Below, one piece after another: positions 1-50,071 of a DNA stretch of 50,071 bases. The notes beneath the pieces were generated by a model. That model searched no databases and was not told the DNA's origin. It saw only the letters and a program-made list of their open reading frames with translations. The DNA is from a virus (Duplodnaviria; Caudoviricetes). How positions within the stretch are numbered: position 1 is the first letter of the stretch; the number at the start of each line of letters is the position of its first letter. Location of the stretch: positions 1 to 50,071 of IMG/VR virus record IMGVR_UViG_3300028920_000008, one strand, 5' to 3'. The translations under genes and the position numbers were made by a program.

Positions 1-127
1 AACAAATTCTGAATCAGTCCACGCAGATCCACTCGTATCATATCGCCGCCATTTGGCGGTTGTCATCATGGAGTAAAGACCCTCTGCGATTGTGAAATCC
101 CAAAGGAATGCCATCGCGTCTTTCATA
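1..127. repeat. Terminal direct repeat, copy 1 (circular assembly overlap)
   Basis: Identical to 49945-50071; 127 bp is a common assembler k-mer; it lies inside the capsid ORF. Confidence 0.95.
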
Positions 128-927
128 TCCATGATGTAGTCTGCTCGAACATTGATGAAGCGTGAAAGCATCTGGATTAATTCTACTGTCAATCCAGCGT
201 GACGCAGATATTTCCATCCGTTCACGAGCCACTTGTCGTAGCTGATGGCGAATTCTGTCCCTGCACGACCTTCCGGCGTCGGAGCTGTTGCGGCTGCGAT
301 ATCGGAATTGTCAAGAGGAACCGATGTCTTGAGCGGATAGTAGAATGTCATCGAAGGCATCGGAACGATGTTCGCAAAGTTTTTGAACATCGCCTTTGCC
401 CCGGCTTTCTCAAGAAGCATGTTGACATACTCAGGAGCGATTACACCAGTGCTGTCACCGAATCCAGTGTCGATCCCGCGATGGTCAAGCAGAGCATCCC
501 CTTCACCGAGGATGTCGCTTCCTGTGGTATGCTCTGTCTGCGCGAGAGAGATCTTTCTTTCGATATCTTTGTCCCGCATGACCTGTGCTTCCGTCAATTC
601 GCCAGACGCAGGCTCCCACCTTGTCTTGACGTACTGAGCAATCGGATCTGCCCCAACGCCACGGTTTCCATCACCGCCAACGATGAATCTTCCGCGAACG
701 CTGTTTTTGAGCTTTCTCGTGCGTCCGCTCTTTGGATCTCGATGATACTCAATCTCATATCCACGAGCAAGGTCACGAGATGTTACGCCAAAGTGGGCTT
801 TTTCATAAAGCCTGTTCAGCGCAACAAACTTTTCTGTTGATGTCAGATCTGGATGATCCTCGCAGTACCGAAGAAACTTCTTCTGAAGTGCTACGAATTC
901 ATCCTTCGTCAGTTCTTCCCTGAACAT
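1..927 (-). CDS. Major capsid protein, N-terminal part (continues across the circular junction to 49246; 541 aa total)
   Basis: Manual translation from ATG at 927 (GGAGGG RBS): MFREELTKDEF...GFGDSTGVIAPEYVNMLLEKAGAKAMFKNFANIVPMPSMTFYYP...PEG...YIMDMKDAMAFLWDF, open and in frame with 49246..50070; HK97-fold-like pattern; follows portal and protease. Confidence 0.85.
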   Translation of the reverse strand, partial: MFREELTKDEFVALQKKFLRYCEDHPDLTSTEKFVALNRLYEKAHFGVTSRDLARGYEIEYHRDPKSGRTRKLKNSVRGRFIVGGDGNRGVGADPIAQYVKTRWEPASGELTEAQVMRDKDIERKISLAQTEHTTGSDILGEGDALLDHRGIDTGFGDSTGVIAPEYVNMLLEKAGAKAMFKNFANIVPMPSMTFYYPLKTSVPLDNSDIAAATAPTPEGRAGTEFAISYDKWLVNGWKYLRHAGLTVELIQMLSRFINVRADYIMDMKDAMAFLWDFTIAEGLYSMMTTAKWRRYDTSGSAWTDSEFV

Positions 928-952
928 TTTCCCTCCTTAATAGGTAAGATTG

Positions 953-2392
953 TTAAATTTCGGTTTTCACGGTTGTCGGGTCGATCTCCTCGATGGAAGC
1001 GCCATATCCCTCTTTCTTGGAGTTGGCTACCTTTTTTACATCTTCTTTCGAGAACATGCCAGATACGCCACCAAGTCCGTTCGAGAATTTTTGCGCCGCC
1101 TGACAAAGACCGAGAATCTCATCTTCTGATTCCTCGCCCGTCAAGTTGTTTTTGACCATGAACATTTGATCTTTTGTGAGTTCGATCTTGTTCTTTTTTG
1201 CGATCTGCGAAACATCCTCGATTGCACGATCGATCGCTTCTCTGCGCTCCGTGACCTTCGAGTTGACGATTTTCGCAACCTTCTCGCTTGAGCTTACATC
1301 TTCATCTTTGATGTTCTCAAGAGAGGCAAGGATAAAATCCTTGTTACGAGAAAGATCTTCCTTCTGCCTGTCAAGAGAAAGCTGGAGATGCGAATCAACA
1401 GCTTCCTTAAATTTCGGGATTGACAGGAAGTCAGAAAGAGCAATTTTCTCTTTCCCCTCCAGCTCTTGCAGGATTTCGGAGATAGTCAACTTCTTTCCTC
1501 CTTCTTTGCTAAGAATTGTTATTGGTTCATCTCCATCGATGTCTTGCTGAGAGTTTACAACCTGGACTGCACGACTACCTTGAATAGCTCCCTCATCAAC
1601 ATAGTCAAGTGATGTTGGATTCCATTTGAACAAAAGGATCCTAGCGCCATCTTCCTTGTGCCATCTGTCCTCTTCAACTGATTCATATTCAACTGGATCT
1701 CCAAACATAGAGACTTCGTAGCTGTCAAGATATCCTTGCGCAGACGCTATTGCAAGATTCTCTCTGAATTCTCCTGCCTCGCCATGAGGATAGATATAGG
1801 TATACGCAGCAGGATTTCCCTGCTCATCTACGTATGATCCTATTGTATTTCCAACTCTCTTGTGATATGAGTCGAAATAATTCCTGTGCCCTAACCTTAC
1901 TGCGAGATTTGAGAATTCATCAATCATTGCTACCGTTTTGTCGCGATAGTATTTGATGCCATTTGCTACAACAAAATCTTTTCCATTGAAGTCCATAGCA
2001 ACAACACGAGCAACAAAAGGCTTCTCTGATCCGTGGCGATTCTCTATTTCGAGAATTTTATCATACGCACCAGAGCCAAACAAATCTTTTATTTCAGACT
2101 TGCTTTCTTCTGAATTACTAACCTTATCGACTCTAGCCGAAAGGCAAACATGATTCATAAAAACTTTTCCATTATCTAGCATTCTGTAATATATTTTATT
2201 AAGCTTTCTGTTTTTTACCCATTTCCTTGCGGATTCATCTGTCCAACCTCCGTCGCCAGAAAAAACAAACCTTACAATCCGCGACGTTCCAGATTCAAAA
2301 TCAGCAGACACGCCCTTGTCGTTGTCTATGGCCTCCCTTACAATTGGCCCATTGTATAGATCGTCAAGGCTTATAACAACAGAATTCTTCAT
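953..2392 (-). CDS. Putative prohead protease/scaffold protein
   Basis: Between portal and capsid; protease-like central region (LGH...VG, YEVSMFG, LDYVDEGA) and helical charged C-terminus. Confidence 0.65.
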   Translation of the reverse strand: MKNSVVISLDDLYNGPIVREAIDNDKGVSADFESGTSRIVRFVFSGDGGWTDESARKWVKNRKLNKIYYRMLDNGKVFMNHVCLSARVDKVSNSEESKSEIKDLFGSGAYDKILEIENRHGSEKPFVARVVAMDFNGKDFVVANGIKYYRDKTVAMIDEFSNLAVRLGHRNYFDSYHKRVGNTIGSYVDEQGNPAAYTYIYPHGEAGEFRENLAIASAQGYLDSYEVSMFGDPVEYESVEEDRWHKEDGARILLFKWNPTSLDYVDEGAIQGSRAVQVVNSQQDIDGDEPITILSKEGGKKLTISEILQELEGKEKIALSDFLSIPKFKEAVDSHLQLSLDRQKEDLSRNKDFILASLENIKDEDVSSSEKVAKIVNSKVTERREAIDRAIEDVSQIAKKNKIELTKDQMFMVKNNLTGEESEDEILGLCQAAQKFSNGLGGVSGMFSKEDVKKVANSKKEGYGASIEEIDPTTVKTEI

Positions 2393-2394
2393 CT

Positions 2395-3858
2395 TTACTC
2401 CTCTTCGCCCTTCCTATCATCGGTTCCAGCATCCCCAGGCGTAAGCTTCTCTCTTTGATCTTCTATGTCAGCTTGATCGCCCTGCGTTCCTGATTGTGGG
2501 TTTTTCATACCAGAAGCCCTTGATAGAATTTTGACAGCATCAGGATATTTGTCCGCCAATTCTTGAATTGAATTAAGATCCTTGTCTAGTTTTGAAAGCT
2601 CTTCTTCCCATCCAATTTCTGGATTGTTTTCTTCGTGGAATGTGCTTGGAGATTTTGTTAGTGCCTGAATTTCGCCAAGCCCCCTCTTTGATCTTTTGCT
2701 TTGATCCTCAAAAGACACTGGAAGGGTGGTAATCCTATAGTCATCGCCAGTAAACTTGCCAGCAAGAAGAAGCTCTCTATTTATTAACGGCCTTAATATT
2801 TCATGATTTTCTTTTTTTATGATAGACTGTATAGCTCTTTTAAGCACTACTTCTTTTCTAAATAATTCTTCTCCCCCGCTTCCGTTGTTTATCATTCCGC
2901 TAAGTAGGTCTATTGGATAGTCTATCGCAATCGATAGAACCGACATAACCATCATAATATCTTCAACAGAACTCATTACTGTTTTTGTCCCACCAAACTC
3001 GTCTATCTCGTGTTTTCCATCTATGAACAAATCTGTTGTGTTTGATCTTAGCTGTTGACCAACATTCCTCATGTATTGACTGATCAGCGCGGGGTCTGTT
3101 CCAGAGTTTGATTTCCTTCCAACATAATGAACCCGAAGCTTCTGTGCCGCAAGATGTCTCATTATTGCAGAATCTTCAAGTAACATCATCGCCATGTTGA
3201 ATATCTTTATTCCGCTCGCCCACATCGACCAGCCATACCTGAAGAATCTTCCCTTGTACGGATCGTTCCTTCCGTGAATAATCTTCGCCCATCCAAACCA
3301 CGAAATAACATCATCAAACAATCCATTTGATATGTCTTGAACCTGAGCAAAAGATCTGGAGAATGGTGGTGAAAACCTGTCGAGATCGTCTGTGTTCCTG
3401 AGCATTGTTTCTGTTGGCATTGGTATTACATTTGATATGTATGCAACCCTGCCAGGACTGATCGACTCAACAAATTCGAGTTGCCCCCAAAAATCTCCGT
3501 CGCGCAACATCATATAGAGGAATTCTTTCCTCTTTTCTTGATACTCTGTCCTTTTTAGCAGATCGTGTATTATTTTTTTCTTTCTGCTTGGTGCGTCGAT
3601 TTTGACTTCATTTGCTGTTGCATCTTCGCATAGCTTTTCAAGTGCCTTGTCAGCGATGGCACCTTCTCTGCCCATGTCTCGCAAGTCGGAAATCATTTTT
3701 TTTCTGTCAACCTGGCCGACAGTATTGGCTATCTTGTCAAAGCCTTGCATGAGAATTTCTTGGGAAGATCCAAACCCTCTTGCGCTATACTTTTCTACCG
3801 GCCTCTCATCTGTAGCGGTTGGCCTTAGCATTTCTGTGATTCTTTGGACGATGCTCAT
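2395..3858 (-). CDS. Portal protein
   Basis: 487 aa directly after TerL; MLRDGDFW, YGWSMW, MLLEDSAIMRHLAAQKLRVHYVG resemble portal motifs. Confidence 0.8.
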   Translation of the reverse strand: MSIVQRITEMLRPTATDERPVEKYSARGFGSSQEILMQGFDKIANTVGQVDRKKMISDLRDMGREGAIADKALEKLCEDATANEVKIDAPSRKKKIIHDLLKRTEYQEKRKEFLYMMLRDGDFWGQLEFVESISPGRVAYISNVIPMPTETMLRNTDDLDRFSPPFSRSFAQVQDISNGLFDDVISWFGWAKIIHGRNDPYKGRFFRYGWSMWASGIKIFNMAMMLLEDSAIMRHLAAQKLRVHYVGRKSNSGTDPALISQYMRNVGQQLRSNTTDLFIDGKHEIDEFGGTKTVMSSVEDIMMVMSVLSIAIDYPIDLLSGMINNGSGGEELFRKEVVLKRAIQSIIKKENHEILRPLINRELLLAGKFTGDDYRITTLPVSFEDQSKRSKRGLGEIQALTKSPSTFHEENNPEIGWEEELSKLDKDLNSIQELADKYPDAVKILSRASGMKNPQSGTQGDQADIEDQREKLTPGDAGTDDRKGEEE

Positions 3859-5585
3859 TTTCTTATGATTCCCAATCTTTTAGCAGACTGATTTACTAAC
3901 GATTGATATTGCGAAATCGAGAAAGAAGTTATTATTCCGCCAGAAAAAGAACCAGTATCAGCAATTGGTATCGAGTCAAGACCATAGTCCTCTATAATTT
4001 GCTGATACGCAAACGATAGGCAGTCCATCAAGTCGCTTGTATATCCCTGCCCCCACTTCCCTTTGTGGTCAAGTCTTGGCACATTCTGGCCTGATTCTGA
4101 TGGATCTTTTGGAATGTAACATCTTCTTTCGTCCTCAAATGCTGATGATTCTGGTTGTTTGTATGTGCCGTGAACCATGTCAACTTTTGCGAGAGACATC
4201 GATCTTAATATCTTTGCTGTTTCGTTGCTTCCTGGGATCACTTCCCCAAACTCACCGCGGAGTACAGATATATATCCGCTATTGCCACAACATATAATCT
4301 TTGCTCGTTGAAAAACTGCCTTGATTTTTTTGACTCTATCAAGGAATGTATCCTCTAAGTCCATCAGATACTTTCCGTGAGATATTGCCCTTATGTGTTC
4401 TCTGTTTCTTGACACTTGAAGCAGAAGATATGCAGAAAAATCTCCTTCTTCTAGTTGTTTGAACCTATTTGGATCTAGTGCAAGATAAAAGTTTCCGTCG
4501 TGTGTTACGCCATCTTCTGCTAATTGCTTGATTTCCTCATAGTCGAGCCAGTCAATCGAGTCGTCTATTGACTTTGCCCATACCGGCCACGGGAAGAAAA
4601 GACCTTCTTCTGATTGGAATTGCCCTCTAACCTCTCTGTTATATATAGGGGCGGCACCCGCTCTTTGTAGCCTCTCCCTAAAGTCGAGCAGTATATCAAG
4701 GTTGGTAAACTTGTTGTGGTAAGAAGCAAAGTTGTATTTCATCACAGAGTCTCCTGGGTTCTGATACATCTCGTATATCTCGCCAGATTTGCCCCACGGA
4801 GTAGAAGTGATAAATATGCCGCTAAAGCAATTCCCAACCTGAAGTGATGGCCTCATAACCTCATTGATTATACTTGGCGCTCTTGTAAAGCACGCCTCAT
4901 CAAAAAGATAGACAATTGTGCATCTAACATCATCACCATATCTGTTCTTTATTACATCTGCGTGAAAACCGCGAGTTGTTCTTCCGTCAACACCAGCGGT
5001 TCTAATGAATATCTCAGATCCATTTATGAATTTTATATATGTTTTTGTATCTTCGGAAACAAAAGAATACAGCGTTTCATTTGACTCAAGCGCCTGATGT
5101 ATTGAATTTCTCAGAAGAAGCGCTGTATCCTTTGTGTTTCCTACTACAATTACTTTTGTCGGAACGGGCCTGTCGCACTTAAACATCAAAGCCCTAATGT
5201 AAGGCTCTATTGTCGCCTCCATTATCGCTTTCTGCGTGTTCATTATCGCTGACTTTCCAGTTCCACGGCCTGTAATCATCAGCGTAATTGGCTTTTTGCC
5301 CATAAGCGAATTTGATATCACAGCCGACTGATACGGCGTTCCGACAAAAAACGGGCACCCGTTTTTATAATCAAGCTTAGATACATTTGGGCAATCCTTC
5401 TTCATATCACCGGCAGGGCATTTTTCTGATGCGTAATATGCACAGTCCTCGTTTGCGCAATACGCAAGAGGCTTTTTCATGCCAAACGCATCAGCGAATA
5501 TACGCGGATTGTGAAGTTTCACAATATCGCTTATAGCTTCCCTGTCGTTAAATATGAATCCGGATTTAGCCAAACAGCTTTCCAA
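3855..5585 (-). CDS. terL: Terminase large subunit
   Basis: Walker A GRGTGKS, Walker B YLFDEA, ITSTPWG motif, nuclease region LALDP...DFSA...DLMDCL; start codon uncertain. Confidence 0.9.
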   Translation of the reverse strand: MESCLAKSGFIFNDREAISDIVKLHNPRIFADAFGMKKPLAYCANEDCAYYASEKCPAGDMKKDCPNVSKLDYKNGCPFFVGTPYQSAVISNSLMGKKPITLMITGRGTGKSAIMNTQKAIMEATIEPYIRALMFKCDRPVPTKVIVVGNTKDTALLLRNSIHQALESNETLYSFVSEDTKTYIKFINGSEIFIRTAGVDGRTTRGFHADVIKNRYGDDVRCTIVYLFDEACFTRAPSIINEVMRPSLQVGNCFSGIFITSTPWGKSGEIYEMYQNPGDSVMKYNFASYHNKFTNLDILLDFRERLQRAGAAPIYNREVRGQFQSEEGLFFPWPVWAKSIDDSIDWLDYEEIKQLAEDGVTHDGNFYLALDPNRFKQLEEGDFSAYLLLQVSRNREHIRAISHGKYLMDLEDTFLDRVKKIKAVFQRAKIICCGNSGYISVLRGEFGEVIPGSNETAKILRSMSLAKVDMVHGTYKQPESSAFEDERRCYIPKDPSESGQNVPRLDHKGKWGQGYTSDLMDCLSFAYQQIIEDYGLDSIPIADTGSFSGGIITSFSISQYQSLVNQSAKRLGIIRK

Positions 5586-5817
5586 TCAGCTTGTGCCCAA
5601 TAGATGCTACTGTTGCGCCGGCAAAGCCAGCGACCATCATCATAGGATCGTCTGCTGCGCCACCTGCAACAATGCCGGTTGTGCCCCAAGTTGCATTTGT
5701 TTGTGTCGGAATCGTGTCATTGGGAATACTTGTCCTGTGCTTGATGATTGCACCTTGAACAGCAGACCCGGCAAGCGAAATTCCGAACATCAGCATTGGT
5801 TTGAGATATTCTTCCAT
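5566..5817 (-). CDS. Small hydrophobic Gly/Ala-rich membrane protein (holin-like candidate)
   Basis: ATG 5817 with AGGAGG RBS; hydrophobic segments; near the endolysin. Confidence 0.5.
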   Translation of the reverse strand: MEEYLKPMLMFGISLAGSAVQGAIIKHRTSIPNDTIPTQTNATWGTTGIVAGGAADDPMMMVAGFAGATVASIGHKLIGKLFG

Positions 5818-5824
5818 AATCCTC

Positions 5825-6259
5825 CTATTCAGAAAGAAGTGCAATCCTTCCGCGTATCCATCCTGCGTTTTGGTCTGAAGCTGGAGACATTGTAATTTTA
5901 ATCTGATCGAACAACAGCTTTCCAAAATTCGACGTGTCTGTCGGCGTAATCAGATATGTTTTGCCACCAGTTCCGATTCCGGCTTGAACGGTGTGTGGAA
6001 GTGTTTTTTCAAGGCCGTCAGAATAATCAATGAGGGTCAGGGCGACTGTGTTTGTTGGGTCAGATACAGTGCCTATCACTGATAAAACTTGAAAGTTTCC
6101 AGATCCAGCATCTATGTCCCACTTTAGGGACAAAACCGCTTTTGTTGGTAGTACCAATCCGGACTTAACACAGTTGAAAGAATATTTTTTCTCTTTTGCG
6201 GCCTTGTCTACGGACAGATCATCCCACGAAAAAAAATCATCCTGGGAAATTAGGTACAT
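5825..6259 (-). CDS. Hypothetical protein (beta-rich)
   Basis: 144-aa ORF packed in the late operon. Confidence 0.6.
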   Translation of the reverse strand: MYLISQDDFFSWDDLSVDKAAKEKKYSFNCVKSGLVLPTKAVLSLKWDIDAGSGNFQVLSVIGTVSDPTNTVALTLIDYSDGLEKTLPHTVQAGIGTGGKTYLITPTDTSNFGKLLFDQIKITMSPASDQNAGWIRGRIALLSE

Positions 6260-6276
6260 AATCTGCTTCCTTCTGT

Positions 6277-6510
6277 TTACGGAACGACCGGGGGATTAAC
6301 CCTGTCATCTCCAAACCTGTCGGCAAGCTGAGAAAGAATATGAGAGACTGCGGCGTCCCAATCTTCTCTCAATTCATTTGATGCTGCCGGCGCAGCAAGG
6401 AGCGCACTCGTGAGATTTGCGAAATCATCACTTCCAACGCCATCCTTGAGGCCAACGAGAAGGTCGTAAATCTTATCGGCAAGATTTTTAACTTCCTCTT
6501 TGCTATACAT
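6277..6510 (-). CDS. Small acidic helical hypothetical protein
   Basis: AGGAGG RBS before ATG 6510 (MYSKEEV...). Confidence 0.6.
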   Translation of the reverse strand: MYSKEEVKNLADKIYDLLVGLKDGVGSDDFANLTSALLAAPAASNELREDWDAAVSHILSQLADRFGDDRVNPPVVP

Positions 6511-6511
6511 A

Positions 6512-6682
6512 CTATCCTCCTTCGGTTTCGGTACTTTTTGCACACTCTGAAAAATGCCTTTTAGATACTCTTGCTGGCACCTTTCTTCCATTATGATCTT
6601 TCGACCATTTCTCGTTCTTCCGCTTCACACATCCCAACAGGGCTTTTCTTTTCTCAGGTGAAAGCCTATCTGGATTTGGCAT
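6512..6682 (-). CDS. 56-aa basic protein (below the ORF-track size cutoff)
   Basis: Manual translation MPNPDRLSPEKRKALLGCVKRKNEKW...TEGG*; fills the gap between its neighbours. Confidence 0.5.
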   Translation of the reverse strand: MPNPDRLSPEKRKALLGCVKRKNEKWSKDHNGRKVPARVSKRHFSECAKSTETEGG

Positions 6683-6686
6683 TTAG

Positions 6687-6887
6687 CTACTCACTTGTAG
6701 TTTGGCCCTTAATAAGGCTTATCACTTCCATAAACTCACTGGAGGGGAGAGAGCCAATCGGATTGTCTGCTTGGTATTGTGTTTCGTTTGCATAGATAGT
6801 GACATTGTTATCTACGCGGTTCAGTTTGAAAACTCTCCCTCCGCTTGTCTTCATAACGATTACATTTTCGAGAATTATAGCTGCCAT
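6687..6887 (-). CDS. Hypothetical protein
   Basis: GAGGAG RBS; tight packing. Confidence 0.55.
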   Translation of the reverse strand: MAAIILENVIVMKTSGGRVFKLNRVDNNVTIYANETQYQADNPIGSLPSSEFMEVISLIKGQTTSE

Positions 6888-6889
6888 AT

Positions 6890-7348
6890 CTACTCCTCAA
6901 GAAATGGATCTACAAAAGCAACAATTCTTGGCCTTGTCATAAACGGCCTTATTTTGATATATGCGTTTTGATTTATAGCATCTTGCGTAGTTTTTGTCCT
7001 TGACCCTCCGCCAGATGCTCCAATAGAAAGCTCGTCGTTTATGCAGTATTCGATGTGAATTACTGCTCCAGCTTGATTTGCCCAAAAAACAAGACATCCT
7101 TCTCTTGGCTCTTGCATCGAAAGATCTTTGAATCTCTCGTACAACCCACTTGCAGTCCAATCGCCTTTTCGCGGAAGAATTCCCACGCTTTTTAGTATCT
7201 CTATGCAAAAACCAGAGCAATCAAAACCAGATGGATCGTCCCCTCCCCACAGATATGGCACGCCAAGAAATGACATAGCAACGCTTGTTGCAATTTTTCT
7301 TCTATCCCATTGTTGCATCGTCTGAACCGTTTGTTTCGATGTGTCCAA
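6890..7348 (-). CDS. NlpC/P60 peptidase, probable endolysin
   Basis: GVPYLWGG...GFDCSG catalytic Cys motif, downstream His (VIHI). Confidence 0.9.
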   Translation of the reverse strand: MDTSKQTVQTMQQWDRRKIATSVAMSFLGVPYLWGGDDPSGFDCSGFCIEILKSVGILPRKGDWTASGLYERFKDLSMQEPREGCLVFWANQAGAVIHIEYCINDELSIGASGGGSRTKTTQDAINQNAYIKIRPFMTRPRIVAFVDPFLEE

Positions 7349-7727
7349 GAATTCTTTCGAAAACTTCTGTTTGCCTTTTTAAGACATCTTGTACTAGCGT
7401 TTCGTTCAGCCCAACAAGCCTTTCAAGCGTACATACTTGAGACTCTACTGTTATTTTGACTTCTCTTATCTCTCCGATTATGCTTTTTACATCAGAGTCA
7501 AATCTTTCTGTGTTTTCATCGTGATTGTAGATCTCTCTTTTTAGGTCAACTGTTTTTTCTGATAGATTGTTTAATGCTCCGCAAATATCTTGCGAACACT
7601 CTTTAAGTGCGCTCACATATGATGGGAGCCACTTCTGTACCGCCCATTTAAATAAGCTCATCCCAGAGATGACTATTACCCCCAAAATGCCAAGTGCCCC
7701 AAGTTGTATAGCATCAGGTATCGTCAA
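7302..7727 (-). CDS. Holin-like membrane protein with coiled coil
   Basis: N-terminal hydrophobic helix (LGALGILGVIVISG); directly upstream of the endolysin. Confidence 0.55.
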   Translation of the reverse strand: MTIPDAIQLGALGILGVIVISGMSLFKWAVQKWLPSYVSALKECSQDICGALNNLSEKTVDLKREIYNHDENTERFDSDVKSIIGEIREVKITVESQVCTLERLVGLNETLVQDVLKRQTEVFERILGHIETNGSDDATMG

Positions 7728-7797
7728 GACTGGCCCTTTCTCGATATCCCAACATCACAATTAACTGTATTCCCCAATCGCTGCGCTTAGTGATGTA

Positions 7798-8208
7798 CTA
7801 CAGATCTCCAAATCTTCCTGGCATCTTATTGGTTACGTCAAAAAACCAAACTTCTTCGTGATGGAATTTTTTACCATCCGACCTCTCAAACTCAATTCTG
7901 ACATACCACTTGCCAGCTTTGTTGATCTCATCTGAACCAAAAACATAATGATATACACCGTTACCATCAGAAGTAAGATTCGCATAGATATCATCTTTTG
8001 TGTGGTCATCAACATCTTGATTGTTCGACTCGTGCCTTGCGCAAAACTTGATTGCCGTATAGTTTGTCGGGTCGAGTTCAACATCAACAAGCCTTTTGTG
8101 CGTAGAGTCATATTCCTTGTCGGTGAACACAAAATACGGATATGGATATCTGTCTCCTATCGCGTACGTTCCAAGATCTTGATAGCTATTACGCTTCATC
8201 AAGCTCAA
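7798..8208 (-). CDS. Ig-like/BppU N-terminal-like protein
   Basis: GVYHYVF...EINKAGKWYVRIEF pattern. Confidence 0.5.
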   Translation of the reverse strand: MSLMKRNSYQDLGTYAIGDRYPYPYFVFTDKEYDSTHKRLVDVELDPTNYTAIKFCARHESNNQDVDDHTKDDIYANLTSDGNGVYHYVFGSDEINKAGKWYVRIEFERSDGKKFHHEEVWFFDVTNKMPGRFGDL

Positions 8209-8428
8209 CTTTCTTTATATGTCCTTGAACGATCGCATATGACTCATACAACCCAACCCTCGCGCTAACCGCCTTGCCATCAACGGACGAAAAAACAGGC
8301 TTACAGCCGACATTGGCCATCACTGTCTTACCGTCAATCTCCGCAAAAACCTTCTTTTTTACGCCTCCACCAAGCGTGTATCTTATTAAGCCTTGCACGG
8401 CTGTTATAAGTATTGATGCTGTTGCCAT
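8189..8428 (-). CDS. Hypothetical protein
   Basis: Overlaps neighbouring stop/start codons. Confidence 0.5.
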   Translation of the reverse strand: MATASILITAVQGLIRYTLGGGVKKKVFAEIDGKTVMANVGCKPVFSSVDGKAVSARVGLYESYAIVQGHIKKVELDEA

Positions 8429-8922
8429 TAGTCTGTTGGTTGTTGTTTATATTTCGGATCTCCCCATCCAGCCCCAGTCGCAGGAACAACTGTTTTGTGC
8501 AGCATTATTCTCGGCCCAGAATACCAGTCGTCGCCAGAAATATCAACAACCTGTTCTATTTGGCCCTCTGTAAGCAGGCCGTTTGTGTTTACGTTTATAT
8601 CTACAGAAAACCTGAGTATTGATTTAACCCAAAGCTCAAACGTAACACCAGGATTGTCTGGAATTGCTTGTCCCGCATATCTGAATTGCCACCAAAATTC
8701 AGTAATCCTTTCAATTCCGGCAACATTTCCAGCCGATAAAAAATACCCATCAATCTTCCCATCTCCACCTGCAAGAACAAAATCCGCGTCATTCGGGCCG
8801 GTCGGCGGTTCGAGTCCCTCATCTATAGTGGCATAGTGCGGGCCTGCGGGGACAGCCGTAGTCCACTCGGCTTGTGAGTCCCCTACTACATAGATATACT
8901 CCCAACCAGCCGGTAGCGTCAT
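8428..8922 (-). CDS. Hypothetical protein (beta-sandwich-like)
   Basis: 164-aa ORF in the late operon. Confidence 0.6.
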   Translation of the reverse strand: MTLPAGWEYIYVVGDSQAEWTTAVPAGPHYATIDEGLEPPTGPNDADFVLAGGDGKIDGYFLSAGNVAGIERITEFWWQFRYAGQAIPDNPGVTFELWVKSILRFSVDINVNTNGLLTEGQIEQVVDISGDDWYSGPRIMLHKTVVPATGAGWGDPKYKQQPTD

Positions 8923-8929
8923 ATAAGCG

Positions 8930-9045
8930 CCTATCCTGTGAGGGGGGACAGGATTGCGGCACTCCTGATCCCCCCATCATGTTGCCGCATGACGGGAACG
9001 AGAGGTTTTGATATGATACTGACCCGCGTCATTGTGTGCGACAAC
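8930..9045 (-). ncRNA. Structured intergenic RNA candidate (two hairpins with alternative pairings)
   Basis: GTTGTCGCA/TGCGGCAAC and GGGGGGATCAGGA/TCCTGTCCCCCC stems on the minus strand. Confidence 0.4.
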
Positions 9046-9064
9046 AAAAACTGTGATATTATCA

Positions 9065-9790
9065 TTATAATGTCTTGCTTCTCTCAAGCTCTGCGTCAAC
9101 AATCTTCTCTTTAGAACCCCCGCCCATCTCGTTCTCTGTTTCCTGATATGATTTCATCGGCTTTTTGAGCGTGGCAAGGACAGATCTGTTGTGTTGATTT
9201 ATCTCAGACATAGGACTCGCAACCCCACCATCATTATCTTCGCGTGGATCACCTCCATGACCCATCCTTGCCATATCCGCTCTTGCTGCTAGAAACTCCA
9301 TCTGCAATTCGGGAAGTGTCTCTGCTTGCAAAGATGCAGTTTTCAAGAATTCTGCCAACGCATCATTGTCAGGCTCGTCTGGACGTTTATTCCCTGTTAC
9401 GCCCAAATACGACAAAGCCTGATTAATACTTGCTACGGCCCGATTGAATGAAGTTGTCAATTTCGTAAGGCTATCAATAGATGCATCTTCCCCACTTACA
9501 CCGGCGGCGACACTCTTGTAAATTTCCTGAATTGTCAGGACGCCCGTTATAATCAGGTTCGCTTGAAATCGGTCTGCCATCCGGAAAAGTTCATTTTTGG
9601 ATCCTCGTAATTCTACGAGCTGCATCCATTTGATAATGTCCTTCTCGTCAATCTGGATAGTAGCAAGTGCGGATTGGAGAGTCCCCTTCTTCGGTCGCCC
9701 GCGCTTTGCCCCGACACGAGAGCCACTGGAAGAAGTAGTGTCTTTAGGATCTCCGGTTGGATTCTTTCTTGGTCGGCCTGGCTTCGCCAT
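9065..9790 (-). CDS. DNA-binding protein with AT-hook-like motifs; terminase small subunit candidate
   Basis: KPGRPRK and KRGRPKK motifs, helical core; first gene of the late block; likely ATG at 9790. Confidence 0.5.
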   Translation of the reverse strand: MAKPGRPRKNPTGDPKDTTSSSGSRVGAKRGRPKKGTLQSALATIQIDEKDIIKWMQLVELRGSKNELFRMADRFQANLIITGVLTIQEIYKSVAAGVSGEDASIDSLTKLTTSFNRAVASINQALSYLGVTGNKRPDEPDNDALAEFLKTASLQAETLPELQMEFLAARADMARMGHGGDPREDNDGGVASPMSEINQHNRSVLATLKKPMKSYQETENEMGGGSKEKIVDAELERSKTL

Positions 9791-9865
9791 CAGAGGCACT
9801 TCCCTTCTGATGGCAACATCCCAGAAACTCAATATATAGTCAATACTTATCTTCAGTTGAGTGTA

Positions 9866-9885
9866 GCTTATAAGCGCTTATAAGC
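9866..9885. promoter_or_regulatory. Perfect 20-bp palindrome GCTTATAAGCGCTTATAAGC (operator candidate)
   Basis: Seen directly, upstream of the late block. Confidence 0.6.
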
Positions 9886-10166
9886 ATATCTCTCTCGATT
9901 TTTTAGATAATAGATTGTATTCTTGTTATTTTGATCGGATCTTTGTTGTTACTCGATCGGTACATTATTTGTTTATCGGTGGTTATGAGATTAGATGGAG
10001 ATATTGGATGCTAGATGAAAAATTGGTCGAGCGTGTGATGTGGACTAGGTAGAGGAGATCTTTTCCGGTAAAGTGTAAGAAAATACCATATACACCGTTT
10101 TTTACGTTTAAATTGTAAGATATAGTGAAACAAAGTAAGCGCAACAAAAACAACATTTTACGCAGG

Positions 10167-10194
10167 ATGTCGCATAACATATATTATGTTAACT
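10167..10194 (+). other. dif-like XerC/XerD recombination site
   Basis: ATGTCGCATAA-CATATA-TTATGTTAACT versus E. coli dif GGTGCGCATAA-TGTATA-TTATGTTAAAT; 11-6-11 layout, XerD arm 10/11 identical. Confidence 0.8.
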
Positions 10195-10480
10195 AAGTAG
10201 GCTAAGCGCTTTATTTACAACGTGTTATGGTATGGCGTGCGGTATAGTGTAGAATATATGCTATTGTTGTATGATATGGCTAACATGTTGCACTATAATA
10301 CACTATGGCGACACATGGCGTAACTAGTCAACCATACCGCAATAGTCCGTTTTCACCTATGCAATTATTATGCCAAAACAAATAAACCGCCGCTTTTTTC
10401 AAAAAACATGCCAAAAAGACACCTATTTTTAACCGCTTTCGCCGTTTCACGTAAACCGCAAAAAATAGTTTTTTTCTTGC

Positions 10481-10509
10481 TTTACATACCGCTTGCCGTT
10501 TGGTACGCT
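10481..10509 (+). promoter_or_regulatory. Sigma70-type early promoter
   Basis: TTTACA-17 bp-TACGCT with extended -10 TG and an A/T-rich upstream tract. Confidence 0.6.
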
Positions 10510-10592
10510 TTCTATACGTAGAAAAATAGGGAAACCGTTAGATGGTAAGAATTGATTTTTTCCTACTTTCGGGTTAGCGGTTTCATTCCTAT

Positions 10593-10604
10593 TGTTCTTT
10601 GACA
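10593..10604 (+). promoter_or_regulatory. boxA-like antitermination element
   Basis: TGTTCTTTGACA versus rrn boxA TGCTCTTTAACA; follows a leader hairpin (10525-10593). Confidence 0.5.
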
Positions 10605-10698
10605 ACCGAACCGAACCGAAAGCGCCGTTTTATTTAACTAAGCGGTTAACATTAAATTAGTGTACTAGTTTTTTAGTGTTAACTTAGGGGTTAATACA

Positions 10699-11421
10699 AT
10701 GGCGAATAAATTCGACGTTCTACGTGAAGAACGTGAAGAGTTGTTACTTTCTATTGAAGCGCTGAAAGCGTCAACACACAAGAACGCGCCCGCGCTTCTT
10801 AAGAAAGTAGAAACTAAATTAGCAGACGTTGAAAGCGAAATCGAAGCGAACCGCAAGGAATTTGAATTGTCCGAAGTTTGCAATTCGCTTTCCAACGTCA
10901 AAGGGAACCCGTCCGAAGTTTTTGCTTCCGCTTGTAAAAAAGCGGGAATAGATTATAACTGTCGGTTGTACGTTGACTTCACCTTTTCAACGGGAACCGC
11001 GGTTATGGCTGTTAAACCCGCAATTATTCGGACGTCCCGTGAAAGTGTCATTTCGTGGAATGGAATGCCACTTCCGAAAAAATTGTCGGTGAATTTGTCG
11101 GACAACAAAGCGGAAATGACAGAATTCACGCGAACCGCAAGTTTCGATGGAGAAACCGACTTCGCTTCGTGGGAAACCGCTTTCCGCGCTTTGCTTTCCT
11201 GTTATGGCGAATTGCCGAAAGCGTATGATTCCTACAACGTAGACTTTCAAGCACGGCAAGGGAAAAAATCCCGCTTTGAAAGCGCAAGCGCAAGGAACAA
11301 ACTGGAGCGGTTAACACGTTCTACGGTTTCTATGGGTTCATTCTTCGAAGTGACACCTACGGGAAAGCACGGTGAAGCAACCGAAAGCGCAAGCAAAGAA
11401 ACAACCGACAAAAAGCCGTAA
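10699..11421 (+). CDS. First early gene, 240-aa orphan (N-terminal coiled coil)
   Basis: Own promoter, atypical codon usage, downstream hairpin. Confidence 0.8.
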   Translation: MANKFDVLREEREELLLSIEALKASTHKNAPALLKKVETKLADVESEIEANRKEFELSEVCNSLSNVKGNPSEVFASACKKAGIDYNCRLYVDFTFSTGTAVMAVKPAIIRTSRESVISWNGMPLPKKLSVNLSDNKAEMTEFTRTASFDGETDFASWETAFRALLSCYGELPKAYDSYNVDFQARQGKKSRFESASARNKLERLTRSTVSMGSFFEVTPTGKHGEATESASKETTDKKP

Positions 11422-11434
11422 ATGTCAACCGAAC

Positions 11435-11475
11435 AATTGACACAATTAATACGGTTTTTGCCGTTTGTGTCAATT
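11435..11475 (+). terminator. Hairpin after the first early gene
   Basis: AATTGACACA...TGTGTCAATT stem followed by T-rich sequence. Confidence 0.4.
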
Positions 11476-11869
11476 CACGGTTTTGCGGTTGCGGTAGTTT
11501 GTTTCTGGTTGTTTCTTGCGCTTGTTTCGGTTGCTTCTGGTAAAAACCGCAATAGTTAAATTCGGTTGTTTTCGGTTCGGTTTCGGTTGTTTTTGGCACA
11601 GTTTTTTTTGTCTTGCTATTACAAAATATCTGATTTTTCTTTATATAGTGAAACCGTGTGAAAGCGGTTTTTTGTGTTTTAAGCATATAATTAAGTTAAA
11701 AATGATTCGGTTTTACCGCAAAAAAGCGGAAATATCAAAACGGTTTGGCGACAAGGGAAAAAGAGAATCTTTTGCTACCATTGGAAATATATCGAGTTTT
11801 TCGTGGGGTTTTTGGGCGGTGGCTGTTTTGTTGTGTTTCGAAATCTGAAAACTTGAAAGGAGGTGAAGT

Positions 11870-12061
11870 GTGGAAAAGATATCAAATTCTCGCGAGCCTC
11901 GACGCGGCGACAATGTGATGGTGCCGAACGGTGAAGAAAAGCCGATATTTGGCACTATTGAAAACATTGACGTTGATTCGAAGGTAGCGATAATTAAATT
12001 AGAGGGATACGGATACCGTGTCTCTATTCCGGTTGTTGCCGTTACACAGATATTAGTGTAG
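11870..12061 (+). CDS. Small KOW/SH3-like protein
   Basis: RRGDNVMV...FGTIENID...VAIIKL; AAAGGAGG RBS. Confidence 0.55.
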   Translation: MEKISNSREPRRGDNVMVPNGEEKPIFGTIENIDVDSKVAIIKLEGYGYRVSIPVVAVTQILV

Positions 12062-12089
12062 CGGTTTCTTTTTGTCATGGAGTTTTGAT

Positions 12090-12476
12090 ATGAATCCGGA
12101 TGAAAGAAAGCTACTGGAAAGATGTGAGCAAGGCGACCCACAAGCAATTATGGATTATCTTGCTACACCGCACCGGCCAGATGTTGTTGTGCTTTTCAAG
12201 ACTATCTTTGGATATTCAATTCAAGCACACTATTCTCGTGCATCTGGTGCAACGTATGATACGTGTTCACTGTCGTGCAAACCGAAACTTTCGTGGGAAC
12301 CGACAGATGGTCACGACCGCGTACTCTGGACGGAATCGAGCGGGAAACCATATCTGTTTCCGACAGACGCGGAGCTGATGAATCCTGACCGCGTGATTAC
12401 TGACAGCTATTATATCATTCGCAACGGCAAAGTCCTTGAGTATGATGAAAGACGTGCGGTTGAGGGTTCAATATGA
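12090..12476 (+). CDS. Hypothetical protein
   Basis: GGAG RBS before ATG 12090. Confidence 0.65.
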   Translation: MNPDERKLLERCEQGDPQAIMDYLATPHRPDVVVLFKTIFGYSIQAHYSRASGATYDTCSLSCKPKLSWEPTDGHDRVLWTESSGKPYLFPTDAELMNPDRVITDSYYIIRNGKVLEYDERRAVEGSI

Positions 12477-12548
12477 ACATCAAAGAGATGTTCTTCTCGT
12501 GGATTGCTTCTATTGTTTGTTGTTTACTTAAAGCATTGGAGGCGATTG

Positions 12549-12686
12549 ATGGATAGGTTTACGATGCGTACAAGGCTTGTGGCACTGGGAATCATATTGT
12601 CGGCATGTTTGATGCCTTTCAATTGGTTCGGCTCTCTGCTCCTACTTGTAACGTGGATGATAGTTACCTTCACAGTGGAGGGATAA
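12549..12686 (+). CDS. Small membrane protein
   Basis: GGAGG RBS; two hydrophobic stretches. Confidence 0.5.
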   Translation: MDRFTMRTRLVALGIILSACLMPFNWFGSLLLLVTWMIVTFTVEG

Positions 12687-12979
12687 TGAAAGACACAACA
12701 AAGTCATCATTCCAGAGAATACTGGATGAAGATGGCAACGTGTGGCGGTATGCTAAAGAGCCGATCATCGACAGCTCTGGATATGGAAACTGTTCAGAGT
12801 GTAATAGATGTGACTGCGACGATACTACCGTACAATGTGATGTTCAGTTTGACCCAAGCGGTCATCACTGTCCGGGTTTAAGGGAAGCGTATATCTTGTG
12901 GATGTATGGAAAGCCACTCATAACGCTTTGCCCTAGATGCTTCAACCTAAACGTAAGAAACGGGATGAAGCATTACTAA
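12686..12979 (+). CDS. Cys-rich putative zinc-binding protein
   Basis: CSEC...C...CPRC motifs; GGAGGG RBS. Confidence 0.55.
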   Translation: MKDTTKSSFQRILDEDGNVWRYAKEPIIDSSGYGNCSECNRCDCDDTTVQCDVQFDPSGHHCPGLREAYILWMYGKPLITLCPRCFNLNVRNGMKHY

Positions 12980-12988
12980 AATCGGATA

Positions 12989-13166
12989 GATGTTGCCGGA
13001 GATGGAAACCCTCCTCGGACTCCATCGTGTGCGGTATTATGTGGGGACATCGATATCGCACACGGCAACATCAACGCGCCCCGGTGATGCGCGGACGTAG
13101 AGATGGTTGGTTCGCCTCCGGCCATCAACTCCTTGACGCATCACTTGGGGCGCTTGTCGTTTTTTT
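12989..13166 (+). ncRNA. Three-way-junction RNA candidate followed by a long terminator-like hairpin
   Basis: P1 GATGTTGCCG/CGGCAACATC encloses GATGGA/TCCATC and GTGTGCG/CGCACAC stems; then GCGCCCCGGTGATGCG/CGCATCACTTGGGGCGC and T7. Confidence 0.5.
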
Positions 13167-13196
13167 CGTAGATGCCCAGGAAGGACTACAAACAAG

Positions 13197-13502
13197 ATGA
13201 ATGATGAATCTGGAAATGATTTTTCTTCTCGCTCAGAAAAAATGACGCCGCGTGCGCCATCAAAGCTGGAAGAGAAAGAGCTGATGAAGGCATTCTCTGA
13301 TGAGTATGGAACAGACAGTGATTACAATGATATGTGGGGCGCATATATCGCAATCTTTGACAATTACATCACCGGAGGGCCGGGATGGTTTGGGAAGCTT
13401 GCGGTTGTTGTTTATGATGGAAGCCCAGATTTTGTTCAAAGCTGGAGATGGATCCAGGCCGAGCAAAGATGGACTTTGTGTGGAGACTACAAAGATATCT
13501 GA
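13197..13502 (+). CDS. Hypothetical protein
   Basis: ORF with RBS; YITGGPGWFG motif. Confidence 0.65.
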   Translation: MNDESGNDFSSRSEKMTPRAPSKLEEKELMKAFSDEYGTDSDYNDMWGAYIAIFDNYITGGPGWFGKLAVVVYDGSPDFVQSWRWIQAEQRWTLCGDYKDI

Positions 13503-13516
13503 AAGGTTGATGTGAA

Positions 13517-13750
13517 ATGTTCGGATGTAAACACAAATTTGAAGAGCAATCGAGGACATTCTCGATGCCAAATCCGAACAGATTTGGGAAGATACGAGTC
13601 GAAGATCTTTCGATGGACGAAAGGGAGAGGTTTCTTCAATCAATTCTGTTTGGAATCACTTCGATAGTATCTGTTTGTGTAAAGTGTGGCAAGATTGAGT
13701 CTTGCCTTGTAATTGGAGATCATTCAACACTATCAAACGAAAGGGGGTGA
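13517..13750 (+). CDS. Small zinc-ribbon-like protein
   Basis: CKH...CVKCG. Confidence 0.6.
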   Translation: MFGCKHKFEEQSRTFSMPNPNRFGKIRVEDLSMDERERFLQSILFGITSIVSVCVKCGKIESCLVIGDHSTLSNERG

Positions 13751-13752
13751 TT

Positions 13753-14055
13753 GTGGACAATGACTCTCCGCTGAAAAAAAGGATATGGATCACCCGTGAT
13801 TCAAAAGCGCTGCCATATTCCGTTTGGGAAGATGGTAGGCCCGAATGGGGTGATGGATCGCAAAGATGGGGATACTATAAAACTTCGATGTCAAGTGAGA
13901 AAAGAGTTCTCACGATGAAGGGAGATAGGCTGCCATCTTTTGTGATGTACCTGTCCTCAGAAGATGCTGCGAATTTCTTCGGCGTAAGCGGGATGGAAGG
14001 AGGCAGCGATTCAATTGTAGAGATGGAGGTTTCAATCAAAGTCATTGGAGGATGA
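13753..14055 (+). CDS. Hypothetical protein
   Basis: GTG start after AAGGGGGTGA. Confidence 0.55.
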   Translation: MDNDSPLKKRIWITRDSKALPYSVWEDGRPEWGDGSQRWGYYKTSMSSEKRVLTMKGDRLPSFVMYLSSEDAANFFGVSGMEGGSDSIVEMEVSIKVIGG

Positions 14056-14464
14056 CTTGAAACAATCAAACGTGTTCAAGATCGATGCTCTCATTCAAAA
14101 GATTGAGAACAAGATTAAGCCAGATCTCGACAAACTGGAGGAGCTGAAGATAGCCCGCAAGGTTATTTCCGATCTTCCAGATACCGTCGAAATGCCTGGC
14201 TCAAAGACAGTCCCGCCGCCATCAAAAAGGCGGCGAAAAAAGAGATACGGTAGCAAGAGCGTTCTGTCCTACGTGAGCGCTCTTATATCAAATCGTATAC
14301 TCATCGGTTCTTTCAACGCGAAAGATGTTCGTCGAAAAGTCAAGAATACTTACGGGTATAACGTAAATATCAAGACAATCGGCGTTGCACTTTCTCGTTT
14401 GTGCAAGGAAGGCAGAATCAATCGCGTTGGTCGCGGATTGTATCGCATTCCGATTGATAAGTAA
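14045..14464 (+). CDS. Winged-helix DNA-binding protein
   Basis: N-terminal coiled coil, basic linker, C-terminal TIGVALSRLCKEGRINRVGRGLY. Confidence 0.7.
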   Translation: MEDDLKQSNVFKIDALIQKIENKIKPDLDKLEELKIARKVISDLPDTVEMPGSKTVPPPSKRRRKKRYGSKSVLSYVSALISNRILIGSFNAKDVRRKVKNTYGYNVNIKTIGVALSRLCKEGRINRVGRGLYRIPIDK

Positions 14465-14641
14465 CAGCAACAACAGAATAGAAAGGGGATATCATGGATT
14501 TCAAAAAGTCCATTCAGAACCTGAAGTATCGCGATAGAAAGGAAAGAGCCGAAATGCACAAGGCATCTCCGGAGCATCGCGCAGATGTAATGCGGCATTC
14601 GATTTCGAACGACAAATGGATTTCCGCTCTCCAGAGAGCAG

Positions 14642-14860
14642 GTGAATCTGATGTCACTTCGAGGTAGGATTTCAAAAATCAAAAAGCATCTTTATGATGC
14701 TCAGGGAAAACTGAGAGCGTTGCCGAACGATGTGTTCAATCCGATGGATGAAACACAAATAATGCGTAAGGACGTGATACTAAATCAAATCGGACTTACG
14801 CTTATGTCGTTAGATGAACTCAAAAACGATGTCATCGAGGGCGCAAAAGACAGCAAGTAG
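14642..14860 (+). CDS. Hypothetical protein
   Basis: Helical ORF preceding a terminator-like hairpin. Confidence 0.5.
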   Translation: MNLMSLRGRISKIKKHLYDAQGKLRALPNDVFNPMDETQIMRKDVILNQIGLTLMSLDELKNDVIEGAKDSK

Positions 14861-14867
14861 TATCGGC

Positions 14868-14937
14868 AACCGCAGACATCCTCCTGAGATGGTGCAACCA
14901 AGAAGGCTTGCATCACTTGGGAGGATGTCCGGTTTTT
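14868..14937 (+). terminator. Long hairpin with T-tract
   Basis: GACATCCTCCTGAG/CTTGGGAGGATGTC stem then TTTTT. Confidence 0.6.
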
Positions 14938-14938
14938 C

Positions 14939-15304
14939 GTGGAGGTTTTGATGCTAAAAAAGAATCGAGAAGTTTCTAAGTATGATTTTGTTGAGATTGA
15001 AGATACAAGCGAGCCGAGATGTCGGCACTTCGGGGTTGTTGTGAATTATGTATATACATCAAAGGAAGTTGTTGAAGAAAAAGGACAGCTTCTTGAGATA
15101 GAAAGATTCATCAACGATCCTAGCACTGGTGAATTTGCCTATACTGGACTATCGTACTACTACGAAAAAAACGTGGTGGTTATATCGAAGGCCGAAAAGC
15201 CGGTTGATCCCAAGTTGGCTGTCAAGTTTTTGCTTTTCGATATAAATAGGGAGTTGTCCAGGGTCACATCAAAAGAGGGGGAATCAGATGTATGTGTATC
15301 GTAG
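14939..15304 (+). CDS. Hypothetical protein
   Basis: GGAGG RBS suggests a start near 14951. Confidence 0.6.
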   Translation: MEVLMLKKNREVSKYDFVEIEDTSEPRCRHFGVVVNYVYTSKEVVEEKGQLLEIERFINDPSTGEFAYTGLSYYYEKNVVVISKAEKPVDPKLAVKFLLFDINRELSRVTSKEGESDVCVS

Positions 15305-15788
15305 GATGTCTCCTTTTGATAAGGTTGATAAGGAGAACCCGCAATACTTTGTTGGATTTTATGATCCACAAGGAAAGTGGTATCTCGAATCAGGCCCGTT
15401 TGCAAGCACAGAAGAAGCAGCAAATAGAGTTCACTATCTGAACAGTCTATCGTCTGTCACAGAGAAAATAGCAACAGAGATATATAATACGGTATATGAA
15501 GCCGTAGAGAAATATATCGAGAAGGCAAAGAATGATGGATTGTTTTCTCCGCAGGTCACCGATGATGGTGAATTTCTCGACAGATGGAGTATTCGCGGAT
15601 GGGATGGAAAAAAATGGACAGAGGTAACCCTTGATGTTGCCATAGAATCTGCGGAAAAATATCTGTCGGCCTGGAAACAAGTTGGTGACACAATAAGAAA
15701 CTCTATCGATGGAAACTCGATGGAGCTAAGGGTATTCAATGAGATTGGCGAACACACTGACGCCTGTTGTATAATCAAACTAGATTGA
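15288..15788 (+). CDS. Hypothetical protein
   Basis: YFVGFYDPQGKW...EEAANRVHYLN small-domain pattern. Confidence 0.65.
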   Translation: MYVYRRMSPFDKVDKENPQYFVGFYDPQGKWYLESGPFASTEEAANRVHYLNSLSSVTEKIATEIYNTVYEAVEKYIEKAKNDGLFSPQVTDDGEFLDRWSIRGWDGKKWTEVTLDVAIESAEKYLSAWKQVGDTIRNSIDGNSMELRVFNEIGEHTDACCIIKLD

Positions 15789-15807
15789 CCGGAAAGGAGA
15801 TGGTCAA

Positions 15808-16068
15808 ATGGCAAGCTATCAGGAAACTGGAAAAAAGATAGCGGACAGAATATCCACCCCGCTGTCAAAGCTCGATGAAACAGACCGAAGGGATGTTATC
15901 GACGCTATTTTGTTCTTCGGACAAACTGCAAAGTTTAGATGTCGAAACAACAGCGCGTATGACAATTTTTGTCGTATCTGTTTTGGTCGAGTCGCAAGGC
16001 TTGAAAGATCAGATGTTGGGCTTGGATTCGACATGCTTCATGTTGATTCTCTGAAAGAAAACGAATAG
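15808..16068 (+). CDS. Hypothetical protein
   Basis: AAAGGAG RBS. Confidence 0.6.
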   Translation: MASYQETGKKIADRISTPLSKLDETDRRDVIDAILFFGQTAKFRCRNNSAYDNFCRICFGRVARLERSDVGLGFDMLHVDSLKENE

Positions 16069-16077
16069 GAGGATGGC

Positions 16078-16626
16078 ATGTCATCAAATGATTTGCTTAA
16101 AGTCAAACTTGTTTTGACAGATAAGAGTGAGGTTGTTTGTCGCGATGTCAGACAAGAAACAGTGGCAGATAGCCCGACGTGGAACAGATATCGTGCGCTG
16201 CTCCAAGAGTGGAAGATGAAACAGGAGCCTACAAACGAGCTAATCGAGCTTCTGATTGAGTTTCTTCCGATTGACATCGAGCTGTTGCTTTGGGAGAAGT
16301 ACGATGGAGGAGATAGTGACGGATATCAAAGAGCAGTTGATAGATTTAGTCACGAGCTTCCATGCGAGAACGGTCTGATGGAGTTTAGGGATGAGCTTGT
16401 AAGGCTCTACTCTGACGCAGATCTTGCTGATAGATCAATCGAAGATCTTGAGGAGATGTTGCTTGAAATGAAGGAGTACAAAAACATAACTGTAAGTTTG
16501 ATTTGTGATAAAATCAAACGCGCAGTTGAAAGTGCTTGTGCGCTCATCAATCAAGCAAGAGATGTTGGAGGATATGATTCTGATATTGAATCATATATTG
16601 ATCTCCTGAGAGAGATAAGGACATAA
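16078..16626 (+). CDS. Acidic helical hypothetical protein
   Basis: AGGAGG RBS. Confidence 0.65.
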   Translation: MSSNDLLKVKLVLTDKSEVVCRDVRQETVADSPTWNRYRALLQEWKMKQEPTNELIELLIEFLPIDIELLLWEKYDGGDSDGYQRAVDRFSHELPCENGLMEFRDELVRLYSDADLADRSIEDLEEMLLEMKEYKNITVSLICDKIKRAVESACALINQARDVGGYDSDIESYIDLLREIRT

Positions 16627-16643
16627 TAACTAGGGGGCATCAC

Positions 16644-17093
16644 ATGCCAAGAGAGCGAAAATCATACGATATCCGTATGATAAAAAAATACAGAATACTC
16701 GAAAGGCCATCAATAAAAGGCCCAAGAGATGCTGTGAATCACGCAATTAAAATCGGGATGTTCAAAAAAGATCCCGACAAGGAGGTTTTCTACGCCTACT
16801 ATCTCAGCACAAAGAACGAGATAATAGTGGTTGATACTATCTCAATTGGATCTCTAAATGCGTCAATTGTTCATCCGAGAGAGATACTCAAACCTGCGAT
16901 ATTAAATTCTGCTGCGGCGATTCTTATGATGCACAATCATCCAACAGGAGACCCCGCACCATCAAAAGAGGATATAGAATTTACGCGCAGATTCAATCAG
17001 TGCTGCGAGCTGATTGGAATTCAGTTGCTAGATCATGTTATCGTTGGAGCTGATGGTAAATACCATAGCTGCAAAGAGAACGGATCCATCTAG
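16644..17093 (+). CDS. radC: RadC-like JAB/MPN domain protein
   Basis: E...GSLNASIVHPREI...HNHPTGDPAPSKED...LLDHVIVG. Confidence 0.92.
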   Translation: MPRERKSYDIRMIKKYRILERPSIKGPRDAVNHAIKIGMFKKDPDKEVFYAYYLSTKNEIIVVDTISIGSLNASIVHPREILKPAILNSAAAILMMHNHPTGDPAPSKEDIEFTRRFNQCCELIGIQLLDHVIVGADGKYHSCKENGSI

Positions 17094-17122
17094 CACAGAA
17101 GTACATAGTCCTTGAGAGCATC

Positions 17123-17192
17123 AGGGGCCAGGGTGCCGGATAGATGATGGTATCCCGAAAACTGTCATCTGTCTAGTAAACTGGCCCCTTTT
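17123..17192 (+). terminator. Long hairpin terminator
   Basis: AGGGGCCAG...CTGGCCCCT outer stem, inner TAGATGATGG/CTGTCATCTG, then TTTT. Confidence 0.6.
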
Positions 17193-17307
17193 CGCGTGGA
17201 TAAATATATATCACTTGGGCCGGCATTCAGATTTTCGTGGCGTTTTTTAATATGGAAAATTATATTTCAATTCTCTAATCTGAAATATAAAAACTGTAGG
17301 GAGAGAG

Positions 17308-17847
17308 ATGAACAGAAAAGAATTGCAGAAAAAAATTGATGCGATCAAAGAGTTTACCCCGTCGCAAAAAAATGCCATACAAACAATGTTAAGGCAAATA
17401 GCGTCTGTTTGCGACGGAGCGCAAGATCTTGATGGCTTTGGATTCAACAAGCACGACTCATCTTTTGGTAAGAGCCTTGCAAGCCAAACATCGCGCCTCT
17501 CACATAGGCAGGCACTTGCGGGGATCAGACTTGCCTACAAGTACAGGAGACAGCTATCAAGCTCTGCGCAATCTTTGCTAAACAGAATCCTTGACGGGAA
17601 AGACGACCAGCCAACACTTGGATTGGGGCAAGCGGGGCCACACGAACCAAACGACATAATGATCTTCCCTGTTTTTGTGTCCGGCACATGTGAAAGAATT
17701 CATGTTGTATCAAGGTCTGCGGCAAAAGAAATCGCCTCATTCCTTCCAGAAGAATGGTCTGATTCTGTGCAAAAAAATCTTTATGAAAAAGGCTTAAAAA
17801 GTGTTGACATAGAGGAAATCGAAGGTATACTTTCAATTAACAATTAG
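17308..17847 (+). CDS. Protein with CDGA..DG.GFNK.D domain
   Basis: CDGAQDLDGFGFNKHDSSFGKSLA...KYRRQL; from memory, resembles a domain appended to some SNF2-type helicases. Confidence 0.6.
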   Translation: MNRKELQKKIDAIKEFTPSQKNAIQTMLRQIASVCDGAQDLDGFGFNKHDSSFGKSLASQTSRLSHRQALAGIRLAYKYRRQLSSSAQSLLNRILDGKDDQPTLGLGQAGPHEPNDIMIFPVFVSGTCERIHVVSRSAAKEIASFLPEEWSDSVQKNLYEKGLKSVDIEEIEGILSINN

Positions 17848-17905
17848 GCCAACAAACGATTTTTTGGCCGAAGGAATGCACCCATAAACAACAGGAGGTA
17901 TTGAG

Positions 17906-18094
17906 ATGTTGGTGAAGAAAGACGGAAAGACTTACAAGGTGACAAAGAAAAATTTTCGCAAGATCCTTCTGAGTCACGCGGTCGGCGGCAAGTATGACAT
18001 CTCCAAGATCGGCTCGGAAGTCGGATCTGTCGAGCATGACCTTGACAAGATGTCACCCGAAGTTGCCATGAAGGAAGTCGAGAAGTTCATCTAA
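17906..18094 (+). CDS. Hypothetical protein
   Basis: AGGAGG RBS. Confidence 0.65.
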   Translation: MLVKKDGKTYKVTKKNFRKILLSHAVGGKYDISKIGSEVGSVEHDLDKMSPEVAMKEVEKFI

Positions 18095-18213
18095 GTCAAT
18101 ATAAGCGCGAGGGTTACAACCTAAGCGCCTATTGATTGCAAGCGTAGGGGTTGGGGCGTGTTCCCGGCCCCTACGCGCTTATATACGCTTATATAGAGTC
18201 ACTAGGAGTAGAT

Positions 18214-18471
18214 ATGATAAGAACAAAAGCAGAAGTTGACCTAAGCATAGAGATCCTGGGAAAGATGTCAGAGCTTGTTGATCTGGAGAAAGAGCTTGTA
18301 GCAACAAAAATAAAGGGACAAATCAAGAGCAACAAGGCGTCGGAAAAAAATCACACAAAGCAAACAATCATAAGCGATGGCGTTGCTGAGTTTCTTGCAA
18401 AGATCGACAAAACAATCAATCGAATAGACTCAATCCTATCAGTAAGAGATGGGAGAAAGACAGCTAGGTAG
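18214..18471 (+). CDS. Hypothetical helical protein
   Basis: AGGAG RBS before ATG 18214. Confidence 0.55.
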   Translation: MIRTKAEVDLSIEILGKMSELVDLEKELVATKIKGQIKSNKASEKNHTKQTIISDGVAEFLAKIDKTINRIDSILSVRDGRKTAR

Positions 18472-18513
18472 CGGATATTTACGGTATTCCGCAAAACTTA
18501 GTCTATAATTTTG

Positions 18514-18543
18514 TTGACGGCACAAGCTGTTACGTGCTATAGT
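18514..18543 (+). promoter_or_regulatory. Sigma70-type promoter
   Basis: TTGACG-18 bp-TATAGT with extended -10 TG. Confidence 0.6.
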
Positions 18544-18572
18544 TTTATCATAGTGTAAGAAAGGGGTTTTTC

Positions 18573-18842
18573 TTGATACAAGAATCTTCATCTGTTGGCC
18601 GCTTAAATCCGCGAGTCCCCGTGAGATTTAAAAACGAGCGGGCACAAAAAGTATATCAACAAATAACCAAAAGAATAGAAGTCCATCAAAGATCGGCTGA
18701 TGAAGCTGAGGCTTTCGAGTCTTTTGGCAAGATGGTTGATAGAATCTCCAGGATGGAGGAGCTTGATTGGGTAGTCGCGCATCTTAAGAGACTATTCAGC
18801 TTCGAGGAAATAGAAGAAGATACAACCGATCGAGAGGGCTAA
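18573..18842 (+). CDS. Hypothetical protein
   Basis: Downstream of the promoter; AAGGGG RBS. Confidence 0.55.
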   Translation: MIQESSSVGRLNPRVPVRFKNERAQKVYQQITKRIEVHQRSADEAEAFESFGKMVDRISRMEELDWVVAHLKRLFSFEEIEEDTTDREG

Positions 18843-18980
18843 ATCCTATAGCTGGCAAGCTGATCCTTTCTGTGTCTTTTCGGTCGGTTTTTAATTGATG
18901 GGCCGGGGCCACTCTCTCCCGAAACCCCTTGCTCGACGTGGCTCCGGTTCCATCTTAACTCTTAAAAATAGGAAGGTGAT

Positions 18981-19343
18981 ATGTATACGATAAGAATAGA
19001 CAATCTTGATGAGTACACCGGGAGTGATGTAGAAAAGGATCTCACCGAGACAATGAATCAAATGCTTGCAGAGCATGGGATGAAGTCTGGTGGGATTCAT
19101 TTTTTCCCTGGAAGGGACGATCTTTTTGTCCTTGTTGATGTTGAGATGATCGAACCAAGAATTAGGCCGGGCCAAAGATCAAAGGATTGCCTGCTTAGTT
19201 TCCCGGACTGGATTATTGTCAACAACACGGTTAACGACGTGCTTGATAAATTTAAATTTTATGCCACCGTAAAATCAAGCAAGTTCGTTGTGCGGATAGG
19301 GAAGCGCAGAAGGGAAGATTATAAAGGTGGCAGGAGGTTCTGA
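18981..19343 (+). CDS. Hypothetical protein
   Basis: AGGAAGG RBS. Confidence 0.65.
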   Translation: MYTIRIDNLDEYTGSDVEKDLTETMNQMLAEHGMKSGGIHFFPGRDDLFVLVDVEMIEPRIRPGQRSKDCLLSFPDWIIVNNTVNDVLDKFKFYATVKSSKFVVRIGKRRREDYKGGRRF

Positions 19344-19344
19344 T

Positions 19345-19548
19345 ATGCCAGCAAACTCTGTCGGATTTGTCTTTGCTATGATAGGTGTTGCAGAGATATT
19401 TACAATGTATGATAACGATCATGCAGATGTGTACCTTTGTGGCGGCTGTCGCAGGGAGGCAAGATGGAAGGACAGGCGACAGACTCCGATGTGTTTTAGG
19501 TGTGGATCTTCTGACCTGACACTTATCAGGAAGAGATCTGAATACTAA
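19345..19548 (+). CDS. Zinc-ribbon protein
   Basis: CGGC...CFRCGS; AGGAGG RBS. Confidence 0.6.
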   Translation: MPANSVGFVFAMIGVAEIFTMYDNDHADVYLCGGCRREARWKDRRQTPMCFRCGSSDLTLIRKRSEY

Positions 19549-19554
19549 AGAGAG

Positions 19555-20547
19555 GTGTATATGCCTAAAGATAGCAGAGAAGAAAAATCCATCGACGAGA
19601 TGGAAAAAGAAGCTTCTGCTTCCGAAGATATTCCGGCCCCCCCAGACTCAGATGATCCGTGGGCTGGAGAAGAAAGGAAACAGGACAAGTTTTCGGATCG
19701 CGATGGCGAAGCAAAGGTAAAACTTTACACGCTATCAATTCCGAACGAGCCTGTTGTTGGCGGCAATCCAAATCCTGGATTTAGAAAGCTATGTCTCGAC
19801 CGGGATATGGCTATTGAGCCGCGTGATCACATTAGAGCTGTTGTTCTTGACAGGATAATGCCAAACATCGCGCAGGTTCCATACAAAGAGGCAAAAAAGA
19901 TTCCAAAGGATGAGCCGTGGAGAAAGTATCTTGGATACTCTTTCGATGGTGTCGCGCCTTCCGCGGATAAGGAGGGCGTATTTTTTCGGAAGTGTCTCGA
20001 TGTTGACGGAAATCCATTCAAGTCCTGTTCTCTCAACCCTGGCTTTGATAGCGATGGATCTCCGCGCGTCAAAGAACTAGGAGATGGCGAGTGTCCGTGG
20101 GGTAGATGGACAAACAGCCTAACGGAATCAGACAGAGAAAAGTACAAGATCAAGGATGATGACGCACCGCCAATGTGTAACAACAACATCCTTCTGTACT
20201 GTTGGGATCTTGATATCTCTGTTCCGTTTGTCGCATACTTCAAGGTAACAACAATCGGATACGCAAAAGACTTCTTGGCTTCTTGCACAAGAGGATTGGG
20301 CGAGGAGCAGAAGCAGTATCCGTTCTATGCGTTTGAGGTACTGTTTAGTGTTGTCGATAAAGGAGAGTACGCAACAGCAAAAATCGTCAACACAAACAAA
20401 TTCAGCAACCCTGGGCGCATCAAGCCTGTTGTATCGTGGTTCAACGAAAACAGAGAGTTGATGGTTCGAAACGTGGCAGTCCAGATGGGAGAGTTGAAGA
20501 AGAAAGCAGAAGATGCTGGAGACTTCAAGCCGGAGGACTACGAATAG
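19555..20547 (+). CDS. Putative ssDNA-binding/recombination protein
   Basis: SFDG..P / CPWG.W / PMC pattern, acidic aromatic tail (DFKPEDYE), located before nuclease and helicase. Confidence 0.45.
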   Translation: MYMPKDSREEKSIDEMEKEASASEDIPAPPDSDDPWAGEERKQDKFSDRDGEAKVKLYTLSIPNEPVVGGNPNPGFRKLCLDRDMAIEPRDHIRAVVLDRIMPNIAQVPYKEAKKIPKDEPWRKYLGYSFDGVAPSADKEGVFFRKCLDVDGNPFKSCSLNPGFDSDGSPRVKELGDGECPWGRWTNSLTESDREKYKIKDDDAPPMCNNNILLYCWDLDISVPFVAYFKVTTIGYAKDFLASCTRGLGEEQKQYPFYAFEVLFSVVDKGEYATAKIVNTNKFSNPGRIKPVVSWFNENRELMVRNVAVQMGELKKKAEDAGDFKPEDYE

Positions 20548-20748
20548 ATGCCGAAGGTCGTCAATGACGATATGGTTCCTGTCTCTGAGGAAATGAAGAT
20601 CATAATTCGGAGGCTTGGATACAAGGAATGCGCAAGGCTAACTGGAAAAACAGATAGCTATATGCGATCTCTTGCGTCTAAGGGAGAAAAAAGAATCCGA
20701 AGGTCTGATCTGAGAATAATCGACATGGCAAGGACGGCATCTATGTAG
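20548..20748 (+). CDS. Small HTH DNA-binding protein
   Basis: GYKECARLTGKTDSYMRSL. Confidence 0.6.
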   Translation: MPKVVNDDMVPVSEEMKIIIRRLGYKECARLTGKTDSYMRSLASKGEKRIRRSDLRIIDMARTASM

Positions 20749-20851
20749 TTGATTGGGTGGATGGGCGTAGCAAAACGGCAGGGCCAACTTTTTTGGCAAG
20801 GTAATCGCCACTCCATCTACGCCCCCACCCTATCAATTAAAAGGAGGACTT

Positions 20852-21916
20852 ATGAAGCGAGAGGTAAATCTTGATAGCCTGCAAAGGCCGGCTGTTTATT
20901 CTCCAGACTGGTTTAAAATATCAAGCAGCATGTCAGATACGTTCTCTGAGTGCAGGCAAAAGTTTTTGTATTCATATGTATACAAGATAAAACAGAGAAA
21001 AGTAGACCACAAACTGCTACGACGTAGCTGTGTGATATTTGCCTCTAATGGAGAAATAGTCAAAAAATTTGGAGAGGCCACCAATCTTGATAGAGTTGCG
21101 TGGTTTCTTGCATCTGAGGCAAAGCAAGCCGTAAAAGATCTTGGGCTTGCTTTTTCGTGGAAAGAATGGGTTTCGATCTGTGGACAGAATGGAGAGCATC
21201 CAATAGAATCTGCAATAAAGAAAGTATATGATTTCCCATCCCCAGAAAACAAAAGATGGTATTTTTCCTTTGATGACTTTATGACTCAATGCATCAACGC
21301 GACAGCAACAATAAGAATGTTTCTTACGAGAAATGAAATCGTGCCACTAAAGAAAGATGGCAGGACATTCATACAACAAACACTTGAGGCTCCGCTTGTA
21401 ATAGATGGCCAGATTCTTGATGAGACAAACGGAAGCCCAACAATAATGCGTGCGCAGGTTAATTTTATCGACAAAGATATGAATGTGTATGTGTGGAGGA
21501 TTTCTTCAAAGAGGTCGTCCGAGAACGAAATGGTTGCAAAGATATCAGAGTCGATAGATGCTCAGGCCGCTGTTGTTGCGCATCACTTTCAGGGAAGCGT
21601 AGATTTTCCGATTCACTTTGATCTTAGAAAGATAGTTGTTAAAAAAGATGGAGATATTTCTGAGGTAGAAAGCCACCAACGAGATGTATCACGAGAGGAG
21701 GTTGATGACACAAAAAGACGCCTTGCTTACAAGGCTAAAGAGATAAGGTCTATGAATATCTTTAGGGAGAGATCATGGACTTGTCCAAGATGTAGTCATT
21801 ATGACGTATGTATTAGGCGCGATACGTCAAACTTCATACAGGAAGTATGGGGAGATGAAGCGCAGGTAGCACCGAAAAAGAAAGAAACCAACGACATAGA
21901 TGATATGCCGTGGTAA
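20852..21916 (+). CDS. Cas4/AddB-like PD-(D/E)XK-fold protein, catalytic motifs degenerate
   Basis: ISSSMSDTFSECRQKFLYSY at the N-terminus and CPRCSHYDVC at the C-terminus. Confidence 0.7.
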   Translation: MKREVNLDSLQRPAVYSPDWFKISSSMSDTFSECRQKFLYSYVYKIKQRKVDHKLLRRSCVIFASNGEIVKKFGEATNLDRVAWFLASEAKQAVKDLGLAFSWKEWVSICGQNGEHPIESAIKKVYDFPSPENKRWYFSFDDFMTQCINATATIRMFLTRNEIVPLKKDGRTFIQQTLEAPLVIDGQILDETNGSPTIMRAQVNFIDKDMNVYVWRISSKRSSENEMVAKISESIDAQAAVVAHHFQGSVDFPIHFDLRKIVVKKDGDISEVESHQRDVSREEVDDTKRRLAYKAKEIRSMNIFRERSWTCPRCSHYDVCIRRDTSNFIQEVWGDEAQVAPKKKETNDIDDMPW

Positions 21917-21931
21917 GAGAGGAGCTTTGAT

Positions 21932-22507
21932 ATGTTGGTAGAGACATATGAAGTGACTGAGGCTGTAGATCCTGATTCCGCGACAGAAGAAAACGAAAAA
22001 GCACGCGCTCTGATAGAGGAGCTTGGCCTTTCTGGTCAAAAAAAATTCATTGGCGAAGTCGGAGAAACCGTGCCGTTCAGAAAGATGTCGCAACTTGAAA
22101 CAAACGTGTATAAAACGCTTTTGGGTTCAAGAACATCTGTCGATGAATACTCGGCAGGTATGATTCCGGCAAGGGTTCTTGATATTGTAAAGAGACACAG
22201 GGATTCTTTTGAAAGAATCGACGTACTCTACTCCGAAAACGATCCAGACCCCGTCCTTGTTGGTGTGATGAAAAGAGAGAACTCTACATGGCAAAAAGAC
22301 GACTTCATTCTCGCCAGATGGGGAGATGAGCTTGAGTCGATCGAGTCTCTCGCAAACAAGGCGCTTGACATCATAAGGGGCAACGTGACTACCGCCCTTC
22401 AAAAAGCAAAGACTGCTATAGACGCAGACATCGAAGCGGCAAAAAGTATTGGTATGCACACGCTCCACAAGTCGATTCCGAACCCTCGTTATTATTCTGA
22501 ATTTTAG
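21932..22507 (+). CDS. Hypothetical phage protein
   Basis: DPDPVLVG...FILARWGDE motif; GAGGAG RBS. Confidence 0.7.
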   Translation: MLVETYEVTEAVDPDSATEENEKARALIEELGLSGQKKFIGEVGETVPFRKMSQLETNVYKTLLGSRTSVDEYSAGMIPARVLDIVKRHRDSFERIDVLYSENDPDPVLVGVMKRENSTWQKDDFILARWGDELESIESLANKALDIIRGNVTTALQKAKTAIDADIEAAKSIGMHTLHKSIPNPRYYSEF

Positions 22508-22522
22508 AAAGGGATTATTGAT

Positions 22523-24115
22523 ATGTGCGACGTAGTAGAAAAATATTTCCCAAAGCAACCGCCATTTAACGGAAAACCACGCGATGCCCAGGGAGATGTG
22601 ATAGAGCGCATGTATCAGGCCGTCGTTGGGGGTAAGCGATTCTTAGTAATCGCTGCCCCCACCGGAGCTGGTAAAAGCGCGATACTATACACTCTTGCAA
22701 ATGCTATTTGCGATCTGAATGGCGTTGACCACAGACTTGATGGAAGCGGTGCGATATTCACAACGTCACAAAAAGTCTTGCAAGATCAGTATGAAGAAGA
22801 TTTTCAAGACATGTTTGTAATGAAGGGCAGGGGGAACTATCCATGCAAACAGCCAGTCGAGTCAGAAGAATCGAACAACTGTGATGCAGGGATATGCCTG
22901 TTCAGAGAAACAAAACCAGACTGCGATACCTCTTGTCCATACAAGCAAGCAAAAATACAAGCACAACTTAGCAAGTTGATTGTAACAAATTTTGCTTACT
23001 TTATCGGAGAAAGCAACAACGTAAACGCCTTTGGAAAGAGGCGTGTTTTGATGATAGATGAAGCGCACAACATAGAGTCTGCATTGATGAGCTATGTTGA
23101 GTGTGGCATATCAGAGGCCGGCCTGAAGTTTTGCGGGCTGGAGAGGATAGTGCCAATATTTGATCGCTTCGGCCAGTACGAAGATTTTCTTGTCCAGCTA
23201 TCAAAAGATGCAAAAGAAAGAGCAATTGACCTTAAAGGCGAGATGGAGCAAAATCCTAGCACTGTCTTTACCGACAAGGCAAAGCAATACGATAGGGCCA
23301 TGAAGCTTTTTCAGAAAACATCTTTCATAAGATTTCACGCAGAAACATGCAAGTGGATACCAGACGCCGATGCAGACAAAAGGAAGGTTGTTTTTAAGCC
23401 GATAAATGTAAGCCCATTTGCAAGAAATCTTGTGTTTGCATTTGGCGACATCAACATTCTTTCTTCTGCCACAATCAGCAAGAGCTACGTCAAAAACTGT
23501 CTTGGAATCCCAGATAGCGACTTCGAATATTTCGAGGTTCCATCTACGTTTCCCGTAGAAAACAGGCCAATCTACGCCATGAACGCTGGAAAGATGGGCT
23601 ACAGATATCTTGAGAAATCGCTTCCAAATATAGTCAGGAAAATAGATGCGATTATAGATCAATTCCCCGACAGCAAAGGGATAATACATGCTACTTCATA
23701 CAAGATAGCAAAGTATGTCTCGTTGCACTCAAGACATGCTGAAAGATTTATATCGCACAACTCTGTAGATAGGATAGAGAGGCTAAGGGATCATATGAAA
23801 TCTCCAGAGCCAACAATACTTCTGTCTCCATCGATGACAGAAGGTGTAGACCTGAAGGGCGATCTTTCTCGCTTCCAGATTATTGTAAAAATCCCATACG
23901 CTTCACTTGGGGACAAACAGATAAAAGCCAGAATGGAAGAAGATAAAATCTGGTATGCCAATCTCGCCGCCGTCACCCTGATGCAAGCATATGGAAGATC
24001 AATAAGGAGCAAATCTGATACGGCGATTACTTTTGTTCTTGACTCTGCATTCAAGTATTTTGTAAAAAGCAACGATCATCTCTTTTGCAATTGGTTTAAG
24101 GAGGCAATTAGATGA
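22523..24115 (+). CDS. DinG/Rad3(XPD)-family SF2 helicase
   Basis: APTGAGKS, LQDQY, KGRGNYPC with Cys cluster, IDEAH, LSSAT, EGVD, QAYGRSIR. Confidence 0.9.
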   Translation: MCDVVEKYFPKQPPFNGKPRDAQGDVIERMYQAVVGGKRFLVIAAPTGAGKSAILYTLANAICDLNGVDHRLDGSGAIFTTSQKVLQDQYEEDFQDMFVMKGRGNYPCKQPVESEESNNCDAGICLFRETKPDCDTSCPYKQAKIQAQLSKLIVTNFAYFIGESNNVNAFGKRRVLMIDEAHNIESALMSYVECGISEAGLKFCGLERIVPIFDRFGQYEDFLVQLSKDAKERAIDLKGEMEQNPSTVFTDKAKQYDRAMKLFQKTSFIRFHAETCKWIPDADADKRKVVFKPINVSPFARNLVFAFGDINILSSATISKSYVKNCLGIPDSDFEYFEVPSTFPVENRPIYAMNAGKMGYRYLEKSLPNIVRKIDAIIDQFPDSKGIIHATSYKIAKYVSLHSRHAERFISHNSVDRIERLRDHMKSPEPTILLSPSMTEGVDLKGDLSRFQIIVKIPYASLGDKQIKARMEEDKIWYANLAAVTLMQAYGRSIRSKSDTAITFVLDSAFKYFVKSNDHLFCNWFKEAIR

Positions 24116-24546
24116 GCAAGAATAATACTGACTCCATAAAGATTGTCAGTATTCCATACAATCACGATATGGAGAAAATCAGCGAGACAACATCAAAAAT
24201 CGACGGAAGAACTCTTTCGTCAAGCGTGGCTGTTGGGCTTGGAAGTTTGTGCAATCTTTTGGAACCGTTCATATCTTATAGAGAAGTGTTGATGAGAAAT
24301 AGAATATCAAAGGCAAGGTCGCTTGCGCTCAAGGTAGATGCAACAGACGGTGTAAGCGAAAAAGAAAAAGAAAAAGCGATGAGCGATATAAATTCAATAA
24401 TATCTGGGGCAGAGAAAACGCTTGTTGCGCTTAGACACTTGGAACCAATAAGAGAAGCGATAATAAAATATACAAGAGATTTGCCAGGAAGCGGTGTGTA
24501 CGATCTCAAGCAAAAAGTAACCATATGGATCGATATAGACGAATGA
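24112..24546 (+). CDS. Hypothetical protein
   Basis: ATGA overlap with the helicase. Confidence 0.6.
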   Translation: MSKNNTDSIKIVSIPYNHDMEKISETTSKIDGRTLSSSVAVGLGSLCNLLEPFISYREVLMRNRISKARSLALKVDATDGVSEKEKEKAMSDINSIISGAEKTLVALRHLEPIREAIIKYTRDLPGSGVYDLKQKVTIWIDIDE

Positions 24547-24558
24547 GGAGGTTCTTCT

Positions 24559-24786
24559 GTGATACCAAAAGAAAAGGTCGAAGATGTAATTGTCGTAACC
24601 GCCAGGAGCAAGAATCAATTTCAGATACAGCTAAGGCAGGTTATAAACACTTTCGGGATGGACAGGATAAAGATCATTGGATCTGGTGTCCAGCATATAA
24701 GGCAGGCGATAAACCTTCACGCAATCATAGTTGTGAAGGAAAAATCAGATACGCGCAAAAAAGTCTCAACAGCATCTAATGGGTAA
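24559..24786 (+). CDS. SpoVS/Alba-like small protein
   Basis: DVIVVTARS...IKIIGSGVQHIRQAINLHAII resembles SpoVS (EVLKVSAKS...QAIGAGALNQAVKAVAIA). Confidence 0.5.
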   Translation: MIPKEKVEDVIVVTARSKNQFQIQLRQVINTFGMDRIKIIGSGVQHIRQAINLHAIIVVKEKSDTRKKVSTASNG

Positions 24787-24798
24787 TGGAGGGTTTAG

Positions 24799-27363
24799 TT
24801 GATATCTTACACCATACAGGGTGTAGATGTTCTTGAAGAAAAGTCTGTGTCTGGAGATAATGAATCTCTTTGCACTTGTCCTTCTTGCGGAAGACAAAAA
24901 CTGTATATTAATAAATCTGGCGGAGAGAAAGATGGGCTTTTCGAATGCAAAGTCTGCGGACTCTCTGGAAAAGTAGAAAACCACAATAGCACTTCGCGAA
25001 AAAAGAGCATCAAGCCAGAAAAGAAAAAAGACCAAATAAGCGATGAGGTCGTACACAGATATATAGACAAGCTTGTAAACTCATGCAAGATTAATGAGTT
25101 TGTCAGATCCTATTTCTCAAAAAAGAAGATACCAATTGGATTGGTGGAACAATACAGAATAGGATATTCTGAAGAGCTACCAGATTACGATGATATGAAA
25201 ATCGCAAGGCGGTTGGGCCTTGTGAATGAGAAGCTAAATAACCGCTTTTACAAGCGAATTGTTATGCCGGTTATGGCGAAGGGGCGTTGGGTGTATTTAA
25301 CGTCAAGGGCTGTTGGTATTTCAAGTCCAGCGAAGTATATGGACATAAGTCTAAAGAAAAGAATATTTCGCGAGGATGCAATAGATAGTAATAACAGAAT
25401 ATTTTTATGCGAGGGCATACCAGACACGCTATCAATGATAGCAAATGGATATGATTCTGCAATAGGAATACTTGGCTCTCAAGTTTTCAAGGAAGATTAT
25501 AAGGAAAAGTTAAGAAACAAAGAAATCATTATTTGCTATGACAATGATTTTGCCGGAAGAAGAAGCACTGTTCATATCGCGAACATAATGTCTGCCGCTG
25601 GATCTAGGGTATCATCAATAACACTTGGGGAAGGGCAGGATGTATCTGATTTCTTTGCCGCAAATAAGGGCAAAAAACTAGAGATAGTCCCAATAGAAAA
25701 GATAGAAAAAGAGCAAAAGATACTCCTGTTCTCCAGGGCAGAGCCAAATCTGTTGGTGTATTCGTTTGGTCATTATGAAATCAGGGCAAGTGACATCACG
25801 CCAAGAAAGGGATCTCTAAGGGCTACGGTGTCGGTATTTAATAGTACAAAAATACTTGCATCGTCAAATTTTGATCTTACTTCAATGAGGCTTCGCGCAA
25901 CATACGCAAAAGAGTTTGTTGCAAATGCAAGCGATGTCGCAGAGCCAGAAGCAAAATCGATGTTGATGGATCTTGCAAACGCAATAAAGCAAAATCTGCA
26001 AGAACAGGAAGAAACAGCAGAAGAAAAACAAGTATATATAATGAGCGATAAGGAGAAGGAAAGCGCACAAAAGATGTTGTGCGACCCGCTCCTACTATAT
26101 AGGATAAAACGCGCACTTGATAGACAGGAGGTTGTTGGGGAGGATATAAACAAACTGTTGTTATATTTGATATACACATCTCGCCTAATGAAAAAGCCGA
26201 TATCGTGTCTAATCAAAGGACTCTCAAGTTCTGGAAAAACATATTTGATGGGCAAGGTTTTGAGCCTTATTCCACCAGAGGGCCACATCACAATCCAACA
26301 GGCAACTGGCCGTGCGCTGTATTATATGGGAGAGCTTGATTTAAAACACAAGATGATAATTATAGGCGAGATGCACGGAGCAGAAGAAACACAATATTCT
26401 TTGCGAGAGGCACAGGATGGAATTGGTGAGGGCGACCTGATTATTGCTACCGTAGAAAAGGATCCTGATACAAACCAGAATCAAACGGTAATAAAGAGGG
26501 TTGCTGGCCCGTGCGGATTTGTTTCATCGACAACTTCGGTTGAAATTAATCCAGAAAACGAGACAAGAAACTTTTCTATATATGTAAAAATAGATGAAAA
26601 CAAAGTAAAAGATACTGCATCAACGCTTGTAGACAAATATCTTGGCAAGTCTAACGTATTATCGCAAGATGAACTTCTGTTGTTTCACAACGCACAGAGA
26701 AGCCTACAAACAAATATGATGGTGCGTATTCCTTATATAAAATACGTGCTAGATAGATTTCCGTCGTCGCCAATCAGGGTCATGCGGGACAGGGTTAGAT
26801 TTTGTGTGTTGCTTGAGACAATAGCAATAATACATCAGTTCCAAAGAGAAATATCAGAAGATGAAGATGGACAAAGATGGATAACAGCTTCAATATCTGA
26901 TTACAACATAGCACTCGCCTTGATGAACGAGATCTTGGTTGAGACAATCTATGAATTGCCAGCCAAGTCAAGAGAGATATATAGTGTTGTTGTTGAGATG
27001 AGAGATGAATTTGTAGAAAACTCAGACACGTCGTCCATAATAGACGATGAAGATAAGGCAAAATTATTCAACGCAACATATAAGCAAATAGGCGAAAGAA
27101 TGAACATGAAGGCGGCTGATATCAGAAGGTGGTCAAAGCCGCTTTTTGAGGCCGGCTATTTCGAATATGCCGATACTGGAGAAAAAAACTCTGGAGGAAG
27201 GGGGAAGCAAACAAAATTGATTCCTGTTGACAAGGAATTTTACCACGGATTCCTTCCTTCTCCAGATGAGATTGCAAATTATTTCGGCATGTTTGATGAG
27301 ACACTATACAATCCAATAACAGGAGAAACAAGAGAAATAGAAAGGATGGAGGTAGACCTTTGA
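24799..27363 (+). CDS. Primase-helicase (Zn finger + DnaG-type TOPRIM + P-loop ATPase)
   Basis: CPSC...CKVC, FYKRIVMP, LCEGIPD, CYDNDFAG, GLSSSGKT. Confidence 0.88.
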   Translation: MISYTIQGVDVLEEKSVSGDNESLCTCPSCGRQKLYINKSGGEKDGLFECKVCGLSGKVENHNSTSRKKSIKPEKKKDQISDEVVHRYIDKLVNSCKINEFVRSYFSKKKIPIGLVEQYRIGYSEELPDYDDMKIARRLGLVNEKLNNRFYKRIVMPVMAKGRWVYLTSRAVGISSPAKYMDISLKKRIFREDAIDSNNRIFLCEGIPDTLSMIANGYDSAIGILGSQVFKEDYKEKLRNKEIIICYDNDFAGRRSTVHIANIMSAAGSRVSSITLGEGQDVSDFFAANKGKKLEIVPIEKIEKEQKILLFSRAEPNLLVYSFGHYEIRASDITPRKGSLRATVSVFNSTKILASSNFDLTSMRLRATYAKEFVANASDVAEPEAKSMLMDLANAIKQNLQEQEETAEEKQVYIMSDKEKESAQKMLCDPLLLYRIKRALDRQEVVGEDINKLLLYLIYTSRLMKKPISCLIKGLSSSGKTYLMGKVLSLIPPEGHITIQQATGRALYYMGELDLKHKMIIIGEMHGAEETQYSLREAQDGIGEGDLIIATVEKDPDTNQNQTVIKRVAGPCGFVSSTTSVEINPENETRNFSIYVKIDENKVKDTASTLVDKYLGKSNVLSQDELLLFHNAQRSLQTNMMVRIPYIKYVLDRFPSSPIRVMRDRVRFCVLLETIAIIHQFQREISEDEDGQRWITASISDYNIALALMNEILVETIYELPAKSREIYSVVVEMRDEFVENSDTSSIIDDEDKAKLFNATYKQIGERMNMKAADIRRWSKPLFEAGYFEYADTGEKNSGGRGKQTKLIPVDKEFYHGFLPSPDEIANYFGMFDETLYNPITGETREIERMEVDL

Positions 27364-27530
27364 TTGGCGATGGGGAGCAAAAAAAAGGATCGCATCTTAG
27401 TCACGTTCTTGATAAGTTAGCAAGTCTCGACGAAGAAACAAAAAAAAGACTGGAAGAAGTGAAACATATTAGCGCTCCAGATGAAAACAAGAATACATTT
27501 ATCTTCAACGACAAAAGGAATGCCAAATAA
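27360..27530 (+). CDS. 56-aa hypothetical protein
   Basis: Manual translation; TTG overlaps the primase stop, GGAGG RBS, stop abuts the next ATG. Confidence 0.4.
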   Translation: MIGDGEQKKGSHLSHVLDKLASLDEETKKRLEEVKHISAPDENKNTFIFNDKRNAK

Positions 27531-27727
27531 TGGAAAGACTAGAAACATCGATATACTTAGATGAAAGCCTTGACGATGGATGTGTAAGAGTTTCGTTTGA
27601 CGCAAAAACAAAAGAAAGAATGATATTTGTGTCGGCAGATTTGTTTGAAGAAGTTGAGGCGGGCAACATTCCGGATGTTCTGGCGGATGAAATAAAAAAG
27701 GGAAGGAACGGGAAAAGCCCGATATAA
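27530..27727 (+). CDS. Hypothetical protein
   Basis: 65-aa ORF. Confidence 0.55.
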   Translation: MERLETSIYLDESLDDGCVRVSFDAKTKERMIFVSADLFEEVEAGNIPDVLADEIKKGRNGKSPI

Positions 27728-27821
27728 TGTATCACTTGGGGGAAAATTTGAATTTTTGTGGAGATTTTTACCGCAAGATATCTCAGATGATAGCCAAATC
27801 TGGAATGGGCATCTATCTAAA

Positions 27822-28200
27822 CTTTGTGAATTGTTTCACAGAAAACCGTTCAAACCGTTCAAATCGGCTGTACGGTTTAGTTAGGTGCAACTAACTTATA
27901 TATATGTTTGATATATATAGGATTAACAGTTTGTGAATTGTTTCACAGAAAACCGTTCAAAAGATCCGGGAGGTTCAAGGGTATAGTTAGAGAAGCGAAA
28001 AATAACCCATCCTCTTTCCAGAGATTTTTGGCAATCGGGGGAAAAAACTTAACTCGTTATTTTTCAACGACCTTCCAGTTGCCCCCGCTTGATACCGTGA
28101 ACGGTTTAACAGTTTTGTTAACTTGTTTGTTTTCAATGACTATAAACCGTACAAGCGATTTGAACGGTTTGAACGGTTTTCCGTGAAAAGATTCACAAAG
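27822..28200. repeat. Probable replication origin: 58-bp inverted repeats, 32-bp direct repeat, AT-rich spacer
   Basis: 27822-27879 versus reverse complement of 28143-28200 (53/58); 27930-27961 repeats 27823-27854; AACCGTTCA iterons; just downstream of the primase-helicase. Confidence 0.75.
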
Positions 28201-28307
28201 TCGGGCGGGTTCGGCGCTCAACTAGAGAATCCGCGTTCAATATGCGTTGTTAACTGACTTGTTAACATAGATGGGGTTTTGATGAACAAACCAAAGGAAA
28301 GGTTGAG

Positions 28308-28547
28308 ATGTTGAAACCTATCATTAGATGGGGAGTTATGTGGAGTCACAAGAATAGAAAGGATGGTGCTTGCAAGCATATTATTTGCGAGAACGGGATA
28401 CCGCCGTTGTTTAGAACGCGAAAAGAGGCCAGAGAATTTATAGCCAAAACCTACGGTTACATAAAAGATAGTCCGACATTAAGAAAAGAACCTCACGGAT
28501 GGCGTATGCCCGTTCCTATTAGGGTAGAGATAAGACGCTGGTCTTAA
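28308..28547 (+). CDS. Hypothetical protein
   Basis: LFRTRKEAREFI...P.RVEI. Confidence 0.65.
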   Translation: MLKPIIRWGVMWSHKNRKDGACKHIICENGIPPLFRTRKEAREFIAKTYGYIKDSPTLRKEPHGWRMPVPIRVEIRRWS

Positions 28548-28582
28548 TGACCGCGCCCACCCGTGGATGAAAGGAGAGAACG

Positions 28583-28960
28583 ATGGACGCAGTAAACGCT
28601 GCTGGCTTCTACAACAGGGAAACTATCGAGTCTTTGCGCGAGCTTCACCCGAGCGCTGTGAACGTAACATGCTTGATCGACTCGCATGAAGCTATTCGCG
28701 CCGAGCTTGAAGCGCGTGGAAGGGATCTGGATGAGTCTGAAATTGATATAGTCAATATCCGTGCCAAGCTCAAGGCGAAGGACAAACAACTCAAGCGGGC
28801 GATTGAGATTGCAAGGGAGGCGCTTAGCCCGAGGCCAGAATGTGAACACGACAACGTTGGTATATGTTCTGCTTGCCGCTCTCTGTTTTCGTGGGGAGAA
28901 AGAACACGAGATAGAAAGCTATCCGAACTCGACGAGATGGAAAAGGACGGTGGAATATGA
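28583..28960 (+). CDS. Modular paralog 1
   Basis: IRAKLKAKDKQLKRAIEIAR...SELDEMEKDGG. Confidence 0.7.
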   Translation: MDAVNAAGFYNRETIESLRELHPSAVNVTCLIDSHEAIRAELEARGRDLDESEIDIVNIRAKLKAKDKQLKRAIEIAREALSPRPECEHDNVGICSACRSLFSWGERTRDRKLSELDEMEKDGGI

Positions 28961-29175
28961 CCACGGGGCTGTGTCCGCGAAAGCGGTGGGCATGGGAGTT
29001 GCCGGTTCGCAAAGTACACGCGGGCGAAGTCAAACGCAAGCGTTGGTGATTGAGGCAACACACAGCACGGGCGCGGGGATTGTCCGAGTGCAACGGGCAG
29101 CGCAGAGACATTTGCACCCGCAGTGATGCGCGATTCACAGAAGCGCACCCGCGCCCACCCGTGATGAAAGGAGAG

Positions 29176-29511
29176 ATGATGAGCGAACGGACTCAAGAGC
29201 AAAAACAGTACGATTGTCCGACGTGCCAACGCGCAGACGCCGCAATCGCTATTTCGTCTGCGTGCAGCCTGTCGGTCACAGATGCGGCGATTCTGTTGCG
29301 CGATCTAGGTGGGTGGGCTGACCTTGAGCGCGAAATATCCACACTCCGCGCCAAGCTCGAAGCGAAGGACAAATATCTCAAGCGGACGATTGAGATTGCG
29401 AGAGTTGGCCTGGAAAAGTGGGCAGAAGAAACAAGTGTTTACGAACACGGGCTTGCGGCGGCAAAAATGCAATCCGAACTCGACGCGATGGAAAATGGCG
29501 GTGGAGAATGA
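29176..29511 (+). CDS. Modular paralog 2
   Basis: AAAGGAG RBS; LRAKLEAKDKYLKRTIEIAR...SELDAMENGGGE. Confidence 0.7.
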   Translation: MMSERTQEQKQYDCPTCQRADAAIAISSACSLSVTDAAILLRDLGGWADLEREISTLRAKLEAKDKYLKRTIEIARVGLEKWAEETSVYEHGLAAAKMQSELDAMENGGGE

Positions 29512-29993
29512 AAACACCAAAAGAGCTTGAATGCGCCATTAGGCAATATAGACACAATGACGATAATACAAAACTATTGCCAGGAGATGTCGGGCAATTT
29601 GTTATTGGGCTTGACCACGATAAGACTGTCGTGGTGTTCAACACCATCTACGCCAAGCTCGAAGCGTGCGAGAATGAGCTTGCCGAAATGGATGCGAGTT
29701 TTGAGCTTTACGACCAATCAATACGAGAGCTAACGACGTTCTATCACAAGGAACACCCAAAAGAAAAAGAGGAGCGGCGGTACCCTAGAACATCGAAGTT
29801 GGTCGCATGGGCGGTGGCGATAATAGAGCGAGAGCGCAAAGACAAGCGACTGGCAATTGAGATTGCAAAGAAACTAGTTGGACATATTCGGAAGATACCC
29901 GTTGGAATTTCAACTGTTGAGTTTTCGGACTTCAATGAAGTAAACAGACTGCGGGATCAACTCGACGCAATGGAAAAGGACGGTGGAGAATGA
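29508..29993 (+). CDS. Modular paralog 3
   Basis: ATGA overlap; YAKLEA...KDKRLAIEIAK...QLDAMEKDGGE. Confidence 0.7.
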   Translation: MKTPKELECAIRQYRHNDDNTKLLPGDVGQFVIGLDHDKTVVVFNTIYAKLEACENELAEMDASFELYDQSIRELTTFYHKEHPKEKEERRYPRTSKLVAWAVAIIERERKDKRLAIEIAKKLVGHIRKIPVGISTVEFSDFNEVNRLRDQLDAMEKDGGE

Positions 29994-30292
29994 GCATACC
30001 AAAACAAAGTGATTTTTTTGGCATCCCTGTTTTTGTCAGCGAATATGTGGACAATGTTTATCTTATTGCAAAGAACATAGAGCAAATTGACGCTATCAGT
30101 GCGAGCCTGAACGTAGAAAATGAAAATGCCAAACTCCGCGCCAAGCTAGATGCGAGGGACAAGTTCCTCAAGCGGGCGATTGAGATTGCTAGGTGGCGCG
30201 GTGAAGCCATTCCGATAGAAGCGTTTGAAAGTAGCCGAATCAGGCGAGAGAACTTCGAACTTGATAACATGGAAAAGGAGCTGTCAAAATGA
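29990..30292 (+). CDS. Modular paralog 4
   Basis: LRAKLDARDKFLKRAIEIAR...ELDNMEKE. Confidence 0.7.
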   Translation: MSIPKQSDFFGIPVFVSEYVDNVYLIAKNIEQIDAISASLNVENENAKLRAKLDARDKFLKRAIEIARWRGEAIPIEAFESSRIRRENFELDNMEKELSK

Positions 30293-31140
30293 ACGAGCAA
30301 AATATAAATGTTTTCATCCCAAAACAATACAATGTTTTGTTGCGCAGCCCGCTAAACGACACGGAAAGCGTTTTTAGAAACAGGCACGATGCGATGTTCG
30401 GGCGACTACGAGACATCAACTTTGACAGCGCATCGTTGCGTTACGAGTATGCGCTTTTCTGGCGTGTTACTGGTACATATCGGCGCTTTATGCGAGACAA
30501 CGGCTACACAGAAGAGCTTTTACTACACGATGAAAACGGCGACGTATTGCTTTTTTACAAGTGCCCGCTTTTAAATTTTTTACATCCAGAGGCCGAGCAG
30601 TATATTGTGCGATTTTTGTCAACGCACGCAATTGGCTTGCATTACAGGACAAATCCGTTTCCACAGCCTGTTGACGGCATTTTGATAGACGAGCCAGTAT
30701 ATCACGCAGGCTACAACGTGGCATCGGTAGAGAGAGCCGTAGAGGTTAGCAGCCCGCAACAATATCAAGATGCATCTAGTGCTATTTGGTCAAAAGTGGC
30801 ATCGCGCTGTGGATTTGATATTGTAGTCAATGGCTCAAGCTCATTTGATTATTGTACAAACTATGGCATACAAAGCGCGGTGAACGCATCTACTGCGTGC
30901 ATGATTGAGGTGGCATTAGAATACGGCAAAACCGATAAGCATTTTGAATCAATGATAGATACGATACCGCAAGACACGCTTAAATTTTTTGGCTTGATTG
31001 GTGGCAACGCAGCATGGGCGCGGTCTGTTGTTGATTACTACATCACTAACGTGCAAAATGTTTTCTGGATGCATAGGCTTGCATATAATTATAGGGACGC
31101 TAGGCCAATATACAGTTGGGGCCACAATCCGCTTCTTTAA
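30289..31140 (+). CDS. Putative glycoside-hydrolase-like TIM-barrel protein
   Basis: LLLHDENG...LNFLHPEAEQY...VDGILIDE...IVVNG...MIE pattern. Confidence 0.45.
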   Translation: MNEQNINVFIPKQYNVLLRSPLNDTESVFRNRHDAMFGRLRDINFDSASLRYEYALFWRVTGTYRRFMRDNGYTEELLLHDENGDVLLFYKCPLLNFLHPEAEQYIVRFLSTHAIGLHYRTNPFPQPVDGILIDEPVYHAGYNVASVERAVEVSSPQQYQDASSAIWSKVASRCGFDIVVNGSSSFDYCTNYGIQSAVNASTACMIEVALEYGKTDKHFESMIDTIPQDTLKFFGLIGGNAAWARSVVDYYITNVQNVFWMHRLAYNYRDARPIYSWGHNPLL

Positions 31141-31158
31141 CACGATAGCACAAGGAGG

Positions 31159-31374
31159 ATGTGCAAAATGAACAATTCGTTGCTTTGGTATCTTGGTGCT
31201 TTCGCTGAAATCTTGATGTTTCTGATGTTCTTTTTTGCTATGGCTGTTATGTTTCTTGAGGTTATTGCTTCAATTGGCGCAGACAACACAAACAAGATAG
31301 CCAGCCCAACAAAGAATCTTTATATTCGCGGATACATATGCACGCTTATTGTTGCGATGTGGTTACTGCGATGA
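31159..31374 (+). CDS. Small membrane protein
   Basis: Two hydrophobic segments; AAGGAGG RBS. Confidence 0.55.
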   Translation: MCKMNNSLLWYLGAFAEILMFLMFFFAMAVMFLEVIASIGADNTNKIASPTKNLYIRGYICTLIVAMWLLR

Positions 31375-31407
31375 TCGACAACGAAAAGAACGGAGGCAAA
31401 AAATACA

Positions 31408-31911
31408 ATGAAGATAAAGCATGATACAATTCCACAGCCATCATATCTATGCGGCCCAATGTCTGGGATAGAAGATTACAACTATCCAGTGTTTAACGAG
31501 GCAGAGGATAGTCTGAGGGGAGCTGGATTTAGTATATTAAATCCGACGCTTGGATTTTCTTCTCCCCCAGTTTTGGTCACAGATCAAAAAGAGCAGGAAT
31601 TTTTTGCGAGAAGCATAAGGCTGATGGTTAATAGGGCATCTTCTGTGATTGTGCTTCCAGGATATGACAAAAGCTATAACGCTGGAAATGAAATAGCGAT
31701 AGCAAGATCTATGGGGCTTCCAATATACAAGTATCCAACACTTGAGCCACTCGAAGGATTTGGATGTATCTTGCTTGACGCAAGGTTTCTTGCGATGAGG
31801 CCAGAACATAGCGCCAACGAAATCAAAAAGAAAAGTCTTGTTTATGAGTTTTGCATTGATGTACTTATAAGGACAAGGCAAGTACAGACGGAGTATGGTA
31901 GCGATGAATAA
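31408..31911 (+). CDS. DUF4406/nucleoside 2-deoxyribosyltransferase-like protein
   Basis: YLCGPMSG..DYNYPVF...G..ILNP...VLPGY..S..A..E..IA..MGLPI. Confidence 0.8.
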   Translation: MKIKHDTIPQPSYLCGPMSGIEDYNYPVFNEAEDSLRGAGFSILNPTLGFSSPPVLVTDQKEQEFFARSIRLMVNRASSVIVLPGYDKSYNAGNEIAIARSMGLPIYKYPTLEPLEGFGCILLDARFLAMRPEHSANEIKKKSLVYEFCIDVLIRTRQVQTEYGSDE

Positions 31912-32674
31912 AACGGTAGATGCATGTATTAATTTTGTAAATTACATCAGGAGGATTGAAATGCAATCGACAAAAAAAGCAATCCATCGAAAAATAAATC
32001 AACCAAGCAGATACTCAAGTGCGTTAGATCTTGACACCGACATACAACATCTAATTGTAGCACTACAGAGATCTGTTGAAAAATGGAGATTGATATTAGA
32101 TGATTGCGGAAAAGACAGAGGAGCAGATGATTGTGCGTTGTGTCAGATATTTAACATCAGACAATCAGTATTTTCAAATGAAGAATGTGTTGGATGCCCT
32201 GTTTTTATCGCCACTGACAAAAAATTCTGTGAAAAAACTCCATACGCCGAATGGGTAGAACATCAAAGAATTACGCACAAATCTCCACTCCGTGAATTTA
32301 GAAAGATCGAGTGCGATGAATGTAGGAAAATCGCAGAGAGAGAAAAATCTTTCCTAAACGGGCTTTTAGAAATGTTTGTGCGAGGTATCGGGGTCGGAAG
32401 GGATACGCAGACAGCCAATAATAAGCAAAAACAAACGACAATAACAAAAATAACAGTATCTCCAGGTGATGTTGTTCTATGTGTTACTGGAAGGAGATAT
32501 GTGATAAGGTCTAAGGCGAGATTCAAAACATCAAACAAGGATCTAATTCCTGTTGTGTTTATTGGTGACAGCAGCAAAGAAAGTGCGACAGAGATACATC
32601 CCGATGCCATCTTGCGCAAGATTGGCATAGAATGTGAGGGGGCAGGCGTAAAGTTTGTCTATGTAGAAGAATGA
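31895..32674 (+). CDS. Cys-rich hypothetical protein
   Basis: SVEKW...CALC...CVGCP...C motif. Confidence 0.65.
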   Translation: MVAMNKTVDACINFVNYIRRIEMQSTKKAIHRKINQPSRYSSALDLDTDIQHLIVALQRSVEKWRLILDDCGKDRGADDCALCQIFNIRQSVFSNEECVGCPVFIATDKKFCEKTPYAEWVEHQRITHKSPLREFRKIECDECRKIAEREKSFLNGLLEMFVRGIGVGRDTQTANNKQKQTTITKITVSPGDVVLCVTGRRYVIRSKARFKTSNKDLIPVVFIGDSSKESATEIHPDAILRKIGIECEGAGVKFVYVEE

Positions 32675-32994
32675 ACAAAGATCATGCGATAAGAATATAT
32701 TGCACGCTGATTGCGACCACTATAAAGTTTGCAAGAGCCGTGCCACAAGGTATGATACCAGAGGCAATCGAATTCATAACCGGAGAGGGAGATAATGCTC
32801 CGCTTCTTCCAGTTGGCCTCCAGCCGTATAGGGAAAATCTTGAGTTATTGCGAAACATATTAAAGCTATCTGAATATATGGAAAAGATAGAGATTGAAGA
32901 TCAGGCTTTATTTAAAAACATTATAGCCGAGATTGGGCAGATGTCAGAAGATGAATTCATAGAATACTATAAAAAAAGAAAGCAGGCCAAATAG
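32671..32994 (+). CDS. Hypothetical protein
   Basis: ATGA overlap. Confidence 0.6.
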   Translation: MNKDHAIRIYCTLIATTIKFARAVPQGMIPEAIEFITGEGDNAPLLPVGLQPYRENLELLRNILKLSEYMEKIEIEDQALFKNIIAEIGQMSEDEFIEYYKKRKQAK

Positions 32995-33066
32995 ACGCTT
33001 GGCGACTATCGTCCTGCTTTCGTGTGCCGAGCAAGCACGGTGTAAATTTAGCAAAAACAAAAACGA

Positions 33067-33837
33067 TTGTCAAGGAGAATTTTATTGCCGTTTAGAAAAA
33101 TTGATTCAGATTTCTCTGAAGAAATCTTTTATCGCGAAAAAAACTGCATTATTATACGGGGAGACTGCAAAGAGGTTGTAAAGAAACTATCCGGTATAGT
33201 TAAAATTGATTTGATATTAACAGACCCGCCATACGAGTTTCAACCAAAGGGCGGCGGTGTATTTAAGGATGACTCAAACATGCAAGAAACGCTTGATGCT
33301 GGAACGCATGAGTTTGATTTCGAGTCCCATATCCCGCCAATAATAGAGTCGATGCGCAAAACAACTGGAATGGTGAATGCGTATTTCTTTTGCAATAAAG
33401 CGTTGGTGTATAAGTATATATCGCTGGCAGAAAAACTTGGGTTGACATATGATTTGTTGATACTAAGAAAGAAAAGATTCAGACCGGCGCACAACGTACA
33501 CTACGCACCGGATCTTGAGTATGTGATATTTATGAAATCGCCTGGCGCTAAATTTAACGGAGACATAAAAGGATGGGATGGTCTGTATTCAAAGGTGTAC
33601 GACCAAGAGGTTGAGATAAAAAATCAAATGCACCCAAATCAAAAGCCTCTTGGGATTTTAAAAAAATATATATCTATTAGCACAGAACCTGGCGATGTTG
33701 TCATTGATCCATTTTGTGGTTCTGGTCAGACTATGCTCGCCGCCAGAGAGCTTGATAGATTTTCTATTGGAGTAGAGAAGAATTCCATGTTTGCAGATGT
33801 CGCAAGAACAGTCCTTTCACAGATGTCGCTGTTTTAA
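33067..33837 (+). CDS. DNA N6-adenine/N4-cytosine methyltransferase, beta class
   Basis: DLILTDPPY precedes HPNQKP and DPFCGSG. Confidence 0.92.
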   Translation: MSRRILLPFRKIDSDFSEEIFYREKNCIIIRGDCKEVVKKLSGIVKIDLILTDPPYEFQPKGGGVFKDDSNMQETLDAGTHEFDFESHIPPIIESMRKTTGMVNAYFFCNKALVYKYISLAEKLGLTYDLLILRKKRFRPAHNVHYAPDLEYVIFMKSPGAKFNGDIKGWDGLYSKVYDQEVEIKNQMHPNQKPLGILKKYISISTEPGDVVIDPFCGSGQTMLAARELDRFSIGVEKNSMFADVARTVLSQMSLF

Positions 33838-33864
33838 CATTGACCACAACAGATAGGAGATACA

Positions 33865-34302
33865 ATGCCGGTGCTTGAAGCGCAATATCTTGTAGATCAG
33901 TTTCATCGTTCAATGAATCATCCTGTTGGCGACTACACAGAGCCAAGAATGATAGACAGAAAAAGAATGGAGCAAAGAGCGAAGTGGATATGCGAGGAAG
34001 CAATAGAGGCCGTGTCTGCATCAAATCTTGTAGATCAAGCAGATGCCATGATAGACGCAATATATTTCTGTCTTGGAACGCTGGTAGAGATGGGAGTTGA
34101 CGCATCCCCAATAATGGAGATAGTACATATGCACAACATGAAAAAAGTTGCAGCAGGAAAGGATGCGAATTCCAAACAGAACAAGCCAGAAGATTGGGAG
34201 GGGCCAGAAAATGACATCTGGAAATATATATCATCTGTAAGAAAAGCAAAAAACAGAGTGGAAACAGCGTATAGGCCAAGCGAGGAAAAACTAAAATCGT
34301 AA
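33865..34302 (+). CDS. MazG-like all-alpha NTP pyrophosphohydrolase
   Basis: EEAIE...DQADAMIDAIY...G...VHMHNMKK...KPEDW. Confidence 0.85.
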   Translation: MPVLEAQYLVDQFHRSMNHPVGDYTEPRMIDRKRMEQRAKWICEEAIEAVSASNLVDQADAMIDAIYFCLGTLVEMGVDASPIMEIVHMHNMKKVAAGKDANSKQNKPEDWEGPENDIWKYISSVRKAKNRVETAYRPSEEKLKS

Positions 34303-34429
34303 CTCGTTTAGTTTCAACAGCTTGCTCAAAATTCAAATATAAGCGCGTAAAATATTAGTGCCCTACCAACGAATCAAGGTGGTCTATTATGCGTGCTTAT
34401 ATTCGCTTATAAAGAGGAGGATTTGGGCC

Positions 34430-35074
34430 GTGAAAACGATCGGAATTGACATTGGCAGAGCAAACACGGGATTGGTAATTTTTGACAATGATGAAAAGTC
34501 CATCGTTGCAAATGCCACAATTCAATTACCAATAGCGAAGGTTCGCAAGGTTTCTCCGTTTAATGCGACTTCGCACAGGCTTTATTTTCTACAGCAGAAT
34601 CTGAAAACTTTTATACTTGGCCCTGGTGGATTCAAGAAGGGCGATAAGGCTCTCGCGGTTATTGAGGACTATGCCTATGGCGATCAAAGGATGACGCTTG
34701 AGCAATTCAGAAAAATGGACAAAATGTCACTGGAGGTGGGTGAAGCCCACGGGATTGTGTATGCAGCACTAGCAGAGATTGGAATACCGATGATTAAGGT
34801 GGCCCCATCTCAAATGAAATATTTTATTGCCGGCGATGGCCAATGTGAAAAAACACAGATAATCAAAACAATGCACAAAACATATAGGGTTCCGCTTGAC
34901 GATGACCATCAATATGATGCACTTGCCCTGTGTCACATGGGGAGATATTATATCATATTTTGCTCAAGCCCAGGAGTAATAAAAGAGGGCACGTACGAAT
35001 ACAACACAATGATCAACATCGCATTTGACATGAGACACGCGGCGGTATCTAAAATATTCGGGCTAAAGCTGTAG
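34430..35074 (+). CDS. RuvC-like Holliday junction resolvase
   Basis: IGIDIGRANTG, VIEDY, EAHG, PSQMK, DHQYDALAL; GTG start after GAGGAGG. Confidence 0.85.
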   Translation: MKTIGIDIGRANTGLVIFDNDEKSIVANATIQLPIAKVRKVSPFNATSHRLYFLQQNLKTFILGPGGFKKGDKALAVIEDYAYGDQRMTLEQFRKMDKMSLEVGEAHGIVYAALAEIGIPMIKVAPSQMKYFIAGDGQCEKTQIIKTMHKTYRVPLDDDHQYDALALCHMGRYYIIFCSSPGVIKEGTYEYNTMINIAFDMRHAAVSKIFGLKL

Positions 35075-38000
35075 AAAGTTTCCCAGGACAGTCTTTAGTC
35101 CATCCGACAAGGAAAGCAGGCTTTTTGGATTTGTCACATAAAACATGTTGCCATCAAGTCCTTCAAACTCAGATGTTACTTTTACGATTGCGCCTGGACG
35201 CAAGCGAGGATCGAACGGTACTGTTTTTGAAAATCTAATTCTTTCTTTACCCCAGAAGTCGTGTAGCATCATGGCTGTTCTGTTTGCGATTGCATCCACT
35301 TGTATTAGATCGTTATCAACTAGAAGTGTTTTTGCATCTGCGTGGAGATATCCGTCGTTTCTTCTTTCCGCCTTAATGTCGAGTTGTTTATTTACAGGGT
35401 ATCCAGTTACCTGCATTTCAAGAAATCTCTTGTATTTGACCCCAAAATTGCTATAAATAACATCTACACCAAAGGCAGATATATCTGCTCTGTCAATTTT
35501 ACAGGCATGGTATTCCTTGACATTAAAACTCATTGACGAGTCATACCCATCTTTTCCAGAGACTCCGTGGGCTGCGAACATCGGATTCCCAGCGAGATCG
35601 CTTGGCGTTAGTAAGACATAGATTATCTTGCTTGGAAAAACAGACCCAAGATGGTTCTTTGGCCCAAGCGGATCATACGAATCATCTTCTATTAAAACTC
35701 CATTTGCGTCTACATAAAATCTTTTTTCTTCTGATTCGTATGCTATATATTGCGCTTGGCTTTCTCCGAAGGCATTGTTCATATGCTTTAAGTAAAAGTG
35801 ATCTGATGTTTTGACGTCACTTGCCGATGTTGGTGCAGTCCCTACGCAATTTCCAGACATATCTGGATAATCTGCGCTTGTCGCCAATCTCCACTCTTTG
35901 TAGCAGCTTGGATGTAGCATAACATGATATGAATCATCAGCAAATCCAACAGAAGCATTTACTCTGTAAAACAAAGGAACATCATGGGTTGATAGATAAT
36001 TTGCGGTGCCGGATGCTATTTTGTCAGAAGAAAGACCTTTGCCAGTCCTTACAATGTATCCTGTCGTTCCGGTGACAAAAGGATCTTTGAATTCAAAATC
36101 AAACTTTGATGAGTTTTCGCTATTCGCGTCTCGCAAATCCCATGTCTTTGTTTTTTCGTTCCAGTCGTACATAGAAGATGCTTCAGCTTTTTGCTGGTGC
36201 ATATTTTCTGATTCTATTCCAAGCAGTATGCCAGGATATAGGTCAAACCTTTTGTTTATTCTTGCAGGCGCATCTGTTGGTGACAGCTTTGTGCCTTTTA
36301 CAATTGTTCTTAGATATGTTGTGTGATCTCCAAATTCTGATTGTTCTTCTACTATATCATCTATGTCCGTAAGAGTTAGAAGGTCTGTCTTGCTGTCAAA
36401 CCAAGAAACAATTACAACATTATCAATTGAATCAAGTATTGCGCTTCCAGATATGTCAAAGTCAACGTAAAACCTTCCACCAGAATATGTTATTTGATAA
36501 TCATCAGACGCGCCCCTGTCATATTCTACTGTTAGATCTGAGTTTCTTACCCTTATCGATGTATCATCGCCTGCGTCAATGCTGCTAAATCCGGATGAAA
36601 TATTTGGATTTAGCGAGTCTACGATGTCCACGCTTTTAAGCTCCTGCTTTGTGCGTTTCATCTGCACAACACCAATCGCAACAGATGGTGATGTGTCTAT
36701 CGCGCCCATAACCCAACTGGAAGAAGAAATAGCTGTTATACTAGATCCGTTTGTGATTCCACTCTGATATGTAATAAACCTATTGTTCGAATTTGATACT
36801 ATTTTTGCGAGTATCCTGTATTGCAAATAGGTTCCTGTCGATGCACACCTTATTATAAGGCCATAGTTTTTATCTGCATATACTTTGTGCGATGCTGACG
36901 ACAGATCAAACGACATCCAATAATAATCAGAGTCGTACGTGCTTCCACTTATAAGCTTTGTTGCCCGCGCAACAGATATATACATTGTATCAGAAATAAG
37001 CGTTTGTATATCAGCAGATGTTGGTGGAGAAACAGGCTTATTGCCATCGGTACTCATATAGTCAACTTCGCCTGTTGTTTCATCTGCTATATAAATGTCA
37101 ACATCTATTGGAATGTCAGACCCGCCTGGCACCGTTCCGCTTTTTAATATCTTGACTGGTATCCTGAAACTTTCAAGATAGCCATCAAATTTAGGAGTAA
37201 ACTGGAAAGACGTAAGACAGTCATTACTGCTAACATAGTCATAAGATAGCCTTAAGCCATAAATTCCACCGTCTGTTTTTTCTCCGAGATCTTCTGATAC
37301 TTCAGAATAATCGTTTATTACGTGCCTGACTGGTATCTCTTGTGTTTCTATAAATTTCAGCCTTTCAATCATGCCGGCTTCATTTATAAAATAGTTTCTG
37401 TCGCTGGCAGATGCAAGCTTTCCAAGCCCATTGTCGTCGAGTCTGGATTCTGCATCTGCTTGATAGAACATAACAGATCTGTAAAAATCATAACTTGCTG
37501 TCACTTCAAGTGGATCAAGAGATGCATATGCTTGCCTGAGTATAAGCTCTCCTGTTTTTAGATTTAACGCCCATCCCATAGTAACATAATGTTCTCCATC
37601 AACATATTCTCCCAAATATTTAGCAACATCATAACTGATTGGGTTTCCACCTATCATTATGTTTGGCTCTGGATTTGAAAGAAAGTCGTTTCTTTCTTCA
37701 TGCTGATAGTGGCAAATATTGAATCCGCCCAACTGGAAAACACAATTGTATTTTTCCTTTATGCCATCTGCTGCTTCGCTTTCATTTGTATAGTTGTATA
37801 CGCCGCCATCATAATAATTTCCGGCTGCATATATTCCATTAAGTATAAATTGCATAGAATAAAACCATTCTGACAACATAGCAGATCCATACGATGCTAT
37901 AGAAAAATCACCAGAATATGACCTTTCTAGCAATCCTAAATACCTTGATTGCAAGACACCAGATGACCACGTAGACCAGTGGACAAACATAAGAGAGTCA

Positions 38001-39754
38001 AGAAATACAGCTATCGCCTCAACTCTGACGGTAGACGCTGTAGATCCGCGTTGCGTCATTGATGAAAAGTCTTTGTTGCATACCCAAAACTCAGACCCAG
38101 TTGTTGTTGGATTATTTGTGTTGTTTCTATTTCTTTCTTTTATGAATAATATTTTTTGAACACCAGAATCATCAAATAGCAATAGGCTTCTTATTACGCC
38201 AGCCCAATATGAAGATGCATCTATAACATCATAATAATCATAAGTATATCCTGTTGTCACCCCGTTGTATATTGATGCCCAAAACCCGAGACTATATACA
38301 TGTGATGCTGTATAAGTATTTTTCTCGTATTTTGTTTCGTTTATTGTTACATTTGGGCCAACAAGAGCAGCCCATCCACTTCCGTCTTTCGGCAATTTAT
38401 ACAATAATGATTCTCCAACCCATGCGGCACTTCCAAGCGGAGATGGCTCTGTAAATATCTGATTGCAAACAGTAGATACTGAGATATAAAGATTTTCTCC
38501 ATCGACGGCCATTCCATAGCAGGCACGTACTGTGCGTTGAAACGTGTTGTTATTATTTATATGGGTGAAATTTGCAGAATAAAATGCACCAGTAAAATTT
38601 AGATCATATCCAGCAGATGGATCATAGACAACAGCCTGTGGGACTGCGTATATTCTGCCTACATACTCATCACCCTCTCCAGATGTAAGCATTTTCCTTA
38701 TTTCTATATACCCACCCTCAAATGTATTTGGTGCATATATCTTTTTTGAGTAGTATATGTAATTTCCGTCGGTACAAAAAGAATGTGTCTTTACGCCATC
38801 TATAAGTTTCTTTGGAATGGCAGGTTCAAGATATGTTTCTCCTACTATTTCAGACGAAACCGTTACAATCTCAGGATCTTCAGACTTTACTATTTGAATC
38901 AGCATGTCCCCGTCTTGCCTACATATATATTTATCAATTATTTCATGGATCTGACCGCCTTCAACAAGCGGGACTTGATAGATTGTCTTTGCAACCCATC
39001 CGGATTCACCGGCAAGAAGATTTACAGACCACTTTCTTACATTAAAAGACGCAAGAAGGATCCAATTTTTTTCTTCCCAATCAGGGCCGAGAAATCTTAT
39101 TTCAACGGTGACACGAACACCGGCCCTTTTTGGTATTGCGGCAGACCCAGATATTGTTCCGGTTGGGCTTGTCTTTGTTTGAATATATCTGGGAAGGGTG
39201 AGAGTCTTTTGCTTGCCCCAACTTCCGTCCATGTTGTTTATAGATATAGAAACAAATGGCAACCTAATAGAGCCAAGCATATCTCCGCAGTTATTTTCTA
39301 TCCTTATGTCGTTTCCTATATAATCAGAAATATCCGACCATGCTTCTGCATTTATCCAGACGTAAGATGGGTGTGTTGTGTCTGTCGGGTCTGATTCTTT
39401 GTATTCTGTAAATCTAAACTTTTTGCCCCAAACAGAATATTTCAAAGCTATGTTTGTTGATCCGCCATGCTTGATTGTTTTTGCAACAACCCAATTACCA
39501 TCTATGTCCTCATACTCTGCCTTTATTACATCGTACCCACTAGAAATTACAAGCGAAAAAGACTTTAGCCAAATCTCCGTAGTTATTGAATATTCACCGC
39601 TTGAAGATGAATAATCTGTCGGGGTTCCCGATTCGTACGTAGATGGAGATGCCTCGCTGTACATCTTTACGCGCACTTCGTACTTTTTTGTAAAGCGTTC
39701 TATTTCAGATATTTCTGTACTTGTCAGATTTGAAGGCAGTAATGTTCCCATCAA
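35063..39754 (-). CDS. Large tail tip/hub and receptor-binding protein
   Basis: 1563 aa, S/T/Y/G-rich; hub-like C-terminus (VDNDLIQ...PFDPRLRPGAIV); last late gene. Confidence 0.75.
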   Translation of the reverse strand: MMGTLLPSNLTSTEISEIERFTKKYEVRVKMYSEASPSTYESGTPTDYSSSSGEYSITTEIWLKSFSLVISSGYDVIKAEYEDIDGNWVVAKTIKHGGSTNIALKYSVWGKKFRFTEYKESDPTDTTHPSYVWINAEAWSDISDYIGNDIRIENNCGDMLGSIRLPFVSISINNMDGSWGKQKTLTLPRYIQTKTSPTGTISGSAAIPKRAGVRVTVEIRFLGPDWEEKNWILLASFNVRKWSVNLLAGESGWVAKTIYQVPLVEGGQIHEIIDKYICRQDGDMLIQIVKSEDPEIVTVSSEIVGETYLEPAIPKKLIDGVKTHSFCTDGNYIYYSKKIYAPNTFEGGYIEIRKMLTSGEGDEYVGRIYAVPQAVVYDPSAGYDLNFTGAFYSANFTHINNNNTFQRTVRACYGMAVDGENLYISVSTVCNQIFTEPSPLGSAAWVGESLLYKLPKDGSGWAALVGPNVTINETKYEKNTYTASHVYSLGFWASIYNGVTTGYTYDYYDVIDASSYWAGVIRSLLLFDDSGVQKILFIKERNRNNTNNPTTTGSEFWVCNKDFSSMTQRGSTASTVRVEAIAVFLDSLMFVHWSTWSSGVLQSRYLGLLERSYSGDFSIASYGSAMLSEWFYSMQFILNGIYAAGNYYDGGVYNYTNESEAADGIKEKYNCVFQLGGFNICHYQHEERNDFLSNPEPNIMIGGNPISYDVAKYLGEYVDGEHYVTMGWALNLKTGELILRQAYASLDPLEVTASYDFYRSVMFYQADAESRLDDNGLGKLASASDRNYFINEAGMIERLKFIETQEIPVRHVINDYSEVSEDLGEKTDGGIYGLRLSYDYVSSNDCLTSFQFTPKFDGYLESFRIPVKILKSGTVPGGSDIPIDVDIYIADETTGEVDYMSTDGNKPVSPPTSADIQTLISDTMYISVARATKLISGSTYDSDYYWMSFDLSSASHKVYADKNYGLIIRCASTGTYLQYRILAKIVSNSNNRFITYQSGITNGSSITAISSSSWVMGAIDTSPSVAIGVVQMKRTKQELKSVDIVDSLNPNISSGFSSIDAGDDTSIRVRNSDLTVEYDRGASDDYQITYSGGRFYVDFDISGSAILDSIDNVVIVSWFDSKTDLLTLTDIDDIVEEQSEFGDHTTYLRTIVKGTKLSPTDAPARINKRFDLYPGILLGIESENMHQQKAEASSMYDWNEKTKTWDLRDANSENSSKFDFEFKDPFVTGTTGYIVRTGKGLSSDKIASGTANYLSTHDVPLFYRVNASVGFADDSYHVMLHPSCYKEWRLATSADYPDMSGNCVGTAPTSASDVKTSDHFYLKHMNNAFGESQAQYIAYESEEKRFYVDANGVLIEDDSYDPLGPKNHLGSVFPSKIIYVLLTPSDLAGNPMFAAHGVSGKDGYDSSMSFNVKEYHACKIDRADISAFGVDVIYSNFGVKYKRFLEMQVTGYPVNKQLDIKAERRNDGYLHADAKTLLVDNDLIQVDAIANRTAMMLHDFWGKERIRFSKTVPFDPRLRPGAIVKVTSEFEGLDGNMFYVTNPKSLLSLSDGLKTVLGNFLQL

Positions 39755-41439
39755 ACTTCCTTGAGAGTAAATGTACCTTGCCAGAGAAAATCAGGCGCTT
39801 CTCTCCATGATATAGATCCTGTCGAATTTCCTTCTGGTGTAAGCGATTCTTCTTGCCCAGCCGTATTCCATGTGATACTGCCAGGAGAAACAATAAAATC
39901 AGAGAAATTGCATTGAGAGTCTATCATGCCAAATGCTTCTGTTCTTGCGTGTAAATCAGATATAAAGTTTTTCCAAGCAGACGACCCAATCATCGAAAGA
40001 ACACGCTCAACTTTTATTCCAGATCGCGGAACAAACTGAGTCATTATCCTTCCATTTGCATTTCTAAGGACGGCCTTTCCAAGCTCTGAATCAGATACTG
40101 TTATTGGATTTCCTGTTGCAAATCCAGACAAGTCCTGTGTTGGGGTTTGCGCTCCTTTTGTTTTTGATGTTGCGACCTCAAACTGATGAAACCCTATGCG
40201 TTTTATTTTTGCAGTCCCGCTCATGTCAATATAATTTGGCATGTTTAGCAGTATTCCAGCATATGTAAATGTTTCAAAATCACTTGCCCTTGCTGGAATG
40301 TTAGAGCAGTTGTGTATCGCAACATCATCTATTTTATACTCACACGCCTTAAAAGACGAATCATACTCAAGCTTAAATCTGACAGCAAATGATTTCGCGC
40401 CATCTGGCACTTCATGTTGACAGTCCCTACCAGCCGGATTGTCTCCGCTTTTTCTCTTTGCATCTATTGGATCGAAGTAGTTGATGAAATGGCGCTCTCT
40501 TGTCCATGAAGAATCCATGCCAAAATGCTTTGATAGTGTGTATGTGCCAAGACTAGATCCAGCATTTGAGTAATAAGTTATTGTTGTTTGATATCCATAT
40601 ATAGAGCTAAATCCGATCCTTTTTGTGTTATACTGAAAAAGGTATGTGGCATCATCAAGCGTTGCCCACTGTATTGTCCTTGACAACTGATCCTGTTGAT
40701 GCCCGCCCGTTCCAGAGTCGGTAAATAATTTCATATGATTGTTGTTTGTCCCAAAATCATTTATTGGGTCAGACGTTGACAGCACCTCATCAACGGCACC
40801 ATACCACAATCCATTGTCAAACGTGCCATCCCATCCAACAACATTTCTGCCAACACCACGAAAGCTAATTTTTATATACGGCCTGTCATAAGATATCGGA
40901 TCGTCTAGTGTAACTAGAATATATCTACCATCAAGACCGTCAGGCATGTCTTGATTCTGCCTTGAATACACCCTCTTTCCATCAACTAAATTCCAGATGC
41001 CCCTAGCATAAAATGCGAATGGTGATGTATAATAGTAAGGATAGCTATGATTATGTGACTGCGCTCCGACAGAAAAGTTTGAGTCTGTATACGATGTTAT
41101 TTTAAAATTTCTCATTGGATAGTTTGGGTCATTTTCTATTACAATAAAATCTATCTGGTTTTCTGTGTTATCATTAAATCCACTGGCAGCTATATCAAAC
41201 TTGACATCCATATAATTAGACCCACCAGATGGCGACATGTGCCCAATTTTCTCAAACTGGCAAAACGAGGATCTATTCCCATCTATCATGTGTGATGCAG
41301 GATATGATGAATTTATAGACGCAACGCCAGCGGTATAAGATCCGTTTATAAAAGATCCATACTTTGCAAGCGCATAGTTTTTAGAACAAAAAATAAATGG
41401 AAGAGGTCGATCCCCTGAAATTCTTATCGGGTTTGACAT
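39751..41439 (-). CDS. Distal tail-like protein with probable carbohydrate-binding inserts
   Basis: Follows the tape measure; YPASHMIDGN discoidin-like start; ends GTFTLKEV. Confidence 0.65.
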   Translation of the reverse strand: MSNPIRISGDRPLPFIFCSKNYALAKYGSFINGSYTAGVASINSSYPASHMIDGNRSSFCQFEKIGHMSPSGGSNYMDVKFDIAASGFNDNTENQIDFIVIENDPNYPMRNFKITSYTDSNFSVGAQSHNHSYPYYYTSPFAFYARGIWNLVDGKRVYSRQNQDMPDGLDGRYILVTLDDPISYDRPYIKISFRGVGRNVVGWDGTFDNGLWYGAVDEVLSTSDPINDFGTNNNHMKLFTDSGTGGHQQDQLSRTIQWATLDDATYLFQYNTKRIGFSSIYGYQTTITYYSNAGSSLGTYTLSKHFGMDSSWTRERHFINYFDPIDAKRKSGDNPAGRDCQHEVPDGAKSFAVRFKLEYDSSFKACEYKIDDVAIHNCSNIPARASDFETFTYAGILLNMPNYIDMSGTAKIKRIGFHQFEVATSKTKGAQTPTQDLSGFATGNPITVSDSELGKAVLRNANGRIMTQFVPRSGIKVERVLSMIGSSAWKNFISDLHARTEAFGMIDSQCNFSDFIVSPGSITWNTAGQEESLTPEGNSTGSISWREAPDFLWQGTFTLKEV

Positions 41440-44400
41440 TATCCGTTCGCTTTCTGAAGTTCTTGCAATTCGTCAAATATCATTTCTGCAATATCTCTTT
41501 GCTGGTCTGCCGAAAGCTGCCTTGCATCAAGAAGCTGGAAGGTGGGAACAAGGGTTATTCTGTTGTTGATTACCCTTGCTTGCCCATAATCGGGCGACAC
41601 AGCCCTTGAGTTTTGTTCATCAAGATATTCTTGCTGGAGCGGTGCCCTTCTTTCTTCCTCTTTCCCAAATGCAGACTTTATTGCTCCGGCGAGGCCAACC
41701 GCAATCCCAACCACGCCAAATATCGCATTGACAGCAAGCGCGGTTCTTGCGGCCTGCGTTTCAACTTGTTCGAGTGCTATTATGTATTGAGTATATATAT
41801 TGATCAGGCCAGAAACGGCGTCTGCAACAGAGCTAAAGAAGCCAAGCATCTTTTCTTTTTCCTCATCGCCAGTAAACGCCTTGATCTGCTGAAATATGTT
41901 TGATATTTCATCTGCTGTTGCAGCTATTGCATCCGACTCTGTTTGTATCTCAAGCATAGCCTGTTTATATGTGTCTGCTAAAAGTCGAATCCTTTCGTTT
42001 GACTCATCAAGCGTTCTGTTTAGCTTTTCCTCTATTGATCTTTTTACGCCTTCTGTTGACTTGTCTACGTTCTGCTGGTATTGCGCCCAAGCATCTACGG
42101 CTGCGAGAATTATTTCTTCTCTAAGTTTTTGATTTGCCGCCCTTATGTCATCTATGTCCTTTATTACGGTTGGCGTTTGTGGCTTGCTTTGAAGTCCTTT
42201 TATTGTTTCTTCGTTTAATTTTATCTGCTCTTCTGCTCTTGCCTTCGTAGATTCAATAAGTTCGCGATCTGCTAAATAGTATTGCTCGACAATCTTTCGT
42301 ATAGATCCTTCCTCCAGATCTACTCTGTCTAGTATCGCTTTCCTTTGAACCTTTGTTATTTCGTTTACGGTAGCGCCATAGCTAGTGTACCTTGCCTGAA
42401 TATCACCCATTACCTGATCATTCGCGCTATTTAACAAGTTAAGATATCCAACTTGAGCATTCAGTCTTGCACTTGATGAATTTTTTATGTATTCGTTTAT
42501 TTCATCTTCTGCGCCTTCTATGAGGCCAGACTGAATATCTAATAGCTCCTTGAACGAATCAATATTTACACGCTCTGGAAGAATAGAGATCTCGCCCATC
42601 TCAGAGATCGGCTTTCCAGACTGGAGGAAATCAAATGCGGACTCTCCGCCGATTGTTGTTCTTATTAGTTTTTGCGCTAATTTATATTCGTTTAGTATTG
42701 CATCGTTTGCCTGTCTTACAGAATCGAGCCTGCTCTTGTTCCCTTGATTGAGAACAGCAAGTTTCTCCTCCTCTCCCTTTATGTAGATCTTTACCATATC
42801 CGCAATAAACTGTAGCTCATACTGTTTAATCAAATTGTCTGCATCTGCAATTACTGGTGGGATCTCTCTTATCTTATCCATCATTGCATTATATGCGCCA
42901 ATATATTGATATCTTATTTTCTCTTCTATAGCATCAATTGTTTCAGATGTCGATCTTTCAATAGAGGAAAGAACTCTTTCTATTTGTGTGTTTAATTCAT
43001 TTGTTCCAATGTCAACATCTTCGAGTGGTGCCAACAGTCCGGCGATCAAGCTTCTATCCCCAAACAAATCGTTAAATGCTCTTGTTAAATCTATCTCACG
43101 TCCAAACTCATCGATAACTTTTCTTGTAGTAGAGATCGCATCGCCAAAAGCTGTTACTGTATTCTTTGTTGCCGCCATCTCCTCTTGTTGTCTTTTGAGC
43201 GCGGCCTCATTATCTCTAAGCCCATTCTTCATCAGGCCAATTTCGTATTCAACCCTTGATATCTCCCCCGTCGCATACTTAAACGTAAGCGAAAGATTGT
43301 CCCATATCTTTTTTACGTTACTTAGCGTTTTTTCGTGATCATTAAATGTAAATCCAAGCTTCTTGGCAATTCCATCAAGCCCCCACATCTTTAGCTGCAT
43401 TCCAACTACGCCTCTTTGTCCAAGAAGCATCGCGGCGTTAACTGCGGTCATAACACCAATAAACCCTGCGGCAATCCTTGTGAAAGACTGTAGATTGGTA
43501 TTGATATCTTTAAGCATCGCACCATAGCCAACGCCACCAGTTAAGAATAGCTGGAAGAACATGCTTGCGATGTTTTGTAGGTTCTGAAATCTTTGCTCTT
43601 GCAGTTTTATGCTGTCAGAATTTGCTTCAAATGCATCTGCAAGATCCAGATTTGCTGTCTTTAGCTGTTCCTCTTTTTCAATAAGCTTGTCAATATCGTC
43701 TGCCATAGCGATTATTGACTTTTGGCTTCTGATGTTGTATGTCTGCAACAAGCGGAACATAACAATGCTTCTATCAGATGCCGCATCCATTTGCTGCCTT
43801 ATTGGGAGTACTACCTCTCTCAATAAGCTAAATCCGTCTGATAGCTCGCCTATTTCAATTCCAAAGTTTTTCTTTAGCTTTGCAGAGTTTTGGATTGTCT
43901 CTCTTAGCGCATTTGCATAAGATGTGCCGGCCTTAGACCCTTTGATCATTTGTGTGTTGAGTCCGGCAATTGATACAACAAGCTCCTCTACAGATATATT
44001 CATAGCTTTTGCTTGGTTTGCCGAGTATTGCAATCCAGCGGCAAGCTCTGTAATAAGGATCTGTTCTGTTTTGAAAACTCCGAAGAAAACACTTGCAAGA
44101 TGCTCCGCTCGCTCCATAGCATCTGCGCCGTCTTTTATTGATTCGCCGTAGATATTCAGAAGCCCAACAAATGTTTCTACTAATTGTTTGTTGTCTCCCA
44201 TTGTTGTTGTCATATCTTTTGATGTTGCAACAACAAGCTTCTGAACAGCTTCAACTTCTTGAAGGATCTGTGCGTGATTTCTTCCAGCAGACGCGAGATA
44301 GAACATTGTGTCAGAAAGCTGCTCAATAGACACGCCATAAGATGCAGCAAAGTTTAGCATCTCAAGCCTTAGATCTATCATGGCGTTTCTTATGCTACCA

Positions 44401-44873
44401 AACGCCGGGACAACTATTCCCTCTAGCTTTCTTGATGCGGTATCAAACTCTCTTGTAGCATCCTTCATTGACTGGGTAAAACGCCTTATTGCGTCTATTG
44501 CGCCAAAAAGAATAATCATAGTGCCAAATCTAGAAATCATAATGCTCATGGCTGTATTCAAAAACCCAACAGCCGAGAACATATCTTTTAATAGTATGAG
44601 CATTCCCTTTGCCGCTTGCGATGCGCTTTCAAATCCCTGCCTCATAGCAAGCATTCTTACGCTGTTTATCGCAAACTCTCTATTTCCTTGCTTTAAGGCA
44701 AGTGAAGCAGCATCCATATCGTGTGTTATTCCACGCATCGATGTTGAAAGGCCAGATTGAGCAATTGCCGCGCCCTGTTTATTGAGCGCGGCAAGTTGCT
44801 GTTTTACAACCTGGACATTCTGATCGGGAATTTTTCCAAGATATGTTTCAATCGTTATTCTTGGATTTGGCAA
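41439..44873 (-). CDS. Tail tape measure protein
   Basis: 1144 aa, helical; LASAG...GSKAGTSYANAL core typical of TP901-type TMPs. Confidence 0.9.
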   Translation of the reverse strand: MPNPRITIETYLGKIPDQNVQVVKQQLAALNKQGAAIAQSGLSTSMRGITHDMDAASLALKQGNREFAINSVRMLAMRQGFESASQAAKGMLILLKDMFSAVGFLNTAMSIMISRFGTMIILFGAIDAIRRFTQSMKDATREFDTASRKLEGIVVPAFGSIRNAMIDLRLEMLNFAASYGVSIEQLSDTMFYLASAGRNHAQILQEVEAVQKLVVATSKDMTTTMGDNKQLVETFVGLLNIYGESIKDGADAMERAEHLASVFFGVFKTEQILITELAAGLQYSANQAKAMNISVEELVVSIAGLNTQMIKGSKAGTSYANALRETIQNSAKLKKNFGIEIGELSDGFSLLREVVLPIRQQMDAASDRSIVMFRLLQTYNIRSQKSIIAMADDIDKLIEKEEQLKTANLDLADAFEANSDSIKLQEQRFQNLQNIASMFFQLFLTGGVGYGAMLKDINTNLQSFTRIAAGFIGVMTAVNAAMLLGQRGVVGMQLKMWGLDGIAKKLGFTFNDHEKTLSNVKKIWDNLSLTFKYATGEISRVEYEIGLMKNGLRDNEAALKRQQEEMAATKNTVTAFGDAISTTRKVIDEFGREIDLTRAFNDLFGDRSLIAGLLAPLEDVDIGTNELNTQIERVLSSIERSTSETIDAIEEKIRYQYIGAYNAMMDKIREIPPVIADADNLIKQYELQFIADMVKIYIKGEEEKLAVLNQGNKSRLDSVRQANDAILNEYKLAQKLIRTTIGGESAFDFLQSGKPISEMGEISILPERVNIDSFKELLDIQSGLIEGAEDEINEYIKNSSSARLNAQVGYLNLLNSANDQVMGDIQARYTSYGATVNEITKVQRKAILDRVDLEEGSIRKIVEQYYLADRELIESTKARAEEQIKLNEETIKGLQSKPQTPTVIKDIDDIRAANQKLREEIILAAVDAWAQYQQNVDKSTEGVKRSIEEKLNRTLDESNERIRLLADTYKQAMLEIQTESDAIAATADEISNIFQQIKAFTGDEEKEKMLGFFSSVADAVSGLINIYTQYIIALEQVETQAARTALAVNAIFGVVGIAVGLAGAIKSAFGKEEERRAPLQQEYLDEQNSRAVSPDYGQARVINNRITLVPTFQLLDARQLSADQQRDIAEMIFDELQELQKANG

Positions 44874-45183
44874 TTTGCTCCTCGTATTCTTTTGTTGTCA
44901 ACAACGTAACTATTGCATTTGCATCTTCTGGAAATTTTGCAGCAAACAATATGTCATTGACATTTTTTGATCCAATTACAAGATTGCCGCCTTGTTTTTT
45001 ACTTGCCATCTCTTGTTGCCTAATATGCTCTTTTTCTATCTCATTGTCATAAACCAAAGATTGTGCGCATATCTCTTTCACTGGCTGAGAAAAAAGCTCG
45101 TCAATAGAAAACTTGCGACCATACAGAATTTCCATCATATGGCATCCACCGGCCATTCCGTACTTCACAAGCTGAAAGGCCAT
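44848..45183 (-). CDS. Tail assembly chaperone, frameshift extension (gpT-like)
   Basis: In the -1 frame of the upstream ORF and open from the slippery site. Confidence 0.7.
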   Translation of the reverse strand: MAFQLVKYGMAGGCHMMEILYGRKFSIDELFSQPVKEICAQSLVYDNEIEKEHIRQQEMASKKQGGNLVIGSKNVNDILFAAKFPEDANAIVTLLTTKEYEEQIAKSKNND

Positions 45184-45203
45184 CCTGACCGATGGATGCC
45201 TTG

Positions 45204-45662
45204 CTACTTTTTTGCTTCACCCTCAGCTATGACATATCTGTTTTGCCCAACAATCATTCTTAGGGCGTTAAACAGATCGCTTGGGCACCTGTCCATCACT
45301 TCGGATGCAGACTCGAAAACCTTTTCGGTTTCGTCGTTCGGATTTCCGCTATCCGGTGGATAGTAAACACTGGAGGATATCAATGTAGCGTCGTATTCAA
45401 ACGCAAGCTGAAACGCCTCGTTTCTCTTTTCGTCATCAAGATCTGACATTTTCTTGCCAATAATATCGGCCTTCCCTTCAAATCTCTTGTTGACAAATTC
45501 CATAATCTTGATCGTATCTTTTGGAGATGGCTTTCTAATGAGAACCGTAACTTCAATCGTGCCTCCGATTTCTTCAGGATCAGGAATTGCTACGTTCATA
45601 ATCCTGTTTTTCGAATCGATGAAATCTCCAACTGCTATAACTTTTTTCTTCTTCTCGCTCAT
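45204..45662 (-). CDS. Tail assembly chaperone (gpG-like)
   Basis: Between tail protein and tape measure; ends at the slippery site. Confidence 0.75.
   Translation of the reverse strand: MSEKKKKVIAVGDFIDSKNRIMNVAIPDPEEIGGTIEVTVLIRKPSPKDTIKIMEFVNKRFEGKADIIGKKMSDLDDEKRNEAFQLAFEYDATLISSSVYYPPDSGNPNDETEKVFESASEVMDRCPSDLFNALRMIVGQNRYVIAEGEAKK
45207..45213 (-). other. -1 programmed frameshift site A AAA AAG
   Basis: GCA AAA AAG TAG; the -1 frame reads AAA AAA GTA GCA...ATG GCC TTT; GGCATCC...GGATGGCC hairpin just 3'. Confidence 0.8.
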
Positions 45663-45694
45663 TGATATCCTCCTCGTGTTTGTTTGTATCTATC

Positions 45695-46621
45695 CTAGCT
45701 TGTCAGGAACGCCGAGTAATCAGGATGCGGATGCTTCGATCTGAACTCAACCGTCTGGAGAATGGGATCTGAGGCATCACCGCTAATATTGCTAGGAGGC
45801 GCGATATTCGTCAACTGGCAATGATAGATGTAATATGCCGAACCCCAAACATAACCCGGATCTCCTTGACTGTATGGCTTTCCGGATTTTGTAACAATAC
45901 AGATACCAAACGGTTTCGAGTTGTAGTTTAGCCGAATCCTGTCATTGAAGTCCGGATTCTGCGTCCAGTCGCTTCCGTAGATTCTTGCGAAAAGCTCATC
46001 TCCGGCATAGTTTCTTGGCGTTGTGTCGCCATCAAACATGATCGAAGTAAGCGACAGAATCATCGAAAGAGATCCGGTGGCCTCTGCATCTCCTCGCGTT
46101 TCAGTAGAAACAACAGGCTCAACATGACCGACAGCCTTGTAAGAGCTTGATTCAATCGGAAGAGAAACTCCACCGACCTCTGCGCTTTGCAAGATGCCAA
46201 GAACATGATCGCTGTAATACACAACGTAATCACTGGCATCCGTTCCGTATGTTGTCGTTGTTCCAGAAACGAGAGTAATTTCCCCACTTGAGGTTGCAAC
46301 GCTATCATACAAAGAATACGGAATTGGTTCGCCCTTATAAAGAACGAGCGGATGTGCAATTTCAGCGGTGATGTTTCCAAGCGTAAGCTCTATTGTCCTG
46401 CCTGTCCCACCATCATCGCTGATGGTGAGAGATGTGCCAGTTACGCCAAGCCCCATCTCATCAATAACGGGAGACTGAGCAACCATTAGATGCTTTTTCA
46501 GCTCTGTCTCGTAAGCTGCTCTGTCTGCTGTGAAATCATTTTCATCCCCATCGTAAGAGAAAACATAGACATAGGTATTGTCAGCTTTCCCGGGGATAAC
46601 TGCAAATGGGCGTTTATCCAT
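45695..46621 (-). CDS. Major tail (tube) protein
   Basis: Synteny before the chaperone and TMP; beta-rich. Confidence 0.65.
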   Translation of the reverse strand: MDKRPFAVIPGKADNTYVYVFSYDGDENDFTADRAAYETELKKHLMVAQSPVIDEMGLGVTGTSLTISDDGGTGRTIELTLGNITAEIAHPLVLYKGEPIPYSLYDSVATSSGEITLVSGTTTTYGTDASDYVVYYSDHVLGILQSAEVGGVSLPIESSSYKAVGHVEPVVSTETRGDAEATGSLSMILSLTSIMFDGDTTPRNYAGDELFARIYGSDWTQNPDFNDRIRLNYNSKPFGICIVTKSGKPYSQGDPGYVWGSAYYIYHCQLTNIAPPSNISGDASDPILQTVEFRSKHPHPDYSAFLTS

Positions 46622-46826
46622 CTGCTTCCTCCTTTTCGGTAATTTCGCCCGGAATAATTGTTATAGAAGAAACCTTTTCATTCTCGATCACTTTCTGCTT
46701 GATCTTGCTTGAGTGAACTGGCCCCATTTTAGATCCTTTTGCGTTCTCAAAAGTGACAAAAACATTTCCAGCTATCAATCCACTCATTTCAACAAGATCT
46801 TCAATGAACGTCTTTATGTCCATCAC
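46614..46826 (-). CDS. Hypothetical protein
   Basis: AGGAG RBS. Confidence 0.55.
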   Translation of the reverse strand: MMDIKTFIEDLVEMSGLIAGNVFVTFENAKGSKMGPVHSSKIKQKVIENEKVSSITIIPGEITEKEEADG

Positions 46827-46832
46827 GATCTC

Positions 46833-47372
46833 CTATATGTTAAAGTTTACGTCGTACGTGAACTCGATAGCATTTACCCTGCTGTTACTCATAACATCTT
46901 TGCTTGGTATGCTTTCGATCAGCTTCATAGAAAACGCCTTCCCAGATGGCACAGGAACAATATCTGGAGAAGAAAAATTATAGATCTGGAGCGAGTTGCT
47001 TTGGTCTAACTTTGTAAAGTTTTCTACGATTAAGTCGTGAATAAAAAGCAATTGTCTATTTGTGCTTTGTACTCCAAACTTTGCTCTTGGGTCTAGTCTT
47101 ATAATCTTGCCTACATATCTTACAACAAAAAGATCCATAAGACCTTCTGGCTCTGTTCTTTTTCCTAGATAGTCAACGCCAAATGCCGGTCTTTCTGCGC
47201 TATCAATATCAAGAGAGTCATAAAAATGATCATCTTCTAATCCGTCCGGCAATTCTTCGTCGAATATTCCAGACCTGTTAATGATGTGCTGTATATGTTT
47301 TAGTATAGTCCACTTTATATTATATGCTCTTTCTTTTTCATCAACAGGATATGAGAATAAATTAGTAGGCAC
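46833..47372 (-). CDS. Putative tail terminator/completion protein
   Basis: Synteny and size. Confidence 0.5.
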   Translation of the reverse strand: MPTNLFSYPVDEKERAYNIKWTILKHIQHIINRSGIFDEELPDGLEDDHFYDSLDIDSAERPAFGVDYLGKRTEPEGLMDLFVVRYVGKIIRLDPRAKFGVQSTNRQLLFIHDLIVENFTKLDQSNSLQIYNFSSPDIVPVPSGKAFSMKLIESIPSKDVMSNSRVNAIEFTYDVNFNI

Positions 47373-47919
47373 GACATACCCCGCTTGTTAGTTGTGATAG
47401 CTTTAATATAAGATTTGAAAGGTCTGGTTCGTATCTTATATTTCCACCACCATCTGTTCCAAAATTGACCCGCGTATTCAGTGCTTCCTCGATAGATGTT
47501 GCAAGCGCCCTCCTCCTTGCAGATCTGTTTGATAGATATGTTTGTCCATATCTTGAATACAAATCCACTGGAACGCGAGAACACTTTGCGTTTCCCCTGT
47601 CATCAAAATGCTCGCGTCTTGATGTGTGAACATTGTCGGTTGCGTCAAATTCCTGGTGATACGCTTGGTTGTTTGATGTTGGAGAATATCCACAAACAAA
47701 TCTAGTAGAACCCCTTGAGTGTCTTGCTATCTTCATAAACAGCTTAGATCTAAGCTCTCCAGTTGCAACCATCGTCCTTGCCCTGGTAAGCTTTTCTATT
47801 CTTTCAAATCTTCCTTGCACATAATCTTCCTGAAATTCAAACACAAGATCACATATACCCTTAATATCCTTAACTGCCATAACAATACTTCTTGGAGATA
47901 TTGCGTATCTAGTCAACAT
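47362..47919 (-). CDS. Neck protein (HK97 gp10-like)
   Basis: VATGELRS...AYHQEF motif. Confidence 0.55.
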   Translation of the reverse strand: MLTRYAISPRSIVMAVKDIKGICDLVFEFQEDYVQGRFERIEKLTRARTMVATGELRSKLFMKIARHSRGSTRFVCGYSPTSNNQAYHQEFDATDNVHTSRREHFDDRGNAKCSRVPVDLYSRYGQTYLSNRSARRRALATSIEEALNTRVNFGTDGGGNIRYEPDLSNLILKLSQLTSGVCRAY

Positions 47920-48835
47920 ATCTTATCGTTCTTCCGATAATCTCGTTTCCAACAACCTCAACCCAATCGCCGTCAGCCGCAACAGAATCAAAAGCACGAT
48001 CCGCAAACTTGTTTCTATCGTAATCATGCTTCATTGACCCGGCGCTTGAAACAGGAGAAATACCAGCACCGATCTTGCCTTGTATGTCCTCTACAAGCTC
48101 TTTTGCGCGGGCCGTAAGGAACGACGTATAAGATTCGGCCTGCCCGTCTTTGGCGGCGGCTAGTGCCTCGTTTTTGAGAATATTTGACGCGGCAATTCTG
48201 GCTATGTCGTATTGATTGTTTACGAACATAGATGAGTCAACAAGGAATATCTTTGCTATTGTGTCTTTGATTTTATAATCAGAGTTTGCAGGAATAGTCC
48301 ACTTAATTGAAAACGTACGAGAAACTATCATGCTCGTGTCAAACATGACGCCATTCTCAATTGGATTTATTCTACTATCATCAACAAGGAATGTGCCACG
48401 CAGAGATGTGCCGTTTTCAACGTCCTTGTCAAAGGAAATATCTATGGTTGGCTCAAGCGATGACCCTTCAAGATTCCAGTAAATTGCAACAAGCGCAACT
48501 TGCTTGTCTACAACATATCTTGCGATTGTCTCTACTTTTGCCTCTTGTGTTGTGTCAACCGCTTCAAGCTGAAAGTCCATCTTTACATTAGAATCGTTTT
48601 CATATATTCCGCTATCTATGACGGTTGGATCACTTGCGCTCATCGGCCTGAATGCATACTTCATAAGCCTTGTTGACATAATCCCCTTCACATCATTTAT
48701 TGATATGATCGCATTTTTTAGATGTGAAAGAATGTCCGTCCTGGAATACTTGCTCTTGTCGAACACGTCAGCGATCAATATTTTTGTCTCGCTAACGCAC
48801 TCCTCGAACATCGAAAATCTTCCGGCTACTGGCAT
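47909..48835 (-). CDS. Putative head-tail adaptor
   Basis: Helical N- and C-termini around a beta insert; downstream of the capsid gene. Confidence 0.5.
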   Translation of the reverse strand: MPVAGRFSMFEECVSETKILIADVFDKSKYSRTDILSHLKNAIISINDVKGIMSTRLMKYAFRPMSASDPTVIDSGIYENDSNVKMDFQLEAVDTTQEAKVETIARYVVDKQVALVAIYWNLEGSSLEPTIDISFDKDVENGTSLRGTFLVDDSRINPIENGVMFDTSMIVSRTFSIKWTIPANSDYKIKDTIAKIFLVDSSMFVNNQYDIARIAASNILKNEALAAAKDGQAESYTSFLTARAKELVEDIQGKIGAGISPVSSAGSMKHDYDRNKFADRAFDSVAADGDWVEVVGNEIIGRTIRYVD

Positions 48836-48837
48836 TT

Positions 48838-49149
48838 TTATTCACCGTCCGAATCTTTTTCCTTTTCATCATCTTCAGATGATGTTTCGGGATCTTCTGG
48901 AGGAGGAGAAAGCTCTTTGGCCTCTTCTGCACCAAGACATCTTACCACAAGTCCGTAGTTTTGCACAAGAGATTTTTTTACCGCAGGCATGATTTCTGGA
49001 TCGCTAAGGCCGGTTACATCCAAAAAACTTTCTGGAAGCTTTACCCATTTTTGATACCTGAACCCAACACCGTGTAAAAGAAGTTTTTTATTCCCCCATC
49101 TTTTTGGTGTCTTTTTGCCAACCTGTCTTAGCATGGCATAAAATTCCAT
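48838..49149 (-). CDS. Hypothetical protein with acidic tail
   Basis: AAGGAG RBS. Confidence 0.6.
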   Translation of the reverse strand: MEFYAMLRQVGKKTPKRWGNKKLLLHGVGFRYQKWVKLPESFLDVTGLSDPEIMPAVKKSLVQNYGLVVRCLGAEEAKELSPPPEDPETSSEDDEKEKDSDGE

Positions 49150-49164
49150 TTCATCTCCTTGCTA

Positions 49165-49236
49165 TGCTGATGCGATGGGGGAGGGCGGCGGTTTGCCGAG
49201 GAGGATTGCACCCGGCCACCACCGCCCATCCCATCA
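49165..49236 (-). terminator. Long GC-rich hairpin after the capsid gene
   Basis: GATGGG..GGGCGGTGGT/ACCGCCGCCC..CCCATC; no clear U-tract, so may be a processing or stability element. Confidence 0.45.
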
Positions 49237-49245
49237 GATTAGGTT

Positions 49246-50071
49246 CTAGGTGTGGTCAACGCTCGTGTTGACAAGACCAAGAACAAGGTGATGCATATCA
49301 CCGGGGAATGAAGATCCGCGACTACCAACGGTGATAACGCGAGTCTCGTTCGGCCTGATGACGTCAGTGTTTGTTCCACCGACTCCGATATCGGCCTTGA
49401 CCTCCATGCCATCATCTACGCGCATGTAGGTTGGGCTGTAGATTCCCATATTCCAGAAACGATTGTAAGAACCAGCAAAAATCGGATAGACAGTGATCGG
49501 CGTCGCATCCGCTGTCTGTTTGGTTCCAAGAACATCCGTTTCGTACTCCCAGACATCAACCTTTTGGTTCGAGCCGCCAATGGAGATCTGTCCAAGATAT
49601 CCACTTTCTGACTGGAACGCCGGATTTCCTGTGGCCTGGGTCATGTCAAGGAATCTCGAATCGCGCTGGAAGAATTCAGTAACAATCGGAGGAGCCATGA
49701 TGAACTCCATTTTTGATCGATTGTTCTTCAGCATAGTACCGAGAGCAACGACAAACTCAAAGAGATCGTCGTTAGCCTCAGATCCTGCGCGAACCGTCGA
49801 GCTGTGGAATTTGAGATGGTTCGGGCTATCTGCTGCCTCATAGATGAGTCCGTAGTCACTCGAACCAGCCTTGAGATTGATGTACGAGATGAAATTCTTC
49901 GCATTTCCTGCGCCGGTCAAAATTGCACCAGCCTCAGAAAGTGGAACAAATTCTGAATCAGTCCACGCAGATCCACTCGTATCATATCGCCGCCATTTGG
50001 CGGTTGTCATCATGGAGTAAAGACCCTCTGCGATTGTGAAATCCCAAAGGAATGCCATCGCGTCTTTCATA
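49246..50071 (-). CDS. Major capsid protein, C-terminal part
   Basis: In frame with 1..927 through the 127-bp overlap. Confidence 0.85.
   Translation of the reverse strand, partial: MKDAMAFLWDFTIAEGLYSMMTTAKWRRYDTSGSAWTDSEFVPLSEAGAILTGAGNAKNFISYINLKAGSSDYGLIYEAADSPNHLKFHSSTVRAGSEANDDLFEFVVALGTMLKNNRSKMEFIMAPPIVTEFFQRDSRFLDMTQATGNPAFQSESGYLGQISIGGSNQKVDVWEYETDVLGTKQTADATPITVYPIFAGSYNRFWNMGIYSPTYMRVDDGMEVKADIGVGGTNTDVIRPNETRVITVGSRGSSFPGDMHHLVLGLVNTSVDHT
49945..50071. repeat. Terminal direct repeat, copy 2
   Basis: Identical to 1-127. Confidence 0.95.

What the first reader, a model, noticed from the sequence alone, without database searches (positions are those of the whole stretch)
10130..10230. 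dif-like XerCD site in an integrase-less tailed phage, at the early/late divergence point
Seen: an 11-6-11 site ATGTCGCATAA CATATA TTATGTTAACT, bracketed by two TAAGCGC-N-rich elements (10136, 10203); I found no recombinase gene. Knowledge: XerCD/dif is exploited by filamentous phages such as CTXphi for integration and by plasmids (cer/psi) for dimer resolution. Inference: this tailed phage borrows host Xer to integrate, to resolve replicating circles, or, if the site lies in a terminal redundancy near the packaging start, to circularise incoming DNA as P1 does with Cre/lox.
Basis: partly seen in the sequence, partly recalled or inferred. Interest (0 to 1): 0.8.

Follow-up and report, generated by a model that had tools for sequence, protein, structure and literature searches.

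The report
Host-type dif site in tailed phage
A 50-kb tailed phage from marine sediment, with no recombinase of its own, carries a close copy of the bacterial chromosome-untangling site (dif), as several unrelated tailed phages do, so it probably borrows the host's XerC/XerD enzymes to recombine its own DNA.

Summary
An 11-6-11 site, ATGTCGCATAA CATATA TTATGTTAACT (10167-10194, + strand), lies in the 866-bp gap between the diverging late and early gene blocks of a circularly assembled 50-kb phage.

- **Not chance.** An exact match to the 16 conserved dif core bases is expected 6e-5 times per genome. The arms match the printed Desulfovibrio vulgaris dif at 21 of 22 positions.
- **No recombinase found.** Six-frame searches found no tyrosine or serine recombinase, DDE transposase, XafT, ParA or ParB.
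- **Not conserved in the family.** The one retrievable relative (TerL 50% identical) has no such site.
- **Recurs in unrelated phages.**
  - A tailed-phage fragment with no detectable protein similarity (L144) has a 26/28-identical site upstream of its packaging genes.
  - Of 140 IMG/VR loci with such sites, 48 carry a TerL, and the site lies upstream of it in all 48.
  - A cultured lytic E. coli phage (EdH4) holds a site with E. coli dif arms inside both 459-bp terminal repeats.

My reading is a genuine Xer substrate, most likely used to recombine phage DNA with phage DNA (closing the genome into a circle, or resolving multimers). Integration at dif is less likely, and no function is shown. 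Earlier notes of this scan describe the same kind of site on other DNA. Six paper searches found no description of it.

The parts
10167..10177 (+). XerC-type arm ATGTCGCATAA
   Evidence: It matches the Desulfovibrio vulgaris Hildenborough dif XerC arm at 10/11 positions, as printed in Table 1 of PMC2731167. The inner seven bases, CGCATAA, match E. coli K12 dif as printed in the same table.
10178..10183 (+). 6-bp central region CATATA
   Evidence: The same centre plus XerD arm, as the exact 20-mer 10174-10193, occurs in 22 IMG/VR contigs.
10184..10194 (+). XerD-type arm TTATGTTAACT
   Evidence: It matches the D. vulgaris dif XerD arm at 11/11 and the E. coli K12 arm at 10/11 (PMC2731167 Table 1). 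The same arm is printed for a Bacillus thuringiensis dif (PMC8116677).
10136..10142 (+). TAAGCGC motif, 25 bp before the site
   Evidence: It is one of 3 copies in the gap, out of 7 in the genome. I take it as a likely half-site of the operator-like palindrome at 9866-9885; that is inference.
10203..10212 (+). TAAGCGCTTT, 9 bp after the site
   Evidence: (pair I17). It contains the palindrome AAGCGCTT, which occurs only twice in the genome (9872 and 10204), both times in this gap.
9866..9885 (.). 20-bp palindromic element GCTTATAAGCGCTTATAAGC
   Evidence: It is a tandem, self-complementary 10-mer (D14/I11). It is the only gap element shared with the relative G001, at 16229-16248 (19-20 of 20-21 bases, E 0.002). 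I read it as an operator or promoter element of the late block; that is inference.
9833..10698 (.). 866-bp gap between the diverging late and early blocks
   Evidence: Promoter-like hexamers are not enriched: 4 found, 3.2 expected. There is no Rfam family above threshold.
9065..9832 (-). First gene of the minus-strand late block (255 aa, no family)
   Evidence: No PHROG or Pfam hit. Homologues are P0002-P0004 at 47-64% identity. The G001 homologue lies at 18219-18968.
10699..11421 (+). First gene of the plus-strand early block (240 aa, no family)
   Evidence: No relatives were found in viral contigs.

Best explanation
The 28-bp element is a genuine dif-type target for a host XerC/XerD pair, kept by the phage because it has no recombinase of its own.

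Its most likely use is recombination between two copies of the phage's own site. That would either join the terminally redundant ends of incoming DNA into a circle, or reduce dimeric or catenated replicating circles to monomers. Insertion into the chromosome is less likely.

Shown:
- the site itself and how improbable it is by chance;
- its match to printed chromosomal dif sites;
- the absence of detectable recombinase, partition and XafT genes;
- the recurrence of such sites near the packaging genes of unrelated tailed phages;
- in one cultured lytic phage, its presence inside both terminal repeats.

Inferred: that host Xer proteins bind and cut it, and which reaction they perform.
For: 1. 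Site quality.
- The 16/16 core is expected 6.4e-5 times per genome.
- There is one site only; the next best arm match is 15/22.
- The arms match D. vulgaris dif at 21/22, including the six outer bases that my core pattern did not select for (PMC2731167 Table 1).

2. Same site in a different phage. L144 carries TerL, a head protease and an HK97-type capsid protein, and tblastn finds no protein similarity to the window. Its site is ATGTCTGATAA CATATA TTATGTTAACT, 26/28 identical, and lies about 215 bp upstream of the first gene of its packaging operon.

3. No lysogeny equipment in the window.
- PF00589, PF00239, PF00665 and PF12375: none at E<=1.
- ParB_N and AAA_31: none.

4. Class pattern.
- Of 140 IMG/VR loci with the core or the right-half 20-mer, 48 have a TerL related to five query TerLs. 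The site is 126-2468 bp upstream of it in 48 of 48.
- These fall into about four TerL types: 31, 12, 4 and 1.
- PF00589 was found in 0 of 5 and 0 of 11 such records.
- In G003, G004 and G005 the site is intergenic.

5. Cultured case. In Escherichia phage EdH4 (Vequintavirus), the exact 459-bp terminal repeat holds GGTGCGCATAA TGGGTA TTATGTTAAAT at both ends of the record. The arms are 22/22 to the printed E. coli K12 dif and the centre is 4/6.

6. Form of the site. Both arms are canonical and the spacer is 6 bp, as in chromosomal dif. There is no folded single-strand attP (z 0.56).
Against: - The site is absent from the one full-length relative I could read. G001 is syntenic, with TerL 50% identical, and its best arm match of 16/22 lies within the shuffle range. 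The site is therefore not essential to this phage family.
- The virion ends of this phage are unknown, and contigs cannot show them.
- The site is 4.6 kb from TerL, not a few hundred bases as in the other families.
- By my reckoning from the coordinates, the 48,035-bp Logan contig of run X1 lacks about 27.85-29.76 kb. If that gap marks the ends, the site is not in a terminal repeat.
- Orientation relative to TerL is mixed across the class: the XerC arm is proximal in 29 loci and the XerD arm in 19.
- Canonical dif recombination needs septal FtsK (passages of PMC5357621), which fits a fast infection step poorly.
- The host is unknown. Named cellular RadC relatives point to FCB-group MAGs rather than Desulfovibrio, and I could not read their dif sites.
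- The 48 TerL-linked loci are dominated by two families, so the independent lineages number about four or five.
- No binding or recombination was tested.
Confidence: 0.45

Rival explanations
1. The site is an attP. The phage is an IMEX-like temperate phage that uses host XerC/XerD to integrate at the chromosomal dif and later excise.
For: - It has no recombinase of its own and has a dif-like site, which are the two defining IMEX traits in the passages of PMC5357621.
- In run X1 a separate 2406-bp contig, at depth 24.4 against 30.2 for the phage, carries the same centre plus XerD arm (20 of 21 bases) with a different left arm. It could be the host dif or a hybrid junction.
- In the HTVC010P-like family, phages with 98-99% identical TerL differ in the centre: CATATA, TATGTA and TCTATA. 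This is what exchange with different host dif sites would produce.
Against: - No relatives of the flank protein or of TerL were found in genome contigs, which holds one genome for each of 185,579 species. The search is pattern-based.
- There are no joints at the site in three runs, and contigs bridge it unchanged.
- There is no repressor-like or other lysogeny gene among the ORFs scanned, though most ORFs have no hit at all.
- A fully canonical XerD arm would let FtsK-XerCD excise the prophage. The stable IMEXs described have a degenerate XerD arm or a heterologous centre (PMC3025954 and PMC5357621 passages).
- G007, G008 and G012 each carry a single site, not a flanking pair.
- In the Vibrio surveys I read, tailed prophages use integrases (PMC11630473 passages).
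Confidence: 0.2
2. The phage persists as a plasmid-like episome (carrier state or phage-plasmid), and the site works like ColE1 cer or pSC101 psi, resolving multimers for stable inheritance.
For: - The assembly is circular.
- The site lies beside repeated AACCGC/GCGGTT motifs that could be iterons: 5 copies in the gap, 0.6 expected.
- One other dif-bearing record, G004 (109.7 kb), has the site next to a replication-protein gene and encodes ParB. This shows that the plasmid-type arrangement exists in IMG/VR.
Against: - The window has no ParB_N and no AAA_31 ParA.
- No plasmid Rep, toxin-antitoxin pair or repressor was recognised among the ORFs scanned. The only weak hit of this kind is an AbiEi_4 match to 22 residues.
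- The accessory sequences that define cer and psi cannot be assessed for an unknown host.
Confidence: 0.1
3. The resemblance has no Xer function. The site would be a chance match, a remnant picked up from host or plasmid DNA, or an operator for a phage regulator in a control region rich in palindromes.
For: - The site is not conserved in G001.
- It sits among other palindromic elements: TAAGCGC copies and the 9866-9885 palindrome.
- A weak promoter-like match overlaps it at 10157-10185 (9 of 12).
- A scan of some 250,000 windows gives many chances for a rare match. That is my reasoning, not a count.
Against: - The expectation is 6.4e-5 per genome for the core alone.
- The six outer bases also match a printed dif.
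- The location is intergenic.
- A phage with no detectable protein similarity, L144, has the same 26/28 site in the same kind of place.
- 72 of 121 core-matching rows end in AT, against 1 in 16 expected by chance. Such matches in IMG/VR are therefore mostly real dif-type sites.
Confidence: 0.15

Closest known systems
Chromosomal dif with XerC/XerD (and FtsK), e.g. Desulfovibrio vulgaris Hildenborough and E. coli K12 dif as printed in Carnoy & Roten 2009 (PMC2731167, Table 1; passages read)
   Same: It has the same 11-6-11 layout. The arms are 21/22 to the D. vulgaris site and 17/22 to the E. coli site, and the XerD arm is the better conserved arm. There is one copy per replicon, and it is non-coding.
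   Different: It lies on a 50-kb phage genome at a point of diverging transcription. That is the minimum of cumulative GC skew, not a replication terminus. The centre, CATATA, differs from both printed sites.
IMEX elements: CTXphi, VGJphi and TLCphi of Vibrio, the gonococcal genetic island, dif-type double jelly-roll and gokushovirus prophages (PMC5357621, PMC12715192, PMC3025954 passages; PMC7062461 abstract only)
   Same: A mobile element without its own recombinase that carries a dif-like site.
   Different: - The elements named in what I read are small non-tailed phages or islands, found integrated at dif. Their attP deviates from dif through a folded single-strand hairpin, a degenerate XerD arm or a heterologous centre, and TLCphi encodes XafT.
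- Here the element is a 50-kb tailed phage with a canonical site.
- It has no hairpin and no DUF3653.
- No integrated form was seen.
Plasmid multimer-resolution sites ColE1 cer and pSC101 psi (named from PMC5357621 passages; details of the accessory sequences are recalled)
   Same: A Xer core site on an extrachromosomal circle, lying near a likely replication-control region.
   Different: No partition or plasmid replication genes were found. Accessory sequences are not assessable.
P1 Cre/loxP (prophage P1 dimer resolution is cited in PMC5357621; the cyclisation role and the position of loxP near pac are recalled)
   Same: A site-specific recombination site that would work on phage DNA against phage DNA. 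In the wider class it lies near the packaging genes or inside terminal repeats.
   Different: P1 encodes its own recombinase, whereas this phage would depend on the host's. The termini of this phage are unknown.
dif-type site in the terminal repeats of Escherichia phage EdH4 (Vequintavirus; record MK327930.1). I found no paper on it in six searches.
   Same: An integrase-less tailed phage whose site arms equal those of a host-type dif, with a centre that differs from the chromosomal one.
   Different: EdH4 is a 136-kb myovirus unrelated to the window. Its site is shown to lie in both ends of the record; for the window that is unknown.

Membership tests
dif-type XerC/XerD recombination site | 28-bp layout: two 11-bp arms with inverted inner halves around a 6-bp centre | tested here: met
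   ...CATAA-N6-TTATG... with 11-bp arms and a 6-bp centre.
dif-type XerC/XerD recombination site | Conserved arm bases, with the XerD arm the best conserved (PMC2731167 passages) | tested here: met
   The 16/16 core matches exactly. The XerD arm is 11/11 and the XerC arm 10/11 to the printed D. vulgaris dif.
dif-type XerC/XerD recombination site | Bound and cut by XerC and XerD | not testable with these tools
   This needs protein-DNA assays, and the host is unknown.
dif-type XerC/XerD recombination site | Match to the dif of the actual host | tested here: inconclusive
   The host was not identified. Named RadC relatives come from Chitinivibrionia, Krumholzibacteria and Latescibacterota MAGs, whose dif sites I could not read. 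A contig in run X1 shares 20 of 21 bases of the centre plus XerD arm but could not be fetched.
IMEX (integrative mobile element exploiting Xer) | No recombinase of its own | tested here: met
   PF00589, PF00239 and PF00665: none at E<=1.
IMEX (integrative mobile element exploiting Xer) | Found integrated at a chromosomal dif, flanked by two dif-like sites | tested here: inconclusive
   No relatives were found in genome contigs, and there are no joints in three runs of contigs. However, the likely host lineages may be missing from the collection, and contigs drop rare forms.
IMEX (integrative mobile element exploiting Xer) | attP departs from dif in a way that stabilises integration: folded hairpin, degenerate XerD arm, or a centre heterologous on the XerD side | tested here: inconclusive
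   There is no hairpin and the XerD arm is canonical, so the CTX and TLC/GGI types are not met. The VGJ type cannot be judged without the host dif.
IMEX (integrative mobile element exploiting Xer) | Xer activation factor XafT (DUF3653), TLC type only | tested here: not met
   PF12375: none at E<=1.
Plasmid Xer resolution site (cer/psi type) | Lies on a stably inherited plasmid with replication and partition functions | tested here: not met
   ParB_N and AAA_31 are absent, and no Rep was recognised.
Plasmid Xer resolution site (cer/psi type) | About 180 bp of accessory sequence that binds host proteins (recalled) | not testable with these tools
   The host is unknown and no model is available.
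Terminal-redundancy cyclisation site (P1 loxP-like role) | The site lies within the terminal repeat or redundancy of virion DNA | not testable with these tools
   Only contigs were available for the runs. It is met in the unrelated phage EdH4, which says nothing direct about this window.

The most novel reading that the evidence does not exclude
Borrowing host XerC/XerD at a phage-borne copy of dif is a widespread, undescribed step in the life cycle of many integrase-less, apparently lytic tailed phages. Examples here are marine HTVC010P-like podoviruses, OM43-phage relatives, E. coli Vequintaviruses and this sediment phage.

The site sits at or near the packaging start or inside the terminal repeats. 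It lets the host enzyme close the incoming linear genome into a circle, or resolve replicating forms. Its centre is kept different from the chromosomal dif so that the phage does not get trapped in the chromosome.
Probability: 0.3. Interest if true: 0.85.

Novelty: new variant of a known kind. Interest (0 to 1): 0.65.

Why it matters
In the papers I read, exploitation of Xer is described for plasmids, filamentous phages, microviruses, tailless double jelly-roll phages and genomic islands. It is not described for tailed phages, and in two Vibrio surveys the tailed prophages relied on integrases.

A host-type dif site in tailed phages with no integrase and no visible lysogeny genes would add a host dependency to the lytic cycle. 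It would also give a new host-prediction signal, because the arms and centre of the site follow the host's dif.

It is directly testable in E. coli K-12 with cultured Vequintaviruses and existing xerC, xerD and ftsK mutants.

For this window alone the value is more modest. It is one more lineage, from marine sediment, that acquired such a site on its own; its 50%-TerL relative lacks one.

Tried and rejected
**Relatives**
- The phages collection had no DNA match to 9000-12000.
- TerL's best isolate hit is an archaeal virus at 28% identity.
- The flank proteins and TerL as single queries found nothing in viral contigs.
- The flank-protein alignment A1 and P0004 found nothing in viral contigs, metagenome contigs or genome contigs.
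- The TerL alignment A2 found three viral loci, only one of them full length (G001), and nothing in genome contigs.
- The closer relatives seen as proteins could not be fetched. These are P0006 (72% identical, 48,380-bp contig) and P0007 (69%, 52,611 bp).

**Expression**
- No RNA holder was listed.

**Reads**
- Only contigs were available. No joints, starts or ends could be read.

**Other readings of the site**
- Rfam found nothing near threshold.
- Promoter and terminator scans were not enriched.
- The single-strand fold was not better than shuffles.

**Cultured relatives of other dif-bearing families**
- Pelagibacter phage HTVC010P: best core match 13/16, and that inside a gene.
- Methylophilales phage MEP301: best 13/16 in the 10 kb around TerL.
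- Neither shows a canonical site. The SAR11 and OM43 dif sites were not checked, so this says little.

**Host**
- No tRNA genes.

**Papers**
- Six searches turned up no paper that describes a dif-type site in a tailed phage.
- The library lacks most subscription journals, and supplements were closed. The supplementary dif tables of PMC3025954 and PMC2731167 could bear on the host match.

**Not examined**
- 92 of the 140 loci had no hit to my five TerL queries and were not examined further.
- Of the 146 phage records matching the E. coli-type query, only EdH4 was opened.
Full report
**What is there.**

The window is a complete IMG/VR virus record of 50,071 bases. Its first and last 127 bases are identical, which indicates a circular assembly.

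Genes run leftwards from 9832, round the junction, to 35063. This block includes a large terminase at 3855-5585 (phrog_2, 5.4e-23), a head-morphogenesis match at 2395-3858 and a tail-protein domain at 6890-7348.

Genes run rightwards from 10699 to 35074. This block includes:
- a helicase (22523-24115, phrog_2488, 2.5e-106);
- a primase (24799-27363);
- a RadC-like JAB protein;
- a DNA methyltransferase;
- a MazG-type pyrophosphohydrolase;
- a RuvC-like resolvase (34358-35074).

GC skew changes sign at about 10 kb and about 35 kb.

The site ATGTCGCATAA CATATA TTATGTTAACT occupies 10167-10194, in the 866-bp gap between the two blocks.

**Is it more than chance?**

- The 16 bases that the site shares with the printed E. 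coli dif (CGCATAA-N6-TTATGTTAA) are expected 6.4e-5 times in a genome of this size and composition.
- There is one such site. The next best match to its 22 arm bases is 15/22, and 30 shuffles gave best matches of 15 to 19.
- Table 1 of Carnoy & Roten 2009 (PMC2731167, passages read) prints the Desulfovibrio vulgaris Hildenborough dif as ATGTCCCATAA TGTAAA TTATGTTAACT.
  - The phage arms match it at 21 of 22 positions.
  - That includes all six outer bases, which my core pattern did not select for.
  - The centre matches at 3 of 6.
- Against the printed E. coli K12 dif, the arms match at 17 of 22.
- A Bacillus thuringiensis dif printed in PMC8116677 ends in the same XerD arm. The arm alone therefore does not name a host.

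**Recombinase and lifestyle genes.**

- Six-frame searches of the whole record found nothing at E<=1 for Phage_integrase, Resolvase, rve and DUF3653, the XafT family.
- They found nothing at E<=0.01 for ParB_N and AAA_31.
- Controls rang in most of the 14 control genomes for the first three families.
- I scanned 40 ORFs against PHROGs and 30 against Pfam.
- Most ORFs have no hit, so a very divergent enzyme cannot be ruled out.
- No repressor, integrase, partition or plasmid Rep gene was recognised.

**Relatives.**

The phage is far from cultured phages. Protein searches show a family of contigs of about 50 kb, with TerL 47-72% identical. Only one full-length member could be fetched, G001 (50,714 bp, TerL 50% identical).

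G001 is syntenic with the window over 20 or so genes. It has no PF00589 and no dif-type site:
- its best core matches have 3 mismatches, like the backwards-read control;
- its best arm match is 16/22, inside the shuffle range.

The only gap element the two phages share is the 20-bp palindrome GCTTATAAGCGCTTATAAGC at 9866-9885. It contains the TAAGCGC motif that also brackets the dif-type site. I take these motifs as operator-like sites of the control region, not as part of the Xer site.

The dif-type site is therefore a lineage-specific addition, not a family trait.

**Environment and reads.**

The stretch is held by three marine-sediment metagenome runs from three studies, one of which may be the source.

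Laid contigs bridge the site unchanged. No joints are listed at the site. Contigs cannot show ends or rare forms.

In run X1 a separate 2406-bp contig of similar depth (24.4 against 30.2) matches 10174-10194 at 20 of 21 bases, with a different sequence to its left. I could not fetch it. It may be the host's dif, a junction, or another element.

**The same kind of site in other tailed phages.**

First scan.
- 72 of 121 rows (the window's own row included) end in AT, as most printed proteobacterial dif sites do. One in 16 would do so by chance.
- These are therefore mostly real dif-type sites.

Second scan. A scan with the window's own 20-base right half found 22 contigs.
- One of them, L144, reads ATGTCTGATAA CATATA TTATGTTAACT, which is 26/28 identical to the window.
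- L144 is a fragment of a tailed phage with TerL, a head protease and an HK97-type capsid protein.
- tblastn finds no protein similarity to the window or to G001.
- Its site lies about 215 bp upstream of the first gene of its packaging operon.

TerL survey. I took five TerL proteins from these loci as queries.
- 48 of the 140 loci have a TerL match at E<=1e-4.
- The site lies 126-2468 bp upstream of the TerL start in all 48.

| TerL type | Loci | Nearest cultured relatives |
|---|---|---|
| L160-type | 31 | Portal about 60% identical to HTVC010P-type pelagiphages |
| L142-type | 12 | TerL 67% identical to OM43 phage MEP301 |
| G003-type | 4 | not sought |
| L144 | 1 | not sought |

They amount to about four independent lineages, not 48.

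Other features of the class:
- Orientation relative to TerL is mixed: the XerC arm is proximal in 29 loci and the XerD arm in 19.
- The centre differs even between phages whose TerL is 98-99% identical.
- No record examined has PF00589: 0 of 5 and 0 of 11 (a twelfth was not held).
- In G003, G004 and G005 the site is intergenic. G003 is a tailed phage. G005 encodes a DNA polymerase, a primase-helicase and a ribonucleotide reductase. G004 has Rep and ParB genes and looks plasmid-like.

**A cultured case.**

- A 32-base query around an E. coli-type site from locus L013 matched 146 phage records, 104 of them named Escherichia.
- I opened one, Escherichia phage EdH4 (MK327930.1, Vequintavirus, 136,031 bp).
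- Its first 459 bases equal its last 459.
- Each copy holds GGTGCGCATAA TGGGTA TTATGTTAAAT.
- The arms are 22/22 to the printed E. coli K12 dif, and the centre is 4/6.

In at least one lytic tailed phage, then, two direct copies of a host-type Xer site stand at the two ends of the deposited genome.

**How it most likely works.**

I read the window's site as a real XerC/XerD target (about 0.8 overall).

Phage-with-phage recombination: 0.45. Recombination between two phage copies could close terminally redundant DNA into a circle, or resolve dimers and catenanes of replicating circles. It fits:
- the canonical form of the site;
- the lack of lysogeny genes;
- the lack of integrated relatives;
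- the position near packaging genes in other lineages;
- the EdH4 repeats.

Integration at dif: 0.2. It stays possible, since the X1 contig and the fast-changing centres would suit it. Nothing here shows it, and a canonical XerD arm would favour quick excision (passages of PMC5357621 and PMC3025954).

Plasmid-like carriage: 0.1. It lacks partition genes.

No Xer function: 0.15. It is hard to square with the statistics and with L144.

Points against my reading are the absence of the site in G001, the unknown termini, the 4.6-kb distance from TerL, and the FtsK dependence of canonical dif.

**Novelty.**

The papers I read describe Xer exploitation by plasmids, filamentous phages, tailless double jelly-roll phages and islands. 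For gokushoviruses I saw only the abstract of PMC7062461.

In two Vibrio surveys, tailed prophages used integrases (PMC12715192 and PMC11630473, passages).

Six searches found no description of a dif-type site in a tailed phage. The library is incomplete and supplements were closed.

Earlier notes of this scan report the same kind of site on other DNA. This window adds a marine-sediment lineage, and my calls add the terminase-proximal pattern in IMG/VR.

Noticed in passing
window 9866-9885; G001 16229-16248: A 20-bp palindrome, GCTTATAAGCGCTTATAAGC, is the only gap element conserved between the window and its 50%-TerL relative. It is probably an operator or promoter of the late block. TAAGCGC half-sites recur at 10136 and 10203.
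   Followed up: partly
window 10385-10647: AACCGC/GCGGTT motifs are clustered: 5 copies in the gap, about 0.6 expected (also the repeats). They look like iterons and may mark a replication origin beside the dif-type site.
   Followed up: no
window 27843-27863 and 28159-28179: Two short 9-bp arrays, AAACCGTTC x2.3 and its reverse complement, flank ORF 27908-28186. By my reckoning from the coordinates, the 48,035-bp Logan contig of run X1 lacks about 27.85-29.76 kb. That could be a variable region or the physical ends.
   Followed up: no
run X1, record 5 (matches window 10174-10194): A 2406-bp contig at depth 24.4 carries the same centre plus XerD arm (20 of 21 bases) with a different left arm. 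It could be the host dif, a junction or another element, and it could not be fetched.
   Followed up: no
window 16644-17093: A RadC-like JAB protein (PF04002, 5.9e-39). Its named cellular relatives are MAGs of Chitinivibrionia, Krumholzibacteria and Latescibacterota. A TerL relative is binned with an Ignavibacteria MAG. This is a weak hint of an FCB-group host.
   Followed up: partly
window 34358-35074: A RuvC-like Holliday-junction resolvase (PF02075, 3.9e-07). It could in principle finish a XerC-made junction without FtsK. That is pure speculation.
   Followed up: no
L160, L157 and 29 other loci: A family of marine podovirus-like contigs has a portal about 60% identical to HTVC010P-type pelagiphages. 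They keep a dif-type site about 300 bp upstream of TerL. Members with 98-99% identical TerL differ in the centre (CATATA, TATGTA, TCTATA), and the site's orientation flips within the family.
   Followed up: partly
G007 and G008 (L165-L169): The two records share 26.6 kb at 99.7% identity but differ in the remaining 18.1 kb and 7.4 kb. This is either mosaic early regions or a chimeric assembly.
   Followed up: no
G004 38904-38931 (L006, L137): A 109.7-kb record with 61% GC has a dif-type site in the divergent gap next to a replication-protein gene (phrog_22671, 9.4e-60). It also has two ParB_N genes, a plasmid or phage-plasmid arrangement.
   Followed up: partly
G005 42779-42806 (L036, L131): A complete 72.8-kb phage encodes a DNA polymerase, a primase-helicase and a ribonucleotide reductase, and has no PF00589. 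It carries a dif-type site in a 1.27-kb gap between converging genes.
   Followed up: partly
phage records MG065635.1 and 17 others: Records named 'Campylobacter phage', of 59-143 kb, match the E. coli-type dif query just as the Escherichia Vequintaviruses do. The names may not reflect the true host.
   Followed up: no

What the first reader, a model, noticed from the sequence alone, without database searches (positions are those of the whole stretch)
10061..12762. Sequence-word-purged segment with a single orphan gene: candidate first-injected anti-defence module
Seen by eye: no GATC from 10061 to 12762, although it is abundant elsewhere (four copies in 9930-10060). In 10061-11760 there are only about three GAG and no CTC, with GGCC and AGCT absent and CAG/CTG/ATC scarce. 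The 240-aa gene uses GAA/CAA/ATT/TTG-type codons unlike the rest of the genome, and the bias fades after about 11.9 kb. Knowledge: T7 and T5 inject a leading region first and express protective genes from it. Inference: this is the leading end, purged of restriction-modification or similar target words, and 10699-11421 is an unknown anti-defence or takeover protein. With the adjacent dif site it may form an entry-and-establishment system.
Basis: partly seen in the sequence, partly recalled or inferred. Interest (0 to 1): 0.75.

Follow-up and report, generated by a model that had tools for sequence, protein, structure and literature searches.

The report
Word-poor early cassette in a phage
A 1.7-kb stretch at the head of a marine-sediment phage's early genes uses a strikingly restricted DNA vocabulary and carries a host-type recombination site plus a conserved protein of unknown fold; the pattern is real and appears to be actively maintained, but the proposed anti-defence role is unproven.

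Summary
Window 10061-11760 is the strongest compositional outlier of this complete 50-kb long-tailed phage genome. The GATC gap is 2706 nt (P about 3.5e-4). GAG/CTC, CAG/CTG and GAT/ATC are 4- to 10-fold depleted, with sharp edges. The segment is a self-contained cassette. It holds a 28-bp dif-like Xer site and a long leader. It has a 240-aa gene and a conserved ~45-aa membrane-peptide ORF, bracketed by complementary flanks, then a terminator-like hairpin. The protein is not a strict orphan: 12 library representatives match it. It has no Pfam, PHROG, PDB or BFVD relative. New result: the words are avoided across codon junctions (7 observed, 30 expected). The same holds in a 49%-identical homologue on another contig, whose largely unalignable non-coding flanks are depleted too. 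Eight backbone genes show nothing of the kind. This argues against a merely recent import. It is not general restriction-site avoidance: palindromes overall are not depleted. The genome ends could not be mapped, and gene order places the likely packaging start about 4 kb away. I read it as a conserved establishment cassette under cassette-specific constraint on DNA words. The anti-defence and leading-end claims remain untested.

The parts
9933..10060 (.). Normal-vocabulary DNA just left of the island. It holds four GATC and 13 of the six depleted words in 9987-10058, and marks the sharp left edge.
10047..10084 (+). Left-edge block conserved with L001 1-38. It includes AGTGTAAGAAAAT.
   Evidence: alignment
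10061..11760 (.). Compositional island. The six words occur at 9-24 per kb, against a backbone median of 103 and minimum of 64. CpG is 70 per kb against 43.8. AACCG/CGGTT is 20 per kb against 1.26 outside the island and the 27.7-28.3 kb region.
10167..10194 (+). 28-bp dif-like site: 11-nt arm, 6-nt centre, 11-nt arm. The core pattern is identical to sites in at least 120 bacterial genome contigs and 107 viral contigs. The core is inverted in L001 while its flanks stay collinear.
10271..10299 (+). Promoter-like site (10 of 12 consensus positions). Its second hexamer and the following bases are conserved in L001. It would give a leader of about 390 nt.
   Evidence: consensus match only
10597..10628 (+). 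5' flank complementary to 11560-11590 (AACCG repeats).
   Evidence: (I21)
10699..11421 (+). 240-aa protein of a new family: N-terminal helical hairpin (about 1-82) plus an alpha/beta domain (about 88-220).
11422..11559 (+). 45-aa hydrophobic peptide ORF that starts directly after the stop codon. It is homologous to L001 1346-1453 (shared LPF...G pattern).
11560..11590 (+). 3' flank complementary to 10597-10628 (CGGTT repeats).
11650..11680 (+). Terminator-like hairpin followed by a T run.
11761..12762 (+). Three small early ORFs. This stretch is GATC-free but has an otherwise normal vocabulary and is not part of the island.

Best explanation
The segment is a self-contained cassette conserved in a small lineage of uncultured phages. 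It sits at the promoter-proximal head of the rightward early gene block. It combines (i) a host-type dif-like Xer site and (ii) one bicistronic transcription unit. That unit is bracketed by lineage-specific complementary 5' and 3' flanks. It encodes a novel 240-aa coiled-coil plus alpha/beta protein and a ~40-aa membrane peptide.

The DNA of the cassette obeys its own vocabulary. It shows strand-symmetric avoidance of GAT/ATC, CAG/CTG and GAG/CTC. It has excess CpG and an excess of A and T runs. This has been kept up in two lineages that have diverged to 49% protein identity. I therefore read it as an ongoing cassette-specific constraint on double-stranded DNA words, not as leftover foreign composition.

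Inferred, not shown: the cassette is the phage's establishment unit. In this reading it acts on newly entered, unprotected DNA, the host XerCD recombinases act at the site, and the protein acts as a helper or take-over factor. The avoided words would be targets of DNA-recognising systems of the host range. The phage has no recombinase of its own.
For: Shown:
- Sharp island edges.
- Top outlier by 3-mers, 4-mers and k-mer diversity.
- Depletion in the upstream non-coding part, the gene and the downstream part alike: 9.4, 20.7 and 23.6 of the six words per kb, against 75-90 expected from base composition.
- Permuting synonymous codons gives 30.0 +/- 3.9 junction-spanning words against 7 observed. 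None of 3000 permutations was as low.
- The L001 homologue shows 16 against 36.3 +/- 4.1, again 0 of 3000. In 8 of 8 backbone control genes there was no avoidance.
- Codon-context z-scores of the two homologues correlate at r = 0.60 over 32 trinucleotide pairs.
- The L001 module has 28-38 of the six words per kb, against 83.6 in its right flank, although its non-coding DNA is mostly unalignable.
- The 4-mer profile of the island lies at JS >= 0.082 from every one of the fetched loci of at least 3 kb; the 228 fetched loci are bacterial and viral. Those loci lie as close as 0.017-0.02 to the phage backbone.
- Leader and trailer are complementary in both phages (z -3.2 and -6.2). Swapped pairs are not (z -0.1 and -1.3).
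- The layout of dif-like site, gene and small ORF is the same in L001.
- No tyrosine or serine recombinase match in the genome.
- The protein family is real: 12 hits, and pLDDT rises from 47 to 83 with the alignment.
Against: - Only one relative with DNA (L001, 2051 nt) could be examined, and its flank is 311 nt.
- A donor lineage with this signature throughout, supplying both phages, would give the same junction result.
- No function is shown for the protein or the site.
- Promoter and terminator are consensus matches only.
- No integrated copy was found: 0 of 5 and 0 of 401 bacterial genomes searched.
- A purge of whole trinucleotides is broader than any single known target.
- The cassette is rich in other palindromes.
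- GATC-freedom is not shared by L001.
- If DNA entry is one-step, as I recall is usual for long-tailed phages, a region-limited purge gives little protection.
Confidence: 0.4

Rival explanations
1. 10061 onwards is the physical first-injected end of the virion DNA. It is purged of restriction-modification targets, and the 240-aa protein is an anti-defence or take-over protein made before the rest of the genome enters.
For: - The word avoidance is real, strand-symmetric and maintained.
- The left edge is very sharp at 10058/10061.
- The gene is the first of the early block.
- Its codon choice (C-ending pyrimidine codons, CGN, GAA and AAA) looks translationally optimised. That is my recalled generalisation. 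It recalls the leading regions of plasmids (PMC13478746, abstract).
- Motif absence limited to the leading region decides type I restriction in T7-like phages (PMC12455610, abstract).
Against: - Ends are unmapped.
- A tape-measure protein marks a long-tailed phage.
- Lysis genes, small ORFs and then the large terminase suggest ends near 5.6-6.9 kb, so GATC-rich DNA at 6.9-10.06 kb would enter first (the synteny argument is recalled).
- Palindromes are not depleted overall.
- The protein has pI 6.8, not that of an acidic DNA mimic. There is no Pfam, PHROG, PDB or BFVD match.
- The phage carries its own DNA methylase.
Confidence: 0.15
2. An ordinary moron: a laterally acquired independent transcription unit. 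Its vocabulary is simply the mutational signature of the donor lineage, with no selection on words.
For: - It appears to have its own promoter-like and terminator-like signals.
- Composition and codon usage differ from the flanks.
- The right-flank gene differs between the window and L001.
- These features define morons (PMC3594210, start of abstract seen in the listing).
Against: - The contrast persists at 49% protein identity, with unalignable non-coding DNA.
- None of the fetched loci of at least 3 kb (bacterial and viral) has a similar 4-mer profile.
- No locus's codon usage explains the gene much better than uniform usage: the best is -1.09 per codon, against -1.16 for uniform.
- The left flank is conserved between the two phages.
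Confidence: 0.25
3. A protein-binding field. The enriched short motifs (AACCG/CGGTT, AAAGCG/CGCTTT) are binding sites for the 240-aa protein. The function would be autoregulation or plasmid-like control of replication or partition, linked to the origin-like repeats at 27.7-28.3 kb. The depleted words would be a by-product.
For: - AACCG/CGGTT occurs 34 times in 1.7 kb and 8 times in the 0.6-kb origin-like region, against 60 in the other 47.6 kb.
- In the window gene both motifs exceed the codon-permutation expectation (z 4.2 and 6.5).
- Motif orientation is biased: AACCG upstream, CGGTT downstream.
Against: - There are no regular iterons of 15 nt or more.
- AACCG is not enriched in L001 (z 0.7), whereas the avoidance is shared.
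- Part of the AAAGCG excess comes from a conserved protein motif.
- No DNA-binding domain was detected.
- A-tracts show no helical phasing.
Confidence: 0.1
4. An addiction or exclusion cassette. The small membrane peptide is a toxic or exclusion effector. Its translation is coupled to the upstream gene and gated by the long-range 5'-3' pairing of the mRNA, by analogy with hok-type systems or two-gene exclusion operons.
For: - The hydrophobic peptide ORF is conserved and abuts the stop codon in both phages.
- The 5'/3' complementarity is significant.
Against: - No antisense RNA or family match was found. Rfam gave nothing near threshold.
- It does not explain the vocabulary or the dif-like site.
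Confidence: 0.05

Closest known systems
Leading or early-injected regions carrying anti-defence genes (T7-like phages: PMC12455610; conjugative plasmids: PMC11541004, PMC13478746)
   Same: It is the first unit of the early block, has a distinct sequence composition and optimised-looking codon usage, and lacks certain short motifs.
   Different: The position relative to the virion DNA ends is unknown and, by gene order, probably not terminal. This is a long-tailed phage. No recognisable anti-defence protein is present. Whole trinucleotides are depleted rather than defined target sites. Palindromes overall are not depleted.
Morons of temperate phages (PMC3594210)
   Same: It is an independent unit between gene blocks, with its own signals and a composition unlike its neighbours.
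   Different: The contrast in composition is maintained in a relative that has diverged to 49% identity. It includes avoidance at codon junctions, which a fading import would not keep.
Elements exploiting host Xer recombination, and their activation factor XafT (PMC6744903, PMC9226527); plasmid multimer-resolution sites
   Same: A dif-like 28-bp site sits in an element with no recombinase of its own. A conserved gene of unknown function lies about 500 nt from the site in both phages.
   Different: The genome has no DUF3653 match. The element is a 50-kb tailed phage. No integrated copy was found. The site core is inverted between the two relatives.
hok-type mRNAs with 5'-3' fold-back and a small membrane peptide (recalled, not tested against a model)
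   Same: A small hydrophobic peptide ORF is coupled to an upstream ORF, and the two mRNA ends are complementary.
   Different: The upstream ORF is a conserved 240-aa protein. No antisense RNA was identified. There is no sequence relationship.

Membership tests
Leading-end anti-defence region (T7 or T5 type) | Lies at the first-injected end of the virion DNA | not testable with these tools
   Only assembled contigs of 4 runs were served, and no starts or ends are visible. The 127-nt terminal repeat is an assembly overlap.
Leading-end anti-defence region (T7 or T5 type) | Depletion of defence target motifs relative to the rest of the genome | tested here: inconclusive
   GATC is 0 against 8.7 expected, AGCT 0 against 6.1 and GGCC 0 against 4.0, and six trinucleotides are depleted. 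All 4-bp palindromes together are 102 against 92.5, and 6-bp palindromes 24 against 17.5.
Leading-end anti-defence region (T7 or T5 type) | Encodes a recognisable anti-defence protein | tested here: not met
   No Pfam or PHROG family. Foldseek found 0 matches at E <= 0.001 in PDB and in BFVD. The PDB profile search gave a best E of 0.28. The pI is 6.78. PADLOC was not searched.
Moron | Independent transcription unit with its own promoter and terminator | tested here: inconclusive
   A promoter-like site at 10271-10299 and a terminator-like hairpin at 11650-11671 match consensus patterns only.
Moron | Composition unlike the flanking phage genes | tested here: met
Moron | Present or absent among otherwise related phages | not testable with these tools
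Xer-exploiting integrative element | 28-bp dif-like site with two 11-nt arms and a 6-nt centre | tested here: met
   Exact match at 10172-10192. The same 18 specified bases occur in at least 120 bacterial genome contigs, where the scan stopped at its limit.
Xer-exploiting integrative element | No recombinase of its own | tested here: met
   PF00589 and PF00239: 0 matches in the six-frame search of the complete genome.
Xer-exploiting integrative element | Copies integrated at a chromosomal dif site | tested here: inconclusive
   The protein-family profile was found in 0 of 5 and 0 of 401 bacterial genomes searched. The host is unknown.
XafT-type Xer activation factor | DUF3653 domain | tested here: not met
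   PF12375: 0 matches at E <= 1 in the genome.
Iteron-controlled plasmid replicon | Arrays of regular 17-22-bp direct repeats flanking a Rep gene | tested here: not met
   Only loose families of 12-24 nt at 65-93% identity with irregular spacing. No Rep family match.

The most novel reading that the evidence does not exclude
An integrase-less long-tailed phage carries an establishment cassette. In it, a mimic of the host dif site is paired with a new, non-DUF3653 family of Xer-activating or accessory protein. The DNA of the cassette is kept free of a set of short words because it must work on naked, just-entered DNA before the phage's own methylase and other protection act. This would be region-limited defence avoidance outside the T7 and T5 paradigms.
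Probability: 0.1. Interest if true: 0.85.

Novelty: new variant of a known kind. Interest (0 to 1): 0.55.

Why it matters
Compositional islands in phage genomes are usually written off as recent imports. Here the contrast, including word avoidance at codon junctions, is kept in a relative diverged to 49% identity. That points to a constraint tied to what this piece of DNA does or is exposed to.

If the constraint reflects exposure to host DNA-targeting systems, such islands could mark the functionally leading or establishment DNA of uncultured phages from sequence alone. They could also point to new counter-defence or Xer-helper proteins.

The cassette also adds a case of a host-type dif site in a tailed phage without a recombinase. 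In the literature I read, that arrangement is described for filamentous and other non-tailed phages, islands and plasmids.

Tried and rejected
- **Close relatives.** blastn of 9800-12800 against phage records found none. tblastn of the 240-aa protein against phage records found none. tblastn of the large terminase found only a 28% match in a Halogranum virus. IMG/VR scans with the protein, the terminase, the 255-aa protein and alignments A2 and A6 confirmed nothing.
- **Loci fetched by the dif pattern.** 107 viral and at least 120 bacterial stretches were found. Of the 228 loci held, none but L001 encodes any relative of a window ORF of 80 aa or more.
- **Host guess from the dif core.** Desulfobulbales-type sites are among many that match. 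The family profile was found in 0 of 5 and 0 of 401 genomes. This shows nothing either way.
- **Donor or host match.** No locus resembled the island by 4-mers or by codon usage.
- **Rfam.** Only three sub-threshold chance-level hits.
- **A-tract helical phasing.** None.
- **Polarity of AGCGG-type motifs.** None was clear.
- **ESM Atlas.** No usable hit.
- **Structure without an alignment.** Poor, pLDDT 47.
- **Complex of the 240-aa protein with the 45-aa peptide.** No verdict (score 0.00, controls not run). This is evidence neither for nor against binding.
- **Reads.** The runs hold contigs only. Three marine-sediment runs carry near-identical DNA, and one may be the source. There are no joints and no variants of the cassette. 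The RNA run covers only 9542-9767. Nothing can be said about ends, expression or absence.
- **Ideas considered and dropped for lack of any test or fit.** An IS-like element: no transposase family, and a tiny family seen only on metagenome contigs (those up to 35-52.6 kb are phage-sized). A context-specific deaminase signature: the gene prefers C- and G-ending codons. Avoidance of FtsK-orienting or Chi-like motifs. PAM avoidance: several candidate words are enriched.
- **Row dropped.** P0010 (742 aa, short multi-stretch match) was left out of alignment A1. That leaves 11 of the 12 hits, plus the window protein.
- **Paper supplements.** I did not ask for any. Supplementary tables of PMC6744903 and PMC12455610 might list further dif-linked or leading-region families.
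- **Novelty searches.** They were not exhaustive.
Full report
**Setting.** The window is the whole record: one contig of 50071 bases with an exact 127-nt terminal direct repeat. That repeat is an assembly overlap of a circular or terminally redundant genome. The collection rates the record 100% complete.

It is a long-tailed phage. Identified genes are:
- large terminase, 3855-5585 (-), and a head-morphogenesis-like protein, 2395-3858 (-)
- tape-measure protein, 41439-44873 (-)
- NlpC/P60 lysin, 6890-7348 (-)
- helicase, 22523-24115 (+), and primase, 24799-27363 (+)
- N6/N4 DNA methylase, 33067-33837 (+)
- RuvC-like nuclease, 34358-35074 (+)

Genes run leftwards from 9832, around the junction, to 35063. 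They run rightwards from 10699 to about 35074. The finding therefore lies at the divergence point, at the head of the rightward early and replication block. Near-identical DNA occurs in contigs of three marine-sediment metagenome runs, one of which may be the source.

**The observation.**
The GATC-free gap from 10057 to 12763 is 2706 nt. It is the longest of the genome and is reached in 0.035% of random placements.
- *Depleted and enriched words.* Against the rest of the genome, 10061-11760 has ATC 4 against 41.5 expected. GAT is 10 against 44.6 and CTC 0 against 19.9. GAG is 3 against 24.8, CAG 4 against 22.8 and CTG 8 against 25.2. CCG, GTT, TTT, CGG, ACC and GGT are enriched. CpG is 70 per kb against 43.8.
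- *Outlier rank.* Sliding 1700-nt windows make this the top outlier for 3-mers and 4-mers. It is also the least diverse stretch, ranking 1 of 483 on four measures.
- *Edges.* The edges are sharp. There are 13 of the six words in 9987-10058, then 6 in the next 640 nt. Normal density returns from about 11760.
- *GATC-free extension.* The extension to 12762 has a normal vocabulary otherwise.

**Anatomy.** The island coincides with a cassette made of these parts:
- a left-edge block conserved with L001 (10047-10084)
- a 28-bp dif-like site (10167-10194)
- a promoter-like site whose second hexamer region is conserved in L001 (10271-10299)
- a long AACCG-rich leader
- the 240-aa gene (10699-11421)
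- a 45-aa hydrophobic ORF starting right after its stop codon (11422-11559)
- a CGGTT-rich trailer
- a terminator-like hairpin (11650-11671)

Leader and trailer are complementary: duplex energy -55.7, z -3.2 against dinucleotide shuffles.

**The protein.** It has no Pfam or PHROG family. It is not a strict orphan. An exhaustive HMMER search of 1.84 billion representatives gave 12 hits at E <= 0.001, with 24-70% identity for the 11 I aligned. These sit on metagenome contigs of up to 52.6 kb.

With that alignment AlphaFold gives a confident model, pLDDT 83.4 against 47.1 without it. The model has a helical hairpin followed by an alpha/beta domain. Foldseek found nothing at E <= 0.001 in PDB or BFVD. 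A profile search of PDB sequences and the ESM Atlas gave nothing usable. No family is shared by more than 2 of 12 members, and that one only at E 0.23. The pI is near neutral, unlike acidic DNA mimics as I recall them.

**The one relative with DNA.** L001 is a 2051-nt metagenome contig that encodes a 49%-identical homologue. It repeats the layout:
- the conserved left-edge block
- the same dif-like core
- about 400 nt of leader
- the gene
- a homologous small hydrophobic ORF overlapping the stop codon
- a perfect 23-nt inverted repeat bracketing the gene pair, with a different sequence from the window's (duplex z -6.2)

Window-L001 cross-pairs of leader and trailer are not complementary (z -0.1 and -1.3). 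The next gene to the right is unrelated to anything in the window.

**Is the vocabulary a leftover or maintained?** Three results bear on this.

1. All three parts of the window cassette are depleted to 9-24 of the six words per kb. Base composition predicts 75-90. The backbone minimum is 64 over 288 windows. The three parts of the L001 cassette have 28-38 per kb, against 83.6 in its short right flank. Yet the non-coding DNA of the two is mostly unalignable.
2. I permuted synonymous codons among positions of the same amino acid, which keeps both the protein and the gene's own codon usage. This predicts 30.0 +/- 3.9 junction-spanning copies of the six words, and 7 are seen. For the L001 gene the figures are 36.3 +/- 4.1 against 16. 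None of 3000 permutations reached either value. Eight of eight backbone genes show no avoidance. The context z-scores of the two homologues correlate at r = 0.60.
3. The island's 4-mer profile is further from every fetched locus of at least 3 kb (JS >= 0.082; the 228 fetched loci are bacterial and viral) than those loci are from the phage backbone. No locus's codon usage fits the gene well.

Together these argue for an ongoing, strand-symmetric constraint on DNA words that is specific to the cassette. A common donor lineage with this signature is not excluded, because only two sequences exist.

**What the constraint is not.**
- It is not general avoidance of restriction palindromes. 4-bp palindromes are 102 against 92.5 expected, and 6-bp palindromes 24 against 17.5. 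Several are enriched.
- It is not specifically GATC. The L001 gene has 3 GATC, more than permutation predicts.
- It is not A-tract phasing.
- It is not regular iterons.

In the window, AACCG/CGGTT (34 copies) and AAAGCG/CGCTTT (18 copies) are strongly enriched, also within the gene. AACCG is not enriched in L001, and part of the AAAGCG excess encodes a conserved protein motif.

**The leading-end claim.** Only contigs were available, so ends cannot be seen. By gene order the packaging start would be expected near 5.6-6.9 kb. This rests on recalled lambda-like synteny: lysis genes at 6.9-7.7 kb, three small ORFs, then the terminase. In that layout, normal GATC-rich DNA (6.9-10.06 kb) would enter before the cassette. 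The sharp edge at 10.06 kb leaves an end there possible.

The general principle is in print: motif absence confined to the first-injected region decides restriction. It was shown for T7-like phages (PMC12455610, abstract). In plasmid leading regions, codon adaptation rather than palindrome depletion was the consistent signal (PMC13478746, abstract). That matches the optimised-looking codon choice here but not the non-coding depletion.

**The dif-like site.** Its 18 specified bases match sites in at least 120 bacterial genome contigs of many phyla and in 107 viral contigs. The genome has no tyrosine or serine recombinase match and no DUF3653 (XafT-type) match. The XafT paper itself leaves room for activation factors of other superfamilies (PMC6744903, passages).

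The gene lies about 500 nt from the site in both phages. The 28-bp core is inverted between them while the flanks stay collinear. I infer that this fits an orientation-free use, such as an attachment site, better than a resolution site with fixed accessory sequences.

My best reading (0.4) is a conserved establishment cassette under cassette-specific constraint on DNA words. Rivals are a donor-signature moron (0.25), the full leading-end anti-defence reading (0.15), a protein-binding field (0.1) and an addiction or exclusion cassette (0.05).

Noticed in passing
window 27730-28300: Non-coding stretch just after the primase gene, with AAACCGTTC-type repeats. There are 8 copies of AAACCG/CGGTTT, about 30-nt direct and inverted repeats, and an AT-rich core. 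It is probably the replication origin. Its 28.0-28.3 kb part is the only other place where 200-nt windows score like the island.
   Followed up: partly
window 10167-10194 and L001 about 113-140: The 28-bp dif-like core is inverted between the two relatives, while the sequences on both sides remain collinear.
   Followed up: partly
window 28501-30200: High-GC stretch (up to 0.55). It is the second strongest 3-mer outlier of the genome (chi-square 247).
   Followed up: no
window 33067-33837 (+): N6/N4-type DNA methylase (Pfam E 2e-23). Its target is unknown. It could be compared with the words purged from the cassette.
   Followed up: no
window 14045-14464 (+): 139-aa early protein whose C-terminal end (residues 115-136) matches the AbiEi antitoxin-type regulator family (E 2.3e-6).
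   Followed up: no
window 9866-9887: Two adjacent copies of the palindrome GCTTATAAGC in the divergent promoter region. This looks like an operator.
   Followed up: no
window 9065-9832 (-): The first gene of the leftward block encodes a 255-aa protein with GRP-type basic motifs near its N-terminus. It has no family match. A contig of a wetland RNA run covers 9542-9767 with 2 differences.
   Followed up: no
window 1-127 and 49945-50071: Exact 127-nt terminal direct repeat, an assembly overlap. ORFs at the two ends belong to one circular map.
   Followed up: partly
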